From NCBI GenBank assembly GCA_043799545.1, contig JAZDNO010000021.1, positions 1 to 49,653 on the forward strand: 49,653 nucleotides of DNA, read 5' to 3'. This document shows positions 1 through 49,653 of this stretch, in pieces. The translations under genes were made by a program, and so were the position numbers. This stretch comes from Methanobacteriota archaeon (GTDB taxonomy: Archaea > Thermoplasmatota > Thermoplasmata > SG8-5 > DAIRED01). How positions within the stretch are numbered: the first letter of the stretch is position 1; each line of letters opens with the position of its first letter. Under the pieces are notes generated by a model. That model searched no databases, was not told where the DNA came from, and saw only the letters and a program-made list of their open reading frames with translations.

Positions 1-95
1 GGCCTTTTCCTTCCGCCTGATGTGGTACGGCTCCATGCTTTCACTCCTGGGCGCGCGCAACGTTGTCTCGATGCACCAGTGTGAGCCGGCCTCCT

Positions 96-1661
96 TCAGA
101 CGTACCCGCGCTTGTCGTCCGTGAAGTGCTGGTTCCAGTAATGGTACGGAGAGTTCTGTTTCTGTGACCCGGTCATATCGCTCGCGACCCCGCCCTGGTA
201 GGAGCCGTAGCGGTCCTTTATCTGCTCCTCGATGCTCTTCGCGCGCTTCAAGGCATCCTGGATGTCCGCGCCGGTTATCAGCTTGTGGCCTTCCACGGTG
301 GCTATGTCGCCGGCGGTCCTTATGAGCCCTCCCAGCTCCCTGAGGCGGAGAGTCAACCCCTTCTCGCGGTTGTCCAGAAGCTTGGCGCGCCTCCCGGCCT
401 CCTTGATGGTTTCGTCGAGAGCCTCGATGGATGCGTGCGGAATCCTTCCGTCCATTATTATCTCCTGGGCGGCGAACTGGGCGAGCTTGAATCTGTTCTC
501 CTCGGTGTCTTCCATCGCCGTCTCCACAAGCACCTCGTATCCCGAGCCTATTATCCTCGACCTCAGAGGCGAGAGGATGTATTGCAGGTCCTGGATGTTG
601 TAGGCGCCGACGAAGATGAAATCGCATGGGACGTTGTCCACTCGGACGCTGGCGCCCGCGCTCTGCGGGTTCCTCCCGACTATCGGGAAACGCTTCTCCT
701 GCATTGCGGTGAGAAGGAAGCGCTGAAGCTGGGCCAGATGCGGCAGCTCGTCCACGAAAAGGACGCCCTGGTGCGCTTCGTGTATGGCACCCGGCAGCAC
801 TCTCTCGTAAGGCTGGGTCCCCAGTGTGGGATGCCCCCCGTACGGGTCGTGGCGCACGTCCCCCAGGAGTTCGACCTCGCTCGCACCGGTCGCAAGGACG
901 AAAGGGTTGCGGTTCACTGGAACGATGACCTTTCTGGGGCTGAGCTTGTCCATCTCCCGCGACTGCTCCAGCGCCTTCTGGTCGAGGATGCGAATCATCT
1001 CGCCTGCGCGCTCGTACACTACGACCTCGTCCTTGCCGAAGCGCTTCCTGGTGGTCGTGACGCGCTCATGGCCCGCCTGCGCGCCCATCGTCACCTCCAG
1101 CAGCCCGCCCAGCAGGTCGCCGAACGGGTTGTTCGGCGAGGCGCTCATGTTGGACATCTTCGGCCTCGTGCACTTCGGGCAGAAACGCTCCTTCGGAGTG
1201 GAATATGTGCCGCAGGTGACGCATTTGAAGCTCAGTCGCTCTGCCACGTTTACTGGAGCAGCTTTCGGCTCGATGAGCTCTCCCCCGGCCACCTGCTCGG
1301 TCTTGCTCTCCAGCTCCGCCTCCTCGCGGCTCTTGACCTCGATGAGCGGCCTCTCCGGGTTCTCAGGGTTCTGGACCACTCGAATCTCTTCTGAAGGCCT
1401 GTGCAGGTGGAGCGCAAGCGCCTGAGCTATCATCGATTTTCCGGTTCCCGGCGGACCCACCAGCATCAGATGCCTGCGCTGGTTTGCCGCTATCCTAGCG
1501 AGCTTGATGGCGTCGTCCTGGCCAATGACCCTTTTCAACGGATCCTTCGGTATGGGTATCTCAGCGGTGCTGGCGATGCCGTCGAGCGTCCACGCGGGGG
1601 AGCTCTCCTGCGATTCCGACGCCTGCCGCTCGCCCTTCGGGGTGATGCAAACCACTCTCAC
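96..1661 (-). CDS. LonB-like AAA+ ATPase lacking the protease domain and the TM insert (soluble, zinc-ribbon insert)
   Basis: LonB-type N-terminus VIGQDDAI, Walker A GPPGTGKS, Walker B VLFVDE, LLGDVRHDPY motif. CVTC-x10-CPKC sits where LonB has TM helices. The protein ends after the AAA lid with no Ser-Lys protease domain. The GTG start overlaps the dnaG stop (GTGA). Confidence 0.88.
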   Translation of the reverse strand: MRVVCITPKGERQASESQESSPAWTLDGIASTAEIPIPKDPLKRVIGQDDAIKLARIAANQRRHLMLVGPPGTGKSMIAQALALHLHRPSEEIRVVQNPENPERPLIEVKSREEAELESKTEQVAGGELIEPKAAPVNVAERLSFKCVTCGTYSTPKERFCPKCTRPKMSNMSASPNNPFGDLLGGLLEVTMGAQAGHERVTTTRKRFGKDEVVVYERAGEMIRILDQKALEQSREMDKLSPRKVIVPVNRNPFVLATGASEVELLGDVRHDPYGGHPTLGTQPYERVLPGAIHEAHQGVLFVDELPHLAQLQRFLLTAMQEKRFPIVGRNPQSAGASVRVDNVPCDFIFVGAYNIQDLQYILSPLRSRIIGSGYEVLVETAMEDTEENRFKLAQFAAQEIIMDGRIPHASIEALDETIKEAGRRAKLLDNREKGLTLRLRELGGLIRTAGDIATVEGHKLITGADIQDALKRAKSIEEQIKDRYGSYQGGVASDMTGSQKQNSPYHYWNQHFTDDKRGYV

Positions 1662-3001
1662 TCGAGGTCGGCCTTCGTCCAGACAGAGACCTCGCTCGCC
1701 TTCTTGGTCACGTTCCCCATCTTGCTGCCGACGAGGTTGCCGATTTTCTTCTCGGCCGCCAAATCCACAAGCCTCTGGGTGACTATCCCGTCGAAGACAA
1801 CTGTCTTTATCTTCTCCGGAGGCTCGCCCTTGAGCTTCTCCGCCAGGTCTCTGACCGCGACTTCCTCGAGAAGCGCGTTCTCAAGCCCGACGAGCTTTGC
1901 CTTGCTCGTGCCGGTGAGCTCCTGCAGCGTCTTCAGGAACGCCTCCTGCTCGACGGTAAGCTGCTTCTTGGCTTTCTTCGGCGGCTCCTGGCGCATCTCA
2001 TCGCGCCGGGGTTCCTCGCGGCGTGGCTTCCTCTCCTCCTTCGGTTCGGGGGAGCGATCGTCCCTTCTGTCGTCTCTCCTGTCGTCCCTCCGGCGTTCCC
2101 TTGGCTCTATATCTGGCCGTGGGCCGTTTTGGCGGGGCTCTGGCGAAACCTTCTCGTCCTTGTCAGGAGCGTGCGTTATGATGTCCGCACCCTGCTCGGC
2201 CGGAACCTTGTTGCGCAGCGCCTTCGTTATCTGCTTGTGGGTGAGCTCCTCGACCTCCATGTTCTGGGGTGCGCGGGCTATGAAATCTATCTCTGCGACC
2301 TGCATCAGCTCCCTTATTATGAGTTCCCCGCCCCTGTCACCGTCGACGAAGGCCGTCACGACCCTCTCCTTTGACAGATCCTGGATGGTCTTCGGGACGT
2401 TCGTTCCCTCGACCGCGATGGCGTTCTTTATTCCCGCTTTAAGCAGGTTGATTACGTCGTTCCTGCCCTCCACGACGATGATGGCGTCCGAGTCCTCGAT
2501 GTTCGGCCCTGCAGGCAAGCGCTCCGCCCCGTAGGTCAGTATGTCCTGCACCTGAACCGACTGGCGAACTGCCTCCGTGAGGTCGTCGGACGTCGATTTG
2601 GTGGATTCGAGAAGCTTCGTCAGGAGCTCTTTGGCCCTGTCGACGATTCTCGTCCTCTTGCTCATCCGGACGTCCTCGATGGAGAGCACGTCTATCTTAG
2701 CCCTGCACGGTCCCACGCGGTCTATCGTCTCAAGGGATGCGGCGAGTATCGCCGTCTCGACCTGGTCTAGGCTCGAAGGTATCAACACCTCTCCCTCTGC
2801 GTGGCCTTTTGTGGCCGTGATGTCCACTTCAATCCTGCCAATCCTCGATGACTTCTGAAGGTCGCGAAGATCGAGCTCCTCCCCTAGGAGCCCCTCTGTC
2901 TGGCCGAAAATCGCCCCGACGACGTCAGGCTTCTCGACTATGCCGTCGGCCGAAATCTTGGCCCTTATCATGTACTTCGTTGTGTTTGGATCTAGGTTCA
3001 T
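1658..3001 (-). CDS. dnaG: Archaeal DnaG-type primase (TOPRIM; exosome-associated family)
   Basis: KPDVVGAIFGQTEGLLGEELDLRDLQK and the TOPRIM motifs IIVVEGRNDV and FVDGDRGG. Confidence 0.97.
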   Translation of the reverse strand: MNLDPNTTKYMIRAKISADGIVEKPDVVGAIFGQTEGLLGEELDLRDLQKSSRIGRIEVDITATKGHAEGEVLIPSSLDQVETAILAASLETIDRVGPCRAKIDVLSIEDVRMSKRTRIVDRAKELLTKLLESTKSTSDDLTEAVRQSVQVQDILTYGAERLPAGPNIEDSDAIIVVEGRNDVINLLKAGIKNAIAVEGTNVPKTIQDLSKERVVTAFVDGDRGGELIIRELMQVAEIDFIARAPQNMEVEELTHKQITKALRNKVPAEQGADIITHAPDKDEKVSPEPRQNGPRPDIEPRERRRDDRRDDRRDDRSPEPKEERKPRREEPRRDEMRQEPPKKAKKQLTVEQEAFLKTLQELTGTSKAKLVGLENALLEEVAVRDLAEKLKGEPPEKIKTVVFDGIVTQRLVDLAAEKKIGNLVGSKMGNVTKKASEVSVWTKADLE

Positions 3002-3178
3002 ATCATTGCCTCCTTGGTTCTGGTAAGAATCGTTCCGGGCGGACTTTTCACATGTGTCCAGCCTAACCTTCTAGGTTATACGCGTGATATTCAACTTGAT
3101 GGTGAATTTCGTGAATGCGCTGTTCCGCGCAAGCATCGCGAATGGCGATTCTTTACGAAGGTTGAGTAGTTGTCGAAG

Positions 3179-3186
3179 TATATAAA
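3179..3186 (+). promoter_or_regulatory. TATA box (tatataaa) in the dnaG/lig divergent intergenic region
   Basis: Canonical TATA-like octamer in an AT-rich patch about 65 nt upstream of the lig ATG. It could also serve dnaG on the opposite strand. Confidence 0.5.
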
Positions 3187-3250
3187 TATTTCTAGATTTC
3201 GGTCCAGAGCATTAGACGGGGTTATATACCACGATGCCAATCCATGCTCA

Positions 3251-5002
3251 ATGGACTATGCGGAAATAGCCAAAACATACGAGGCGCTGGAGGGGACCAC
3301 AAAGCGCCTGGAGATGACGCAGATACTCGTTGACCTTTTAAAGGCGACCCGAAAGGAGGATGTCAGGAAGGTCGTCTATCTCACCAGGGGCATGGTCGCT
3401 CCGGATTTCGAAGGGGTGGAGTTCGGAGTCGCAGACAGGCTGGCGGTGAAGGCGATTTACGAGGCGACGAGGGTCTCAGGGCTGGAGGAAGTGCAGCTCC
3501 AGGTCGGCGACCTAGGCGAAGTGGCCAAATTAGCAGTCGAGAAGAAGGCCCAGCGGGCTCTGTTCTCCGAACCGCTGACGCTGGACAGGGTTTTCGGCAA
3601 TCTCGTCAAGATAGCGCGCGCAGAGGGCTCTGGAGCGCAGGATGCGCGAGCGAAGCTCCTTGCCGAGCTCATACACGATTCTACGCCCCTGGAGGCGAAA
3701 TACATCTGCAGGACGGTCGTGGGGAAGTTGAGGCTCGGAATCGCAGACATGACAATCGTGGACGCCCTCGCTGCCGCTTTCGCGACCAAGGAGCAAAGGG
3801 GGGACGTGGAGCGCGCCTACAACCTTTGCTCGGACCTCGGGCTCGTGGCAGAGAAGCTAGCCTCAGGCGGCATAGATTCGCTCTCATCAGTGACCGTTTC
3901 AGTCGGCGTCCCCATGCGCGCCATGCTCTGCGAGCGCCTTTCCAGCATCCCGGAGATTCTGGAGAAGCTTGGGGAGTGCGCCTTCGAGTACAAGTACGAC
4001 GGGCTCAGGGTCCAGGCCCACAAGTCAGGGTCTGAAGTTAAACTGTTCACCAGGCAGCTCGAGAACGTAACCACTCAGTTTCCCGACGTCGCCGGGTACA
4101 TTTCCAAAGCTGTGACCGCAGCGATTGCCATCGTGGAAGGGGAGATTGTGCCCGTGGAACCGAACACGGGGGAACTGCTGCCGTTCCAGGTCGTTTCCAG
4201 GAGGCGTGGGCGGGTGCACGGCGTGGGCGAGGCTGCGGAAGATTTTCCAGTGCACGTCTTTCTTTTCGACTGCCTGATGGCCGAAGGCAGAGATATGACG
4301 AACGAGCCATACCCCTTAAGGAGAAATGCTCTAATCGCGTACATGAAACCCACAGAGGCAGCAACCGTTGCTGACCAGATAGTCACAGGTGACGAAAAAG
4401 TGGCAGAAGAATTCTTCCTCAAATCCATAGCCGCAGGTTGTGAGGGAGTGGTCGCCAAATCGACAGCCCCTGAATCCGTTTACAAAGCCGGCTCGCGTGG
4501 CTGGCTCTGGATAAAGTACAAGACAGATTACCGTTCGGAGATGACAGACACCGTCGACCTGGTAGTTGTGGGGGCTTTCGCGGGCAGGGGAAAGCGTTCC
4601 GGTGTTTACGGGGCGCTGCTGATGGGAGCTCGAAATCAGGATACTGGCGTCTTTGAAACCGTGACGAAGCTGGGGACGGGCTTCAACGACGAGATGCTGG
4701 CAAGGTTGCCCCCCATGCTCGAGAGCGTTAAAATTTCCAAGCCGTCGAAGCGGGTGAATACGCGAATGCAAGCCGACTTCTGGTTCGAGCCTTCGGTCGT
4801 ACTGGAGGTCTCCGGCGCGGAGATAACGCTGTCGCCGATACACACCTGCGGGCTCGGAGCCGTGAGGGAGGAAAGCGGCTTCGCGATAAGGTTCCCCAGG
4901 TTCACGGGGCGATTCAGGGACGACAAGGGCCCGGAGGACGCTACGTCCTCTGCAGAGATGATGCGGATGTACGACCGCCAGCTCAAGAAGGTGCAGGGAT
5001 GA
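3251..5002 (+). CDS. lig: ATP-dependent DNA ligase
   Basis: Motif I EYKYDGLRVQAH, EGVVAK, WIKYK, TKLGTGF, IRFPRF. Start moved to ATG 3251 (MDYAEIAK). Confidence 0.97.
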   Translation: MDYAEIAKTYEALEGTTKRLEMTQILVDLLKATRKEDVRKVVYLTRGMVAPDFEGVEFGVADRLAVKAIYEATRVSGLEEVQLQVGDLGEVAKLAVEKKAQRALFSEPLTLDRVFGNLVKIARAEGSGAQDARAKLLAELIHDSTPLEAKYICRTVVGKLRLGIADMTIVDALAAAFATKEQRGDVERAYNLCSDLGLVAEKLASGGIDSLSSVTVSVGVPMRAMLCERLSSIPEILEKLGECAFEYKYDGLRVQAHKSGSEVKLFTRQLENVTTQFPDVAGYISKAVTAAIAIVEGEIVPVEPNTGELLPFQVVSRRRGRVHGVGEAAEDFPVHVFLFDCLMAEGRDMTNEPYPLRRNALIAYMKPTEAATVADQIVTGDEKVAEEFFLKSIAAGCEGVVAKSTAPESVYKAGSRGWLWIKYKTDYRSEMTDTVDLVVVGAFAGRGKRSGVYGALLMGARNQDTGVFETVTKLGTGFNDEMLARLPPMLESVKISKPSKRVNTRMQADFWFEPSVVLEVSGAEITLSPIHTCGLGAVREESGFAIRFPRFTGRFRDDKGPEDATSSAEMMRMYDRQLKKVQG

Positions 5003-5250
5003 GCGAAGAGAAGTTTGAGCCAGTATCTGCTCCGCAACCCGACGAAACCTATCCATGGAAGGCGTGGCGGGTCAGGAATCCGAAGGGGCGCATAGGCTCG
5101 GCAATCGGGGTCGCTGTCTTCGGCGCGCTAGCGGTTTGCGGCTGGCTGTGGTGGCCCCTTTACACGGCGCTGCTTTTTGGATTGCTGGAGGCGCTCAGCG
5201 TCCTGAGGTTCTACCAGGAATGGGCCGAGAACGGCGCTTGGGCGAAATAG
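4999..5250 (+). CDS. Small membrane protein (2 predicted TM helices)
   Basis: ATGA overlap with the lig stop and two hydrophobic stretches. Confidence 0.65.
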   Translation: MSEEKFEPVSAPQPDETYPWKAWRVRNPKGRIGSAIGVAVFGALAVCGWLWWPLYTALLFGLLEALSVLRFYQEWAENGAWAK

Positions 5251-5366
5251 ATTGTCCAGAAGTTGATTTAAGGGTTTTCACAGCCATCCAGCAGATGGGA
5301 TGCTCTTGCATTGGCGCCGCAGTTTCTCAGTCATTTCCCGTCAAACTGCAAGCGCAATCAATCGCT

Positions 5367-5549
5367 TCATTCCATTGTGATTGCGCCTTCGGGGCATCCA
5401 GACTCGCACGCCCCACACTCGATGCACGCGTCAGCGTGGACCACGAGGCTCTTTCCGTCCTTGATTTCGAAGACCTTCGGGTCCGCTGGGCAGACCTCGT
5501 AGCACGCTCCGCATCCGTTGCACTTGGCCATGTCAACTTTCGGTGGCAT
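5367..5549 (-). CDS. 2x[4Fe-4S] ferredoxin
   Basis: Two CxxCxxCxxxCP motifs (CNGCGACYEVCP, CIECGACESGCP), with an upstream GGAGGT RBS. Confidence 0.95.
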   Translation of the reverse strand: MPPKVDMAKCNGCGACYEVCPADPKVFEIKDGKSLVVHADACIECGACESGCPEGAITME

Positions 5550-5607
5550 TTATTTACCTCCAAATTGTAATCCCGGAATCGGGCCATCGGGCATAAACCT
5601 TTCCCTG

Positions 5608-6462
5608 TCAGGCTTCCGCACGAAGCGATTTGAGGACTCGCAGGTTCTTTGCGAACGAGTCTTCACCGGTGGGCAAGGGGGGAGTCTCCAGATATCCTGG
5701 CACATCCTCGAAGCGCCTGTCGTTCACAATATACCTGAAGCATTCGATTCCGATCTTCCCGTTTCCAATCTGCTCGTGCCTGTCCTTCCTTGAACCGAAG
5801 TCGTTCATCGTGTCGTTCAAATGGAATGCTCTCAGGCGGTCCAGGCCGACCGTCGAGTGGAAATCGTCCAGAGTATCGTCCCATCCCTTCGCGGTGCGGA
5901 TCTCGTATCCGGCTGAGAACGCATGGCAAGTGTCGAAGCACAAGCCCATCCGTTGATTGCCCCCCGCGAGGTCGATTATCTCGGCCATATGCTCGAACCG
6001 GTGCCCGATGTATGACCCCTGGCCGGCCGTCGTCTCCAGGAGCAGGTTGACCTTTGCCGCCTTCGTCTGCTCCAGGACGTCGCCCAAAGCTTCGCCTATT
6101 CTCTGAATACCCTTTGCTTCCCCGCTCTCGGCGTGAGAGCCCGGATGGAAAATCAGCGCCTGGATTCCCAGGTATTCAGCCCTGCGGACCTCTTCAAGAA
6201 AAGCGCCGCGGGATTTCTTCCATGCCTCGGGGTTGGGGGAGGCCAGATTTATAAGGTACGAATCGTGGGATGCCATGCGCGAGATTCCCGTTTCCTTCCG
6301 CGCGGCATCCAGCGATTCCCTGTCGTCAGCCGTCAGGGCTCTTCCGCTCCACTGGCTCGCGCTCTTAGTGAAAACCTGGACGCATTCGCAGCCGTCCTCG
6401 GATCCCTTTGCAATCGCGTTGCCAAATCCCTTGGCGATGGACTCGTGCGCGCCGAGAAGCAT
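5608..6462 (-). CDS. nfo: Endonuclease IV (AP endonuclease family 2)
   Basis: HDSYLINLAS, FHPGSH, LLLETTAGQG, CFDTCHAF, HLND, DRHEQIG metal-ligand motifs. Confidence 0.95.
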   Translation of the reverse strand: MLLGAHESIAKGFGNAIAKGSEDGCECVQVFTKSASQWSGRALTADDRESLDAARKETGISRMASHDSYLINLASPNPEAWKKSRGAFLEEVRRAEYLGIQALIFHPGSHAESGEAKGIQRIGEALGDVLEQTKAAKVNLLLETTAGQGSYIGHRFEHMAEIIDLAGGNQRMGLCFDTCHAFSAGYEIRTAKGWDDTLDDFHSTVGLDRLRAFHLNDTMNDFGSRKDRHEQIGNGKIGIECFRYIVNDRRFEDVPGYLETPPLPTGEDSFAKNLRVLKSLRAEA

Positions 6463-6526
6463 GCCCCGGCTATTCTCCTGGCGATATTAAACGTTGCCCA
6501 TCAATACGGTTAAGTAAACGTACAAA

Positions 6527-8146
6527 TTGCCAGGCTTGATGAACCACGCGCTAGCCTTAAAAATCCTTGTCTTCGCCGTCATCGCGCCTTTGGCGATGCT
6601 GGCTGTATCGTTCGCTGGCTTCAGGCCCGCAGGTTTTGCCGGATACATGCTGCTGACGGTCTTGATAGGCGTGTGGAACGTCACGGTAATACGACACCTC
6701 TGGACAACGGGCCCGAAAGTCTGGCAGACATACGCGCTCGCGGGGGCGATGGTGCCAGTCTTCCTTTGCTGGACCCTGTTCCACCCGGTGCTTTTCAAGT
6801 ACACGAGGGCGGTTCTGCTGTTCACCTTTTTCGTCGCACTCGTCATGTCCGTCATGGCTTCGAGGCGCGCCGTAAAGCGCGGCCTGCGTCATTACTTCGT
6901 TCCTGTCTACAACGCACTGGGGATGGGCATCATGGCGATATGGCTTGCCCAGGAAGGAGCCTCGGGGATTCCATCGTTCGTCGCGCCTCTCGGATACGCA
7001 AGTGGTCTGACGCAGGCGCTGAACTACTACTATCTGGCTTTCCTCATGCCTTTTCTCTTCCTGCCGCCGATTCTGCTCAAGTTCGAATCCGAGGACAAGC
7101 CGGTCCTGTCACCGCGCGGAAAAATCAGCATCCAGACTGTCGGCTGGGGAGTCGGCAAAGCGGTATCTGCACTGTCGGCCTACATCGTGGGGTTCGTGCT
7201 GATTTCCGTGGCCCTCGGAGCCGCGAACATTTCTTCGTTTTCCGATGACAGCCCGGATTACCAGCCGCGCCCGGAAATGAAGTTCGCCATTGTATCCAGG
7301 AGCTTCACAGCCGAGAAATCGCCAATCTCCGGCTGGCGGGACGAGGTGGCGCTTGAGATTTCCGCCGCGAAGGAGATGGGCCTCGATTTCCTGCGGTACG
7401 ACATCCGCAGCGAGATGGTCGAGAGCACCGAGGGGATTGCCGCTCTTCAAAGCGTTTCCGATTCCGTTCGAGCGGAAGGGATGGGCCTCATGCTCGGGTT
7501 GTACGGCCGCGCGGACTGGCCCGTCCAGCTGCCCTCGAGCTTCGACGCCTACTGCGCGCAGATAACCGCCGATACGCTTGCGGTCGCTCCGATGGCCGAT
7601 TACGTCCTGCCATATTACGAGCCGAACGGCCAAGCTGGGCTTGTGCTGGGACATGCGGAGGAACCCGATGTTTGGGCCGCGGCATGCAGAGAACTAACCA
7701 TGCTCGTGAAGAACGAAAGCTCGGCCAAGGTCATGATAGAGATAGCAATTGGCGAAGAAACTATGCCGCTCATCGAAGCCGTCCAGCAAACAGGCGTGGA
7801 TGCGATTGGCTTGGACATCTACCCGCAAAACTGGGATGACATGGGAGCGTTCCAGGAATGCGCCGCCGCAGTGGACCGTTCGCTGGTTCCCGAGGTCTGG
7901 CTCTCTGAGTTCGGGATGGAATGCTCGATGTTCGGCGAGGATGCGCAGGCGACGTTCATCAAAATGGCCGTGGCGGAGGCTTCGCGGCTCAACCTGACAG
8001 GCTGCTGCCTGTGGGCGCTCCAGGACGATACGGGCCTGGGGCATCCTCCCTATGCGCTATCGCACTTCGGTATCGTTTACGCGGACTGGAAGCACAAGCC
8101 TGGCTTTGACGCATATGCGGAAGCCATCGCCGCGGTTCGCAGTTGA
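6527..8146 (+). CDS. Polytopic membrane protein fused to a C-terminal clan GH-A-like glycoside hydrolase TIM barrel
   Basis: About 7-8 hydrophobic segments in the first ~235 aa, then LRYDI, YYEPNG (acid/base position), IGLDIYP, WLSEFG (nucleophile position), LWALQD and FGIV..KPGFDAY. Confidence 0.7.
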   Translation: MPGLMNHALALKILVFAVIAPLAMLAVSFAGFRPAGFAGYMLLTVLIGVWNVTVIRHLWTTGPKVWQTYALAGAMVPVFLCWTLFHPVLFKYTRAVLLFTFFVALVMSVMASRRAVKRGLRHYFVPVYNALGMGIMAIWLAQEGASGIPSFVAPLGYASGLTQALNYYYLAFLMPFLFLPPILLKFESEDKPVLSPRGKISIQTVGWGVGKAVSALSAYIVGFVLISVALGAANISSFSDDSPDYQPRPEMKFAIVSRSFTAEKSPISGWRDEVALEISAAKEMGLDFLRYDIRSEMVESTEGIAALQSVSDSVRAEGMGLMLGLYGRADWPVQLPSSFDAYCAQITADTLAVAPMADYVLPYYEPNGQAGLVLGHAEEPDVWAAACRELTMLVKNESSAKVMIEIAIGEETMPLIEAVQQTGVDAIGLDIYPQNWDDMGAFQECAAAVDRSLVPEVWLSEFGMECSMFGEDAQATFIKMAVAEASRLNLTGCCLWALQDDTGLGHPPYALSHFGIVYADWKHKPGFDAYAEAIAAVRS

Positions 8147-8166
8147 CGGATGGTCGACCAGAGTTT

Positions 8167-8457
8167 TCAACCGTACATGGAACCATCGTACTCGTGCTTT
8201 GCGAGAAATGGTTTCTTCGGGCGCTTTCCCCCGCCCGACCTGTGGAAGAGAATATCCGTCCTCGCAAGGGTGAGGTATTTCTTCTCTACGCCCTCGACGC
8301 CCACCATCCCTTTTCTTTGCAGGATGGCTATGGCTTTCTTGAACGCCATCGGCGGGACTCCGACCTCCTTTTCAACCTCAATCCAGGTCGCGGGGTATAG
8401 CTCCAAAAGTATCTTCAGGATTCTCCCCTCGACGCTTCCCGCATCAACTTCGAACAT
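8167..8457 (-). CDS. Small winged-helix-like protein ending in MYG
   Basis: Start moved to ATG 8457 (MFEVDAGS) to avoid overlap with the upstream gene. Helix pattern RILKILLELYP..WIEVEKEV..FKKAIAILQRKGMV. Confidence 0.65.
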   Translation of the reverse strand: MFEVDAGSVEGRILKILLELYPATWIEVEKEVGVPPMAFKKAIAILQRKGMVGVEGVEKKYLTLARTDILFHRSGGGKRPKKPFLAKHEYDGSMYG

Positions 8458-8483
8458 TGCAGCGGCATGCTCCGGGATTCCGC

Positions 8484-8774
8484 CTAGCCGAACATCGTCG
8501 TCGGCTCCTTGCCCTTGTCCTTCTCGGGCTCGGCGGCCTTGATGATATCGATGGAAGAGACCATGTGGGCGGGAATTATCCTCAGCCTGCCAGCAGATTC
8601 CTTGTGCGATTCGTCCAGCTTCATGCACAGCCCCTCGTTGCTGCCAATTACCGTGTACCCGAGAAACGTCCCGTGCGTAACCAGCGGCGAATCCTTGGAT
8701 TCCAGGGATACGACCCTGTACTTCGAGCCCTTCGTAATCAACACCGGTTTCTCTTCCGCCATCACATCCACCAT
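8484..8774 (-). CDS. Small beta-rich conserved hypothetical protein, possibly Sm-like fold, ending in MFG
   Basis: Tightly packed between two co-oriented genes. Beta-strand pattern GTFLGY...IIPAHMVSSIDII. Confidence 0.7.
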   Translation of the reverse strand: MVDVMAEEKPVLITKGSKYRVVSLESKDSPLVTHGTFLGYTVIGSNEGLCMKLDESHKESAGRLRIIPAHMVSSIDIIKAAEPEKDKGKEPTTMFG

Positions 8775-8775
8775 G

Positions 8776-9237
8776 TCATTTCCTCCTCTCCGATTTCACC
8801 AACGAGTCGATATGGTCAACGCTCTTCCTATAATTTTCCATCGCGATTTCCACGTTTGCCTCCACGAAGTTCCAGGCCTTCGTCAGGCTGCCGTATCGCA
8901 GTCGGACACCGCGCTTCCTCTGGCGGCCGTCCTCGAACGCCACGTCTTCAACGATGTCCATCGCCCTTAGCTTCCCCAGGTGCCTGTATACGGTTACCTT
9001 CGAGGTGCTCAAACGCTTCGACAGCTCCTCGGGCGTCCATGGCTTCTCCGGCCTTCGAACCAGGCAGTCCACGAAGAGCCTGTACGGGATGCCTTCCCTC
9101 ACAGCCTTCGTTCCGCGCTTGCCCTCCTGCCCTTTCGGGAGGTATCCGACCTGGAAAAGGAAGGTCTCCAGAGCCTCGTCGGGGTCGTCCACGTTCGTGA
9201 GCGGGAGGTTCCTTGCGACTGAAATCTCGAACTGCAT
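8776..9237 (-). CDS. ArsR-like helix-turn-helix transcriptional regulator
   Basis: WTPEELSKRLSTSKVTVYRHLGKLRAMDIV helix-turn-helix. Confidence 0.8.
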   Translation of the reverse strand: MQFEISVARNLPLTNVDDPDEALETFLFQVGYLPKGQEGKRGTKAVREGIPYRLFVDCLVRRPEKPWTPEELSKRLSTSKVTVYRHLGKLRAMDIVEDVAFEDGRQRKRGVRLRYGSLTKAWNFVEANVEIAMENYRKSVDHIDSLVKSERRK

Positions 9238-9292
9238 CGGGTAGACATAGACCGCTTACGATTTAAGATTATGGCTTAAAAGAAAAACCTGA

Positions 9293-9313
9293 GGGGCCGG
9301 AGTTACCGGCCCC
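9293..9313 (-). terminator. GC hairpin overlapping the stop codon of the giant surface gene, followed by a U-rich tract
   Basis: ggggccgg-agtta-ccggcccc (8-bp stem); on the minus strand it is followed by tcaggtttttctttt. Confidence 0.55.
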
Positions 9314-12300
9314 CCGCCTCCTCCGGGTTGCCCACGTAGGAGAGTGATTTCCGCCTGCGGCGGTAGACGGCCATAGGGAGGCCCACCACAGGCGGGATAA
9401 TCGCAATCATCTCGGCCGAGAACTCGGGAACGGGGATGATGACGCTGAGAATCTGGGACCAGCCCGTGCCGTCTGCGCTTGACGCGCCCTTGTCCGGGGC
9501 ACCAGCGATTACGTCGTTGTTGTCATCGTCGTTCAGGTCGCCTGCTTTACATACGGACCAGCCAAAGTGGCCGCCCGCTTGGGTTCCGTTTTTAATGTAA
9601 TCGCAATCAGACGCTGAGATTGTACCCGACAAGCCGGACGCACCGTTGAAAACGTAGACCGCGCCAGCGTCGGTGCCACCATTGTTATTGTTGGGGGCGC
9701 CGATCACAATGTCGTCTACGCTGTCACCGCTGATGTCTCCGGCGGCGTGAACGGACCAGCCGAAGCGGTCACCCGAGGATTCGCCGGTAAAGATGACATC
9801 TGGCATTGAGCAATATATGTAGTATATTTTAATGTCATGAAATATTGGAGACATACAGACATCGGTGGTTTTCATTTCAATATTATAGCATAAATCCTTA
9901 CCCACTGTTTCCGCAGGGAATATATACCATTGGCCCCTTTTAATATCTGAAATGTTCCAAGTAGCCCCACCATCTCTGGAGAAATTCACCCAGCAATTTG
10001 TACCTATCGGTGTTGTAACATTCCAGAACGGTTTGATGGCGGAGACGTAATATGGCACGTATGTCGTAGATGACGTGTAATCTCCAGAGGTATCGAATGT
10101 GTACAGCTTTATATCATCCACATATGCAAGTGCCATCCCGTTGTCAGCTGGGCTGTTAAAGTTCCAGGGATCGGTGATGAATTGAATGTTGTCAAGGCTA
10201 GCAACCGCGGTCCTAAATGGAGTGCTCTTACGAGCTAATGCTCCATCAATGTAGAAATCAAATGTGTCTGTTGTTGCAGCATCGAAGAGGAGTTCGAAGT
10301 GGTACCATTGGCCTGGTGTGTACGGTTGAAATGAGTATACTGTTGTACCTTGCGTGTACGTCATGTAACCATCGCTAAACCCAATCTCGATTCCAATAGT
10401 GGTTCCGCTCCTCAATCTAATTGCGAATTGCTCCTGGGTGGTTCCCTGGTCAGTGCACCGCGTCCATAGGTCGAAGACGCCAACGGTCATCGCCGAGAAT
10501 GTGTCTGATATGATGTTGCATCCTATGTCTTCACTTGAACTGTTATCATAGAAAACCATGGACTTCGTACCACCATGGTATACCGCATTACTGATTGCAA
10601 TGTTGGTGCCGGACTCCTGCGTCGGAATCCCCCACGGGGGATCTCGGGGATCTCCGCCAGCTGTGGCGTTCTCCAGATTATCCTCGAACACCATGTTTAT
10701 TGTCAGGTTCAGATTGTCATCGGAAGTGGCATAGATGTTGCCCGAGGGATTTACATCCTCCAAACTGCTTCCCGTTGCCGTGAAATCGGACTGAGCCGTG
10801 TCTGACCGTGATGCTTCGGTATCGAAATCATCATCCAGCCAGGCGTAAGCTGCTCCTGCGCCTGCCAATGGAGCTCCTATTATAATGTCGCCTTTTCCAC
10901 CACCGTCCCCGTTCATGTTTCCGGCATTCGCCACGCTGAAACCGAAGTTGTTTGCGGTGATGCCGCCAATCACATGGAGATACATATGGTCGACATGAAT
11001 CGTGTCCTGGTTCGAATCGCTTGTGGAGGCGTCAATAACACCGATGTATAGAGTCCCCGTGAAAGCATCGAGCGTGGCGTCTGAATATATCTGGTACGCA
11101 TCGTCATCGGTGGTTTTTGTAACATCCAGCATCTTTGTCCATGTTGAGACTGCCCCGGTGCCGGTTGTGGAATAATAGAACCCCATGTTCTCGGAATCCA
11201 GGTTTGTGCGATACGCTTCGAGGTAGAATGACGTGTCGGATCCCGTCGCAACCAAGGAAAACGTCCATTTGTGTTCCAGCCTCACGGATGCTGGAGTGAC
11301 GGTCGTATAGACCCGCATGAAGTCAACATTCAATGTATCCTGACCGTCTCCTGAACTGACAGTATCAATCACGCCCACGTAGAACGCCCCTCCCATATAC
11401 CCTGCCGCGTCGAGGTCGAACGTGAGCGTGTTGAGTGCCTGAGTCGTGTCTGTGAACATTAAGGTCCAGGCGGCCCCTCCGACAGGGTCCGTGCCAGTCG
11501 TGGAATACCAGTACTGGAAGTTATCGTCACCTCCGCTCGCCCAGCCTACATGTGCTTGGAACTCGTACTGGTTGGCTGATGACGGGACGGTTGTGAACGT
11601 CCACTTGTGCTCGAGGCTGTAGTATGCGGGAGTTGGGGCGACTTTGGTCACATTAACGAGGTCAAGCCAGACTGCCTCACCATTGACGCCTGCCGCGCGC
11701 CATTGGATCTGGAACGCAGCGTGCAGATACTGCGAATCGGTGATTGTCTGCTGATAATGATACCAAGTATCCTCTGTTGCTTGCAGGGTTGCCAGATCGA
11801 CAATGGAATCCCAAGTGCCTGTGTTGTCATAATAATATAGGCTATAATCGCCGGCATCGCCATCATCTTCACGCCACCAGAAATCGACGGTGACGCTGGT
11901 CGCTCCAGTGGTGCTCATCGCTGGCGATTGTAACGTCCCAGTCACTCCGGGGTTGGAACCGTCGAAGTCGGCAGAGTACGTCCCGCCGTAGGCTTGCTCC
12001 GTTTCAGGGTTCCATACGGTTCCTGCAGCTTCGGTCCAACCAGTAGGCCAAGAAGTGCCTTCGAAACTCTGTGTGGCTATCAATGTGACGGTCGTGCTGC
12101 TAGCGCCGACATAGGCCTCCACAATGTTCTCGTTCGTCCCGTCCTGCGCAAGCGTGGCGGAGTAATCGTTCGTGTGCGATGCCGACTGGGTGAACGTTTC
12201 CGATGCGGTGGCGTAGTCCGAATCGTACGTCGCCGCTGCGGTGGTTTCAGTGACGCTCTCGTAACCGTCATCAGAAGTTAACGTGTTCGAGTACGTGCCA

Positions 12301-15300
12301 GACACTGTCCCGACTACCGCGCTGTCGGACCCTGCGTAATAATCTTCGGTCAAGCTCGTACCGATTGAGAGCAGTTCCTTGTAAGGGATTGATTTGATGT
12401 ACATGTGGTCGATGAAAACCGAGTTGAGCTCGGTGTTCCCAACAGTCCTGTCGGCATCCCTGACCCCCACGTAGAGGGGTCCAGAGTAATAATTCAAATT
12501 CTCGTCCGAATAAGTCTGATAACTATTGTCATCGGTGGTTTTTGTTAAGGTAACCATCTTTGTCCAATCCGAAGTTCCAACGATGCCATCTTCGACCATT
12601 GAGTAATAGAATTCGAAGTCATCCCCTTCTGAATTTGATGAATGGTAGGCATCAATATAGAAAGTGCAGTTCGAACGTTCCGGGATGGTAAATTCCCATT
12701 TATGCTCCTCGAAACTAGTCATTCTCACTACCCAGTACGCAGCATTCTCAACATAATCAATCTCGTCGGCATTATTATCCAATATCGTCAGGTTGAATGC
12801 GAAGAACACTATCTGTCCGCCGTTGGCGGTGTTGGAGTCGTCATCGTGAGCGATGATTGTGCAACCCACGTTTGTCGCCGCCCAATCCCCGACGATGACG
12901 TTGTACTCGCCAGCGTCAGCATCTATCGTTGGCCCATCGGCTTGGTAAGTGAAACCGAGCGTGGTGAGTGTAGGGTCTGCCAACGTATTCGGCGTGCTTG
13001 CAACGGGGTGGGTCGGAGTCTGTATGTCGAAGTCAGTATTCGCGGTTATCTCTGTGTTCGAATCGATATTGAGCACGTCATCCATGAACTCCGTCCAAGA
13101 TTGAGCATTGGCAAAATCCGCGATGTCCCCACCCTCGACTATCAACGGCCCACCTGCCTGGGTATAATCCGCGAGATTATCGCGCACCGCATCGCTGCCA
13201 CCCATCAAATTCATATATCGGCTTCCCGAAGACCAGACAATGAATGTGTATCCCAACCATGTCGATTCTGCATTCTCATCGGTCATGTACGATGCACTGC
13301 TCTGTTCTTCCGTAACTGTGTAACCCAACCCGGTTAAAATCGTGCTGAATAAATCTGCGCTTCCGTCGAACGCATCGTTTCCATCATCATCTATAACGAG
13401 CACCCCTGACTGGCTGGTTTCCTGGATGGACTCATACGTATCGTCCTGGGAGTGCGTATCCTCATGCGTCCCTGACACCGTGCCTTTCGACGGGATGTCG
13501 GATTCGCTTTGCCTGTTCGTCGGAGTGTAATATACGAAGGCGCGGTCCTTCCCCGGCTCCCCCACAATGACCTCGCAACCGCCAACTCCGTCGGTGTTTC
13601 CAGCAGCTGAAACGGAGATACCGAAATAGCCGTTTTCATGTTTACCCTTCAATATCATATCGGCACCGCTTGCGGTTTCAGATGCCACGGTATTCTCCCC
13701 GTAGAATACGTAAGCCCCACCCACGTTTCCTTTGATTTCCTCCGTCTCACCTGTGACAATTATGTCATCAAGATACCAATAATCGATGTTCACGGTGCTG
13801 CCTACGAATGTCCAGGACAGGTAAAGCGTGCTCGACCCGGCTCCTAGCGCCTGGGAAATCACCGCGCTCTCGGTGGTCGCAGGCACGTTCGCAGTTGGCG
13901 ACATCGTCCAGGCTGTCGACCAGGTGCTGGCGTCAGTTGAGGTTTCCAACCTTATCTCGAACGTGTTGGAGTACCAGTCTACCATGTGCTTGAAGCTGAC
14001 TGTCAACTCGGTGTAACCCGAGGTATCGATACCCGGCGTGTAATCCCGGAATGTGCCAGTTGTGGATGCATAATATCTGAAGCGCATCTCCGGTGTCGTC
14101 CCGCCGGCATAATTCGTGTTGCTCGCACCCCACCTATTGGCATCCGTCCTTGTCCAACCGGTCGGGTTCGAACCTGGTGAGACGCCGGTGAAAAACTCGG
14201 AGAAAACGTTCTGAGATGTTAATATTGGTTGGCTTCGATATGGCGCGCCGACAATGATGTCGCTGTCACCTCCATTCGAAACGTCCTCGGCACCGCTGAC
14301 GCTCGCACCGAAATTGTCCCCTGTCTCCTCGCCGGTTAGCGTCACGTCAGCGTTTGCCACAGTTATTGTTTTCGGGAGCGTGCCGCCCGTTATCGTGGTG
14401 GAATAGAATATGTAAGCGCGACCCGTGCCGGAATTATACCCTGGCGCGCCAATAATTATGTCCGGGCCTCCGCCATTGACATCCCCGGCGTCGCTGACGC
14501 TCCAACCGAAATTATCACCACTATTTGCTCCGAGGATTGTCACGTTCGCTTTCACTGCGTTGAGATACTTCGAGCTGGAAGACGTGAAGCCTTCGTAGCC
14601 GAAGAACACGTAGGCGACCCCCGTGCCACTGCTGTTTCCGGGCGCCCCCACAATCACATCGTCCACACCGTCAGCGTTGATATCGCCAGCATATGAAACG
14701 TTCCATCCGAACTTGTCGCTGGCGGTACCTCCGTAACCGGACGTCACCTCGCCCATTGTAACCATATCGCCGTTTGTCTCCGGGCCGGGCTCCCCAGACC
14801 TCCGCGCTGCCAGCTGCCCCACGTCTCGCGCCCCACCACTCTCGCTCTCGTTCCTCCAGTCGTAGTGCCGCACGCAGTACCGGTCGCCCGTCGTGTTCAT
14901 CGGGAATGAGAACTCCAGCGCGCTTCCAGTTACCCGAAGGTCGAGCGCCGAGACTTCCGTCCAGTCCCACTCGCCCGGGTTCGAGCCCGAAAAGGACATT
15001 AGCCTGGCGCGCCGCGCGACGCTTTGCTTGCCGACCATCTCCGCAACGCGGTCCGCTCCGAGCCCGTCGATTGCGTAACCGGTCGTTGTGTCGTTGTCCG
15101 TGTCGTAGTAGAACCGCAGCGAATCCATCCCGAGGTTCTGAGGCGTAGTCACCGGACCGACATACACATGCGCCCCAGTTGCGCTGTCGTCCAGCCACTG
15201 GTCTGGGCCTCCGTAGCCGTAATCGAGCGCCCCGTCGTTGTCCGAGTCCGTGTCCTGGCCGTCGGGCACCCCGTCGTTGTCGAAATCGCGCTCGTATCCG

Positions 15301-18300
15301 GGCTCGTCCTCGTCAGCCCTGCCGTCGCGGTCTGTATCTGGCCGCACGACCGGCTGCGGCTGCGTCGAACCGCCAGCCCTAGCAACGGTGTCCACGGGAA
15401 CGGGAGCGCCTGGCAGCGCACTCCCGCCGAATGATGCATACCCATACGATTCGCCCGACACGGACACCGAAGAACTTGAAACCATCGGCGCCGGACTGGA
15501 TATCGCACCTGCCCATTCGCCGAACGCACCGTCCACGACCGCACCCGCGGGAATCGTTTCCCAGTAGTGCAATTTCGTGTTGGTTTCTAGCACAAGCCCC
15601 TTGCCAGACGCGGACGAAACGGATTTCACCCTCGCCCCGAAAGCGTCGCTCGTGGTGAGCCAGTTGACCTGCAGCTCGATGAAGACAGACACGCTTGAAC
15701 CAGACGTGGCCGGGATGCTCGTCGCCAGCGCCGCGGCTCCCGATAAGAAACTCCCCTGAGCCAACTGACCGCCGTCGAGCCCGACAAGCCTGCATTCCGG
15801 GATGGAAGTGTCCGAACCGCCGACCCTCTCGACTTCGATGCTGGAAACCGTCGCGTCGCCGCTGAACGCCCTGAGAACCACAGACGAAATCCTCAGCCAG
15901 CCTGTTGTAGATTCTATATCTTGGCCGATTGATGAAACGTCGGCCGACACGGAGGCCGCGCCGGGGGCGAAGTAACAGTCCGAGAAGTCGGTGAATTGGT
16001 TGTCCCACGATTGCGAATTCGCCAGGAGGCGGATAGGCGTCTGGGGGTTGGCGGATATCGAAGACCAATCGACCTGGGTTTCCAGCTCGGGACCGGAGAC
16101 CATCGCCCCTATGCCGCTGGACTGCTGGAATCCGTTCCAGTCCCATTGGTCGGCGCCGACGAAGGAACTGAGGCCGCAGGTTGCCACGCCGCCCAGGAAT
16201 CCGCTTGCGATTAAGACGTGGTCGGCTCCGATGCCAGATACAAGATATCCGGTTGCGGAGTTGGAGTCCGAATCTATGAACACCCTGATGGTATCCAGCC
16301 TGCCCTCCTGCGCCACAGGCTCCCCGGCGAGCATCGAAGCCGCCACGGCGACGCGGATGGCAAGATAGCGCCCTCCGTTGTCCGTAGCGCTCACGGAAGT
16401 GATGTCGACGTTTCCGTTGAAGGGTGCGGGCATCGCAGCGAGGGTCGAAACCGGGATGTTCTCCCAGTCGTTGAACCTTCCGTCAATCTCGATCGGCAGC
16501 GCCGAGCTTTCCACAGTCGTCATGGAGGAGAACAGTGGCATGAGGAGCAGGCCGAAAAGAACGAGGGGGATGAGGTACAGCTTCCACTGGTTGCTCGAAG
16601 CCTGAGTCCTGTATCTGGTTCCGCCTAAGCCGTTGGTCAGCCCGTTTCCGTTTGTCAGGCCGTTCGTCATCCCGTGCGGGAAGGCTCCGAGCCCGTCGAG
16701 GTCGCCTAAGCCGTTGGTCAGCCCGTTCGTGCGGCCGCCAGCGCCGTTGGTCAAACCGTTGGTTCGCCCACGCCCAGCACCATTCACGAGGCCGTTCGTG
16801 CGACCTCGCCCCGAACCGTTGACCATCCCATTTGTTCTGCCCTTGAGACCGTTCGTAAGACCGTTTGTCCTTCCCTTGCCAGAACCGTTCACAAGGCCGT
16901 TTGTGCGACCGCGCCCAGAGCCGTTGACAAGGCCGTTGGTCCTGCCTTTCAGGCCATTGGTCCGCCCCTTGCCAGAACCGTTCACAAGACCATTCGTGCG
17001 ACCCTGCAACCCGTTTGTGCGCCCGAGCCCGTTCGTCCTGCCCTTGCCCGCTCCGTTCACCATGCCGTTCGTTCGGCCTTTGGCGAGCCCGTTCGTCATG
17101 CCGGTAGCGCGCTGCTTCGCAGCCAGGCCGTTGGTCATTCCCTTCCGCTTCGCAGGGTCGTGGGTCATCGAATCGAACTTGGCAGATTCCCTCGCCGTCG
17201 GCTCGATTTTACGCACGACCTTTGGTCTCGCGACAGGCTGGGTGAGGTCGTGTGTGAGGGAATCCAGCAGCGTCTCCTCTTCAGCCTTTGGTTGGACAAG
17301 TTGTCTGGGTTTTGGCTTGGGTTTCGCCTGCGGCGCCGTGACATCGTGGGTGATGCGGTCTATCTCGTCCTCCTCAGCCTTCACAGGCTCCCTTGGCTTG
17401 GGCGATATTGGCTTGAGGCCAAGCTCCTCGTCCGCCAGCCTGAGGGTTTCGGCCTGCACCTTGCCCTGCTCGGACTTCCACTCGTCCGTCGGCGAAAAAC
17501 CCGCAAGGGCTTCCAGCTCGCCCAACATGTCCGTGACATCGTCCTTGGTAACGTTCTTCGCCTTCTCCTCGTCGGCGCGCTTTTGGCAAGATGCCGCGAC
17601 CTTGTCCTGACCCAGCTTGGCGAACAGTTCGGCCTTGAGAGCCCATACCTCGTAAGAGGCCGGGTTGAGCTTAGTAACGTCATTGAGGGCGTTGAGCGCT
17701 TCGCGCAATCGTCCCAATCCCGCTAGAATCTTCCCCTTCTCGAGCCACAGGGCCGTGTTCGTCGAATCGAATGCAAGCTTCGCCTCTACGTCTGCGAGCT
17801 GCTTCTCCAGTGGGTTTATCTTCTGGTCGTTGAAAATCATCCCGCACTCGTAGCAGTCTCCATCCGCAGCACCGAGTATCGTCCCGCAGAGCGGGCAGTC
17901 CCTTTCAGCCATCTGCGACTTTGCCTCGGCGGGTGGGCTGGCAGCGGCGGCCTTTATCTCCTTGGCGGTTCTCTGGCCAATTCCTTTGATGTTGGCGATA
18001 TCCGTTTCCGTTGCAGCGACAATCTCTTCGAGGGATCTGAAGCCCGCAACGTACAGCGCGCTAGCCTTCATGGGTCCGATGTTGTCGAGCCTCTGGAACT
18101 CAGCCTCCACGTCGTCTCTTGACCTTGCAATTGCGCTGCCTCCGAATTCGGCAGCGAGCTCTGCGAGGATGATGGCGGGGTCGGCAGTGCCTGACATCGA
18201 TTCGTAAAGTTCCTTCGAAACGGACAATGATGTGCGGAGCATGGTTTTTCGATAGTATCCAGCAGCCTCCGAGGCCTTGCCCAGCCGGTTCAGGACATGG

Positions 18301-18563
18301 GCCTTTGCGGACGGCAGCCCGTCAATAGTAGGATCCAGCGCCTCGGCCTTGTCGAGCGCGGCCAGCGATTGCGCGAATCGTTCAAGGTCGCTCAGGACCA
18401 GGGCTCTGGCGTACCATATCCTTGCGTTCTTCGGGTCTTTCTGGAGCAGGCTCTCCTGCTTGCGGAGGATGTCCTCCTCTTTGTTCGATGCCGAGGGTGG
18501 CTCGGTGGACTTGCTCCACTTAGCGACAAAATCCTCACCGAACTTCTTTTCCTTCTTGTCCAT
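9303..18563 (-). CDS. Giant (~3090 aa) membrane-spanning surface protein: TPR-HhH-zinc ribbon-TPR, [TV]NG repeats, TM, DOMON/CBM9-like pair, FG-GAP propeller with inserted domains, PEF-CTERM
   Basis: Uninterrupted ORF. TPRs (NARIWYARALVLSDL, NTALWLEKGKILAGL); tandem HhH (LDNIGPMKA, IKGIGQRTA); TM LYLIPLVLFGLLLMPLF; 7 FGxSV..GDxNxDG..DxIxGAP repeats; DxDxDG Ca-binding loops; C-terminal VPEF-hydrophobic-RRRRK. Start is ATG 18563 or 18587. Confidence 0.88.
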   Translation of the reverse strand: MDKKEKKFGEDFVAKWSKSTEPPSASNKEEDILRKQESLLQKDPKNARIWYARALVLSDLERFAQSLAALDKAEALDPTIDGLPSAKAHVLNRLGKASEAAGYYRKTMLRTSLSVSKELYESMSGTADPAIILAELAAEFGGSAIARSRDDVEAEFQRLDNIGPMKASALYVAGFRSLEEIVAATETDIANIKGIGQRTAKEIKAAAASPPAEAKSQMAERDCPLCGTILGAADGDCYECGMIFNDQKINPLEKQLADVEAKLAFDSTNTALWLEKGKILAGLGRLREALNALNDVTKLNPASYEVWALKAELFAKLGQDKVAASCQKRADEEKAKNVTKDDVTDMLGELEALAGFSPTDEWKSEQGKVQAETLRLADEELGLKPISPKPREPVKAEEDEIDRITHDVTAPQAKPKPKPRQLVQPKAEEETLLDSLTHDLTQPVARPKVVRKIEPTARESAKFDSMTHDPAKRKGMTNGLAAKQRATGMTNGLAKGRTNGMVNGAGKGRTNGLGRTNGLQGRTNGLVNGSGKGRTNGLKGRTNGLVNGSGRGRTNGLVNGSGKGRTNGLTNGLKGRTNGMVNGSGRGRTNGLVNGAGRGRTNGLTNGAGGRTNGLTNGLGDLDGLGAFPHGMTNGLTNGNGLTNGLGGTRYRTQASSNQWKLYLIPLVLFGLLLMPLFSSMTTVESSALPIEIDGRFNDWENIPVSTLAAMPAPFNGNVDITSVSATDNGGRYLAIRVAVAASMLAGEPVAQEGRLDTIRVFIDSDSNSATGYLVSGIGADHVLIASGFLGGVATCGLSSFVGADQWDWNGFQQSSGIGAMVSGPELETQVDWSSISANPQTPIRLLANSQSWDNQFTDFSDCYFAPGAASVSADVSSIGQDIESTTGWLRISSVVLRAFSGDATVSSIEVERVGGSDTSIPECRLVGLDGGQLAQGSFLSGAAALATSIPATSGSSVSVFIELQVNWLTTSDAFGARVKSVSSASGKGLVLETNTKLHYWETIPAGAVVDGAFGEWAGAISSPAPMVSSSSVSVSGESYGYASFGGSALPGAPVPVDTVARAGGSTQPQPVVRPDTDRDGRADEDEPGYERDFDNDGVPDGQDTDSDNDGALDYGYGGPDQWLDDSATGAHVYVGPVTTPQNLGMDSLRFYYDTDNDTTTGYAIDGLGADRVAEMVGKQSVARRARLMSFSGSNPGEWDWTEVSALDLRVTGSALEFSFPMNTTGDRYCVRHYDWRNESESGGARDVGQLAARRSGEPGPETNGDMVTMGEVTSGYGGTASDKFGWNVSYAGDINADGVDDVIVGAPGNSSGTGVAYVFFGYEGFTSSSSKYLNAVKANVTILGANSGDNFGWSVSDAGDVNGGGPDIIIGAPGYNSGTGRAYIFYSTTITGGTLPKTITVANADVTLTGEETGDNFGASVSGAEDVSNGGDSDIIVGAPYRSQPILTSQNVFSEFFTGVSPGSNPTGWTRTDANRWGASNTNYAGGTTPEMRFRYYASTTGTFRDYTPGIDTSGYTELTVSFKHMVDWYSNTFEIRLETSTDASTWSTAWTMSPTANVPATTESAVISQALGAGSSTLYLSWTFVGSTVNIDYWYLDDIIVTGETEEIKGNVGGAYVFYGENTVASETASGADMILKGKHENGYFGISVSAAGNTDGVGGCEVIVGEPGKDRAFVYYTPTNRQSESDIPSKGTVSGTHEDTHSQDDTYESIQETSQSGVLVIDDDGNDAFDGSADLFSTILTGLGYTVTEEQSSASYMTDENAESTWLGYTFIVWSSGSRYMNLMGGSDAVRDNLADYTQAGGPLIVEGGDIADFANAQSWTEFMDDVLNIDSNTEITANTDFDIQTPTHPVASTPNTLADPTLTTLGFTYQADGPTIDADAGEYNVIVGDWAATNVGCTIIAHDDDSNTANGGQIVFFAFNLTILDNNADEIDYVENAAYWVVRMTSFEEHKWEFTIPERSNCTFYIDAYHSSNSEGDDFEFYYSMVEDGIVGTSDWTKMVTLTKTTDDNSYQTYSDENLNYYSGPLYVGVRDADRTVGNTELNSVFIDHMYIKSIPYKELLSIGTSLTEDYYAGSDSAVVGTVSGTYSNTLTSDDGYESVTETTAAATYDSDYATASETFTQSASHTNDYSATLAQDGTNENIVEAYVGASSTTVTLIATQSFEGTSWPTGWTEAAGTVWNPETEQAYGGTYSADFDGSNPGVTGTLQSPAMSTTGATSVTVDFWWREDDGDAGDYSLYYYDNTGTWDSIVDLATLQATEDTWYHYQQTITDSQYLHAAFQIQWRAAGVNGEAVWLDLVNVTKVAPTPAYYSLEHKWTFTTVPSSANQYEFQAHVGWASGGDDNFQYWYSTTGTDPVGGAAWTLMFTDTTQALNTLTFDLDAAGYMGGAFYVGVIDTVSSGDGQDTLNVDFMRVYTTVTPASVRLEHKWTFSLVATGSDTSFYLEAYRTNLDSENMGFYYSTTGTGAVSTWTKMLDVTKTTDDDAYQIYSDATLDAFTGTLYIGVIDASTSDSNQDTIHVDHMYLHVIGGITANNFGFSVANAGNMNGDGGGKGDIIIGAPLAGAGAAYAWLDDDFDTEASRSDTAQSDFTATGSSLEDVNPSGNIYATSDDNLNLTINMVFEDNLENATAGGDPRDPPWGIPTQESGTNIAISNAVYHGGTKSMVFYDNSSSEDIGCNIISDTFSAMTVGVFDLWTRCTDQGTTQEQFAIRLRSGTTIGIEIGFSDGYMTYTQGTTVYSFQPYTPGQWYHFELLFDAATTDTFDFYIDGALARKSTPFRTAVASLDNIQFITDPWNFNSPADNGMALAYVDDIKLYTFDTSGDYTSSTTYVPYYVSAIKPFWNVTTPIGTNCWVNFSRDGGATWNISDIKRGQWYIFPAETVGKDLCYNIEMKTTDVCMSPIFHDIKIYYIYCSMPDVIFTGESSGDRFGWSVHAAGDISGDSVDDIVIGAPNNNNGGTDAGAVYVFNGASGLSGTISASDCDYIKNGTQAGGHFGWSVCKAGDLNDDDNNDVIAGAPDKGASSADGTGWSQILSVIIPVPEFSAEMIAIIPPVVGLPMAVYRRRRKSLSYVGNPEEAGGR
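16622..17142 (-). repeat. Coding low-complexity repeat, about 26 copies of [LMR][TV]NG
   Basis: GRTNGLVNGSGKGRTNGL... read directly from the translation; ccgtt-rich DNA on the + strand. Confidence 0.95.
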
Positions 18564-18650
18564 GGTATAACATTCTTCTTTATGCAACTAAGGTATTAAA
18601 CAATAGAGGCAATTGATAAAACATGAAGTTACAATTATACACGTTAATGG

Positions 18651-19349
18651 TTACAATAAATTGTATAATTCGGCCCTTCGGGTCATCGAGTTCTCGAAAG
18701 GTCTCGATGGGACAGTCAGGCTGTAATCCCCTGAATGTGCCGCGAAACCGTAATCGACGGAGCCGTCCTTCAAGGGGTTCGCTTGGCATTTGACAGCGCC
18801 CTGATGGCACAGTTTTACCAGGACAGCTTTATGCGCATCGTAACCGCAGTCGATTGCCTTTGAAAGCGCCTTGAGTCCCGTGCCGGGATACAGGCGGTTC
18901 GTTTTGCCGTCTCCGACCATAGACACGAGTTCCGCGTCTGCGAGCAGCTCGATTGATGATTTGGAGCGGTAAGCCACAGAACAACCAGGCTTGGTCATCG
19001 ATGCCCAGATTATCGAGGCTCCCGCCTTGCCCGACACGAGCAGGAGAAGTCCCACCGTATGGATGTCTGCGACGGCCGCCGCCGGCGAATAGTGTAAGGT
19101 GCCGTCGAAATCCCATATTTCCACGAAACCCTCGCGCGCAAGAACTGTGAGGTGCCAACGCGACGCCTTTCTCGTCAGTCCGCTGAGGCGCGAAACGGTC
19201 CCGGACCTCGCGATGACCAGTTCAATCACCGACTGGTAAACCGCCAGGCGGTTCGGGTTCGTGAGCGCGAACTCACCAGCATGGCCGCCTCGAGGCTCAT
19301 GGGCATCGTCGACTATGCGCTTCAGCGATTCGCCAATCTTCGGGGACAT
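18651..19349 (-). CDS. Double winged-helix (ArsR/MarR-like) regulator, apparently diverged
   Basis: LTNPNRLAVYQSV..VSRLSGLTRKASRWHLTVLAREGFV. It starts 7 nt after the KaiC-like stop, behind a GGAG RBS. Confidence 0.6.
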   Translation of the reverse strand: MSPKIGESLKRIVDDAHEPRGGHAGEFALTNPNRLAVYQSVIELVIARSGTVSRLSGLTRKASRWHLTVLAREGFVEIWDFDGTLHYSPAAAVADIHTVGLLLLVSGKAGASIIWASMTKPGCSVAYRSKSSIELLADAELVSMVGDGKTNRLYPGTGLKALSKAIDCGYDAHKAVLVKLCHQGAVKCQANPLKDGSVDYGFAAHSGDYSLTVPSRPFENSMTRRAELYNLL

Positions 19350-19356
19350 GGGGCTC

Positions 19357-20259
19357 CTACTGGATGCCGTACTCCTCGAGGATGTTCGCCAGCGCCATGT
19401 TCACGTCGACGTCCCCCAGCTCCTCGGCTGCGAGGATGTCGAGCGTGTGCTTCAAACCAGCCCTCGCCTTGGCGTCCAGACGGTCCATGCGCTCGCGCTG
19501 GGCTGCGTTCAGCTTCCTCTCCAGCAGCTTCGCGAGGTCAACCTTCATCCTCGGTTTTGCAGTCCCTTCCTGAGAATTCTCTATGAGGATGCCGGCGCCG
19601 CGGACTATCCTGTATGGGTGCCAGAACTTGCTGTGCCTGCTGCTCCTGCACTTGATTATCTTCATCTCCCTCGTCTCGGGGCTCTCGTGGCTCTTGTACC
19701 TCAGGTGGATGACGTTGTCCGCGAGGTACATCGGTATCACCAGCTCCGGCGAAGACAGGTCGGATGTCACCCCGTGCTCCTCGAGCGTGCACAGGACCGT
19801 CCCTATCTTCCTCGTCTCCCTGAGGAAGTACGAAACCAGCTCGCGCTGCTCGTATTTCTCCTTGACCGACCATAGAACGGGGGTGAGCGGGTCGATGACT
19901 ATGCGCGCGCCGTGACCCTTCCAGTCCTCCACGAAGTTCGCCAGCTCCTTGCGTATGAAGTTGGAGAACTGCTTGCCGCTGGCATCGACGAAGACCATGG
20001 AGCCCTCGTCGATGTACTTGTCGACCTCCTCCCAGCCCATCTCCCTGACCTCTTTGATTATCTGGTCGGGCGACTCGTCTAGCGTGATGAAGATGGCGTC
20101 CTCGCCGTCCTCGAGCCCCCGCTTTAAAAAGTATGTGGCGAACGTCGTCTTGCCCGCGCCCGACGAGCCAATCACGGCCGTGACCGTGTTCTCGTTGATG
20201 CCTCCGTCTATCAGCTGGTTGAGCCCGTACACGCCGCTACGTATCTTGCGCATCGCCAT
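19357..20259 (-). CDS. Single-domain KaiC/RAD55-like RecA-superfamily ATPase
   Basis: SGVYGLNQLIDGG, Walker A GSSGAGKT, ITLDES, RIVIDP, YLADNVIHL, IIKCRSS. Confidence 0.9.
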   Translation of the reverse strand: MAMRKIRSGVYGLNQLIDGGINENTVTAVIGSSGAGKTTFATYFLKRGLEDGEDAIFITLDESPDQIIKEVREMGWEEVDKYIDEGSMVFVDASGKQFSNFIRKELANFVEDWKGHGARIVIDPLTPVLWSVKEKYEQRELVSYFLRETRKIGTVLCTLEEHGVTSDLSSPELVIPMYLADNVIHLRYKSHESPETREMKIIKCRSSRHSKFWHPYRIVRGAGILIENSQEGTAKPRMKVDLAKLLERKLNAAQRERMDRLDAKARAGLKHTLDILAAEELGDVDVNMALANILEEYGIQ

Positions 20260-20271
20260 TTGGCGGCTCCC

Positions 20272-20487
20272 TCACCACGATAGGCGGTCGAGCGTCCGCT
20301 CTTCCTTCGTGGCCTTCTTGAACTGCCTGTAGTGCTCCTTGCAGAGATGGGCGGTCTTGCCGTCGCCTCCGATTTCGAGACCCAGCGCCCCCTTCACTTT
20401 ACCCGTGTGGAGGGATCTCACCGAAATCTCAGTGCAATCGGATATGTCGCACTTCTCCGTATTGGCCTTGGGCTTGGGATGACTCAT
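20272..20487 (-). CDS. Small zinc-finger-like protein
   Basis: C-x4-C near the N-terminus and LCKEHY near the C-terminus. It ends 12 nt upstream of the KaiC-like gene. Confidence 0.7.
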   Translation of the reverse strand: MSHPKPKANTEKCDISDCTEISVRSLHTGKVKGALGLEIGGDGKTAHLCKEHYRQFKKATKEERTLDRLSW

Positions 20488-20699
20488 GGGCCAGAAAACG
20501 AGGTGTGGCTATATAATCGTTTGGAGGGCGAGCTGATTTGGTTTTTCGGGGTTTAAGTGGGATTGTTGGTCCAGAAAATCTAATGGCTCAAGGATTAGTA
20601 AATGTAGTTCTTGAGCCAGATACGGCCTAACTCCTTGTTCGGAAAATGACGGAGGCCGGTAGTCCTATCCCGTCGGGCTCGGTTTTCAAAATAAATCCA

Positions 20700-20771
20700 T
20701 GCGCCCGACGGGATTCGAACCCGTGTAGCAAGCTTGGGAAGCTTGAATCCTAACCACTGGATTACGGGCGC
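20700..20771 (-). tRNA. tRNA-Gly: tRNA-Gly (anticodon CCC), no intron, CCA not encoded
   Basis: Acceptor stem GCGCCCG/CGGGCGC, anticodon arm CAAGC-TTCCCAA-GCTTG, 4-nt variable loop, T-arm ACGGG-TTCGAAT-CCCGT. Confidence 0.95.
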
Positions 20772-20804
20772 GCGGCGCGAAATCTGTGGGTTTTGCGAAG
20801 GGTT

Positions 20805-21074
20805 TTATTTCTTTATTGTGGCGTTGATTTGTTCAAGATTGCTTATCAGGCTCCAGACGAGCGTCCTGCCGTGGAGCGGGATGTTGGGGTCGTTCGCAAG
20901 GTCGTCGAGCGTGTATATCGCGCTCGCGAGCCTCACGTCGAGAGGCTGGCCCGGTTTCGTCAGGTGCTCTTTGGCGCCCGCCGCCCCCCGGCGGATGTTC
21001 CTCGGGACCGAGTTGTCTTCGGCTAGCTGTTCCAGGTTCTTGATGACTGGCTGGAGTTTGTCTTCGTCGCCCAT
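20805..21074 (-). CDS. UPF0147 family protein
   Basis: LAEDNSVPRNIRR..LDDLANDPNIPLHGRTLVW. Confidence 0.9.
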   Translation of the reverse strand: MGDEDKLQPVIKNLEQLAEDNSVPRNIRRGAAGAKEHLTKPGQPLDVRLASAIYTLDDLANDPNIPLHGRTLVWSLISNLEQINATIKK

Positions 21075-21091
21075 TTGTATCCCCCCGCCAC

Positions 21092-21424
21092 TCAGCTCTC
21101 CCCCTTTGCGTCCAGGATTGCCTTTCCGGCTTCCTTGAAAGTCGTCACGACCATCTGGGTCTTCGTGTCCTTTATGCCGCTGATTCCGGCGAGCGATTCC
21201 AGGACGAACCCCTTCAGCTCCTTGTAATTTGCGAATTTGACCTTGCAGATGATGTCAACGTCCCCCGTGACCATGAAGACGTCCTCTACCTTATCGAATT
21301 GCGTGACCTTCTTCGCAACGGCGTCGGCCTCCTTCGTGTCCACCTTCAGCATTATTATCGCCGATACCTGTTCGTCTCCATAGTAGCGGGATATCACCTT
21401 CTCGTACTCCTCGTTCTTGTTCAC
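21092..21424 (-). CDS. Lrp/AsnC ligand-binding (RAM) domain protein without an HTH
   Basis: SAIIMLKV..DVFMVTGDVDIICKV..IKDTKT. GTG start 21424 follows a GGAGGT RBS. Confidence 0.85.
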   Translation of the reverse strand: MNKNEEYEKVISRYYGDEQVSAIIMLKVDTKEADAVAKKVTQFDKVEDVFMVTGDVDIICKVKFANYKELKGFVLESLAGISGIKDTKTQMVVTTFKEAGKAILDAKGES

Positions 21425-21535
21425 GTTAGCACCTCCAAGCTCCAACAGTCTATTCAAGGTGAAGATGGGCAGGGATATAATATTTTTGTGCAAGGATTAA
21501 TAAATTTGTGGCGCTTACTCAACGATGGTGTAAAA

Positions 21536-22669
21536 ATGGATTCGAAGGCAAAGTTCGGCGACATCATCCAGACCAACCGGGAGTTGTCCTCCGCCGCGCG
21601 GGTGGCTGTGAAGGAGGTCCTCGACGTGAAAAAGGGAGAGAGGGTCCTGATTGTCACCAATCCGGAGATGAACGTGAGCAACATCTCGATGGCCGTGTAC
21701 GACGCCGTGATAGATGCGAAGGGGGTGCCAGTGCTGTGCGTCCAGCCTTACAAGACCCAGCTCGACTTCGCAGAGCCCTCGGTCGTCAAGGCGATCGAGT
21801 CCAACCCGGACATTGCCATATCGCTGAGCGCCGAGAAGCTGGGCAAGGACGGGGCGGCGATGGCAAATCCGCACAAAGCCGGTGACAAAACATACGACAA
21901 CACGTTCAGTTACCTGATGGCGGTGAAGAAGATGCGCTCGTTCTGGTCTCCTAGCGTGACGATGGAGATGTTCGCGAAGACCGTGCCAATCGATTACCGG
22001 GCCCTCAGGCACGACTGCAAGAACCTCAAGGAGTCCCTGGACAAGGCGATTTCGGCGAGGATAACCACCAAGGCGGGAACGGACATAACAATCGGTTTGA
22101 ATGGCCGGCTCACCCATGTGGACGACGGGGATTTCAGGAGGCCGGGCACTGGCGGGAACCTTCCGGCGGGCGAAGTCTACATTTCGCCCGAGCTTGGGAA
22201 ATCCAAAGGGACGATTGTCTTCGACGGCAGCATCTCCGTCACGAACGGCGATGTAGTTACTAAAGAGCCAGTCGTCGTAACTGTGGAAGGTGGATTTGTA
22301 ACCACGATAGAGGGCGGACGCGAAGCCGACGCCTTGAGAGAGGCGATAGAAAACGGGGAGAAGAGCCCCGGCGTGTGGGCGAGCGAGGGCAAGATTGCCT
22401 CCAACCTGGTGGCCGAGTACAAGCGCAACGCGAGAAACCTCGGCGAGCTCGGCATAGGCCTGAACAGGGCCGCGGAGATAATCGGGAACATGCTCGAGGA
22501 CGAGAAGGTCTACTCTACCTGCCACATAGCTATAGGCTCGAATTACGACGACGACGCCAACGCGATGACGCACCTGGACTGCCTTGTGAAAAAGCCGACA
22601 ATCGAGCTTGCGTACTCTAATGGCGCGAAGAAGACGGTCATGGAAGCTGGCGCGCTGGTGTCCCGCTAG
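21536..22669 (+). CDS. Thermophilic metalloprotease (M29) family aminopeptidase
   Basis: GNLPAGEVYI, GELGIGLN, EDEKVYSTCHIAIGSN, HLDC. Start moved to ATG 21536. Confidence 0.88.
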   Translation: MDSKAKFGDIIQTNRELSSAARVAVKEVLDVKKGERVLIVTNPEMNVSNISMAVYDAVIDAKGVPVLCVQPYKTQLDFAEPSVVKAIESNPDIAISLSAEKLGKDGAAMANPHKAGDKTYDNTFSYLMAVKKMRSFWSPSVTMEMFAKTVPIDYRALRHDCKNLKESLDKAISARITTKAGTDITIGLNGRLTHVDDGDFRRPGTGGNLPAGEVYISPELGKSKGTIVFDGSISVTNGDVVTKEPVVVTVEGGFVTTIEGGREADALREAIENGEKSPGVWASEGKIASNLVAEYKRNARNLGELGIGLNRAAEIIGNMLEDEKVYSTCHIAIGSNYDDDANAMTHLDCLVKKPTIELAYSNGAKKTVMEAGALVSR

Positions 22670-22833
22670 CTGGTGGACTCGAACTCTTCCTGGAGGTCGA
22701 TTATGACTTGTTCAAGAACCTCTTCGAAAGACGCGCTCCTGTACTCCCTTACCCCGCCGAGCTCGCTCTGCACCTTTGCGATGAATGAGGTCGGTCCCTT
22801 CAAAAATTCGACGTTGCAGATTGTTTCCTCCAA
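22666..22833 (-). CDS. Small acidic conserved hypothetical protein (55 aa)
   Basis: TTG start after a GGGGTG RBS; MEETICNVEF..FEEVLEQVIIDLQEEFESTS. The longer ORF-track call overlaps the opposite-strand gene. Confidence 0.6.
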   Translation of the reverse strand: MEETICNVEFLKGPTSFIAKVQSELGGVREYRSASFEEVLEQVIIDLQEEFESTS

Positions 22834-22895
22834 GTTGGCACCCCACTTATGTTCGAGGGTATGCGCATGCCCTATATAACATTTCCCGGAGGAGC

Positions 22896-24014
22896 ATGAC
22901 AAAATATTTGCGAAAGGGCGACCCGAAAGGATGCAAGGCTGCGATAGTAGTTCCGTTCCACGGCGAGAGGTTCCTGCTGGTAAAGGGCAGGGGGGGATGG
23001 GAGTTCCCAGGTGGGAAAATCGAGGCGGGCGAGAGCTCGGAATCGGCCGCCCGGAGGGAAATGGCCGAGGAAACCCATCTTTCTCCGAAACGGCTGAGAT
23101 TCGTCTGCCTGGGCGGTCCGCATGGGGAGTGCGCGGTCTACACGTGCGAGCTTGATGTAATCCCACCTATCGGAGAGCTTTTCGCAAAGCCTCCACGGAG
23201 GCTCGCCTTCGGGTTTGCGGAGTTCAGGGAGTTGCTGGGTGCTGCCTGGCGCGCCAGGACGGACTACGACGAAGTTTCCGGTTACTTCGACTCCGTGAGA
23301 GGGACGGCAAGCGGTCCAATCGATGTCTGGGCGGACAAGGCCTTCGGGCTGCTCGGAAGCCCCGCGGGCAAGCTCGTCGCCGACATAGGCTGCGGGTCGG
23401 GAAAGTACGCCAGGAGCCTTTCAGACCGCGGTTGCGTGGTTGTTGGCGTAGACATGTCTGGCGGGATGCTGGCAGAGGCTGCCAAAAAGGGTCGGAACAC
23501 GGGATGCCATTGGGCCAGGGGCGACGCGCAGTCATTGCCATTGAAACCAGGAAGCGCGGATTGCGCGCTCATGTTCCTGGTGGTTCATCACGTTCCCATA
23601 TGGCAAGAGGCGATATCCGAATGCGCGCGGCTCCTCAAGCCTGGCGGCACGGTATTGCTCGTCATGACCAGCCGGTCGAGGATAAGGAAACACCTGATCC
23701 GGTTCTTCCCGGGGGCGGCGGAGATCGACCTGGGGAGGTTCCAGGGCCTTCGGGAGATGCGGGGAGAGCTTTCGAGGAACGGCTTCTGCGGCATCGGAGT
23801 CGAACGGGTCCTTGTGCATAGAGGGATGGTGGGCGTAGACGAGATGGTTGGCAGGTATCGCAACAGGCATCTTTCCACCCTTTCCCTCGTGCCGAGAGCG
23901 GAGTTCGCCGTGCGGCTCGTTGCTTTCGAACAGAGGTTGAGGAGGCGTTACGGACCAGAAGTTCCCGACGAGACCGAGCTTTGCTTCATCTCGGGACAGC
24001 TATCCAATTTATAG
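22896..24014 (+). CDS. NUDIX hydrolase / class I SAM-dependent methyltransferase fusion
   Basis: Nudix box GGKIEAGESSESAARREMAEET; SAM motif VADIGCGSG, GVDMSGGML, GDAQSLP. GGAGGA RBS before ATG 22896. Confidence 0.85.
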   Translation: MTKYLRKGDPKGCKAAIVVPFHGERFLLVKGRGGWEFPGGKIEAGESSESAARREMAEETHLSPKRLRFVCLGGPHGECAVYTCELDVIPPIGELFAKPPRRLAFGFAEFRELLGAAWRARTDYDEVSGYFDSVRGTASGPIDVWADKAFGLLGSPAGKLVADIGCGSGKYARSLSDRGCVVVGVDMSGGMLAEAAKKGRNTGCHWARGDAQSLPLKPGSADCALMFLVVHHVPIWQEAISECARLLKPGGTVLLVMTSRSRIRKHLIRFFPGAAEIDLGRFQGLREMRGELSRNGFCGIGVERVLVHRGMVGVDEMVGRYRNRHLSTLSLVPRAEFAVRLVAFEQRLRRRYGPEVPDETELCFISGQLSNL

Positions 24015-24083
24015 AAAACGATATAAATGCGTTGTCAGATACAGTGAACAGCAGCCTGACGATGGTGGTGGAACATCTCTTCA

Positions 24084-24476
24084 TTGGAGCAGACCGAAGA
24101 TGTAATCGGGGCATGCCCCACGTGCGGAGAGGCCATTCCCGATGGCGCCGCAGAATGCCCGAAATGCGGGGAGGCGCTGGCAGCCGAGGTTGCGGACGAG
24201 CCAGAAATCGAAAAGGCAAAGAGCGGAAGGAACTACCTTTTCTGGACCGGGCTCATCCTCGTCGTACTGGGCGGACCGGGAATAGCGGTTGGTTCGTGGC
24301 TGCACGACCTCCTGAAGATACCTATAGGCGGGGATGCATTCTCTGTCTTCGGTTGGCTCAACAGGCTGGTCGCGGCGGTAGGCACGATAATGCTCATCGT
24401 GGGCATGCTAATGCTCGTGGTTTCGATAGCCCGCCAGGCAGCGCCAGACGACGAAGAGGATGAAGAAGCGAAGTAA
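24084..24476 (+). CDS. Zinc-ribbon / 2-TM membrane protein
   Basis: One CPTC-x10-CPKC, a TM hairpin and an acidic tail. TTG start. Confidence 0.8.
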   Translation: MEQTEDVIGACPTCGEAIPDGAAECPKCGEALAAEVADEPEIEKAKSGRNYLFWTGLILVVLGGPGIAVGSWLHDLLKIPIGGDAFSVFGWLNRLVAAVGTIMLIVGMLMLVVSIARQAAPDDEEDEEAK

Positions 24477-24479
24477 GGG

Positions 24480-25595
24480 GTGATTGGCATCGGCGATAAG
24501 GTAGAGGGAGGCGAGGAATACGTTTGCCCTTCGTGCGGCAGCGTCATAGAGAAGGATTCATCCCAATGCCCGATTTGCGGCGAGAGCTTCTCCCAGGAGC
24601 CCCTCCAACCCAACGGTACCGAGGCAAATGAGCCATCGCTCGCCGTGCCGAACGCCTGCGAGGGATGCGGAAAGGAGCTGCCAGAAGGTGCGGCATCGTG
24701 CCCTGACTGCGGCGCGGCGGGGAAGGAGCCTTCGGAAATGCCGCAGGAGCAGGAGGACGTCTGCTGCCCCGTGTGCGGATCGAAGCACTACACGGTGGAA
24801 ACGGGCGACCTGGTCAAGTGCAACGATTGCGGAAACGCATACGCCCTGCCGAAGCCAGACGCTGAAGGGTTTTTCAAGAGCTGGAAATGGAAGTTCTGGA
24901 TCGGTCTCACGTTCATAGTCGTAGGCGATTTCGGGTTCGCTCTGGCATCGTATGTCCACAACGTCCTGAAGTGGACGTTCCTGGGCGACATGTACCTCGG
25001 GTACGGATGGATAGACAGCGCCCTCGGCATTCTCGGCATCGTCCTATTTGGCGTCGGGATACTCCTGTTCGCCTGGTCTTTCAAACGCGAGCGCGAGGTG
25101 AAATGCGATTCGTGCGGCGTTTACATCATGGACAGCGAGCTGATACCGACGCAGGAACCTACGACAGCGCCGACGGAGGATGCGGTCAAGGACGCCCTCA
25201 GCCAGATTGAGGAGGAACTCACGTGCCCGAATTGCCACAAGACCGTGACGCTCTTCGACGAGAAGTGCGACAGCTGCGGTCAGATTCTGGTCGAGCTGGC
25301 GACGCATGAGACCGAGCAAACGTTCGAGAGCGTGGGGCCGGAGAGTTCCCTGCCATCGCCGGAGGCGAACGGCAACGGTCGGAAATCGTACGAGGCTTTG
25401 GAATCCCTGGCGCAGGAACCTGAGATGGGGTCCAACGGAGACTCGGTCGAGAAATTCATATTGAAGGATTTGGAAGAGATCGAGTCGAAGAATGAAATCG
25501 ATGGCGTGGAGTGCCCGTCCTGCGGAATCGTCGCGGACGGGAACGCCACTGAATGCCCAGTTTGCGGGACAGAGCTGAAGGGGGGTAGCAAATGA
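24480..25595 (+). CDS. Multi-zinc-ribbon 2-TM membrane protein
   Basis: 4 CxxC-x10-CxxC ribbons, one with an x14 spacer and one lone CxxC, arranged around a TM hairpin homologous to that of the upstream gene. Confidence 0.85.
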   Translation: MIGIGDKVEGGEEYVCPSCGSVIEKDSSQCPICGESFSQEPLQPNGTEANEPSLAVPNACEGCGKELPEGAASCPDCGAAGKEPSEMPQEQEDVCCPVCGSKHYTVETGDLVKCNDCGNAYALPKPDAEGFFKSWKWKFWIGLTFIVVGDFGFALASYVHNVLKWTFLGDMYLGYGWIDSALGILGIVLFGVGILLFAWSFKREREVKCDSCGVYIMDSELIPTQEPTTAPTEDAVKDALSQIEEELTCPNCHKTVTLFDEKCDSCGQILVELATHETEQTFESVGPESSLPSPEANGNGRKSYEALESLAQEPEMGSNGDSVEKFILKDLEEIESKNEIDGVECPSCGIVADGNATECPVCGTELKGGSK

Positions 25596-27043
25596 GCGGC
25601 AAGAAAGATTGTCCGCTGTGCGGAACTTCCCTTCCCATCGAGGCGACAGAGTGCAGCACCTGCGGCGAGATGTTCGAAACGACTCCGCCTTCAACCATCG
25701 CGCCAGAGCAGCCGGCTGAGGTCGAGTGCCCTTCATGCATGTCCCTTGTGCCATCAGGCCTGGGGGAGTGCCCGATATGCGGGGACAAACTGCCTTCGTC
25801 GGCGCCGCCAGTGCCCACAATCGAACAGGCCGACGCGATATTCGAGGTCGCTGTACAAGACGCCACTCCCGCAGAGGCTCCATCCACGCCGGCGGCCAAG
25901 GAGTGCCCCGAATGCGGCACAGTGTCTGAGATTGATGCCATCGAATGCCCTGTATGCGGATTCAAATACGAATATGAGGAGCTATCCCTGCCAATCCAGC
26001 AAGCGCCGGCAGAGCCCGCGCCCATGGCTTTTACGCCGCCTCCAGCGATGCCCGCAAAGGAGGAGAAGAAGACGAAGTCCGGGCCAAAAAAGAAGGAAGC
26101 GCCTCCAAAGGCCAAATCCGCGCCTAAGGAGGAGGCGGTCGTAAAACCGGTTGCGGAGACCGCGCCGAAGGCAACTCTCCCCCAGGACATCCCGCAAAGC
26201 ACGATACGCTGCCCGGCGTGCGGCGAGAGCGTGAAAAGCGGAAGCGAGCAATGCCAGCTCTGTGGCGTTACAATCAGCGACTACGTCATTAAATGCCCTG
26301 GATGCGGCGCAACCGTACCGGCCATCGACGAGGTGTGCCCCGAGTGCTTCACGACGCTGAGGGAACCGGATGCGCCGATGGGAAAAACCATCCAACCACC
26401 CACAGTCCAGGCAGTTATGGACATCGACGTTTCCGGAACTATAGCGGGAGAAATACAGGACGCGTCCGAGGGCCGCGAATGCCTCGTGTGCGGGGCGTTG
26501 CTTGAGGAGACTTCAGAAAACTGCCCAGTATGCAGGCAGCCTTTCGGCACCACCCTGCCGCCCGAGGAGGAAGCCGACCAGCACTGGGAAGGCATCGGCA
26601 TCGAAATCCCCAAGGACTATTACAAGTGCCCGAATTGCGAGGCCGTCCTCTCGAACACAGAGCCGACGGATTGCGAGGCCGCGGAGCGCAAATGGTTCTA
26701 CAGGGCAATTATCGCCCTGTTCTCTGGCATCTTCATCTCGTCCGCGTCCATATGGGTGCGCGGAGTAACCCTGGAAAACGAGGCGCAGGGGTTGAGCCCG
26801 TTGCCGATGGACGCCGTCGTCAACATCGCGGGATGGATATTCGTCGTAATCGGCGCAATCTTCTGGGTGTTCTCATGGCGGGCGGCCGAAAGCGCGAAGA
26901 TGTGCCCGTCCTGCGGCTGCGAAGTCGCGAAGAACTCCACCGAGTGCCCTGAGTGCGGCGAGTGCTTCGACCTCCTGGAGGTGCAGGGCCTTGAGGGCGC
27001 AGAGCCGAACATGGAAGCGGGAGATAACGAGGAAGTTGCCTAA
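25592..27043 (+). CDS. Multi-zinc-ribbon 2-TM membrane protein with Pro/Glu/Lys-rich linkers
   Basis: 7 CxxC-x10-CxxC ribbons plus one lone CxxC, and a TM hairpin near the C-terminus. ATGA overlap with the upstream gene. Confidence 0.85.
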   Translation: MSGKKDCPLCGTSLPIEATECSTCGEMFETTPPSTIAPEQPAEVECPSCMSLVPSGLGECPICGDKLPSSAPPVPTIEQADAIFEVAVQDATPAEAPSTPAAKECPECGTVSEIDAIECPVCGFKYEYEELSLPIQQAPAEPAPMAFTPPPAMPAKEEKKTKSGPKKKEAPPKAKSAPKEEAVVKPVAETAPKATLPQDIPQSTIRCPACGESVKSGSEQCQLCGVTISDYVIKCPGCGATVPAIDEVCPECFTTLREPDAPMGKTIQPPTVQAVMDIDVSGTIAGEIQDASEGRECLVCGALLEETSENCPVCRQPFGTTLPPEEEADQHWEGIGIEIPKDYYKCPNCEAVLSNTEPTDCEAAERKWFYRAIIALFSGIFISSASIWVRGVTLENEAQGLSPLPMDAVVNIAGWIFVVIGAIFWVFSWRAAESAKMCPSCGCEVAKNSTECPECGECFDLLEVQGLEGAEPNMEAGDNEEVA

Positions 27044-27055
27044 GCTAAGAATCAT

Positions 27056-30000
27056 TCATGCCCGCGACGGGGAGCGTTGCGATTTCACGGCCGACACGCA
27101 TCTCGCGGCCTCGTCGAACTTGCCAAGCTTCGCCAGCACGTACCCCTTGTTTATCCAGACGTCTTGGTAATTGGGGTTCAGCTTGATCGCGCTGTTGTAC
27201 GATTTGAGCGCGTCCATGTACTTGCCCTGCCTTGCCAGCGAGTTGCCCTTGTTGTTCCATGCGACCTCCTGCTTCGGGTCGCGCTCGATGGCCTTGTCGA
27301 AGGCCGCCACCGCATCGCTGTGCCTGCCCATCTTCGTCAGGGCGTTGCCGAGATTTATCCACGTCATGGCGTTTTCGGGGTTTATCTTCAGCGCCATTTC
27401 GAGGCATCTCACGCCTTCCTCTACATCGCCGGACAGGACGAGCGCCACACCCTTCCGGGACCACGGGAGGTCGTATCCCTGGTTTGCCTTTTCTCCCTGA
27501 CGGGTCGCTCGCGACCGCATGTGGACTATCGCGTCGTCGTACGCCTGGACCGCCCTCGCATAATCGCTGCGCGAGTACCTCGAGTCCCCCCTCGCTATCG
27601 CCAGGTCCAGGGATTTGTGGCTGGCGTAATCCGCCATCGCCTCGACGCAGGCCGCCCCGAGCAGCGTCATCGTCACCCCTAGCATCGCCTGGGTGGATAT
27701 CGCCCCAGCGTCCGATATCTTCAGGCCCGCGAAAGTGAACAGCGTCACCGCGCTCGCGGCCCAGAGGGCGCGCTTCCGCCATCCCTTCGGCGCGGCGTAA
27801 GTGCCAAAGCCGGACAGGGCAAGCGCGACCGCGAAAAGCGCCGTGAAGAGCAGAGCGGAACTGTCAGCCACGATTGCCGTCAGGGGGAAAAGCGACGCCG
27901 AGACGGCGAACGGGGCTATCCATCGTGAAGACCTCCTCTCCAAGGCGGCGAGGCCGTTGACCCCCCTGGAAAAGGCGTATGCCACGATGACTACGGGCTG
28001 GAACAGGGCTATCAAGACAATCTGCAGCATGTTGGGGAATAGGAAGGAAGTCACCAGGAAAATGCAGAGAAGCATTCCCGTGAAAAATATCAGCAGATTG
28101 AGCAACACGGGTTCTTTCCAGGCGGGGATATCCTCCGAAACGGCGGAAAGGAACGATTCGCCTGCCTTCCCAGGTTCTTCCTCTGGTTGGTATTCGGGCT
28201 GCGGATGGGCTTCCTGGAAAGTTTCCTCGTCGGGGTTTGCCAACGGGGCGGCATTTTCGTTGATTTCTTCGGCGCTAAAGGCGTCTCCGGATACCGCGAT
28301 TTCCTGAATGGCGGTGACGGCTCCGGTCTCCGGATTCGGTTGCGCCTGAGCTTCCGGGCCGATGCCAGGGGGCTGCGTGCCATCAAGTTCTCTCTCCAAT
28401 TCCAGGACCGATGATGGGATTTCGTCGTCCTCCGAGGCTTCCGCTTCTTCCGGCTCGGGCATTTCCCCCATTGCAGATTCTATCTCGCTTATGGCGTCCT
28501 CGATCTCAGTGTCGAGGGCCGCGCTCCCGACATCCACGCGCTTCGTTGCCAATGGTGCCGCGCCTTCCTTTACCTCCTCCACAATGTCGTCGAGGCTGCC
28601 CCCGGACTCGATTTCATCGAGCATCTGGAGCTCTATACCGCCGACTACCGCATTCTCCGGCAGGCGGCCTTTCGCGGCCGGCTCGCTCACTGGCGCCTCC
28701 GCACCAGTCACGGGTTGCTCGGGCTCAGTCTCGACAAGCATCTGCTCAAGTCCGTCCAGCTCGCTTTCCACGTCGGCCGGTTGCGAACTTTTCGGAGGGA
28801 CGATATCCTTGCCTTTCTTTTTAGAGGGCTTCTCAAGATGCAAATCGTCCAGTTCCTGGTCCCTTTCCGAAGGATTTATCTTGGAGTCGACGATGGTATC
28901 TTTTTTCCTGCCATCATCCAACAATCCGCCCAAATCATCTTCGAGCAGACCATCTGCCATGAAATCCAAAGTCTCCAGCTCGTTCTCCATCTCCTCGAGT
29001 TCCTTCTCCGGGACCAACTGCGATTTTATATCCTGCGCGAAGACGAAACCGCATTCGCCGCAAGTCGTGGACCGTGAATCCACGTGCGCGCCGCAAAACG
29101 GGCACTCGGACGAGCCTCTCGGCATAGCCTCTCCCTCGTCCTCTGTCTTGAGCATCCTGAAAAGTTCGTCCACGTCGCTCCCAGCCCCCGCCCCGCACAT
29201 TGGGCACTTGGAGGTCTTCGCGGACATGAACGCCCCGCAATTGACGCATATGTCCAGTTCGGAACCCTTTGGCTCTTCGTGCGCCGCGTCTTCAAGCTCG
29301 TTCGCCCCCAACATCTGGATTAGAACATTTTCCGCGTCAGATAGGGTGTCGCGGTCCTTGCCCTCGAACCTCGGCAGCTCCGCCGGCAGCGCGGCGCCGC
29401 ACTTGCTGCACGAACCCTCGCCTTCCCGAGCGAAGCTCCCGCACCGCGGGCATACTACCAGCGCTTTCACCGCTGGGGCGCTTTCCATCTCCAGGTTCAA
29501 AGGCTCGTAGGCCGGCATCTCCGACCGGTCGGAATTGCACACCGGACATTTCGCACTCCCTTTCTGCATGAACGCGCCGCAGACTGTGCACACGTCGATG
29601 TTCGTCTCATCGAACACGGCGGGCGGCAACGTTTCAGGCGAACCCTTTACCTGGAGGACGCTTTTTATTACACCAGTAACGTCAGGCGTGTACGGCCTGA
29701 CTTCCGGCAGAACCTCGGGCCCATCCGTGTATTTTATCGTCTCCTCGTTCATGAGAGTCGCGCAAACACCGCAACGCTCCGAGCCTGGCTTGACGAACGC
29801 GCCGCACACGCCGCAAATCGCGACCCCGTATGCGAACGCTCCGCCCCGGGGCGCTTGCATTTGCCTTGCGCCGGGGATTTGAGGCTCCGAGCTTACGAGC
29901 ATGTCCAGAAGCTCGACGTCCTCCTTGGGGAGGCTGGGCTTGTCGGGTTTCACGGCCTGGCTCATGAGGGCGTTGCAGCTCGGGCACCTCTCCAAGCCTT

Positions 30001-30406
30001 CGATGGAGAAAGCTCCGCACGCCATGCAAAGCGCGAGCACCTGGTTCTCTGTTTTCTGCGCGGACGCGTCGATTGGATGGACCGCGTGCGCCGCCGGCTC
30101 GTCTGCCGGCGCTTCCTCCGAATCCTCGATGGCGATCCCGCACTGGGGGCACTTGACCGCGCTGGAAACGATGAACGCGCCGCACCCGGGGCACATGAAA
30201 ATCGATTCTGGCTCGCTCGCCGTCGCGCCTTTGGAAGATGATAAATCTGTAACGTCGTCGTCAAAGCCGTCGGTGGCGCCTTCGCCGCCCCCCCTGCCTT
30301 CGGCGGGCTTTCCGCACTGGGGGCACTTGACGGCGCTGGAGCTCATGAATGCGCCGCAATGCGGGCAAAGGTAGAGTGCGTCCGGCTCGTCACCCTTCTT
30401 GGGCAG
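27056..30406 (-). CDS. Eight zinc ribbons, acidic linker, about 6-7 TM helices, C-terminal TPR cluster
   Basis: 8 CxxC-G[AS][FH]-x7-CxxC units; TPRs ENAMTWINLGNAL, QEVAWNNKGNSL, QDVWINKGYVL. The start is uncertain (CTG 30406 proposed); the ORF-track start at 30784 overlaps the divergent gene. Confidence 0.8.
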   Translation of the reverse strand: MPKKGDEPDALYLCPHCGAFMSSSAVKCPQCGKPAEGRGGGEGATDGFDDDVTDLSSSKGATASEPESIFMCPGCGAFIVSSAVKCPQCGIAIEDSEEAPADEPAAHAVHPIDASAQKTENQVLALCMACGAFSIEGLERCPSCNALMSQAVKPDKPSLPKEDVELLDMLVSSEPQIPGARQMQAPRGGAFAYGVAICGVCGAFVKPGSERCGVCATLMNEETIKYTDGPEVLPEVRPYTPDVTGVIKSVLQVKGSPETLPPAVFDETNIDVCTVCGAFMQKGSAKCPVCNSDRSEMPAYEPLNLEMESAPAVKALVVCPRCGSFAREGEGSCSKCGAALPAELPRFEGKDRDTLSDAENVLIQMLGANELEDAAHEEPKGSELDICVNCGAFMSAKTSKCPMCGAGAGSDVDELFRMLKTEDEGEAMPRGSSECPFCGAHVDSRSTTCGECGFVFAQDIKSQLVPEKELEEMENELETLDFMADGLLEDDLGGLLDDGRKKDTIVDSKINPSERDQELDDLHLEKPSKKKGKDIVPPKSSQPADVESELDGLEQMLVETEPEQPVTGAEAPVSEPAAKGRLPENAVVGGIELQMLDEIESGGSLDDIVEEVKEGAAPLATKRVDVGSAALDTEIEDAISEIESAMGEMPEPEEAEASEDDEIPSSVLELERELDGTQPPGIGPEAQAQPNPETGAVTAIQEIAVSGDAFSAEEINENAAPLANPDEETFQEAHPQPEYQPEEEPGKAGESFLSAVSEDIPAWKEPVLLNLLIFFTGMLLCIFLVTSFLFPNMLQIVLIALFQPVVIVAYAFSRGVNGLAALERRSSRWIAPFAVSASLFPLTAIVADSSALLFTALFAVALALSGFGTYAAPKGWRKRALWAASAVTLFTFAGLKISDAGAISTQAMLGVTMTLLGAACVEAMADYASHKSLDLAIARGDSRYSRSDYARAVQAYDDAIVHMRSRATRQGEKANQGYDLPWSRKGVALVLSGDVEEGVRCLEMALKINPENAMTWINLGNALTKMGRHSDAVAAFDKAIERDPKQEVAWNNKGNSLARQGKYMDALKSYNSAIKLNPNYQDVWINKGYVLAKLGKFDEAARCVSAVKSQRSPSRA

Positions 30407-30478
30407 AAGACATCCCTCTTTTCCAATCCAGCGAAGGATTAATATATCGAAAGGATTATAAATAGGTTGTCGTGAAAA

Positions 30479-31330
30479 ATGCATTGCGTTGATGGAACTG
30501 GCTCGTCTCGAAGCGCGCTCCGCGTCGTCCTGGCGCTCGCCGTTGCTCTGTCCCTCGCTGCACCCTTGTTGTCGCAAACGGCCTCCCAGAATGGCGCGTT
30601 CGCGCAGGACATGGGCACCCCGGCGTACGCGAACAGGATGGTCGAGCTGGCGAGCGGCCCCGTGCTGGAACCGGGAGAGGGCGGAGACTTCCACTTGAAG
30701 ATGCGCAATCCCAGCCAGACCGGAGACATGAACAACATCACCCTGAGGCTCTCCATCTACCTCTACAGGAGCCTGGAGAAGCAAATGGACGTCGGCGAAA
30801 TGGGCAGGCCTCCGGTTTTCGTGAACTCAGGCGAGACTGGCTACGATATCCCGATGTTCAGCCTTTCGGCAAATTCCACATCCTCGTTCGTAATACGCAT
30901 CGACACCTGGGAGAGCACGCCGCACCCGGGGTATTTCGACCAAGGGGCGTATTTCATCAGGCTCTGGATGCGCTTCGAGCATGCCGGAGAGACCTTCACC
31001 CTGTTCTCGCGGGGGCATTTCTCGGACGGGCAGTGGGATTCGTACGTCCAGGCAGCCAACGTTTCCCAGCAGGCGGGGGTCGACTACCTTCACAGCATCG
31101 GCTGCGACGGGATAATCCCCGACACGAGCTTCACGGTGAGGCTGAAGATTCCGCTGTGGCCTCTTGCGGTCCTCGTTTTCGCCACCGTCGGGACTGGGAT
31201 GCTGGCTCTGATGTATTACTTGGAGGAAAATCCCGGAACGTCACCCAGGCTAGAGAAGGCTTTTCAGGGCGCGAGGGGCAAGGCCAAGCAGGCTTGGGCA
31301 TTTTGCAAGCAGTCCCTTCGAAAGCCTTGA
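30479..31330 (+). CDS. Secreted, C-terminally membrane-anchored beta-rich protein
   Basis: Signal-like RVVLALAVALSLAAPLL, Ig-like strands, C-terminal TM LWPLAVLVFATVGTGMLALMYY and a basic tail. Confidence 0.7.
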   Translation: MHCVDGTGSSRSALRVVLALAVALSLAAPLLSQTASQNGAFAQDMGTPAYANRMVELASGPVLEPGEGGDFHLKMRNPSQTGDMNNITLRLSIYLYRSLEKQMDVGEMGRPPVFVNSGETGYDIPMFSLSANSTSSFVIRIDTWESTPHPGYFDQGAYFIRLWMRFEHAGETFTLFSRGHFSDGQWDSYVQAANVSQQAGVDYLHSIGCDGIIPDTSFTVRLKIPLWPLAVLVFATVGTGMLALMYYLEENPGTSPRLEKAFQGARGKAKQAWAFCKQSLRKP

Positions 31331-32410
31331 CGGAAAATCTATGTCGCCTTCGCGCGCGACCAGCGCGACGGCCGATGGCTTCGAAAGCGTCCTCAGCGTC
31401 GAATCCAGAGTCTTGTCGTCCATGCCCTTGAACACCGCCCTGAGCGAGGCGGCGCGCATTACCTCCGTGCCGAGAGCGCCCTTCAATTCGGCAGAGTATC
31501 GGGAGAGGCTTGCGGTATCGAGCGTGCCGGCCGCCAAGCAAGAACCCGCGATTTTCGCGCACGCCTCCGCGGCGACCAGCCCAGGGAAAAGCCCGCCGCC
31601 GGATAGCGGCTTGACATGACCAGCGGAATCCCCTACCAGCATCAACCTTTCCGAGTACGGTCTTTCGACGATGCCTATCGGCAGCAGCCCGGCATAGGTC
31701 CCGAGCACGCGCGAGCCGTCGAGCCCCGCTCTTGACACGAGCGCATCCAGCCGCTCCTTTGCCGTGGCCTCTCCCGGGCACATCGCCAGACCGACACGCA
31801 GGGTCGTCCCGGTCGGAATAGTCCATCCGAAGAAACCCGGAGCCACTTCGCGCCCGAGCCAGATGTCCACAGTGTCCGACGCCGCCTCATCACTGCCACA
31901 AGCCAGCTCGCACTCGAATGCCGTCAGCAGTTCCCCGGGCGGCTCGATTCCGGAGAGCCTGCGCACCGCCGACGAAGCGCCGTCCGCGCCGATGACCAGA
32001 CGGGCTTCGACGTCTCGCCCGTCCATGGAAGACAGGCGGGCTCCGGAAGGCACCGTTTCAAGTCCGGACAGTTGCCATCCGAGCCGAAGACTCGCGTCAG
32101 CCTTCACAGCTTCCGCGGCAACGAGCTTGTCCGCCTCCGACCTGTCGATAACAACCGCCCGAGGCTCGGAAGCCCTGACTTCTAGCACTGTGCCCAGGGC
32201 AGAGTGGACGCGGACGCCCTTCAGCAGGTTCAGGGCGCGCGGCCTTCCAAGCAGCTCGCGGGTCCTCGGGCTCACGAGCCCAGCGCACTGGACGGGCCTG
32301 CCGACCTCGCGGTTCTCCTCCAGTATTTCGACGGAAAAGCCAGCCTTCGCCAGCAAACCTGCGGTTCTGGAGCCGACGGGCCCTGCGCCCACTACCGCGA
32401 CGTCAATCAC
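31250..32410 (-). CDS. Geranylgeranyl reductase family flavoprotein (paralog 2)
   Basis: VVGAGPVG dinucleotide-binding motif, CAGLVS, VIGADG, GFFGWTIP, LVGDSAGHVKPLSGGG. GTGA overlap with the upstream gene. Confidence 0.9.
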   Translation of the reverse strand: MIDVAVVGAGPVGSRTAGLLAKAGFSVEILEENREVGRPVQCAGLVSPRTRELLGRPRALNLLKGVRVHSALGTVLEVRASEPRAVVIDRSEADKLVAAEAVKADASLRLGWQLSGLETVPSGARLSSMDGRDVEARLVIGADGASSAVRRLSGIEPPGELLTAFECELACGSDEAASDTVDIWLGREVAPGFFGWTIPTGTTLRVGLAMCPGEATAKERLDALVSRAGLDGSRVLGTYAGLLPIGIVERPYSERLMLVGDSAGHVKPLSGGGLFPGLVAAEACAKIAGSCLAAGTLDTASLSRYSAELKGALGTEVMRAASLRAVFKGMDDKTLDSTLRTLSKPSAVALVAREGDIDFPSRLSKGLLAKCPSLLGLAPRALKSLL

Positions 32411-33594
32411 AGGAGGTCCTCGAATTCCTTGATGAGCTCCGGGTAGCGTTCCTTGATGGCCTTGAGCACATTGAGCACGCTTATTTCAGCCATCGGCACG
32501 CTCGCCACGGCCTCGACCGCCTTGTCGAAAGTCTCGTCGCTCATCGTGGCCATCTTCTCCTTCGCCATCCAGTTGCGGTAGAGCTTCTCCTCCAGCTGGG
32601 CGCGCCATCCCTTCTCGTACTTGTCGAGGAATGCGGCGCTGAAATCTCCGGCCTGGACGGCCTCGGCCGCGACCTTGCCGGCTATTGACCCGGAAACGCA
32701 GCCGCTGAACACGCCGCCCCCGTGGACCGGGTCGACCAGCCTGGCTGCGTCCCCGACCAGCATTATTCCGTCCGCGATGGTCCGGTCTATCGGCGCGCAT
32801 GTCGAGACCGCGCCGGCAATCTCCCGCACTGGATAGCCCTTCTTCAGCTCCGGGTGCATAGCGATGAATTCGTCGAGTCTGCGCTTGGGGTCGCCGGGGT
32901 GTTTTACCTTCGACAGCTGGTGCCCTATCCCGACGTTTGCCGTGTCGCCCGACTTGGGAAAGACCCAGATGTATCCGCCCGGCGCTATCGAACCGCAGTA
33001 GAAATCGTTGAACCTTCTGTCGACATCCACGCCCACGAGCGTGTACTGGTAACAGGTGTCCACGTCGTTCGGCGAAAGGTTCGTGTCTATTCCGGCCCAC
33101 CTCCCAACCTGAGATTCATAGCCGTCGGCGCCAATCACAATCTTCGCCCTGATGTCGGACTCCCTGCCGAAGTGGTTGATGCGCACGCCAGCGACCTTGC
33201 CGTTGCTGCGAAGCAGGCTTGTCGCGCTCGTTTTCACCATGATTTCTGCGCCGGCCCGCGCCGCGTCCTTGGCGAGTTCCATGTCGAATATGTCCCTGTG
33301 GATCACGTAGCCAGTCTCGCTCCCGGCGTGACGGTGGTCAACGACCAGCACCTTTCCGGAAGGGGAGAAAATCCTCGCGCCATCGACCTCGTTGGCAATC
33401 CAGGATTTGCTCGGCTCTATGCCGAGGTCGTCCAGCCAAACCTTCGCGATGCCTTCGCCGCACCTGACCGGAACGCCAATCTCCTGGCGCTTCTCTATCA
33501 TGAGCACGCTCGCCCCTCCGCGCGCGGCGTCCCTCGCGGCAACGCTTCCAGCCGGACCGGCTCCGACAACGACAACGTCGTAATCGTCTCTCAT
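32407..33594 (-). CDS. Digeranylgeranylglycerophospholipid reductase (GGR family)
   Basis: VVGAGPAGS, PVRCGEG, VIGADG, GGYIWVFPK (YxWxFP), VGDAARLVDPVHGGG. Start moved to ATG 33594. Confidence 0.92.
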   Translation of the reverse strand: MRDDYDVVVVGAGPAGSVAARDAARGGASVLMIEKRQEIGVPVRCGEGIAKVWLDDLGIEPSKSWIANEVDGARIFSPSGKVLVVDHRHAGSETGYVIHRDIFDMELAKDAARAGAEIMVKTSATSLLRSNGKVAGVRINHFGRESDIRAKIVIGADGYESQVGRWAGIDTNLSPNDVDTCYQYTLVGVDVDRRFNDFYCGSIAPGGYIWVFPKSGDTANVGIGHQLSKVKHPGDPKRRLDEFIAMHPELKKGYPVREIAGAVSTCAPIDRTIADGIMLVGDAARLVDPVHGGGVFSGCVSGSIAGKVAAEAVQAGDFSAAFLDKYEKGWRAQLEEKLYRNWMAKEKMATMSDETFDKAVEAVASVPMAEISVLNVLKAIKERYPELIKEFEDLL

Positions 33595-33806
33595 GGAAGA
33601 CGCGTATGCTGGTTGCCCATATAATCGTTTCGCGGCACGCGTCCACGCGCTTTTATTCAGGCGCAACGTTTATATACGAGCATCAAGCAAGTTCATATAC
33701 TCGTTATAACCACATTTATATACCTGATATAGTATGTGTAAACCAAATGGATGGGTGGGCAACCGCATCCTTTTGGCGGTATCCCTAAAGTACCGGAGAT
33801 GCACAG

Positions 33807-36800
33807 TTGGCAAGCAGCTACCTCAAGGCCATGCAGCTGCGCAAGCAGCTGGAGGAGAAGGCCAAGGAAACGGCCCAGCTTCGTCAAAAGGCCGAAGATG
33901 CACTCAGTTCTGCTGAAACGCTTCTCGGCAATGCGAAAGCCGCCGACCTGGACACATCCGCCGTAAACGAGATAATGAACAAAGCCAAGATGGCGATGGC
34001 GGACAAGGACTACGAGACGGCCCTTGGCCAGACCAGCCTTTTCAAGGAAGAGGTCGCCAAGACCTACGACAAGCTCATCGAAACGATTTGCGCATCCACC
34101 GAATCCCTCCTCTCATTCCTGGACGAGGGGGCGCCTGAAAAGAAACAGGTCGAAACCCTTCTGGTGAAGGCCGGCGACTCAAGAGGCGCGGGAGACGTCG
34201 AGGGGGCGCTCAAGCACGCGAAAGCCGCCTGGGAGATTGCGGAAAAACTGATGAACGGCAAGCTGTCCGCGCAATTCTCCGCGGCTCAATCGCTGATTGT
34301 CACGGCCCGCAACAGCAAAGAGGATGTCAAGGAGGCGGAGGAGCTCCTGACCATGGCGCGTTCGGCGATGTCCTCTCAGGACTATACGACGGCCTTCGAG
34401 CACGTGAGGAAATGCATAGAGTCCACATCCGGGTCGCTCGTCGAGCAGATCAACGAAGACCTGGACGAGGCAAGGGGGCTCATTGCCACGGCCAAGGGGC
34501 TGGGCATCGACACCGCCAAACCGGAGGAGAGCCTCGCAAAGGTCGAGGAGCAACTGGACAGATACGAGTTCGAGGGGGCGATGAGCTCCGCATCGCTTGC
34601 CAAGAGCGAGGCGGAAAAGGCGCTGACCAGGGGCATTTCCGACGTCGTGGAGCGCGTCTCGGCCGAGATACTGTCCGCGGAGAAGATTGACGCGGAGGTC
34701 AAACTCGCGCAGGGGCACCTCACAAGGGCAAAGAGCGCCATCAAAGGCGGCAATTACGAGGAGGCCATCGGAGCCCTTAAGGATGGCGAGGAGGAGACGA
34801 AGAACGCCCAGTTCCAGCGCGTTCTCCAGACGATTTCCCAGTCAAAATCAAAATTCATGATAGCGAAAAAGCTAGACATCGACGTCAGCGGCCCGGTGGA
34901 CTTCCTCAACAAGGCCAAGGAGTCGATGAAGTCGAACGACTACAAGCGCGCGCTCGAATTCGCCGAGAAGGGAGACGACGCGATAGAGCAGCTCGTGAGG
35001 GATTACCAGGAAGCGGACGAGGCGATCAAGGGCCTCGAGCAGGCTGTGAACGACGCGAGCGAGAGCGGCATCGACGCCGTGGCCGCCGCGCAGACGATGG
35101 CCCAGGCCAAGGAGACGCTCGAACAGAAGGATTACAGGAAGGTCGCGCTGCTGGTCCACAAGGGCCTGTCGGAGGTCGAGGGCCTCCTCTACCGCATGGC
35201 GATGGAGCACATCGAAATCGCTGAGCTGGTGCTGAACACCGGCGAGAAGATAGGGGCCAACATGAAGGAGGCGCGGGACCTGTTCAAGGAATCGGTCGAC
35301 TCCATGAAGGCCAAGAAGTTCAAGCAGGCGGCGACGTCGAGCGACTCATGCGCCGCGAGGGCGGAGGCGCTGATCAAGGACCACGTCTCCGGATTCATAA
35401 TGACCGTCGAGCTGGCGATAGAGCAGGTCGAGGGGATTGACCCCGCCAGGCCGAGGGAGCTTCTGTCGATGGCCAAGCAGGGCTTCGATCAGGCAGAGTA
35501 CGACAAGTCGTACGAACTGGCCCACGAGGCGTTCTCCATTGTCGATTCAGGGCAGTCGAGGAAGGCGCGGGACGAGCTCGCCGATATGGAAAAGGAAATC
35601 CTCCTGACCAAGGAGATGGGCTGCACTATCGAGGAAATGCTGAGGAAGCTGGATTCGGCAAAGACCGCAATCGCGGACAAGAACTACGCCCAGGTCTACA
35701 ACATCTACCAGGATGTCTCGCAGACAGCGAAGACCCTCCAGTACGGCGCGGCGGAGATGGCGTTCTCAAACGCAAAGCTGGCTGTAGTCGAGGCAAAGAA
35801 GCTCGGGATAGACATCACCAACATGCGCGAGACCCTCAAGAAGGCAAAATCGTCATTCGACCTCGAGCGCTACAAGGAGACTTTCGACCTCAGCTTGGCG
35901 TCGCAGAACGAGGCGTCGAGGATGATGTCCCTCAGGACTGAGGCTTACAACACCATCACCCAGACGGCGGCCATGGTCGCGGAGGCGAAGAAGAACAACG
36001 CCGACGTGGACAAGGTAATGGCAACGCTCCTCGGCGCCAAGACAGCCTTCGAGCGCTTCGACTACAAATCGTCGATAGACATCGCCAACCAGGCGAGGAC
36101 TGAAACAGAGGCCCTGATGAACCTCTACAATTCCGCGAACCTCCTCATGCGGTTCAGGGACGACATCAAGCTGCTCCAGAACCTCAAGGTGGAAGGCATC
36201 GAAGGCTACATCAAGAAGGCCGAGGACGCGAAGAACTTCCTCAAGAACAAGGATTACGAGAGCGCCCAGTCGGTTCTCACCGTGCCGGCGAAGGAGGCGC
36301 GAGAGAAGCTCTCAGCGACGATATCCTCTCTAATTTCCATAGGCCAGAGCGCCGTCGACGCCGCGAAGGAGCTGAGGGTGCGCGTCGATTCCGCGGAGGC
36401 AATCATCTCCAGGTCCAAGACCGCGCTCGCCGCAGAGCATTTCCAGGAGGCGGTTGACAACGCGCTCGAGGCCAGGAACGAGGTCGACCGGATACGCGAC
36501 CTGAGCCTGCGCGCCGCCAAGGCGGTCAAGGAAGCCCACGAGAAGGTCTCTGAATGCGAGAACCTCAGGGCGGACCCTGTCTCGGCGAAGTTGAAGCTCG
36601 AGGATGCGATGGAATCGATCAAGTCGTCCGACTACGACAAGGCGATAAAGCTCGCCCAGCAGGCGATGGAGGAGGCCACGCGCTCCGAGCACAAGTACGT
36701 CGCTGAGACCATCAACAACTTCAGGCTCACGATAGAAAAGGCCAAGATGGACGGCACGAACGTTACCGCCGCCGAGAGGCTGCTCAACCAGGCCAGGGAG

Positions 36801-38558
36801 GCCATGGAGGCCGCCAACCTCAAGAAGGCGCTGGAGCTGGCGATGAGGTCCGAGGGCGAGCTTGAGAAGATGGGGCTGCAGCAGGAGATGGCGGCCAAAG
36901 CCATACGCACGGCCGAGGACAAGTTCGCCGACGCGAATGCGCAGAACATACATTCGTCAGCGGCGGCGGCGCTCATCGAGACCGCCAAGGCGGAGCTCAG
37001 GAAAGGGGATTACGTCCGCGCGCTAGAGGTCGCCATCCAGAGCGGCGACGAGCTGCACAGGACGAAGGAGCTGTTCCAGGAGGCGAACGAGTCCGCGAGG
37101 ATGGCCCGCGAGGCGCTTGCATTGACTGGCAAGATGGGGGCGGACGTCTCGTCCCTGAAACAATTGTCCGACGCGCTGGATTCGGCTATGGGCTCCAGCG
37201 ACTACCACGCAGCGGACGAGAAAGCCAAGGCCCTCCAGGCGGAGGCGAAGCGCGTCTCCCACACCCACACGAGCAACAGGATTGTGGCGGCTCACAACGT
37301 CCTCAACATCGCCGGAAGGCTCTCGATAAACGTACCCGATGCGGGGACGATGCTGGCCCAGGCCCGGTCGTACCTGGAGAACGGCAGGTTCGAGAACGCC
37401 GTCGAGCTCGCCGGCAGCGCCATGGACAAGACCAAGTCCGCGATCGAGGGGCACGCCAGGGCCGCGCTCGACGAGACGAGCGCGGAGATGAGCCACGCCG
37501 TCCAGCTCGGGGGCGACATCTCGAACGCCGAAAAGTTGTTCATGAGGGCCAAGCAAGCTCTGGAGACTGGCGAATTCGAGAGCGCCGTCAAGCTTGCCAA
37601 GGAAGCGCGCACCACGATAATCATCCACAAGAAGATGGACACGGAGTTCGTCGTCCTCTCGGGCGAGGCGAACAAGACGATAACGATGGCCAAGAAATAC
37701 GGCATACCGGTCAGGGAGCCAGAGCAGCTCCTCTCGCTGGCAATGGCCGCGAAGGACTCGAACTACGAGCAGGCCCTCAAGTACGCCAAGGAAGCCGCGG
37801 CATCGTCGCAGAAGGCGCTGGAGGACTTCAAGCCCGAGATATCCCTCAACCTAAGCGTGCAGGGCGATCTGAAGACTGGCGATTGGCTGGAGTCCACATT
37901 GACGGTGACCAACGCGGGCAAGACCCTGGGGAAGGACGCGAAAATCCAGATAATGGGCGCGGTCGAGGCGGAAGGGGCGCTCGACGTGGGGAACCTGCGG
38001 GGGAACGGCGCTTCCGTCACCCTGCCAGTGAAAATAAAATTCAAGGACCCTGGAGAGGTGCCGGTGATTGTCAAGGCCAAGGCATCGCGGGTCCTCGACG
38101 GAAAGGAATACACCTGGGAATCCACGTTCCAGTTCATGGTCAAGGCTCCGGAGGCGGAGAAGTCTGAAACCATTGCCAAGTTCTCTCGCGAGCTGGCCGC
38201 AGAGCCGTCCAAGTGCGCGATATGCATGGGAAACGTGAAGCCTGGAATGAAGATAATCAAATGCTCGTGCGGCAGGACGACGCACGAGCCATGCGGCACG
38301 CGCGCCGGCAAGTGCCCCGGGTGCGAGACCTCGTTCTCCTCGAACGTGATGTCGACCGAGCAGGTGGAAAAAGAACTCTTCGACGGCGATTCGAAACCCG
38401 CGCCTAAAGCCCCGGTCCAAACCCCGTCGCCATCGCAGCCAGTCCCATCACCAATCGCCCCCGCCCCCCACCCCGAGGCCACGAGCCAGCCAGCGCAGGC
38501 CCAGGGAGCTTCTGCGGAAGCTCCGAAGAAGAAGCGCCTGGCGCTCAAACTTCGTTGA
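33807..38558 (+). CDS. 1583-aa alpha-helical tandem-repeat protein with a C-terminal Ig-like domain and a C4HC3 RING/PHD-like finger
   Basis: Recurring ~65-aa unit (A..LG.D...A...L..A..A....Y..A...A..A); Ig-like LTVTNAGK..GASVTLPVKIKF; CAIC..CSC..H..C..CPGC. No TM or signal peptide. TTG start. Confidence 0.82.
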   Translation: MASSYLKAMQLRKQLEEKAKETAQLRQKAEDALSSAETLLGNAKAADLDTSAVNEIMNKAKMAMADKDYETALGQTSLFKEEVAKTYDKLIETICASTESLLSFLDEGAPEKKQVETLLVKAGDSRGAGDVEGALKHAKAAWEIAEKLMNGKLSAQFSAAQSLIVTARNSKEDVKEAEELLTMARSAMSSQDYTTAFEHVRKCIESTSGSLVEQINEDLDEARGLIATAKGLGIDTAKPEESLAKVEEQLDRYEFEGAMSSASLAKSEAEKALTRGISDVVERVSAEILSAEKIDAEVKLAQGHLTRAKSAIKGGNYEEAIGALKDGEEETKNAQFQRVLQTISQSKSKFMIAKKLDIDVSGPVDFLNKAKESMKSNDYKRALEFAEKGDDAIEQLVRDYQEADEAIKGLEQAVNDASESGIDAVAAAQTMAQAKETLEQKDYRKVALLVHKGLSEVEGLLYRMAMEHIEIAELVLNTGEKIGANMKEARDLFKESVDSMKAKKFKQAATSSDSCAARAEALIKDHVSGFIMTVELAIEQVEGIDPARPRELLSMAKQGFDQAEYDKSYELAHEAFSIVDSGQSRKARDELADMEKEILLTKEMGCTIEEMLRKLDSAKTAIADKNYAQVYNIYQDVSQTAKTLQYGAAEMAFSNAKLAVVEAKKLGIDITNMRETLKKAKSSFDLERYKETFDLSLASQNEASRMMSLRTEAYNTITQTAAMVAEAKKNNADVDKVMATLLGAKTAFERFDYKSSIDIANQARTETEALMNLYNSANLLMRFRDDIKLLQNLKVEGIEGYIKKAEDAKNFLKNKDYESAQSVLTVPAKEAREKLSATISSLISIGQSAVDAAKELRVRVDSAEAIISRSKTALAAEHFQEAVDNALEARNEVDRIRDLSLRAAKAVKEAHEKVSECENLRADPVSAKLKLEDAMESIKSSDYDKAIKLAQQAMEEATRSEHKYVAETINNFRLTIEKAKMDGTNVTAAERLLNQAREAMEAANLKKALELAMRSEGELEKMGLQQEMAAKAIRTAEDKFADANAQNIHSSAAAALIETAKAELRKGDYVRALEVAIQSGDELHRTKELFQEANESARMAREALALTGKMGADVSSLKQLSDALDSAMGSSDYHAADEKAKALQAEAKRVSHTHTSNRIVAAHNVLNIAGRLSINVPDAGTMLAQARSYLENGRFENAVELAGSAMDKTKSAIEGHARAALDETSAEMSHAVQLGGDISNAEKLFMRAKQALETGEFESAVKLAKEARTTIIIHKKMDTEFVVLSGEANKTITMAKKYGIPVREPEQLLSLAMAAKDSNYEQALKYAKEAAASSQKALEDFKPEISLNLSVQGDLKTGDWLESTLTVTNAGKTLGKDAKIQIMGAVEAEGALDVGNLRGNGASVTLPVKIKFKDPGEVPVIVKAKASRVLDGKEYTWESTFQFMVKAPEAEKSETIAKFSRELAAEPSKCAICMGNVKPGMKIIKCSCGRTTHEPCGTRAGKCPGCETSFSSNVMSTEQVEKELFDGDSKPAPKAPVQTPSPSQPVPSPIAPAPHPEATSQPAQAQGASAEAPKKKRLALKLR

Positions 38559-38623
38559 ATGGTTTCACCGCGGTGCCAAAGCCGGAGCATGGATTTAAAA
38601 TCGTATTGCGGCTCCGAATTATT

Positions 38624-40147
38624 TCAACCCAGCGAGCCGACCTCCTTCTCGACGTCATGCAGTATCTCGCAGCTCTTCACGAGCGCCTTCATGGCGGTGT
38701 GGTCGGCATAAAGCGGCCTGTCAACGTCCAGGAACTTCACATGGCGGCGGATGACCTCCTTGGCCTTGTCTGTGCCCTTGCCGACCTTGTAATCCCTCAT
38801 ATCGAGGGCCTGGGCGGCGGCCATGAATTCTATGCCGAGGATGCCATACGCATTGTCCAATATCTGGAAGTTCTTTAAGGCCGTGTTCATGCCCATCGAG
38901 ACGAAGTCCTCCTGGTCTGCGGCGGCTGGGATGGATAGGATGCTTGCAGGCGCGGAGAGAATCCGCTGCTCTGTAATCAGCATGTCCGCGGTGTATTGGC
39001 TCAGCATCATGCCAGAGAACATGCCGGCACCCTTCGTCAAGAATGGCGGCAGCCCTTCGGACAGCGCCGGGTTGTTGAGCCGGTTCATCCTCCGCTCCGA
39101 GAGCACGCTGACCATGGTGACGACCGCGCCCGCGATGTCCATCGGGACGGATATCGGCGTGCCCTGGAAATTCGCGCCGGAAAGCTGGAGGTCCTCGTCC
39201 GGGAAGAAAACCGGGTTGTCCCCCACGCCGTTCATCTCCGTTTCAATCTGCTTTCTGGCGTATGCAAGCGCATCGTGGGCGCTGCCTATGACCTGGGGCG
39301 TCGAGCGCATCGAATAGGCGTCCTGAACCTTAATCTTGAGGCGCTTCTCCGCGAGGTCCCCTCCGGCTATCAACTTAAGGATCGATTTCGAGCTGCGTAT
39401 CGCGCCTGGAAATCCCCTCGCTTCGTGTATCTTGACATTGTACGGGCCCATGTTTGCCTTGAGCGCTTCAAGCGACATCGATGCGGCTATCTCGGCCTGC
39501 TTCAGCCAGTTGTTGGCGTCGTGCAGGAAGAGAGCGCTCATGGCGGTCATCAGATTGCATCCGTTTATCATCGCCAGCCCGTCCCTGGCCTTCAAGCCAG
39601 GCGGTTCGATGCCCGCGCGCTCCATCGCTTCTCGGCCTTCGAGAAGCTCTCCCTTATGGTAGGCCTTGCCCTCGCCCATCATCAGCAGCGCTATCTGGGA
39701 CATCGGCGCCAGGTCGCCGCACGCGCCGACGCTCCCTTTCTGGCAGACGAACGGCGTCACGCCGCCGTTGAGCATCTGCACGAGCGTCTGGGTCATGACC
39801 GGGCGCTGACCGGACTGCCCGTGCGAGTGAACGTTGCAGCGGAGAAGCATCGCCCCCCTGACATACTCGATGGGCGCCGGGTCGCCTATGCCAGCGGCAT
39901 GATTGTAGACAAGGTATTTCTGAAATTCCTTAATCTGCTCGGCGTTCAGGACGACCTCGGAGAACTCCCCGATGCCCGTGTTCACGCCGTACATTATCTC
40001 GCCCTTCTCGACCTTCCTCTCGAGCATCGCTCGGCATTTCTCCATGCGCTTTACCGCGTCAGGGTGGAGTTCGACCTTCTCGTTGTCCCGCGCCACTGCG
40101 ACGACCTGCTCAATGGTCAGGCTCTTGCCGTCGATTATGACAAACAT
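38624..40147 (-). CDS. hutH: Histidine ammonia-lyase (MIO aromatic amino acid lyase family)
   Basis: YGVNTGIG, NHAAG, GSVGACGDLAPM, GLAMING, VQDAYSMRSTPQV, QEDFVSM. Start moved to ATG 40147. Confidence 0.88.
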   Translation of the reverse strand: MFVIIDGKSLTIEQVVAVARDNEKVELHPDAVKRMEKCRAMLERKVEKGEIMYGVNTGIGEFSEVVLNAEQIKEFQKYLVYNHAAGIGDPAPIEYVRGAMLLRCNVHSHGQSGQRPVMTQTLVQMLNGGVTPFVCQKGSVGACGDLAPMSQIALLMMGEGKAYHKGELLEGREAMERAGIEPPGLKARDGLAMINGCNLMTAMSALFLHDANNWLKQAEIAASMSLEALKANMGPYNVKIHEARGFPGAIRSSKSILKLIAGGDLAEKRLKIKVQDAYSMRSTPQVIGSAHDALAYARKQIETEMNGVGDNPVFFPDEDLQLSGANFQGTPISVPMDIAGAVVTMVSVLSERRMNRLNNPALSEGLPPFLTKGAGMFSGMMLSQYTADMLITEQRILSAPASILSIPAAADQEDFVSMGMNTALKNFQILDNAYGILGIEFMAAAQALDMRDYKVGKGTDKAKEVIRRHVKFLDVDRPLYADHTAMKALVKSCEILHDVEKEVGSLG

Positions 40148-40233
40148 GGTAATACGACCTGCGGGGCCCCAGAAGGTTGAGAAAGTAATAAAGATATGCG
40201 CCCTCTGCCAGCTACGAAAATCGTGCGTGCGGA

Positions 40234-40396
40234 GTTCGAATCCCTCCTCTATAAAAAATATTGGCGGGCGCTTGGCATCCAATTTGGGCAAGGCTTCCTA
40301 ATTGTCTTCCTTGCCCAAACTTCGGACGAGCACTTTGCACGTTTGTGGGCTCGTCCTCGTTCGAATCCCTCCTCTATCAAAATATTAACGGGCGCG
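40234..40396 (+). repeat. Two ~38-bp imperfect direct repeats, each containing an inverted copy of the tRNA-Arg T-arm, separated by two hairpins
   Basis: gttcgaatccctcctctat at 40234 and 40359 (19 nt identical), each followed by aaaatatt..cgggcgc. Hairpins tttgggcaagg/ccttgcccaaa and ggacgagc/gctcgtcc lie between them. Confidence 0.85.
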
Positions 40397-40463
40397 GAGG
40401 GATTCGAACCCTCGACATTCAGCTTAGGAGGCTGACGCTATATCCGGTCTAAGCCACGCGCCC
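40389..40463 (-). tRNA. tRNA-Arg: tRNA-Arg (anticodon CCT), no intron, CCA not encoded
   Basis: Acceptor stem GGGCGCG/CGCGCCC, anticodon arm TCAGC-CTCCTAA-GCTGA, T-arm GAGGG-TTCGAAT-CCCTC. Confidence 0.95.
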
Positions 40464-40504
40464 TATGGAAGAATTTTGACTTGAAGCAAATTACCAACAT
40501 TCTA

Positions 40505-40545
40505 GCCACAAAGGGTAGCATCTTAAAAACGTTTCCCTTTGTGGC
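40505..40545. promoter_or_regulatory. 11-bp inverted repeat enclosing a TATA-like box upstream of tRNA-Arg
   Basis: gccacaaaggg (40505-40515) and ccctttgtggc (40535-40545) flank a 19-nt spacer that reads TTTTTAAG on the minus strand. Confidence 0.5.
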
Positions 40546-40579
40546 CACGGACCGGCGAGCGGAGCGAGGCGGTCCAGTG

Positions 40580-40743
40580 TATCCGGTCTAAGCCACGCGC
40601 CCTCTTATCAATGGTTTTTCGCTCTCGGGCGGGCTTAGCCCTTACCTCGGCGAGCGACGCATTTTGGCGATTCTCGCCTTCGGTCCGGTCTAAGCCACGC
40701 GCGTTCTTCTTGATTGCATACGTTTGGGTCTAGGCCACGCGCC
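40580..40743 (-). repeat. Three upstream copies of the tRNA-Arg 5' end
   Basis: 40580-40603 is a 24/24 match to 40441-40464; 40684-40702 matches 19/19; 40727-40743 matches 16/17. Confidence 0.9.
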
Positions 40744-40849
40744 TGTTCCTAATATGTGGCTCGGCACATGCAAAGAAATCGTAGTATATCTAATATTCTT
40801 CGCTGAGGTTCTGGGTTTTGAAGACCGTCCAGGCCCAGTATGGGCCCGG

Positions 40850-41908
40850 TCATTCGGATTTCTCAAGCAATTGTTCGAGTATGGGGCCGTAGTCGTGCTT
40901 CCTCACGTCCGTCATGCCCGGAACAGACAGTATGAGCCTCGTGGGGTTCTCCAGGGAGAATCCGCTGGACTTGACCATCGTCGAGAACTGGGTCATGCTC
41001 TCCGTGTAATCCTGGAAGTCCCTGTGGGCGGTCATCATCACGAATTCCGTGGCCCCTGTCACGAAGAAGAACGAAGGCATCTCGGAGGATATCTTCTTGA
41101 GCAGCCTCAGGCGCTCCTTCTCGGGCACGCCGACCTTGATTTTCTGGTGAACGAATGACACTATCTGGTAGCCGAGGGCGTGGAGATTCAGCATGCGCTT
41201 GTTCTCTATCAGGCCGTCCTTGAGGAACCGCTTCTTCATCGCGGATACGGCCTGCCTGGACACGCCGGCGCGTTCGGCCACCACGCTGTCCGCCATCTCC
41301 GGGTTCGTCACCATGGTCCTGAATACCTTCTTCTCTTTCGCGGAGAGCCTCGAGGCGTCGGTCCTGTCCGGCACAATCTCCTCAGCCAGCGGCTTGACGT
41401 TCAGATTGAAAGCCCGTTGGACTATCTTCGAGAGGTCGAAGTAGTTCACTGTCGACGTTAGGCGGTACGGGAAGATGACGGTGTTCCACCGGCTCTCCTC
41501 CAGCATGTCGTGGTATGCGAAATACTGCTGGAAATCCTCTATGTCCCGCCGGATGTCGGTGTAATTCTCGGCCATGTTGAGGGTTATCTCCGAGTTTGGG
41601 TCGGAGCACATGTAAAAGGCCTTGTTCAGCAGCGAGAACCTTTTGAGCAGTTTGTCAGTGTCGACGTGCTCGCCCGGATCTTTGAGCCTGCCGTAGCCAA
41701 TCGCGAGCATCTCGTAGCCCATCATCTGGAGCTTCGGGACGACCACGGAATAGTAGAACCCCCTTCGCTTTAGCCTCCGGCGGATGGCGGTTACTGTGGA
41801 CAGCTTCAATCCCGTGGCCTCCGCCTGCTCCCGGTCGTTGTAATCCGGATACCTGACGAGGTAGTATAGGCCAAGCTGTTCCTTTTTTGTTAGAGGCGGT
41901 TTACGCAT
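40850..41908 (-). CDS. Tandem (duplicated) Lrp/AsnC-like wHTH regulator
   Basis: Two HTH-plus-effector halves: LTKKEQ..DREQAEATGLKLSTVTAIRRRLKRRG and LSAKEK..DSVVAERAGVSRQAVSAMKKRFLKDG. Confidence 0.8.
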   Translation of the reverse strand: MRKPPLTKKEQLGLYYLVRYPDYNDREQAEATGLKLSTVTAIRRRLKRRGFYYSVVVPKLQMMGYEMLAIGYGRLKDPGEHVDTDKLLKRFSLLNKAFYMCSDPNSEITLNMAENYTDIRRDIEDFQQYFAYHDMLEESRWNTVIFPYRLTSTVNYFDLSKIVQRAFNLNVKPLAEEIVPDRTDASRLSAKEKKVFRTMVTNPEMADSVVAERAGVSRQAVSAMKKRFLKDGLIENKRMLNLHALGYQIVSFVHQKIKVGVPEKERLRLLKKISSEMPSFFFVTGATEFVMMTAHRDFQDYTESMTQFSTMVKSSGFSLENPTRLILSVPGMTDVRKHDYGPILEQLLEKSE

Positions 41909-41999
41909 GGAGGCTCCGTATGCGAATGAGGAATAAATAATTATCTAATCATTACAAAAGGGTAAAATGATTTGACAAAAATTGCCCCAGTGTGAAAAA

Positions 42000-42881
42000 T
42001 CAGTCGTGGGGATGTTTGTGCCCGTGATGGGAGTCCACGGATTCCTTCGGCCCGGGAGATTCCGTCTTCTTCGCATCGGATATTTCTTCTGGAGCTGGTT
42101 CCGATGGCGCCTCCTTTTTTTCTTCCGCAGCAGCATCTGTCTTTTCCTTCTTCGGCTCGGCTTTCTTGACGTACTCCTCGACGAAGCGTATCTTGTTGAG
42201 CCCGAGGGTCTCCCTCAGGTCGCTAACGGCCTTGTATTTCGATACAAACCACTTCTCGTCGTATTTGCAGATGTCTGCCAGGACGATGTCCACGCCGTCC
42301 TCTCCCTTCGGTTCGACCTTGAAGCCCTCGGTCGCGCCGTAGCTCATTTCAATTATGGCGAGGACCTTCTCCTCGATTCCGCCGAGCTTCTCTTTCACAG
42401 TGAACTTGTACTTCAGTTTCCTACCCGCCAGCCTGTCGTTGAAATCGACGCGGACGCGCCCCGAGCTGACCGCGACGACGTATCCGGATTTGTCTCCAAC
42501 GACCACGCGCTTGCCGATGTGCGGCTCGATTTCCTGGCGCAGGAATTCCCTGAGCGGGCGCACGGTGTAGTTCTTCGGGTCGCGCTCCCCCGCCCCGTCA
42601 GCCGGGAGGATGACAACCTCCTTCTCCTCTCCGACCTTCGAACCGATTATCGCGTTGTCCAGGCCCTTGAAGACCCTGCCGTCTCCCGCAATCAGCGGAA
42701 TCGGCTTGTAGGGAGTCTTCTCGTCGAAAATCTCCTCCTTCTCTGCGTCGGACTTGACCGTGGTGTCGAACATCTTGTCTCCGTCCGTCTCGACCGACCA
42801 TCCGGTGTAGTCTATCCTGACTATGTCGCCCTTCACGATTGCTGGTGCGTCCGAGTCTTCCTGCGTTTTGGCCTTGGGCAT
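42000..42881 (-). CDS. Long-type archaeal FKBP peptidyl-prolyl isomerase with a His-rich tail
   Basis: KGDIVRIDYTG..FDTT, GLDNAIIG, IF-domain insert, DFNDRLAGRKLKYKF, C-terminal HHGHKHPHD. Confidence 0.92.
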   Translation of the reverse strand: MPKAKTQEDSDAPAIVKGDIVRIDYTGWSVETDGDKMFDTTVKSDAEKEEIFDEKTPYKPIPLIAGDGRVFKGLDNAIIGSKVGEEKEVVILPADGAGERDPKNYTVRPLREFLRQEIEPHIGKRVVVGDKSGYVVAVSSGRVRVDFNDRLAGRKLKYKFTVKEKLGGIEEKVLAIIEMSYGATEGFKVEPKGEDGVDIVLADICKYDEKWFVSKYKAVSDLRETLGLNKIRFVEEYVKKAEPKKEKTDAAAEEKKEAPSEPAPEEISDAKKTESPGPKESVDSHHGHKHPHD

Positions 42882-42920
42882 CTAGCTCACCTGTTGCGCT
42901 GGTCACCGCCATGCGCTCTC

Positions 42921-42928
42921 TATATAAA
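42921..42928 (+). promoter_or_regulatory. TATA box in the FKBP/NOG1 divergent promoter
   Basis: tatataaa about 28 nt upstream of ATG 42956. Confidence 0.5.
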
Positions 42929-42982
42929 TCCTTTGCCAAGGGCACAGATAGCGTTATGCACAAGAAACGGGATGGGCGGCCA

Positions 42983-43906
42983 ATGAAAAAGATTAGGACC
43001 ATCCTCACGGCCGAAGAGCTGCTAGACACTGCATTCAGGAGGGCGTCGAAGATAGACCGTCCGGAAAATCTGGCAAAGATCAAGGTGAACGCCGTCGCCA
43101 GCATCATAACCGCCAAGCTGAACGGATACGTCAAGTCCTTCCCCAGCCTGGACAACCTCCACCCGTTCCACGGCGAGCTGGTCGACGTGCTTGTCGGGCG
43201 GGACGAGTTGAAGCACGCCCTCGGGGCCGTTCAGTGGTGCTCGGAGCGCGTGGAAGAGCTGGCGAGGAAATTCCGGGGAAAGGACGTGAACCCCCCCTAC
43301 GGCCGGATGTCTTCCATGGTCAAGAAGATTGCAAAGGAGCTTGTATTCTTGCAGGAGGCGCGGAGGGAGCTCAACCACATACCGGAAATCAATCCCTGCC
43401 TCCCGATAGTGATAGTCGCCGGCCCGCCGAACGTCGGCAAGTCGTCGTTGGTCGCCAAGATGTCCAGCGCCAAGCCGATGATTGCTAGCTATCCGTTCAC
43501 GACGAAGGAGCTGAGCCTTGGCCACACGGATTTCAACGGCATGACCGTCCAGATAATCGACACGCCTGGCCTCCTCGACAGGCCCATGGACGAGCGCAAC
43601 GACATAGAACGCCAGGGCATACTCGCCCTGACCCACCTGGACGCCGTCGTGCTCTTCCTCCTCGACCCCTCCGAGACCTGCGGATACCAATTTCCATACC
43701 AAGAAAGGGTCGCGGCGCAGGTCACCAGCGCGTTCCCCCCCGGGAAGCTCATCGTCGTTGAGGCGAAGGTGGACCTCGCGGAGAGCGGAAAAAGGGACGG
43801 ACGCATACGGATTTCCACAGTGAAAGGAACCGGGCTGGACGAGCTTCGGGTGAAGGTCGGCGAGAGCCTGAACCTGCCGAAGAAGCGCGAGGAGTCGTTC
43901 TTCTAG
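42983..43906 (+). CDS. NOG1-family (Obg-like) GTP-binding protein
   Basis: TAEELLDTAFRRAS, G1 GPPNVGKSS, G2 YPFTT, G3 DTPGLLDR, FLLDPSETCGY. Alternative start at 42956. Confidence 0.92.
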   Translation: MKKIRTILTAEELLDTAFRRASKIDRPENLAKIKVNAVASIITAKLNGYVKSFPSLDNLHPFHGELVDVLVGRDELKHALGAVQWCSERVEELARKFRGKDVNPPYGRMSSMVKKIAKELVFLQEARRELNHIPEINPCLPIVIVAGPPNVGKSSLVAKMSSAKPMIASYPFTTKELSLGHTDFNGMTVQIIDTPGLLDRPMDERNDIERQGILALTHLDAVVLFLLDPSETCGYQFPYQERVAAQVTSAFPPGKLIVVEAKVDLAESGKRDGRIRISTVKGTGLDELRVKVGESLNLPKKREESFF

Positions 43907-43964
43907 GCGATGATGCCATCAGAGAGTAGAGAAGACAAGAAAAGATGAGAATAAAAAGGATTTG

Positions 43965-43983
43965 GGGGTCGCGTGGCGACCCC
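43965..43983 (-). terminator. GC hairpin plus pyrimidine tract downstream of the 1.77-kaa surface gene
   Basis: ggggtcgc-gtg-gcgacccc; on the minus strand it is followed by caaatccttttt and a long pyrimidine run. Confidence 0.6.
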
Positions 43984-44001
43984 TTCAGTGCCGATGTTTG
44001 C

Positions 44002-47000
44002 TTAGTACGACTTGGTCCAGACTCCGTCCGAGGTGACCTTCACCCAGTACGCATTGTCGGGCGCCATCAGGCTCGCGTCGTTCATCGCGCTGGTCAGGTA
44101 CGTCTGCCCGCCGTCGTACTGCTCGACGGTCTGTACGGTCGTTCCCGAGACATCCGCCTTGAACATAGCGACCGTGTACCCGAGGTCATCCGACGGGAAG
44201 CCAACGAGGTTCCAGCCAGCCTTGAGCGTGATGTTGGTCAAGACTGGCGTGGTGTACGCGGCTCCGCCGATGCATATCTGGCCGTCGCCGACAACGGTCA
44301 CGAAGAGCCAAATGCCCATCGTAACGTCGACTGCTGTGAGGTCGTTCAAAGCCGGGTTCCATACGGTGTAGTACTGCTTCCACACGTCGGCCCCGCCGTT
44401 CGGGTCGTACCACATCGCGCGGGTCCACTGGACCAAGCCGGCTCCGCCGTTCGCAAGGTCCGTCAGAGCGCCCGGCATGGAGGTCGGCCCGGAGATGTTC
44501 ACGGACACGAGGTTCCAGCCGATGTGGTCCACGGTTATGTTCTGCCAAGGCGACGCAGCCCCGGCAGTGACGTTAATCCAAACGCTGACCGCCGCGCTCC
44601 ATCCGTTGCCGGTGTTGCCCGGAGCGGCCTCGTGGCCCCTGACGAATATCTGGTGGTTGGTTCCGCCTGGCCAGGCCGCCGTGGGGATTGCGTACGTGAA
44701 TGCCTCGTCGATGTTGTCGAACGCCCCGTCGCCGTTCATCGGGGTTCCCAGGCCAGCGCCCGGGTCCGTGGTGTCGTACCACTCGGCCCCGTCCATCTTC
44801 AGGATGTCCTCCCATGTGGAGGAGTCGTCGAAGACGGACGCTGTGAGTGCGACCGAGGCTGTTCCCTGCGGGATTTCAACGGCAGTGACGCCGTCCACTA
44901 GGACGTTGCTCGCCAGCGGCGCCTCGTTGAACTTCGAGGCCCTTCCGGTGGAGAATCCCTCGGAGTGCGCGTCCACCGCGGTCACGATGTACCAGATGTT
45001 GAACACCATGTCGTCCGCCTCGCCGTAGTGCCTGTAGATGTCGGTTCCCGCCGGGACGCTTGCCAGGTAGTCGAACGGCCCCGCTGAGTCGCCGCCTGTG
45101 AATTCGTCGGAGTAGTAGACGTTGTAGTATGTGACGTCGTTCGCGCCCGCGCCGTCGTCGGCGCTCAGGTCCCACTGCACGTTGATCGTTGTGTTTACTG
45201 GAGATATCAGAGAACGCACGTACAGATTGTCTATGAATACCGTGTCCGGGACCGCGTCGCCGCCGGTGTCGGCCTTGACGCGCAGGTAAAGGGCTCCCGA
45301 GAATGTCGTCGGCATGCTAGCCATGTAGGTCGCGTACGATGCCGAGTTGATGGTTATCAATGTGGTGTACGGACCTGCGAGGGTCTGCGACCATCCGATG
45401 GAGAACGTGTCGTCCGCGCCCGCGCTCGTGCGCGCTGTGGCGTAGACCGTGTTGCTCAGGGTGTTCGCCGGCATGTTCTGCATCGTCCAGCGGTGCTCGG
45501 CGTTGTAGCCGGACTGCTGGGCGGTTATCAGGATGTCGTCGATTTTCAGCTGGTACCAGTCCGTGCAGAGGCAGTGCTCCCAGGCCACGTAAATCATCTG
45601 GCCGATGTACGGCGTGAGGCTTGCCGTGCGCTGGGTGTATGCGATTCCGGTCAGCGTGTAATCTGCGATGAGGTTGGTGAATGCACCCGCTGTCGGGGTC
45701 GTCGTCGAGACCCTGACCTGGTATCTCTCGGATGGCCAGGCAGCGTCCTGAGCGGCATCCCACCAGGTGGCTGTCGCCGTCGTGTACCCGCCCGTAAGGT
45801 CTATCTGCTGGGTTATCAGGTAGTTGTCGGGTGTGAGGGCTCCGACGCCGTTGACGTAGGACTCGCTGTACGCGCCTCGGGTGCCGCTGTGCACCGGCTG
45901 GACCGCGGAGTCCGTTATCTGCATCCAGTTGTACCCATCCCCGTCCGCGTCTATGGTGGACCAGCCTGCCGGCAGCCATCCTCCCTCGAACCCCTCGTCC
46001 ACGAAGGTGACCGTTCCTGCCGTCGCCACTTCCGTTATCTGCTGGGCGCTGCCGTCCAGGGTCTGCGTGAGCCCGTGCACTCCCGCGACCGTGCCGACCA
46101 CCGCGTTGTCCGCGCTCGTCAGCTCGTTCTGGAACACGGCTCCGGTGATGTCCTGCCATTTTATCCGCACCCGGTCCACGTAAAGGGTGTCCGCTGCGGA
46201 ATCCGTGCCGCTCGAGTCTACGACGTTGATGTAGAACACGCCGCTCAGCAGCGGGATGCCGGCCTGGTAGGTCGCCATCGTCTCGCCGTTCACGGTGAGC
46301 AAGGGCGAGTACGGTCCGGCCAGCACTGCCGAGTATCCGAACGTGAAAGAGTCGTCCGGGGTCGCGCTGGTCCTGCCCGTTACTTCAAGGGTCAAGATTT
46401 CCGCCCCCGCCGGCACATTCTGGGTCCTCCAGCGGTGCTCGAGCGAGTATGTCGTCGGGGTGGTGTAGGTGACTGTGACGTTCATGCGGTCGGTCCTGAG
46501 AATCTGGTTACCTGTCACCTGGTAGCAACCCCATGACAGCGTCCCGTTCAACATGTAGTTGCTCGGATTCACGGTTATCGCGGCTCCCACCACGACGTCC
46601 GTGTTAGCCGCTCCGGCGACAGTGCCGCCGATTGTCGTCCAGGTAGTCGTCGACTGGTCCAACGCGTAGAGCTGGAAATTGGTTGCTGCGGCAGACTGCA
46701 GCTCGCAGCTCAGGAATATCCTCGTGACGCTCGCTGGGGACTGGCTGACCACAACGTCGCTCCACATGAACGTCTCGTCGCCGTTCCCGGCTGCGGCCAC
46801 AATCCATCGCGTGTCCTCCGAGGTCGTTATCTGGCCGAAGTTGGCGTCCGTCGCCCTGACCTTCGTGTTCAGATTGGCGCCCGTCGGGGGCATCGCGTCC
46901 ACGTCCGAGGCAAACGCGTTGTGCGGCCCTGCCGCCTGCGTGACACCCGTGTAAGTGTACTGAGCCACTTGGGTTCCGCCCGGTATGGTCGCCTCGAGTA

Positions 47001-49299
47001 TGTTCTCCGTCGCCGCGTCAGGCGCTCCCAGCTCGTCGACGTTCTGGTAACCGTTTGCCAGCGGGGTCACGGTCCCCTCGACCGCGTTGTCCTGGTCCAC
47101 CGTATAGTAGTTGGTGGTCTGCGTCAGCGGCGGCGGGGCGTAGACCCTCAGGTTCTCCGGCGTCGTCGGCAGGTCGTCCACCCACAGTCCGATGTCGTCG
47201 TAGTAGAAGTCCTGCGGCGCCACCGGGCCCTCCCCGAAGAAGAAGACTATGCCCGCGTCGTCGGCGGCGTTCTCCAGGAATCCGAAAGTCCCCTGAGACG
47301 CGCCGTTCCAGAATATCTCGCAGGTGTTTGCAATTGCGTCATAGCTAACGTTGATGTGGTTCCATGTTCCTGGAGTTATCGTCGGCCCGTCGATGATCGT
47401 TCCGCCCGCGCTCCCGTCGCCGTCGACGAATTTCACCTGCCCAGGCTCGGGAATGTTGGCCACAGACAGGTCCGTGCCGAGCGATATTATCGTGACTAGG
47501 TATGTCTGCGTGGTGTCGAGAAGGTATACCGAACCGGCGCCGACGGTCTGCTCCGCGTAGAACCAGAACCCGAAGTTGCCGTACGTGACAAAGTCGCCTC
47601 CCAGGTAAGCCCCCATGTCGCATGCCGTGTCGCTGTTCGCCTCCCACAGGCGAACGCTCTGCGTTCCCGTGTGCGCGACCGCGTCCGATATGCGCACTGT
47701 TCCATCCTGTACATCGCCCCAGGCCGAGACGTCGTCCATGAAAACCTCCGACTGGGTGCCTGTCGTTCCTCGTGCCCGGAATCCCGCGATGCCCGCGCCC
47801 TCGTTCGCAAGGGCTGGACCGCTGCCAACGTAGTTCGCATAATCGATGTCGATGCCCATGTAACATTTGTTGGTCGCATCCATGTAGGCATCTATCCAGT
47901 ACTCGGTGTCCGCGGCGAAGGCCACCCCCAGGTTTGTCCAGGTGACGCCCGTCAGATACTGTATCTGCCCGCCCGAGAACCTCAGCGCCATCAGGATTCT
48001 GCCGTTGAAATCTAGTATCTCGAACGTCGCGCCGTTCGTGTTCGCAATCGTGGTGCTAGTTTTGACGCCCCACGAGACGCCTGCGAACGCGCCCCAGGCG
48101 TACGGCGGCGGGAATAACGCAGTCGTTGATGCCGGCGCCGTCGCGTAGTTGTTCTGGTCGATGTAAACGCTCTGGGCTCCCCCCCCCCCGTACGACCATG
48201 TATCGACGACGTCCACAACGTGCGCTCCGCCCGTGGCTGGTGTAAAGTGGAACCAGTTGTCGACGTAGATGTTTGACGGCGGCTGGGCGGTCGCCTCGCC
48301 CCCGAACCAGAACATCGAGTTTATGTCCGCCTCCGTGGGGTCGTTCCATGCCGAACCCGCTGCGAGCTGTGCTCCGTTCCACCACACCGAATAGGTCTGG
48401 CCCACTTCGTTGTATTGAACGTAGAATTCGTACCACGTGTTCGCTGCATAAGTCGTCAATACAGTCTGGGTTCCGCCTGGGTAGTGGTAAAGGCTCCCTC
48501 CGAAGAAGATGAACTGCATCGCGGGGTTGTTGCCGCCGCCCAGATTATAGTCGTAGAGCCAGAAGTCAGCCCTCTGGGTCGTCGAGGTCAACCTCACCCA
48601 GCATCCGGCGTAGGCCGAGGTGACAGTTCCGCTGGAATCGATCCCCGCGGGTCCGAAGGTGGATTGCGCAGGCTCGTCCACCCCTTCGTTGAACTGGGCG
48701 CACATGGTGCCTGTCGTGAGACCGGTGATGATCGTCCCTGCGGGCGCCCCTGCGGGCGGCGTGACCGCCAGGGTGGTTGCGTCTCCACCAAGGTTCGTGA
48801 AGTCGCCCGCATCTCCCGCCATGTAGCCGGTCGAGAGATCCTGACTCACTACGGTGTCTTCCATGTTCCTCCCCCAGTAAGTTGGTGCGGAGGTTCCGTC
48901 GACTGTGGTCCAGTACGGCGTGTCCGGGTTCTGCCCGACCGTGTCGTTCTCGAAGTCGTCCGGTCCCCAGTTGCCGTACGTTGTCGACGCGACCTCAGTG
49001 ACTACCCACGGCGGGTCGTCCGGCACGTTGCCGACGATTCCGGTCTCAAAACCCTCGTTGAATACTACGCTCTCCGGCCTCTCGACGGGCGGAAGCTGGT
49101 TCAGCTTCATCCTGCCGTCGACCAACCGGGCCGTGTCAAATGCCCTGTCGCCCAATTGAACTGCGCTTGGCAAGCCCTTTGCCTGCAAGGGTACCTGCTT
49201 CGCACCGTCGTTCCCAAACCCACTCAGCCCTGTGAAAACGGTCGCCACCATGGCCACCGCGAACACAAGGGACAATAATTGCCCGAATTTTGCATTCAT
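44002..49299 (-). CDS. Large secreted surface/adhesin-like protein with nested LamG-like, FN3-like and cleaved-adhesin-like domains and C-terminal GWNL domains
   Basis: Signal peptide KFGQLLSLVFAVAMVATVF; Trp/Tyr-rich beta modules ending in xDDI/V; DADGDG Ca-loop; two C-terminal GWNLV repeats; no C-terminal TM. RBS spacing favours ATG 49299 (alternatives 49305, 49320). Confidence 0.85.
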   Translation of the reverse strand: MNAKFGQLLSLVFAVAMVATVFTGLSGFGNDGAKQVPLQAKGLPSAVQLGDRAFDTARLVDGRMKLNQLPPVERPESVVFNEGFETGIVGNVPDDPPWVVTEVASTTYGNWGPDDFENDTVGQNPDTPYWTTVDGTSAPTYWGRNMEDTVVSQDLSTGYMAGDAGDFTNLGGDATTLAVTPPAGAPAGTIITGLTTGTMCAQFNEGVDEPAQSTFGPAGIDSSGTVTSAYAGCWVRLTSTTQRADFWLYDYNLGGGNNPAMQFIFFGGSLYHYPGGTQTVLTTYAANTWYEFYVQYNEVGQTYSVWWNGAQLAAGSAWNDPTEADINSMFWFGGEATAQPPSNIYVDNWFHFTPATGGAHVVDVVDTWSYGGGGAQSVYIDQNNYATAPASTTALFPPPYAWGAFAGVSWGVKTSTTIANTNGATFEILDFNGRILMALRFSGGQIQYLTGVTWTNLGVAFAADTEYWIDAYMDATNKCYMGIDIDYANYVGSGPALANEGAGIAGFRARGTTGTQSEVFMDDVSAWGDVQDGTVRISDAVAHTGTQSVRLWEANSDTACDMGAYLGGDFVTYGNFGFWFYAEQTVGAGSVYLLDTTQTYLVTIISLGTDLSVANIPEPGQVKFVDGDGSAGGTIIDGPTITPGTWNHINVSYDAIANTCEIFWNGASQGTFGFLENAADDAGIVFFFGEGPVAPQDFYYDDIGLWVDDLPTTPENLRVYAPPPLTQTTNYYTVDQDNAVEGTVTPLANGYQNVDELGAPDAATENILEATIPGGTQVAQYTYTGVTQAAGPHNAFASDVDAMPPTGANLNTKVRATDANFGQITTSEDTRWIVAAAGNGDETFMWSDVVVSQSPASVTRIFLSCELQSAAATNFQLYALDQSTTTWTTIGGTVAGAANTDVVVGAAITVNPSNYMLNGTLSWGCYQVTGNQILRTDRMNVTVTYTTPTTYSLEHRWRTQNVPAGAEILTLEVTGRTSATPDDSFTFGYSAVLAGPYSPLLTVNGETMATYQAGIPLLSGVFYINVVDSSGTDSAADTLYVDRVRIKWQDITGAVFQNELTSADNAVVGTVAGVHGLTQTLDGSAQQITEVATAGTVTFVDEGFEGGWLPAGWSTIDADGDGYNWMQITDSAVQPVHSGTRGAYSESYVNGVGALTPDNYLITQQIDLTGGYTTATATWWDAAQDAAWPSERYQVRVSTTTPTAGAFTNLIADYTLTGIAYTQRTASLTPYIGQMIYVAWEHCLCTDWYQLKIDDILITAQQSGYNAEHRWTMQNMPANTLSNTVYATARTSAGADDTFSIGWSQTLAGPYTTLITINSASYATYMASMPTTFSGALYLRVKADTGGDAVPDTVFIDNLYVRSLISPVNTTINVQWDLSADDGAGANDVTYYNVYYSDEFTGGDSAGPFDYLASVPAGTDIYRHYGEADDMVFNIWYIVTAVDAHSEGFSTGRASKFNEAPLASNVLVDGVTAVEIPQGTASVALTASVFDDSSTWEDILKMDGAEWYDTTDPGAGLGTPMNGDGAFDNIDEAFTYAIPTAAWPGGTNHQIFVRGHEAAPGNTGNGWSAAVSVWINVTAGAASPWQNITVDHIGWNLVSVNISGPTSMPGALTDLANGGAGLVQWTRAMWYDPNGGADVWKQYYTVWNPALNDLTAVDVTMGIWLFVTVVGDGQICIGGAAYTTPVLTNITLKAGWNLVGFPSDDLGYTVAMFKADVSGTTVQTVEQYDGGQTYLTSAMNDASLMAPDNAYWVKVTSDGVWTKSY
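48179..48189 (-). repeat. G11 homopolymer within the surface-protein CDS
   Basis: 11 consecutive C on the + strand; reads TAC GGG GGG GGG GGA (YGGGG) on the coding strand. Confidence 0.9.
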
Positions 49300-49534
49300 C
49301 TCCATTCCTCCATCCCGCATCGTAATCCCAAACAGAAAGCAGGGATAATTGTTTTGTTAGGATAGGTTATAATATGAAACTGATACCTTATATAGTTTAC
49401 GCAAAATAATATCTACTACATACATAGCATTTAAATACTACCCCAGAGAACACATATATAGATATATAAATAATATATGAAAATTAAATTTTACATGAAT
49501 ATATACGAATGAAAAACGGAAAAGTAAAGGATTT

Positions 49535-49555
49535 CGGGGCCGCATCGCGGCCCCG
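49535..49555 (-). terminator. GC hairpin downstream of the truncated paralog
   Basis: cggggccgc-atc-gcggccccg; on the minus strand it is followed by aaatcctttactttt. Confidence 0.6.
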
Positions 49556-49573
49556 CATCTAACGGTGTTTTCC

Positions 49574-49651
49574 CTAGTAGCCCTTAGTCCAGGTGCCGTC
49601 CGTGGTGACCTTCACCCAGTAGGCTTTGTCCGGCGCCATCAGGTTCGCGTC
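49574..49651 (-). CDS. 3' end of a paralogous surface-protein gene, truncated by the window edge
   Basis: Translates to DANLMAPDKAYWVKVTTDGTWTKGY*, versus DASLMAPDNAYWVKVTSDGVWTKSY* at the end of the 44002 gene. Confidence 0.85.
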   Translation of the reverse strand, partial: DANLMAPDKAYWVKVTTDGTWTKGY

Positions 49652-49653
49652 TA

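Follow-up and report, generated by a model that had tools for sequence, protein, structure and literature searches.

A giant surface protein of a Thermoplasmatota archaeon joins a cytoplasmic-type head to an FG-GAP ectodomain and is encoded in a conserved KaiC/winged-helix cassette

To our knowledge, it is not settled how environmental sensing works in archaea that have no histidine kinases; KaiC-like ATPases have been proposed as hubs, but we know of no membrane inputs to them. The window analyzed here, the whole of a 49.6-kb contig from an uncultured Thermoplasmatota archaeon, raises this question through a single giant gene. An initial annotation proposed that the gene product spans the envelope, is anchored in the membrane at both ends and acts either as an outside-in contact receptor or as a DNA-coupled adhesin. 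The following analysis addresses what the protein is, how it may be held at the surface and which partners it is likely to work with.

Results

The giant gene encodes one membrane-spanning protein

The giant gene is located at 9303..18563 (-) and encodes 3086 aa from an ATG, a start set by ortholog alignment. The ORF itself covers 9303..18587 (-), or 3094 codons counted from a TTG at 18587. The ATG is codon 9 of this ORF (nt 18563) and is in register with the ortholog N-termini; the coordinates 9303-18563 assigned to the gene in the initial annotation are therefore right. Residue numbering throughout is that of P0001, counted from the TTG. A lower GC3 in codons 1600-3000 is the sole compositional oddity of the ORF. 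The protein is arranged as TPR, (HhH)2, Cys4 zinc ribbon, TPR, basic [TV]NG repeats, TM, FG-GAP ectodomain and a VPEF-TM-RRRRK terminus. This order is identical end to end in orthologs on 956-kb, 367-kb and 57-kb contigs, and orthologs with 30-45% head identity retain the full architecture. Homologs likewise combine heads and ectodomains of these kinds, the point on which the initial annotation had staked its reading. The giant ORF is a genuine 3,086-residue membrane-spanning surface protein and not a chimera.

The head precedes a single signal-anchor

No signal peptide is present at the hydrophilic N-terminus, and hydrophobic sequence first appears at aa 670. A TPR unit (aa 38-116; 18240..18476 (-)) was detected with the Pfam models TPR_8, TPR_17, TPR_19 and TPR_14, barely above the cut-offs. 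The (HhH)2 domain follows (aa 164-215; 17943..18098 (-); HHH_5, 37.8 bits, cut-off 27), and both of its GxG hairpins are kept in the ortholog alignment. Because the hairpins are conserved, DNA binding by this domain is possible. The NCBIfam stretches closest to it are the HhH regions of UvrC, RadA, Hef and helicases. The Cys4 zinc ribbon (17844..17897 (-)) is formed by C231, C234, C245 and C248, which occupy invariant alignment columns and are unchanged in five orthologs. A second TPR unit (aa 271-340; 17568..17777 (-)) matches TPR_16, TPR_19 and TPR_14 in Pfam. The linker between the head domains and the membrane is a basic [TV]NG[LM] repeat array of 21 motifs (aa 485-664; 16596..17135 (-)), placed on the predicted cytoplasmic side of the TM and a hallmark of the whole family. 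At the DNA level the repeats have diverged from one another (36-nt period, 66% matches), which rules out an assembly artefact as the source of the array.

The signal-anchor TM (aa 670-692; 16512..16580 (-)) begins after a conserved basic R..WK motif, is followed by acidic sequence and contains two prolines conserved family-wide. A Kyte-Doolittle mean of 1.7 is reached by two segments only, aa 670-688 (nt about 16524-16580) and one at the C-terminus. Pfam, alignment and hydropathy thus agree with the annotated order of TPR, HhH, zinc ribbon and TPR before a single TM with no signal peptide, and with the annotated TM position of 16531-16580. The head contains 14% K+R and 17% D+E compared to 4% and 13% in the ectodomain. 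The missing signal peptide, the R..WK motif before the TM, the cytoplasmic composition of the head, its zinc ribbon and the ATPase present in the heads of relatives all argue for an N-in/C-out protein that would cross the membrane once with a large cytoplasmic head. Removal of the head as a 'giant signal peptide' is disfavored because the family conserves the cytoplasmic juxtamembrane motif and the repeats, whereas a small-x-small cleavage motif downstream of the TM is not conserved in it.

A conserved stalk defines the family

The juxtamembrane stalk (aa 695-1260; 14808..16505 (-)) is the family-defining element, and no Pfam family was found for it. By prediction it comprises a CBM9/DOMON-like domain, an Ig/CBM-like domain, a TSP3-type Ca loop and a second CBM9-like domain, and it was modeled with AF2 (pLDDT 79, pTM 0.75). 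Model residues 5-188 resemble CBM9 and the DOMON-like ethylbenzene dehydrogenase gamma subunit (Z 11; rmsd 3.6-3.8 over 150-170 aligned residues), and residues 187-322 resemble sialidase N-terminal CBMs (Z 13) and integrin calf-1 (Z 9). Integrin alpha chains were the top Foldseek matches to the whole model, yet the TM-scores were only 0.12-0.16 and the matches were read as generic Ig-like legs; the fold assignments rest on per-domain structure comparison. The model predicts that the conserved stalk of about 550 aa folds as CBM9-like, Ig-like and CBM9-like modules. Back-translated stalk patterns correspond to common TSP3-like Asp motifs, and one locus was confirmed by a DNA search of this kind.

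Family membership was defined by a repeat array at most 150 aa before a single TM, the 550-aa stalk directly after it and a PEF-type tail. The giant protein has all three, and so do six paralogs in the source genome, with the same repeat, TM, stalk and a PE[FY] tail. The shared order, behind a variable cytoplasmic head, is repeat, TM, conserved 550-aa stalk, variable distal part and [IV]PEF tail. The source genome has 7 family genes, and up to 13 matches occur per genome. Stalk identity was 29-35% in 120/120 database clusters listed, and the stalk profile retrieved 630 clusters at E<=1e-30. The giant protein scores 506.8 bits against this profile, being itself among the 30 rows that built it. 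No description of a [TV]NG-TM-stalk-PEF family was found in the literature searched, including papers on PEF-CTERM. These results define a large, previously undescribed Thermoplasmatota family.

The ectodomain carries seven FG-GAP repeats

The ectodomain (aa 693-3053) is about 2,360 aa long, acidic and Ser/Thr-rich. Seven FG-GAP repeats (aa 1293, 1360, 1426, 1655, 2548, 2942 and 3008; 9453..14735 (-)) were located, and the FG-GAP score for the whole protein is 68.5 bits (cut-off 22.1). The annotated ectodomain of about 2,400 aa with integrin-alpha-like FG-GAP repeats is confirmed by these values. A search of PDB sequences with aa 1270-1720 returned integrin alpha in 60/60 matches (best E 2e-10). 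Large inserts follow repeats 3, 4 and 5 and consist of choice-of-anchor-J, sialidase-type CBM and jelly-roll modules; a PDB sequence search with aa 1690-2560, which holds inserts, gave no match at E<=0.01. The orthologs P0003, P0004 and P0005 also have seven repeats; in P0002, whose inserts differ, the pattern gave five and inspection by eye another two. Domain-wise modeling, the check suggested at the outset, succeeded for the stalk modules and failed for the propeller: the AF2 model of P0002:1195-1960 from a 5-row alignment had pLDDT 30.8 and pTM 0.31 and was unusable. The single propeller is accordingly deduced from repeat counting, and most likely the seven FG-GAP repeats form one propeller that carries inserted lectin-like modules.

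An ArtC-like archaeosortase co-occurs with the family

The C-terminal tail (9306..9434 (-)) consists of VPEF, 19 hydrophobic residues, RRRRK and 14 aa, with PEF at 3054-3056, the hydrophobic stretch at 3057-3075 and RRRRK at 3076-3080. This is the annotated PEF-TM-basic terminus and has the PEF-CTERM layout of motif, hydrophobic helix and basic cluster at the C-terminal end. The tail aligns over positions 1-25 of 25 of the PEF-CTERM model TIGR03024 and scores 15.2 bits where the cut-off is 23 (E 0.019 on a 75-aa piece). The highest-scoring ORF of the whole genome, at 20.8 bits, also falls short of this cut-off. PEF-CTERM substrates are also defined by a cleavable N-terminal signal peptide, which the giant protein lacks. 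Tails of the [IV]PE[FMY...] type are present in 105 of the 120 homologs in the database clusters listed.

The gene G000:C7:20492-21598 encodes an exosortase/archaeosortase (TIGR04178, 50.5 bits, cut-off 23; PF09721, 45.3 bits, cut-off 25.7). The archaeosortase that the initial annotation advised looking for is thus present by its family signature; ArtC (TIGR03762) is its best subfamily, at 59.8 bits, below the cut-off of 100. The enzyme contains SCTG, NVIRM and THNNAG motifs with conserved Cys, Arg and His, which we take to be catalytic, and has a Cys-rich C-terminal extension. In a 201-genome sample of the phylum, a sortase ortholog (E<=1e-39) and the stalk module occurred together in 24/24 sortase-positive genomes, which represent 13 families besides that of the source genome. 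The ortholog was present in 0/172 module-negative genomes and absent from 5 module-positive ones. A divergent ArtC-like archaeosortase co-occurs with the stalk family. The source genome also encodes ArtA (120.7 bits, cut-off 75). By analogy with characterized archaeosortase substrates, the tail would be processed by the ArtC-like enzyme and the ectodomain anchored at both ends. The annotated double anchor stands as far as the PEF-type tail and the sortase gene go; the tail score is below the PEF-CTERM cut-off, and the processing step is presumptive. We know of no experimental precedent for ArtC processing.

A KaiC-like ATPase and a winged-helix regulator are encoded upstream

The giant gene is the last of four genes in a cassette ordered 71-aa protein, KaiC, wHTH and giant gene, with gaps of 12, 7 and 87 nt. 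The first gene (20272..20487 (-)) encodes a 71-aa Cys/His protein, a small Zn protein with 47% identical counterparts at the same position in L003/L004. The second (19357..20259 (-)) encodes a 300-aa KaiC-like ATPase (PF06745, 137.3 bits, cut-off 26.6) with a Walker A GSSGAGKTT that is invariant in orthologs; the orthologs at the same cassette position are 65% identical. The third (18651..19349 (-)), 87 nt upstream of the giant gene, encodes a winged-helix regulator of 232 aa that is homologous to the HTH_24-bearing neighbors in L003/L004 and whose weak structural neighbors are all wHTH proteins. No Pfam family was found for the 232-aa and 71-aa genes. The four-gene cassette is kept in two orthologs with differing flanks.

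A KaiC and an HTH gene are located upstream of 7/7 HhH-type heads checked. In sister subfamilies, KaiC is fused onto the head and occupies the HhH position. The KaiC-fused heads checked (n=2) have no separate KaiC upstream; one, P0053, has an HTH gene directly upstream, and the other is preceded by a gene without a Pfam match. TPR-only heads (P0011) have no adjacent KaiC. Across six genomes, 12/35 family genes have a KaiC at most 7 kb upstream on the same strand (rough chance estimate at most about 6%). With KaiC adjacent to only about one-third of the family genes, the coupling is not universal. The source genome (94% complete) contains 35 KaiC matches and one clear receiver domain, and no HisKA was found in it.

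The predicted complex of KaiC with head aa 9-350 scored 0.47, compared to 0.00 for the best of 3 controls, in a range (<=0.60) that holds only 7/80 solved complexes and both passing mismatches and where a pass, unless backed by a strong prior, is wrong more often than it is right. The mark for this method is reached by 58/80 solved complexes and 2/110 mismatched pairs. Contacts agreed by at least 33% among the runs, and the partner pLDDT was at least 71. The modeling weakly supports a physical contact between KaiC and the head.

Discussion

The stalk fold, the co-occurrence with an ArtC-like archaeosortase and the conserved KaiC/wHTH/giant-protein cassette are new here. The reading we favor, with modest confidence, is that the giant protein is a type-II-oriented surface glycoprotein that serves as an adhesion or ligand-binding receptor, is sorted through its tail by the ArtC-like enzyme and is coupled to a KaiC/wHTH switch. 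The seven integrin-alpha-type, Ca-binding FG-GAP repeats would provide a propeller scaffold for the lectin-like inserts, and the outer part may be an adhesion or glycan-binding surface. In the ArtA model the C-terminal helix is removed and a lipid is attached. By analogy with ArtA and PGF-CTERM, the ArtC-like archaeosortase would cut the tail and a lipid would replace it, leaving the mature protein held at both ends; if the N-terminal anchor is kept and the tail is sorted, the ectodomain would therefore be looped and anchored at two points. The TPR-(HhH)2-Zn-ribbon-TPR head would work with the KaiC-like ATPase and winged-helix regulator encoded upstream. The state of the surface protein could thereby act on the ATPase switch and on transcription (outside-in), or the coupling could run in the opposite direction (inside-out). 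The outside-in receptor is the better of the two roles first proposed. The conserved KaiC/wHTH genes upstream and the KaiC-fused heads of sister subfamilies point toward it, and signaling itself is a presumed role. A broader proposal, possible rather than probable, is that the family is an unrecognized class of archaeal receptors: integrin-like adhesion or glycan sensors with an ectodomain held at two points and heads that recruit or are fused to KaiC, that signal through a dedicated wHTH protein and, in Thermoplasmatota without histidine kinases, take the place of two-component sensors.

The strongest alternative, unlikely on balance but to be taken seriously, is a purely structural envelope or adhesion coat in which the head, repeats and KaiC serve biogenesis, clustering or quality control. 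The family is multi-copy, the ectodomain is acidic and Ser/Thr-rich with lectin-like modules, KaiC accompanies about a third of the members, and a head that folds ahead of the export of 2,400 aa might plausibly depend on an ATPase. KaiC adjacency would equally fit such an assembly or quality-control role. A wHTH gene, however, is located beside KaiC in 7/7 HhH-type cassettes and with 1/2 KaiC-fused genes, and an assembly role needs none. The head modules (TPR, HhH, zinc ribbons) also vary widely and are specific to lineages, like those of sensor and adaptor proteins.

Intramembrane cleavage that follows a surface signal and frees the head to act on DNA or on KaiC/wHTH, as in Notch-like or RIP-type receptors, is improbable. 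Intramembrane-protease substrates typically have helix-breaking residues, and the two TM prolines and the cytoplasmic juxtamembrane motif are conserved in the family, with a canonical (HhH)2 plus zinc ribbon in the head. Against this, TM prolines are not specific to protease substrates and the cassette has no protease gene. We give still less weight to the DNA-coupled adhesin of the initial annotation, in which the HhH head would hold chromosomal DNA, or DNA entering the cell, at the site of surface contact. Its basis is the HHH_5 match above cut-off with two conserved hairpins and the kinship to HhH regions of DNA-processing proteins, but contacts between proteins are also made by HhH domains, for example those of the RNA polymerase alpha CTD and the NusA CTD. 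The analysis yielded no link of the protein to DNA, the cassettes contain no DNA-uptake, nuclease or recombination genes, and KaiC holds the HhH position in sister subfamilies. An assembly chimera or a two-gene fusion artefact has a negligible probability given a frame unbroken over 9.3 kb and the same plan in orthologs on three contigs, in six paralogs and in >100 clusters.

The favored reading of a tail-sorted receptor coupled to KaiC would supply a concrete membrane input for KaiC: a surface protein with a head that either carries a fused KaiC or is encoded in a conserved cassette alongside KaiC and a regulator. Substrates of archaeosortases would then also include proteins in which an N-terminal membrane anchor and a large cytoplasmic domain are retained. 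The 550-aa stalk module (>600 clusters) could annotate hundreds of giant Thermoplasmatota proteins now labeled 'hypothetical'.

Comparison with known systems

The closest sorting system is PEF-CTERM/archaeosortase C (NCBIfam TIGR03024, TIGR03762), reportedly described by Haft, Payne and Selengut in 2012. The likeness lies in the tripartite PEF-helix-basic tail, a genome-encoded enzyme that matches ArtC best, several substrates per genome and enzyme-substrate co-occurrence. In contrast to that system, the tail and enzyme here both fall short of the curated cut-offs. In the substrates, a cytoplasmic head of 200-1,350 aa and a signal-anchor take the place of a cleavable signal peptide, the tail of the giant protein has 14 extra residues and the sortase has a Cys-rich C-terminal extension. 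The ArtA/PGF-CTERM processing of the Haloferax volcanii S-layer glycoprotein, said to have been reported by Abdul Halim et al. in 2013 and 2015, differs in motif and enzyme subfamily, and ArtA substrates lose a signal peptide by cleavage and lack a cytoplasmic domain.

The giant protein shares with integrin alpha seven FG-GAP repeats, Dx[DN]xDG-type Ca loops, the PDB sequence matches, an insert between blades (compare the alpha-I domain), Ig-like legs and a one-pass plan with a partner-binding cytoplasmic part. It differs in its predicted N-in orientation, in legs that precede the propeller, in having no GFFKR tail, in a cytoplasmic part that is N-terminal and 670 aa long and in a propeller fold drawn from repeat counts. 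No beta-subunit candidate (beta-I/VWA) was found in or beside the cassette. With a different orientation, tail and domain order, the giant protein is not an integrin.

Archaeal KaiC-like ATPases are reportedly signal-transduction hubs, as Makarova, Galperin and Koonin are said to have set out in mBio in 2017. The locus resembles such hubs in its single-domain KaiC, in a conserved neighborhood with a wHTH protein and a membrane component, and in a source genome where KaiC is greatly expanded and HisKA was not detected. It is unlike them in that the membrane partner is a giant, putatively archaeosortase-sorted, adhesin-like protein.

Domain layout of the giant protein

One open frame spans 9303..18587 on the minus strand of the window. 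In the alignment, four orthologs begin level with its ATG at codon 9 (nt 18563), and the giant gene is therefore placed at 9303-18563, encoding 3086 aa; residues are numbered as in P0001, the protein counted from the TTG. The giant protein is a real feature, and each element listed in the initial annotation of a trans-envelope protein was found where it had been placed. A hydrophilic N-terminus leads into a head in which Pfam identifies a TPR (aa 38-116), an (HhH)2 domain (aa 164-215; 37.8 bits versus a cut-off of 27) and a second TPR (aa 271-340). A Cys4 ribbon (C231/C234/C245/C248) is invariant in the alignment of five orthologs. The second TPR is joined by a Pro/Lys-rich linker to an array of 21 [TV]NG[LM] motifs (aa 485-664), visible in the DNA as a diverged 36-nt period with 66% matches. 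Only two segments reach membrane-helix-grade hydrophobicity, aa 670-688 and a C-terminal one. The ~2,360 aa between them are acidic, with 4% Lys+Arg versus 14% in the head, and include seven FG-GAP repeats (aa 1293, 1360, 1426, 1655, 2548, 2942 and 3008). The tail consists of VPEF, 19 hydrophobic residues, RRRRK and 14 further residues; the 25-position PEF-CTERM model can be aligned to it in full, but at 15.2 bits, below the cut-off of 23. We infer with good support an N-in/C-out topology with a retained anchor.

Another ORF in the window (27056-30784, minus strand; 1242 codons) has acidic linkers carrying about eight CxxC-x10-CxxC zinc ribbons, followed by four TM segments and C-terminal TPRs, the same cytoplasmic vocabulary as in the giant protein's head.

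The plan recurs across a large family

The genome of the window (G000) encodes six further ORFs with a repeat array, TM, post-TM region and PE[FY]-TM-basic tail (874, 1044, 1218, 1643, 2832 and 6093 aa); the tail of the 874-aa paralog sits on the next ORF. A search of a 5.8-billion-protein collection with the first 720 residues returned 170 proteins of 1,700-5,400 aa, and family counts refer to the 120 of these matches that were listed. Each of the 120 aligns with aa 690-1240 at 29-35% identity, nearly all have a repeat cluster 100-150 aa ahead of a single TM, and 105 end in [IV]PE[FMY..]-TM-basic. Most of the 15 exceptions have no tail at all and look cut short. The four best matches (P0002-P0005), which reside on contigs of up to 956 kb, share the head at 30-45% identity across ~340 aa. 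Seven FG-GAP repeats are found by pattern in P0003-P0005, and five in P0002 plus two read by eye. A profile of the conserved part collects 630 clusters (50% identity) at E<=1e-30 and 1,182 at E<=1e-10. The giant protein is not a chimera: the proviso that homologs might never join head and ectodomain fails because the plan recurs in paralogs, homologs and orthologs. No description of the family was found in the literature searched, and the stalk fold, the sortase co-occurrence, the complementarity of head type and KaiC and the family size are new here.

The TM junction opens a conserved stalk

The junction stands out for its conservation. In the family alignment, the last repeats give way to a basic R(F/Y)xRE...WK motif and then to a TM in which two prolines are conserved; 12-18 variable residues lead on to IDGxFxDW, the start of the first ectodomain module. 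The basic motif and the TM prolines (window 16581-16640) are kept in most members printed, regardless of head or ectodomain. No small-x-small motif follows the TM in this alignment, so there is no sign of a signal-peptidase site. Pfam assigns no family to the 600 residues past the TM, the region that begins with the stalk. Their predicted structure (30-row alignment; pLDDT 79, pTM 0.75) resembles CBM9 and the DOMON-like gamma subunit of ethylbenzene dehydrogenase at model residues 5-188 (Z 11, rmsd 3.6-3.8, 150-170 aligned). The next stretch, residues 187-322, is closer to the N-terminal CBM of Bacteroides sialidases (Z 13, rmsd 2.5, 129 aligned) than to integrin calf-1 (Z about 9). The third domain is by sequence a repeat of the first and bears an invariant Asp-rich, thrombospondin-type-3-like loop. 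The stalk is built of modules that are usually carbohydrate-binding, although sharing a fold does not by itself show function.

The distal ectodomain is a predicted propeller with inserts

A PDB sequence search with aa 1270-1720 returned integrin alpha chains in 60 of 60 matches (best E 2e-10), aligned on the Ca-binding blades. A single propeller requires seven such repeats. The propeller fold is a prediction, its structure model being unusable at pLDDT 31. Inserts of ~190, 850 and 345 aa follow repeats 3, 4 and 5 and hold choice-of-anchor-J domains (32.6 bits, cut-off 30), a sub-threshold sialidase-type CBM and three copies of a 105-aa module. In P0002 a proprotein-convertase P domain occupies the first of these sites (its listed Pfam families include the P domain), the insert at the second is short and the third is empty. 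Because these inserts differ at the same sites, the propeller seems to serve as a scaffold on which inserts can be exchanged.

GC3 is 0.53-0.64 in window 9590-13790 (codons ~1600-3000) versus 0.69-0.77 elsewhere in the gene, and climbs back to 0.77 over the final 94 codons. From aa 1929, which covers most of the low-GC3 part, the protein is closest to P0003 (49% identity over 1,168 aa versus ~32% elsewhere), whose source genome is about 46% GC. These features suggest either an exchange of the insert-bearing distal cassette between lineages or a different codon constraint on it.

Head type and KaiC are complementary in the genes checked

Three genes precede the giant gene on its own strand, the four being separated by 12, 7 and 87 nt: a 71-aa Cys/His protein (20272-20487, minus strand; CxxxxC...CxxH, no Pfam family) that opens the cassette, a KaiC-like ATPase (137 bits) and, directly upstream of the giant gene, a 232-aa protein. 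The same four genes occur in the same order with P0003 and P0005, and the outer flanks differ. Identity to the window is 65% for KaiC, 47% for the 71-aa protein and 23-26% for the 232-aa protein (E 1e-14 to 1e-18). Orthologs of the latter match HTH_24, and by structure the window's copy has only archaeal winged-helix regulators as neighbours, at a weak TM of 0.43-0.50.

Heads in the family are of KaiC-TPR-Zn, HhH-Zn(n)-TPR or TPR-only type. A KaiC and an HTH gene lie directly upstream in 7/7 HhH-type genes checked (the window, ortholog loci L003 and L004, the 2832-aa paralog on contig C2, and P0044, P0096 and P0087, whose ectodomains are quite different). Two KaiC-fused genes, P0053 and P0007, have no separate KaiC upstream; directly upstream of P0053 is a 206-aa HTH gene, and Pfam gives no match for the 252-aa gene that precedes P0007. 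The TPR-only gene checked has neither upstream. At that locus, L011 (ENA contig k141_1645055, 424256-443180), TPR-only P0008 (2545 aa) and P0011 (2974 aa) stand in tandem with no KaiC upstream and a KaiC-like gene 1.7 kb downstream on the opposite strand. In six genomes taken together, a same-strand KaiC lies no more than 7 kb upstream of 12 of the 35 family genes; the chance expectation estimated from KaiC density is at most about 6%. G000 (2.06 Mb, 94% complete) has ~35 KaiC matches, one clear receiver domain and no HisKA match. It also has three HATPase_c matches, in frames of 594-727 aa.

A predicted complex of KaiC with head aa 9-350 scored 0.47 (best of three controls, 0.00), with contact agreement of at least 33% and partner pLDDT of at least 71 across runs. 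The mark for this test is reached by 58/80 solved complexes and 2/110 mismatched pairs, and scores <=0.60 come from only 7/80 solved complexes and both passing mismatches. The score weakly supports the pairing and is a small addition to the prior from fusion and synteny.

An ArtC-like archaeosortase accompanies the stalk

G000 encodes ArtA (120.7 bits, cut-off 75) and a second enzyme (C7:20492-21598) that passes the archaeosortase signature (50.5 versus 23 bits). Its best subfamily is ArtC, yet it scores 59.8 against a cut-off of 100; the Cys, Arg and His in motifs taken as catalytic are retained. This ArtC-like enzyme (L001:1297-2406) has a Cys-rich cytoplasmic C-terminal extension of ~50 aa (CxxC...CxC...C...CxxC), zinc-ribbon-like as are the ribbons on the heads of its presumed substrates. 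The enzyme (ortholog threshold E<=1e-39) and the stalk profile were both searched against a single sample of 201 genomes, drawn evenly from the phylum. The stalk occurs in 24/24 genomes with an ArtC-like ortholog (13 families besides the window's own), five stalk-positive genomes have no such ortholog, and 0/172 stalk-negative genomes have one, a pattern rather than a statistic, as kin are not independent. Enzyme and tail are read as a lineage-specific variant of ArtC/PEF-CTERM.

A C-terminal module of ~60 aa (...G.AYWV.V..D..WTV.W) is shared by the ORF at window 44002-49320 (minus strand) and no fewer than 15 further giant ORFs of G000, many of them 1,000-2,400 aa long; none has a PEF tail. 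The module has the look of another C-terminal domain for sorting or anchoring, distinct from the PEF tail.

Proposed working and alternatives

Beside the observed domain order, family, cassette and sortase co-occurrence we set a proposed mechanism, the one that seems most likely. By analogy borrowed from ArtA/PGF-CTERM, the ArtC-like enzyme would cut off the C-terminal helix and lipidate the giant protein. Tethered at each end, the ectodomain would form a loop whose stalk and closed propeller sit close to the membrane and whose inserts face outward. Synteny and fusion point to docking of the KaiC-like ATPase on the head, and through KaiC and the winged-helix protein either surface state would be relayed to transcription or the surface protein would be controlled from inside. 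A purely structural or biogenesis role for head and KaiC is the leading rival to such a link, and we consider it unlikely, at perhaps a sizeable minority chance. Release of the head by intramembrane cleavage is improbable. The (HhH)2 domain may bind DNA; nothing in the results points to it doing so, and the DNA-coupled reading in the initial annotation, with the giant protein as a DNA tether, is more improbable still. An assembly artefact is scarcely credible for a plan that recurs in six paralogs of the same genome and in the listed database homologs. Of known systems, the giant protein would work like an archaeosortase-sorted adhesin and, more loosely, like an integrin, but judged by the tests that define these families it belongs to neither.

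Follow-up and report, generated by a model that had tools for sequence, protein, structure and literature searches.

Antisense mirror arms and hairpin cassettes behind the stable RNA genes of an archaeal order

Stable RNA genes in an order of Thermoplasmatota archaea can carry, usually after a loop of 23-24 nt, an exact antisense copy (arm) of their own 3' end, with gene-less hairpins behind it. Arms of recurrent anatomy are spread across the order, the arm tracks the sequence of its gene, the hairpins fold equally well on both DNA strands, and the hairpin cassettes turn over between genomes. These modules are tentatively read here as DNA-level features composed of gene-anchored palindromic pads and small, mobile, gene-less hairpin cassettes, a plausible interpretation that we place just short of an even chance. 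The pad would comprise the last 9-17 nt of the gene, a loop of usually 23-24 nt (the final bases plus an oligo-T terminator) and the exact reverse complement. The cassettes, made up of hp1, hp2 and in many cases an extra direct copy of the gene's 3' end, would lie directly behind the pad, duplicate in tandem and move between pads. The window that was analysed, 49,653 nt in length, is contig C5 of a 2.06-Mb, 31-contig genome (G000) that is 94% complete.

The tRNA-Arg(CCT) gene of the window carries such a module, and tRNA-Gly(CCC) has the same design with a 12-nt arm and a 24-nt loop (Table 1). Direct inspection of the sequence shows that GTTCGAATCCCTCC at 40359-40372 is perfectly reverse-complementary to 40396-40409. 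Read in the direction of the tRNA, the gene ends in GTTCGAATCCCTCC-GCGCCCG and is followed by the 16-nt T-rich trailer TTAATATTTTGATAGA and then by the arm GGAGGGATTCGAAC (40359-40372). A second copy of the arm is offset by 125 bp, and the two hairpins, hp1 and hp2, lie between the copies. The earlier note, drawn from the letters of this stretch, had given the 14-nt perfect reverse complement, its 23-nt spacer, the 125-bp offset and the 12-nt/24-nt geometry at tRNA-Gly, and all of these coordinates are correct. On the plus strand, the distal unit runs from the arm (40234-40247) through a 14-nt spacer (40248-40261) to TGGCGGGCGC (40262-40271). The distal repeat begins exactly at tRNA position 67, which is the 3' edge of the in-gene arm (S), and the unit stops at the leader of a putative ammonia-lyase gene. 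On the pad-and-cassette reading, two copies of the pad in the tRNA-Arg trailer enclose a single full cassette (40272-40358). The folding energy of this trailer is -53.6 kcal/mol (z = -3.7), and an Rfam search of the trailers returned no family matches, even at E = 10.

Table 1. Coordinates of the tRNA-Arg(CCT) and tRNA-Gly(CCC) modules within the window. S, in-gene arm; S', antisense copy of S.
Feature	Position	Strand	Remarks
tRNA-Arg(CCT) gene, no encoded CCA	40389..40463	minus	ARAGORN; Rfam RF00005, 66.5 bits
S, in-gene arm: tRNA positions 53-66 (T-loop, T-stem 3' strand, first acceptor base)	40396..40409	minus	exact 14-nt complement of 40359-40372
23-nt loop: last 7 nt of the tRNA (40389-40395) and 16-nt T-rich trailer with presumed oligo-T terminator	40373..40395	minus	
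Proximal S', exact antisense of S	40359..40372	minus	0/200 shuffles reach such length
hp1, short form of the conserved GGAC...GTCC hairpin; stem 40324-40331 / 40349-40356, 8 bp	40324..40356	minus	
hp2, 11-bp hairpin TTTGGGCAAGG / CCTTGCCCAAA, common to tRNA-Gln modules	40283..40319	minus	
11-nt linker from hp2 to the repeated gene end	40272..40282	minus	equal 11-nt length in the two units of the sister genome and at tRNA-Gln
Distal unit without hairpins: GCGCCCG-CCA (40262-40271), 14-nt spacer (40248-40261), second S' (40234-40247)	40234..40271	minus	
11-bp hairpin of the upstream (5') module	40505..40545	minus	
Direct copy of tRNA-Arg positions 1-23, promoter-like motif in front as at other tRNAs	40580..40602	minus	
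tRNA-Gly(CCC), same design, whole module	20585..20771	minus	gene 20700-20771; S 20703-20714; S' 20667-20678; hp1 20623-20665; hp2 20585-20617

The distal copy reads GCGCCCG-CCA on the tRNA strand, but the tRNA-Arg gene itself reads GCGCCCG-TTA. The distal CCA raised the idea of a retro-copy of the mature tRNA, which was rejected because the sister genome and some relatives encode CCA at tRNA-Arg and a search of G000 (94% complete) yielded no reverse transcriptase. Next to the modules of tRNA-Arg, on their downstream side, a gene at 38624-40148 (minus strand) starts MFVIIDGKSLTIEQV and, judged by eye, is histidine or phenylalanine ammonia-lyase-like. Upstream of the tRNA-Arg gene, direct copies of its 5' end are present at 40580-40602, 40684-40702 and 40734-40743, with decay that grows with distance; the AAAAC..TTGA motif ahead of the nearest copy also precedes other tRNAs. 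The tRNA-Ile, tRNA-Met and tRNA-Glu genes have upstream modules with antisense copies of the D-arm region and, thus, the 5' side mirrors the 3' design.

The arms are prevalent among the tRNA genes of the genome. A perfect antisense copy (10-16 nt) of the gene's own 3' region is located within 40 nt downstream of 16 of the 40 tRNAs called by ARAGORN, whereas none of 200 shuffles reached the observed arm length and the upstream control yielded at most 9 nt. Perfect inverted repeats of at least 10 nt, counted throughout the genome, peak at loop lengths of 23 and 24 nt, and 17 of the 24 repeats with such loops reside at tRNA 3' ends or copies thereof. Chance origin is ruled out by the shuffles, the upstream control and this genome-wide loop spectrum. 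Beyond the genome of the window, arms are present at 15 loci of the sister genome (G001) and at 9 of 30 tRNAs of a genome from another family of the order (G003), where every loop is 23 or 24 nt; the complete genome of a class-level outgroup (G030) has arms at 0 of 30 tRNAs. These counts support the earlier claim that the pattern is a lineage-wide design and not chance, and absence from other tRNA loci, the observation that the earlier note had named as refuting it, is clearly not the case. Orthologs of the tRNA-Arg gene beyond the genus are mostly without an arm. The modal loop length of 23-24 nt is common to three genomes and to all three RNA classes in which arms occur (tRNA, SRP RNA and RNase P RNA), and the modules are always oriented on the strand of the gene, between two T-rich tracts.

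The SRP RNA gene of G000 (C20:16590-16900; Rfam RF01857, 139 bits) has one copy of hp1 behind it. The last 10-11 nt of this gene are mirrored 20-22 nt downstream, and hp1 and hp2 follow. Across three families of the order (f2, f3 and f4), the two arms of the SRP RNA module co-vary (CTCAGCAGCC/GGCTGCTGAG, ATCGGTGCCTAGC/GCTAGGCACCGAT and CTGGCACAA/TTGTGCCAG), and the module is kept in place across several genera, with compensatory changes in its stems. An RNAalifold analysis of the SRP-linked modules from six genomes of one genus and G000 reveals three helices, with double changes in 12 of 30 pairs; thus, some process maintains the palindromes. No SRP RNA arms are detected in the class-level outgroups examined and, in the sister genome, SRP RNA is not accompanied by a module. 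In the sister, the SRP RNA gene is inverted and moved across tRNA-Gly(TCC) (G000 C20:16185-17100 versus G001 C254), with breakpoints in module-rich DNA.

RNase P RNA genes of the order are similarly armed, with arm and loop lengths of 15 and 24 nt (G004), 14 and 24 nt (G007) and 9 and 24 nt (G006), and with longer loops in two further genomes (G010 and G012). The full RNase P RNA gene was not found in the G000 assembly (no match to RF00373) but is present in the sister genome and most of the order. A displaced 3' fragment of about 46 nt is located in G000 at C12:~97,980-98,300 (locus L064), after AT-rich, foreign-looking DNA, and bears an array of three or four units of S, spacer, S' and hairpin. 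Loss of RNase P was considered as a cause of the modules and rejected, as the sister genome and most of the order keep RF00373 and G000 keeps the displaced 3' fragment. The 5S rRNA gene has no arm.

The arms follow their genes in sequence. A comparison of eight loci orthologous between the sister species gives a spacer identity of only 66% (117/176), yet the arms are fully complementary at all eight (8/8). At least five gene substitutions between the sister species, at tRNA-Ile, tRNA-Thr(GGT) and tRNA-Leu(TAA), are mirrored in the arm. The G49.U65 pair of tRNA-Leu(TAA) is informative: the arm has A at this position and, thus, was not copied from the 5' strand but pairs in Watson-Crick fashion with the 3' strand. 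Arms are nearly always exact; the rare mismatches are of mixed types (including those of G003 and G012 at SRP RNA and tRNA-Leu(TAG)), and their counts are too low to use. The arm does not keep a constant register with the mature 3' end; the difference spans 0 to 11 nt.

The hairpin cassettes have a conserved core that is found behind many genes. A search with nhmmer finds 15 copies of the long form of hp1 in G000, all behind the 3' ends of stable RNA genes or fragments of such. Within G000, the hp1 hairpins of SRP RNA and tRNA-Gly(CCC) have an identical loop and unrelated arms; within the sister genome, those of tRNA-Gln(TTG) and tRNA-Val(CAC) are about 90% identical, each with the arm of its own gene. 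Thus, each arm is templated at its own locus and is not passed on together with the core. Cassette types at tRNA-Thr(CGT), tRNA-Phe and tRNA-Gly(CCC) differ between the two sister genomes, and tRNA-Arg has one full unit in G000 versus at least two in the sister. Pads free of cassettes are also noted, namely at the SRP RNA of another genome (G002), the distal tRNA-Arg unit and the distal tRNA-Gln unit. In the three type-A loci (Arg, Gln and Ile), tRNA position 67, where the matched segment has its 3' edge, is precisely the point at which the repeated unit begins; type-B units, such as that of tRNA-Gly(CCC), have no clear direct copy of the gene end. Direct copies of the gene end are 13-22 nt at tRNA-Thr, tRNA-Cys, tRNA-Leu(CAG), tRNA-Tyr, tRNA-Pro and others, and only 7-10 nt (GCGCCCG-CCA) at tRNA-Arg. 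No clean pair of filled and empty sites with intact flanks was found, as tRNA-Gly(CCC) is filled differently in both species and the SRP RNA flank is rearranged; insertion boundaries are therefore taken solely from the edges of the repeats.

Two further arrangements are noted in G000. A 1-kb membrane-protein gene on the opposite strand (C6:45900-47310) is bracketed by copies of the tRNA-Thr 3' end. The distal copy has a 30-nt spacer and an antisense T-arm and, thus, pads can also flank kilobase-sized cargo. A separate dispersed palindrome, GCTTTCTTTG-27 nt-CAAAGAAAGC, is found at ten loci (e.g., C22:103490-103544 and C10:27384-27430); it has no tie to tRNAs in G000 and occurs in the tRNA-Met trailer of the sister.

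Whether the modules act as DNA or RNA was addressed in 31 modules by folding both strands of the 95-nt stretch that follows the arm, with 65 tRNAs as control. The modules fold equally well on the gene strand and its opposite (means of -31.66 vs -31.53 kcal/mol; Wilcoxon p = 0.74), with 63 vs 61 G.U pairs. The tRNA control is strongly asymmetric (-33.3 vs -29.9 kcal/mol, p = 1e-10; 148 vs 81 G.U pairs; n = 65). Thus, the hairpins behave as DNA palindromes and not as helices selected in a transcript of one strand; neither module folding nor G.U content has the transcribed-strand preference sought as a mark of a selected structured non-coding RNA. Guide RNAs of the Box C/D, H/ACA or K-turn type were rejected, as no C/D boxes and no C-stem are apparent by eye. 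A BHB splice motif was also sought in hp1; a 3-nt bulge and a 4-bp helix are present there, whereas the second bulge is missing.

An RNA-level role as a 3'-trailer element is nonetheless a serious possibility, although we place it on the unlikely side. Read-through RNA would contain the arm and hairpins, and the arm would pair with the 3' end of the RNA or with the spare copy to form an acceptor-like helix. Such a trailer helix could, with the same limited likelihood, direct processing, back-up termination, disposal of read-through transcripts or release of small RNAs like RrA/B/F. Several features are consistent with this role, including the constant placement of modules on the gene strand, just past the terminator and ahead of a second T-rich tract, the order-wide SRP RNA design with its double changes in 12 of 30 pairs, and the likeness of hp2 to an acceptor stem followed by A. 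In addition, read-through transcription, processing and binding to Hfq and CsrA are described for those tRNA-linked repeats of Escherichia coli that follow 5S rRNA (PMC8144298). By contrast, hairpin folding and G.U content lack strand asymmetry in a test that is strongly positive for tRNA, the arms are almost always exact with mismatches of mixed types, and a register of 0 to 11 nt from the mature 3' end cannot fix a cleavage site. The sister genome, moreover, does without an SRP RNA module, and a tRNA paired with the arm would lose the fold of its T-arm and acceptor stem. Control of pre-tRNA folding or of termination, which the earlier note had offered as one reading, is likewise not favoured in view of the oligo-T terminator between tRNA and arm, the lack of strand bias and the missing SRP module of the sister.

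Tyrosine-recombinase genes adjoin three tRNAs, all of which are without arms. A displaced end of tRNA-Glu (C22:690-748) retains a 24-nt loop and arm; thus, the insertion point of integrase elements falls between the gene and its arm, which places the arm on the host side. Since the integrase-bearing elements sit between gene and arm, the arms do not obviously block integration, the one observation that bears on the decoy role against integrating viruses raised in the earlier note. It is very improbable that the modules are decayed att-site scars of successive tyrosine-integrase integrations at the 3' ends of stable RNA genes. Scars of this type would account for gene-end copies at +67 to +110 and 5'-end copies at -70 to -140, with the outer copies more decayed, as well as for the integrase gene next to three tRNAs and the 1.3-kb gene bracketed by tRNA-Thr end copies on C6. 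However, they would not hold a 23-24-nt geometry or exact complementarity while spacers diverge to 66%, and they leave unexplained the conserved cassette cores common to about 20 different genes, the armless state of the three integrase-adjoining tRNAs and the 24-nt loop and arm on the host side of the tRNA-Glu fragment.

A benefit to the host at the DNA level is quite improbable as well. The arm would serve single-copy essential RNA genes either as a repair template for 3' ends damaged by integrases or as an anti-integration structure. In keeping with such a role, the arm spans the terminal 10-17 nt, which is the integrase crossover core at tRNA-Glu, is kept exact at the DNA level and belongs to a design whose host genes (tRNAs, SRP RNA and RNase P RNA) each occur once in these genomes. 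Yet integrated elements are present at genes that were once armed (the tRNA-Glu and RNase P RNA fragments), selection for a repair template would be second-order and weak, and the 5S rRNA and half of the tRNAs are without arms.

The genome was also screened for enzymes of known insertion systems. Cas1, IS110 transposase and reverse transcriptase genes are not found in G000 (94% complete), and one small serine recombinase (resolvase) gene is present. Casposon or CRISPR-like integration was rejected for the missing Cas1, and an IS110 bridge RNA for the missing IS110 transposase of G000. The att site of a large serine integrase, suggested by the symmetric site of about 50 bp, was rejected because the only serine recombinase gene is the small resolvase and because the arms are too variable for recognition by a protein.

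Three Y1 genes are encoded by G000. One of these is single copy in every genome of the order that is at least 85% complete, is located next to tRNA-Leu in families f1 and f4, and is not found in seven of nine class-level outgroups. The encoded protein scores 109 bits against NF033573 (IS200) and 19 bits against the RAYT model NF047646 (cut-off of 80); it is an IS200-type TnpA, not a RAYT. The hairpin beside this gene is unique in G000 and unlike hp1 or hp2, hp1 and hp2 have no similarity to the flanks of the three Y1 genes of G000, and only one of the hairpins at the Y1 gene of genus g3 is hp1-like. As its co-occurrence with the modules falls within one clade, it counts as a single phylogenetic event. 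Thus, as a mover of cassettes, the Y1 enzyme is the sole candidate seen and a weak one, a lead and not a link.

The surroundings of the conserved Y1 gene have features of their own. The locus of G000 (C25:29915-30582; L056) comprises, in this order, the Y1 gene (29915-30370), the hairpin TCCGCATT...AATGCGGA, a decayed tRNA-Leu copy (positions 2-58) and an intact tRNA-Leu. Two families have this layout in common, with orthologous loci in G001, G004 and G011, and the motif ACAAGCCTCGTCTGTAAGGGCGGGGTATA is conserved near the Y1 locus in four families. In genus g3 (L173, L174 and L108), conserved hairpins take up about 230 nt behind the conserved Y1 gene, and a truncated second Y1 copy that starts at the HVH motif comes next.

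For the pads and cassettes that we tentatively favour, a mechanism can be proposed. The exactness of the arms may stem from DNA-level copying, either through template switching in the quasi-palindrome or through re-templating at insertion, while the cassettes may be moved in trans by a structure-specific enzyme that acts on single-stranded DNA. We know of no mechanism by which a target would be copied in inverted form at a constant spacing of 23-24 nt, which counts against this interpretation, as does the want of an enzyme linked to the modules. Conservation of the SRP module with compensatory changes would also fit a function, and the placement of modules on the gene strand between T-rich tracts resembles that of E. 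coli RrB, which is transcribed by read-through (PMC8144298). The second reading of the earlier note, a tRNA-targeting element that copies and inverts its target, agrees in part with these data: the arms are locally templated and the cores have unrelated arms, but the target is not specific to tRNA, as SRP RNA and RNase P RNA are also used. Of the readings in that note, 'copies and inverts its target' comes closest to the data. It is conceivable, if distinctly unlikely, that undescribed miniature DNA elements of this order (and of the E. coli repeat loci, by convergence or transfer) land at stable RNA 3' ends and, during insertion or upkeep, synthesise an inverted copy of the gene end at a ruler-like spacing of 23-24 nt, possibly by use of a domesticated Y1 HUH enzyme. 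To our knowledge, a templated 'copy and invert' step of this kind is not known for any transposase or recombinase.

The modules matter in several respects. With three RNA classes, a sharp 23-24-nt geometry and exact co-variation, the tRNA-linked repeat (TLR), a curiosity of 1978, becomes testable by comparison. If the arms come from a templated DNA step, mobile-element biology would gain a new reaction; should the modules work as RNA, a new layer would be added to the 3'-end biology of archaeal stable RNAs. On the practical side, modules interrupt metagenome-assembled genomes where tRNA genes lie, which is seen in the sister genome; they also give rise to spurious tRNA fragments and flag places of inversion and cargo capture.

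Among known systems, the REP/REPIN-RAYT elements and the PATEs of the IS200/IS605 family are likewise short extragenic palindromes with compensatory arm changes, vertical persistence and a single-copy Y1 HUH gene. Unlike REP/REPIN systems, the Y1 gene here is not RAYT-class and is not flanked by copies of hp1 or hp2, and REPs have no tie to stable RNA genes and do not copy neighbouring sequence. Unlike PATEs, hp1 and hp2 have no homology to the flanks of the resident Y1 genes. The left end of IS200/IS605 elements, as worked out for IS608, consists of a cleavage site, a linker, a guide of 4-5 nt and a hairpin. This order is reminiscent of the modules, in which a target, a linker of fixed length, the complement of the target and a hairpin succeed one another; however, the arm here is 9-17 nt and not inherited with the element. 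A heritable guide in the style of IS608 is disfavoured, as near-identical cores bear unrelated arms. The attL/attR sites of tyrosine integrases share with the modules the direct gene-end copies beside an intact gene, the tandem accretion and the occasional cargo. By contrast, the archaeal units are about 100-130 bp, have no ORF or integrase gene and contain an inverted copy, and the integrase elements of G000 are without an arm.

The TLRs of E. coli have reportedly been known since 1978, when Egan and Landy are said to have described the 178-bp repeat units of tyrT/tyrV (rtT). In each of the three 178-bp tyrT units of strain MG1655, a 10-nt stretch, GGGGAAGGAT, is antisense to the T-stem and acceptor of tRNA-Tyr and precedes the direct copy by about 90 nt. 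In total, 22 TLR units are described from ten loci behind tRNA or 5S rRNA genes, and they are mostly without a function so far (Stenum et al. 2021, PMC8144298). Their 3' ends repeat the last 18-19 nt of the upstream gene. RrA/B/F arise from read-through transcription, undergo processing close to the repeated 3' end and associate with Hfq and CsrA (PMC8144298). Like TLRs, the archaeal modules are gene-less, arranged in tandem and located directly behind stable RNA genes in the same orientation (all modules and all 15 long hp1 copies), and they share with the tyrT repeat the order of spacer, antisense arm, core and sense copy. Unlike TLRs, in which the arm is about 67 nt from its partner in the gene, the archaeal arm is usually 23-24 nt away; the modules are found at about 40% of tRNAs as well as at SRP RNA and RNase P RNA, many have an antisense arm without a direct copy, and the host belongs to a different domain of life. 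In sequence, the archaeal trailers resemble neither the TLRs of E. coli nor the Rfam family RtT (RF00391), and no description of these modules was found in the literature searched. By analogy of layout, the modules may be regarded as the archaeal counterpart of TLRs, their closest known relatives in design, with a tighter geometry, a wider set of host genes and a distribution that spans a whole order.

Follow-up and report, generated by a model that had tools for sequence, protein, structure and literature searches.

How the domains of a long extracellular protein are joined, end to end or by insertion into one another, is the question raised by a minus-strand gene of an uncultured Candidatus Thermoplasmatota archaeon, which is located near the end of the analyzed window (the whole stretch of DNA, 49,653 nucleotides). 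Standard domain annotation of its 1,772-residue product P0001 recognizes one domain only. The motifs quoted in the original prediction were all located in this ORF at the positions given there. P0001 is probably a multivalent surface protein of the lectin type, either secreted or anchored by its N-terminus, in which domains are inserted into one another instead of following in a row, with a nested LamG-like head and a split FN3-like arm with two split carriers, built by ancient ordinary insertions and duplications. Glycan or cell binding by P0001 is putative. The gene, the N-terminus and the head comprise the following features:

44002..49320, minus strand: whole gene, the ORF encoding P0001 (1772 aa; the database copy begins at Met6)
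49201..49320, minus strand: N-terminal basic and hydrophobic stretch (residues 1-40), read from the sequence as a signal peptide or signal anchor; the N-terminus is also hydrophobic in the ortholog consensus
48985..49068, minus strand: opening strands of the outer LamG-like domain A (residues 85-112), from splice alignment, VIA-align and hhalign
48886..48984, minus strand: opening strands of the middle LamG-like domain B (residues 113-145), from VIA-align and hhalign
48241..48885, minus strand: inner contiguous LamG-like domain C (residues 146-360), ends VDNW; VIA-align range 85-88..303, e.g. 2w68_B with Z 15.9, rmsd 3.2 and 180 aligned residues
47713..48240, minus strand: body of domain B (residues 361-536), ends MDDV; VIA-align range 56-59..477, hhalign
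47185..47712, minus strand: body of domain A (residues 537-712), ends YDDI; Pfam Laminin_G_3, VIA-align with 5mqr

Alignments and a structure model indicate that the head (residues 85-712) comprises three concanavalin/LamG-like jelly rolls, which are homologous to one another and arranged as A1-B1-C-B2-A2. Each inner jelly roll would be placed in the loop that follows its host's opening strands. The motif EGFETG..DDPPW covers residues 89-105 (nt 49056-49006), and VRISDAVAHTGTQS follows 437 codons further on at residues 542-555 (nt 47697-47656), close to the roughly 435 codons by which opening and continuation had been proposed to be separated. The contiguous copy of this type of domain lies in a second, giant gene (9303..18587, minus strand; protein P0002, with EHKW occurring three times) at P0002 residues 2631-2831. 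Six residues of the domain A opening are invariant in the orthologs (F91, E92, G97, P104, W105, and E109), and the closing motifs VDNW, MDDV, and YDDI have their last residues at positions 355, 531, and 710.

The spliced domain A (85-112 joined to 537-712) aligned with the contiguous P0002 domain across the splice with a Smith-Waterman score of 138 (z 16), compared to 96 (z 10.7) for the body of A alone. In profile-profile comparisons with hhalign, spliced A and spliced B were collinear over 4-203/8-205 with 95.6% probability (E 1.2e-8), and spliced B matched the contiguous domain C over 5-205/3-212 with 96.5% (E 1e-9). The two openings alone gave 97% (E 1e-10). The curated cut-off of Laminin_G_3 (PF13385) is passed by the body of A, residues 537-712 (E 1.3e-6, 29.1 bits vs. 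27.6). No Pfam match at cut-off was obtained for domains B and C, which are tied to A by hhalign with E-values of 1e-8 to 1e-9.

The AF2 model of the head (residues 60-725) has a pLDDT of 73.7, with only 45-70 for the opening strands. Single-domain jelly-roll chains of the PDB superpose on it in three nested ranges, 19-25..654-663, 56-59..477, and 85-88..303. In this predicted model, each of the three domains superposes on solved jelly rolls with a VIA-align Z of 15-22, an rmsd of 2.2-3.5 and 175-198 aligned residues. The outer range 19..657 is matched by the carbohydrate-binding module of 5mqr (Z 22.2, rmsd 2.2, 182 aligned), the middle range 56..477 by 3zyp (Z 16.2) and by 9k7m_A, for which 198 residues are aligned vs. 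the 176 residues of the B body. In the case of the outer domain, just 2-10 residues are aligned beyond the length of the body. Nesting was deduced from where the VIA-align alignments start and end and from the number of residues that they align. According to these ranges and the spliced profiles, the host domains appear to be interrupted, with both pieces of each belonging to one fold unit, as in a nested domain insertion. This agrees with the original prediction of one family inserted into itself three levels deep, with split domains placed inside one another.

The sequence of parts A-open, B-open, C, B-body, A-body is found again in the orthologs and in P0027, P0051/P0166, and P0091, and is seen in part in P0017 and the N-terminally truncated P0022. 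A word-index search found no shorter proteins with a LamG head, hence no intermediates with one or two levels.

The same parts could also be arranged like beads on a string, with the openings forming a small leader domain or linkers and the bodies being self-sufficient tandem domains, nothing being nested. The low to moderate pLDDT of the opening strands would fit this arrangement, as would the bodies of A and B, which are barely alike when compared alone (hhalign E 0.037). However, the spliced constructs are collinear with contiguous homologs across the splice, and the aligned count of domain B is larger than its body.

The arm, residues 716-1470, would consist of an FN3-like sandwich, which is split between its strands A and B and holds two beta-sandwich carriers, and each carrier would in turn be interrupted by a binding-type jelly roll, inserted into the loop that connects its opening to its body. 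Its features, together with the C-terminal region, are as follows:

47131..47175, minus strand: Pro-flanked strand PTTPENLRVY (residues 716-730), proposed as strand A of the FN3-like host; motif kept in orthologs and distant relatives, AF2 pLDDT below 50
46987..47109, minus strand: opening of carrier 1 (residues 738-778), from the opening HMM
46456..46986, minus strand: passenger 1 (residues 779-955), a jelly-roll domain without Pfam family; VIA-align 9eui_D with Z 13.6, rmsd 2.6 and 145 aligned residues, model 80..249
46153..46455, minus strand: body of carrier 1, EHRW-start (residues 956-1056), from HMM
46021..46134, minus strand: opening of carrier 2 (residues 1063-1100), from the opening HMM
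45514..46020, minus strand: passenger 2 (residues 1101-1269), a cleaved-adhesin/choice-of-anchor J domain, from Pfam, NCBIfam and VIA-align
45208..45513, minus strand: body of carrier 2, EHRW-start (residues 1270-1371), from HMM
44911..45207, minus strand: FN3-like remainder from strand B (TINVQWD) on (residues 1372-1470), from comparison with relatives; an fn3 cluster at 0.91 in protein-atlas features is a lead only
44005..44910, minus strand: C-terminal region (residues 1471-1772), to which no family is given

As judged from its sequence, the EH[KR]W carrier is a real domain of about 140 residues, made up of a 37-residue opening and a 102-residue body. Both parts were detected with HMMs, which match in P0001 and P0002 and support the proposed homology of the passenger-bearing modules of the two genes. 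The EHRW motifs of P0001 are located at residues 961 and 1275. A natural contiguous carrier is present in one relative, G135 (P0168); elsewhere the carrier is split. In the source genome the body occurs in six copies in three giant ORFs, and among the 201 sampled genomes of the phylum the carrier was found in 13.

When openings (o), passengers (P) and bodies (B) are written as words, the HMM matches form balanced brackets with a depth of 1 to 4 in most of the proteins in which both parts were detected. The words are (oPB)(oPB) for P0001 and most of its orthologs, (oPB)(o(oPB)B) for P0002, oo-P-BB for P0123/P0167, oooo-P-BBBB for P0030/P0165, and oooo-P-BBB-o-P-BB for P0166/P0027. In G032 the HMMs give one opening followed directly by two bodies; a second opening was read by eye upstream, giving o(oB)B. 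Some genome matches contain bodies without a detected opening (L004, L007, L008, and L009), where the short opening HMM may have missed diverged copies. Such bodies would suit a string of separate domains, but the number and order of openings and bodies obey bracket rules, and both the carrier and the FN3-like domain are contiguous in relatives, so that a purely tandem arrangement of P0001 is improbable. Nesting, homology, bracket grammar and conservation were demonstrated, and the topologies proposed for the carriers and the FN3-like domain are drawn from sequence comparison.

Nested pairing has further to be weighed against a crossed or domain-swapped exchange of strands, in which the first opening would pair with the first body and so on, giving an interdigitated bundle and no Russian doll. 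In favor of such an exchange, elements are partly swapped between the recursively inserted HABAS domains of RNA polymerase Si3 (PMC11515920). The VIA-align ranges of the head, however, are strictly nested (19..657 > 56..477 > 87..304), and oooo-P-BBB-o-P-BB is a balanced word only if pairing is nested. Moreover, in P0002 unit a is the closest match of both the first opening (47% identity) and the last body (44%), which is what would be expected if pairing is nested. A crossed arrangement is therefore considered unlikely, and nested pairing is retained in the following.

Neither the carrier body nor the contiguous carrier has a match at the cut-offs of the Pfam, NCBIfam and PDB sequence searches. 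For a galactose-binding-domain-like fold of the carrier (F5/8 type C, CBM32), the only signs are a match of the contiguous carrier P0168 to PF00754 below cut-off, with an E-value of 0.062, and a CBM32 cluster at 0.75 in the protein-atlas features. In the second AF2 model, which covers the carriers and the FN3-like part, this part has a pLDDT of 48-79; its VIA-align list is filled by matches of cleaved-adhesin domains, with none listed over the carriers or the FN3-like part. Tentatively, and with a confidence that falls a little short of even, we propose that the EH[KR]W module represents a domain family not described before, which serves almost exclusively as a recursive insertion host, with up to four copies stacked one within the other around a single binding domain. 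In the same proposal, the module, the self-nested LamG head and the split FN3-like domain jointly constitute a bracket grammar for branched, tree-like multivalent surface proteins in some archaea, and the module is used in multihaem-cytochrome-like proteins as well.

Passenger 2 belongs to the cleaved adhesin (Pfam PF07675, E 4.1e-31, 108.7 bits vs. cut-off 21.4) and choice-of-anchor J families (NCBIfam NF038128, E 1.7e-23, 83.6 bits vs. cut-off 30), and superposes on the K1/K3 domains of gingipain Kgp with a Z of 18.7-18.8 at 40% identity. The gingipain Kgp/HagA domains form a tandem array that is freed by proteolysis, whereas passenger 2 sits inside a carrier inside an FN3-like domain. Passenger 1 gave no match at the cut-offs of the Pfam, NCBIfam and PDB sequence searches; in P0173 its family is placed directly within the FN3-like domain. 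Among the relatives, both passenger families, the choice-of-anchor J/cleaved adhesin domain and the second jelly roll, are found in different hosts. Together with the multiple copies of the body this supports the proposed set of insertion-tolerant modules common to both genes.

The original prediction had also described an FN3-like domain split by about 650 codons. PTTPENLRV covers residues 718-726 and is followed after 652 codons by TINVQWD, the start of which is residue 1378; comparison with relatives places the split between strands A and B. In P0171 the FN3-like domain is contiguous, with the strand A motif joined to strand B. In P0172 (choice-of-anchor J) and P0173 (passenger-1 family) a single domain is inserted at the same A/B loop, with a PxxPxxLxV strand just upstream and a ..W.LS.DDGAG.. 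strand just downstream of the insert. The series thus leads from the contiguous host over single inserts to the double insert of P0001. The split itself is supported by this comparison only; the name FN3 is a fold guess, since neither the remainder (fn3, PF00041, residues 1366-1475, E<=10) nor the contiguous homolog (P0171:268-375, E<=1) matches Pfam fn3. The remainder also has no match in the PDB sequence search or, at cut-off, in NCBIfam. In the second model the pLDDT of the FN3-like region is 48-67, and a complex prediction of the remainder (A4) with the strand-A piece (A5), run without controls, scored 0.21 vs. a mark of 0.32.

As the first strand of such a sandwich lies next to its last one, a whole domain may bud from a hairpin loop, and repeated budding may give a compact branched cluster with several binding faces held off the chain axis, similar to the split domains of RTX adhesins, from which a benefit of the branching could arise. 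The architecture would stem from ancient, ordinary gene-level insertions and duplications at permissive loops, without an active cassette system. A dedicated in-frame cassette mechanism had been put forward instead, by which site-specific recombination or retro-homing would now be building and shuffling these genes. The repeated use of the same loop, the presence of the same passengers in different hosts and the variable depth of carrier nesting across family members would be in line with it. However, the junction positions are the same in ten orthologs (46-58% identity) as well as in more distant family members, and blastn revealed no DNA similarity between the P0001 gene and the giant gene. 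Within the P0001 gene, its sole match comprises 34 bp (85%) over the two EHRW motifs; the junctions carry no repeat, the gene having only short repeats of low identity elsewhere. The four neighboring ORFs scanned encode a NOG1 GTPase, an HTH regulator, a histidine/aromatic ammonia-lyase and one protein without Pfam match, and hence neither a recombinase nor a reverse transcriptase. The occurrence of the carrier in only 13 of the sampled genomes also argues against such a system, which is highly improbable, and the idea is not sustained.

The design principle of nesting is already known from bacterial adhesins and RNA polymerase; new in P0001 are the undescribed domain families and the unusually systematic use. 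To our knowledge, RNA polymerase Si3 is the main case of homotypic recursion described so far. Domain insertion as such is common and mostly one level deep (PMC13114784). Split domains occur in the RTX adhesins AhLap, FrhA, and MpIBP (PMC12077191, PMC10865825; Graham et al., 2024, Proteins 92:933, as cited therein). These are long surface proteins with an interrupted Ig-like sandwich, from which a ligand-binding domain emerges whose termini are adjacent. In P0001, the FN3-like split with its carriers and cleaved-adhesin-type passenger follows the same logic. The P0171/P0172/P0173/P0001 series likewise indicates an Ig-like host split by a ligand-binding domain. P0001, however, is archaeal, has a Sec-type N-terminus and lacks RTX or type I secretion signals; its hosts belong to unrelated families (EH[KR]W carrier and LamG-like), one host is shared by two inserts, and its nesting is homotypic and recursive. 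In AhLap nesting is heterotypic, an RTX roll holding a vWFA domain with a further insert. Scans of the whole protein with Pfam and NCBIfam found neither RTX nor extender families, so that P0001, which in addition comes from an archaeon, works like the RTX adhesins but is not a member of them. The papers on split-domain adhesins found in a library search contain no mention of archaea.

Si3 of the cyanobacterial RNA polymerase beta' subunit carries recursive HABAS (SBHM) insertions (PMC11515920) with six-level nesting (PMC13114784). It resembles P0001 in the repeated insertion of domains of one family into one another, but is part of a cytoplasmic enzyme, has a different fold and is partly domain-swapped, whereas the domains of P0001 are extracellular lectin-like jelly rolls, and recursion is practiced there by two host families that are independent of each other. 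Domains A, B, and C share their fold with the carbohydrate-binding modules of sialidases (BT_1020, 5mqr; lectin domain of the Vibrio cholerae sialidase, 2w68; Z 15.9-22.2) at a sequence identity of 8-16%. The outer domain aligns to residues 409-614 of the 1082-residue chain of 5mqr. The jelly rolls of P0001 are nested in each other and not in a catalytic domain.

In the P0001 family, recursion is the normal way of joining domains for two unrelated extracellular host families, and the rule that ligand-binding domains bud from split hosts is extended from Gram-negative RTX adhesins to archaeal surface proteins. The natural series of hosts, which are contiguous, singly split or nested up to four deep, is useful for studies of discontinuous-domain folding, for domain-boundary prediction and for branched display scaffolds. 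Recognition of the brackets accounts for most of the P0001 sequence beyond the single annotated domain. The C-terminal region has no match at the cut-offs of the Pfam, NCBIfam and PDB sequence searches; by eye, its last approximately 180 residues are similar to the C-termini of P0171, P0172, and P0173, with the motifs GWN..GYPS and GNAYWV.

The split-domain protein P0001 and the giant-gene product P0002 are encoded by two ORFs:
44002..49320, minus strand: P0001, 1772 aa
9303..18587, minus strand: P0002, 3094 aa

All motifs quoted in the original prediction were located where it had placed them, within ORF 44002..49320 (-), and the contiguous domain copy described for the giant gene was recovered at P0002 residues 2631-2831. 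The only domain of P0001 recognised by standard annotation (Pfam, NCBIfam) is a Cleaved_Adhesin/choice-of-anchor J domain at residues 1106-1265. Its ten orthologs (46-58% identity, about equal length) are mostly unnamed or hypothetical, and named members of the ortholog clusters carry the annotation of Candidatus Thermoplasmatota or Euryarchaeota MAGs.

The head of P0001 is a LamG-like nest of the form A1-B1-C-B2-A2, i.e., three domains with two nested insertion events. Residues 85-712 were partitioned into the openings of A (85-112) and B (113-145), the unsplit domain C (146-360), and the bodies of B (361-536) and A (537-712). Spliced A aligned to the contiguous P0002 domain straight through the splice with a Smith-Waterman score of 138 (z 16), compared to 96 (z 10.7) for the A body alone, which passes the Pfam Laminin_G_3 cut-off on its own. 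Profiles derived from the orthologs were compared by hhalign, in which spliced A matched spliced B (probability 95.6%, E 1.2e-8, columns 4-203/8-205) and spliced B matched contiguous C (96.5%, E 1e-9, columns 5-205/3-212). The openings of A and B matched each other at 97% (E 1e-10), their bodies only at E 0.037. Therefore, A, B and C belong to one family, and split A and B are collinear with unsplit C only once the inserts are excised. The claim that a domain family is inserted within itself is thereby confirmed, both against C and against the P0002 copy.

An AlphaFold2 model of residues 60-725 (11-sequence alignment; protein number is model number plus 59) reached a pLDDT of 73.7 overall and just 45-70 in the opening strands. 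In VIA-align, single-domain jelly rolls superposed on this model over three strictly nested ranges, the nesting being read from the first and last aligned residues only. The outer range (19-25..654-663) matched the sialidase BT_1020 CBM 5mqr (Z 22.2, rmsd 2.2, 182 aligned) and many GH16 enzymes (Z about 15). The middle range (56-59..477) matched Cip1 3zyp (Z 16.2) and GH131 (Z 15.7), with as many as 198 residues aligned versus 176 in the B body, and the inner range (85-88..303) the lectin domain of the sialidase from Vibrio cholerae (2w68_B, Z 15.9). The predicted head would thus comprise nested jelly rolls rather than contiguous beads.

The order A-open, B-open, C, B-body, A-body is whole in the orthologs and in the more distant family members P0027, P0051/P0166 and P0091, whose downstream parts differ; it is present in part in P0017 and the N-terminally truncated P0022. 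Due to this recurrence, the nest is regarded as an old, fixed supradomain.

A further host is a putative FN3-like sandwich. Its remainder (residues 1372-1470) starts at strand B, six residues past the last strand of the second carrier. The Pro-flanked strand at residues 718-727 is kept in the orthologs and takes the form P.PPTNCW/Y... in distant relatives. In the shorter relative P0171 the FN3-like domain is contiguous (..PAPPRMLPAVLAG..DVRLTWELSADDGAG..). P0172 leads from PPGNLAVSW through a choice-of-anchor J domain to IEWTLSADDGAG, and P0173 from PAAPTALSV through a passenger-1-family domain to LNWTLSADDGAG. Together with P0001, one host loop is therefore found empty, with one domain or with two carrier-plus-passenger units. 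At the sequence level, this natural series supports the predicted split. Strand A has a pLDDT below 50, hence the model is uninformative here. The remainder matched no fn3 model in Pfam and nothing in a PDB sequence search, and the FN3 label is a fold guess. A sub-cut-off DUF2436 match (E 0.0094) lies at P0001 ~1455-1600 (44911-45360, -).

The EH[KR]W carriers were scanned with an opening HMM (37 residues, roughly ..aV.GTVtG.y.n....DG..E.I.E) and a body HMM (102 residues, beginning LEH[KR]W) in about 160 relatives from an exhaustive search with P0001 residues 700-1480. Carriers were found in both genes, and most proteins with both parts detected read as balanced brackets.

Carrier brackets (o, opening; P, passenger; B, body)
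P0001 and most orthologs: (oPB)(oPB)
P0002: (oPB)(o(oPB)B)
P0030/P0165: oooo-P-BBBB
P0166 and P0027: oooo-P-BBB-o-P-BB
P0123/P0167: oo-P-BB

At its end, P0027 has a surplus opening without partner body. Contig ends truncate P0009 (oooo-P-B) as well as fragments, P0055 and P0083 among them. The C-terminal ends of P0166 (1880-1912) and P0027 (1900-2022) resemble frameshifted or contig-end sequence. In the adjacent pairs of P0002, the first opening and the last body are both nearest to unit a (47% and 44% identity), exactly as nested pairing predicts, whereas the inner pair shows 32% and 35%. In genome G135 the carrier is contiguous, with an opening-body loop of about 10 residues (P0168), and serves as a natural control. 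In G032 the HMMs show one opening directly followed by two bodies; reading the sequence suggests o(oB)B with a second opening upstream, and likewise in G080 with a diverged opening missed by the HMM. Some bodies in other genomes lack an HMM-detected opening and may be genuinely unsplit domains that differ at the N-terminus.

Of 201 genomes sampled from the phylum, 13 contain carrier matches; the 2.06-Mb genome that encodes P0001 has six bodies, distributed over three giant ORFs. P0002 residues 1692-2540 comprise one carrier with a ~230-aa passenger (1728-1955) without Pfam match and a two-level nest o(o-P-B)B enclosing a choice-of-anchor J-like domain; a further such domain (1461-1614) lies amid FG-GAP blades. 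In the third giant ORF (L001, contig C22:1-12000, minus strand, 2449 aa), a choice-of-anchor J domain splits a single carrier (opening 1941-1973, body 2146-2248). The metagenomic P0030/P0165/P0123/P0167 carry two- and four-deep nests within CxxCH-rich proteins, one source-annotated as cytochrome family protein, so the module is not restricted to adhesin-like proteins. The carrier matched nothing in Pfam, NCBIfam or PDB sequences above cut-off; a weak F5/8-type-C match (Pfam, E 0.062) is only a hint of a galactose-binding-like sandwich.

The shared toolkit is real, but the dedicated in-frame cassette mechanism also proposed found no support. Junction positions do not vary among deep orthologs. 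By blastn, the P0001 and P0002 genes share no DNA similarity, and the only match within the P0001 gene is one of 34 bp (85%) over both EHRW motifs. No short repeats occur at junctions 48984/5, 48885/6, 48240/1 and 47712/3; those present are weak and elsewhere. The annotated neighbours include no recombinase or reverse-transcriptase genes, and the four neighbouring ORFs scanned with Pfam (NOG1 GTPase, HTH regulator, histidine/aromatic ammonia-lyase, one without match) no mobile-element gene. That P0002 units a and b co-type suggests that a whole host unit was duplicated and the same loop then filled differently, an outcome that a permissive loop and ordinary illegitimate recombination would yield.

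Nested split domains are a known kind, of which P0001 is a new form. RTX adhesins project ligand-binding domains from split Ig-like domains (PMC12077191, PMC10865825). Catalogued nested insertions are mostly one level deep, with six levels in cyanobacterial RNA polymerase as the extreme (PMC13114784), by recursive HABAS-in-HABAS insertion (PMC11515920). P0001 works like both but belongs to neither family: it comes from an archaeon, its host domains are of other families, and neither RTX nor type I secretion features were seen in Pfam and NCBIfam scans. Its own trait is homotypic nesting in two separate host families within one protein.

P0001 is probably exported or N-terminally anchored, since its N-terminus is basic, then hydrophobic. 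Passenger 2 shares 40% identity with gingipain Kgp adhesin domains (structural alignment), and the modelled head is similar to sialidase CBMs (VIA-align). Its role is most likely multivalent binding of glycans or cells, for which nesting would give a compact, branched, linker-free layout of binding faces. The C-terminal ~180 residues (~1590-1772; 44005-44550, -), without match in Pfam and NCBIfam, may be a surface-attachment domain. By eye, they resemble the C-termini of P0171, P0172 and P0173, with the common motifs GWN.VGYPS and GNAYWV.V.
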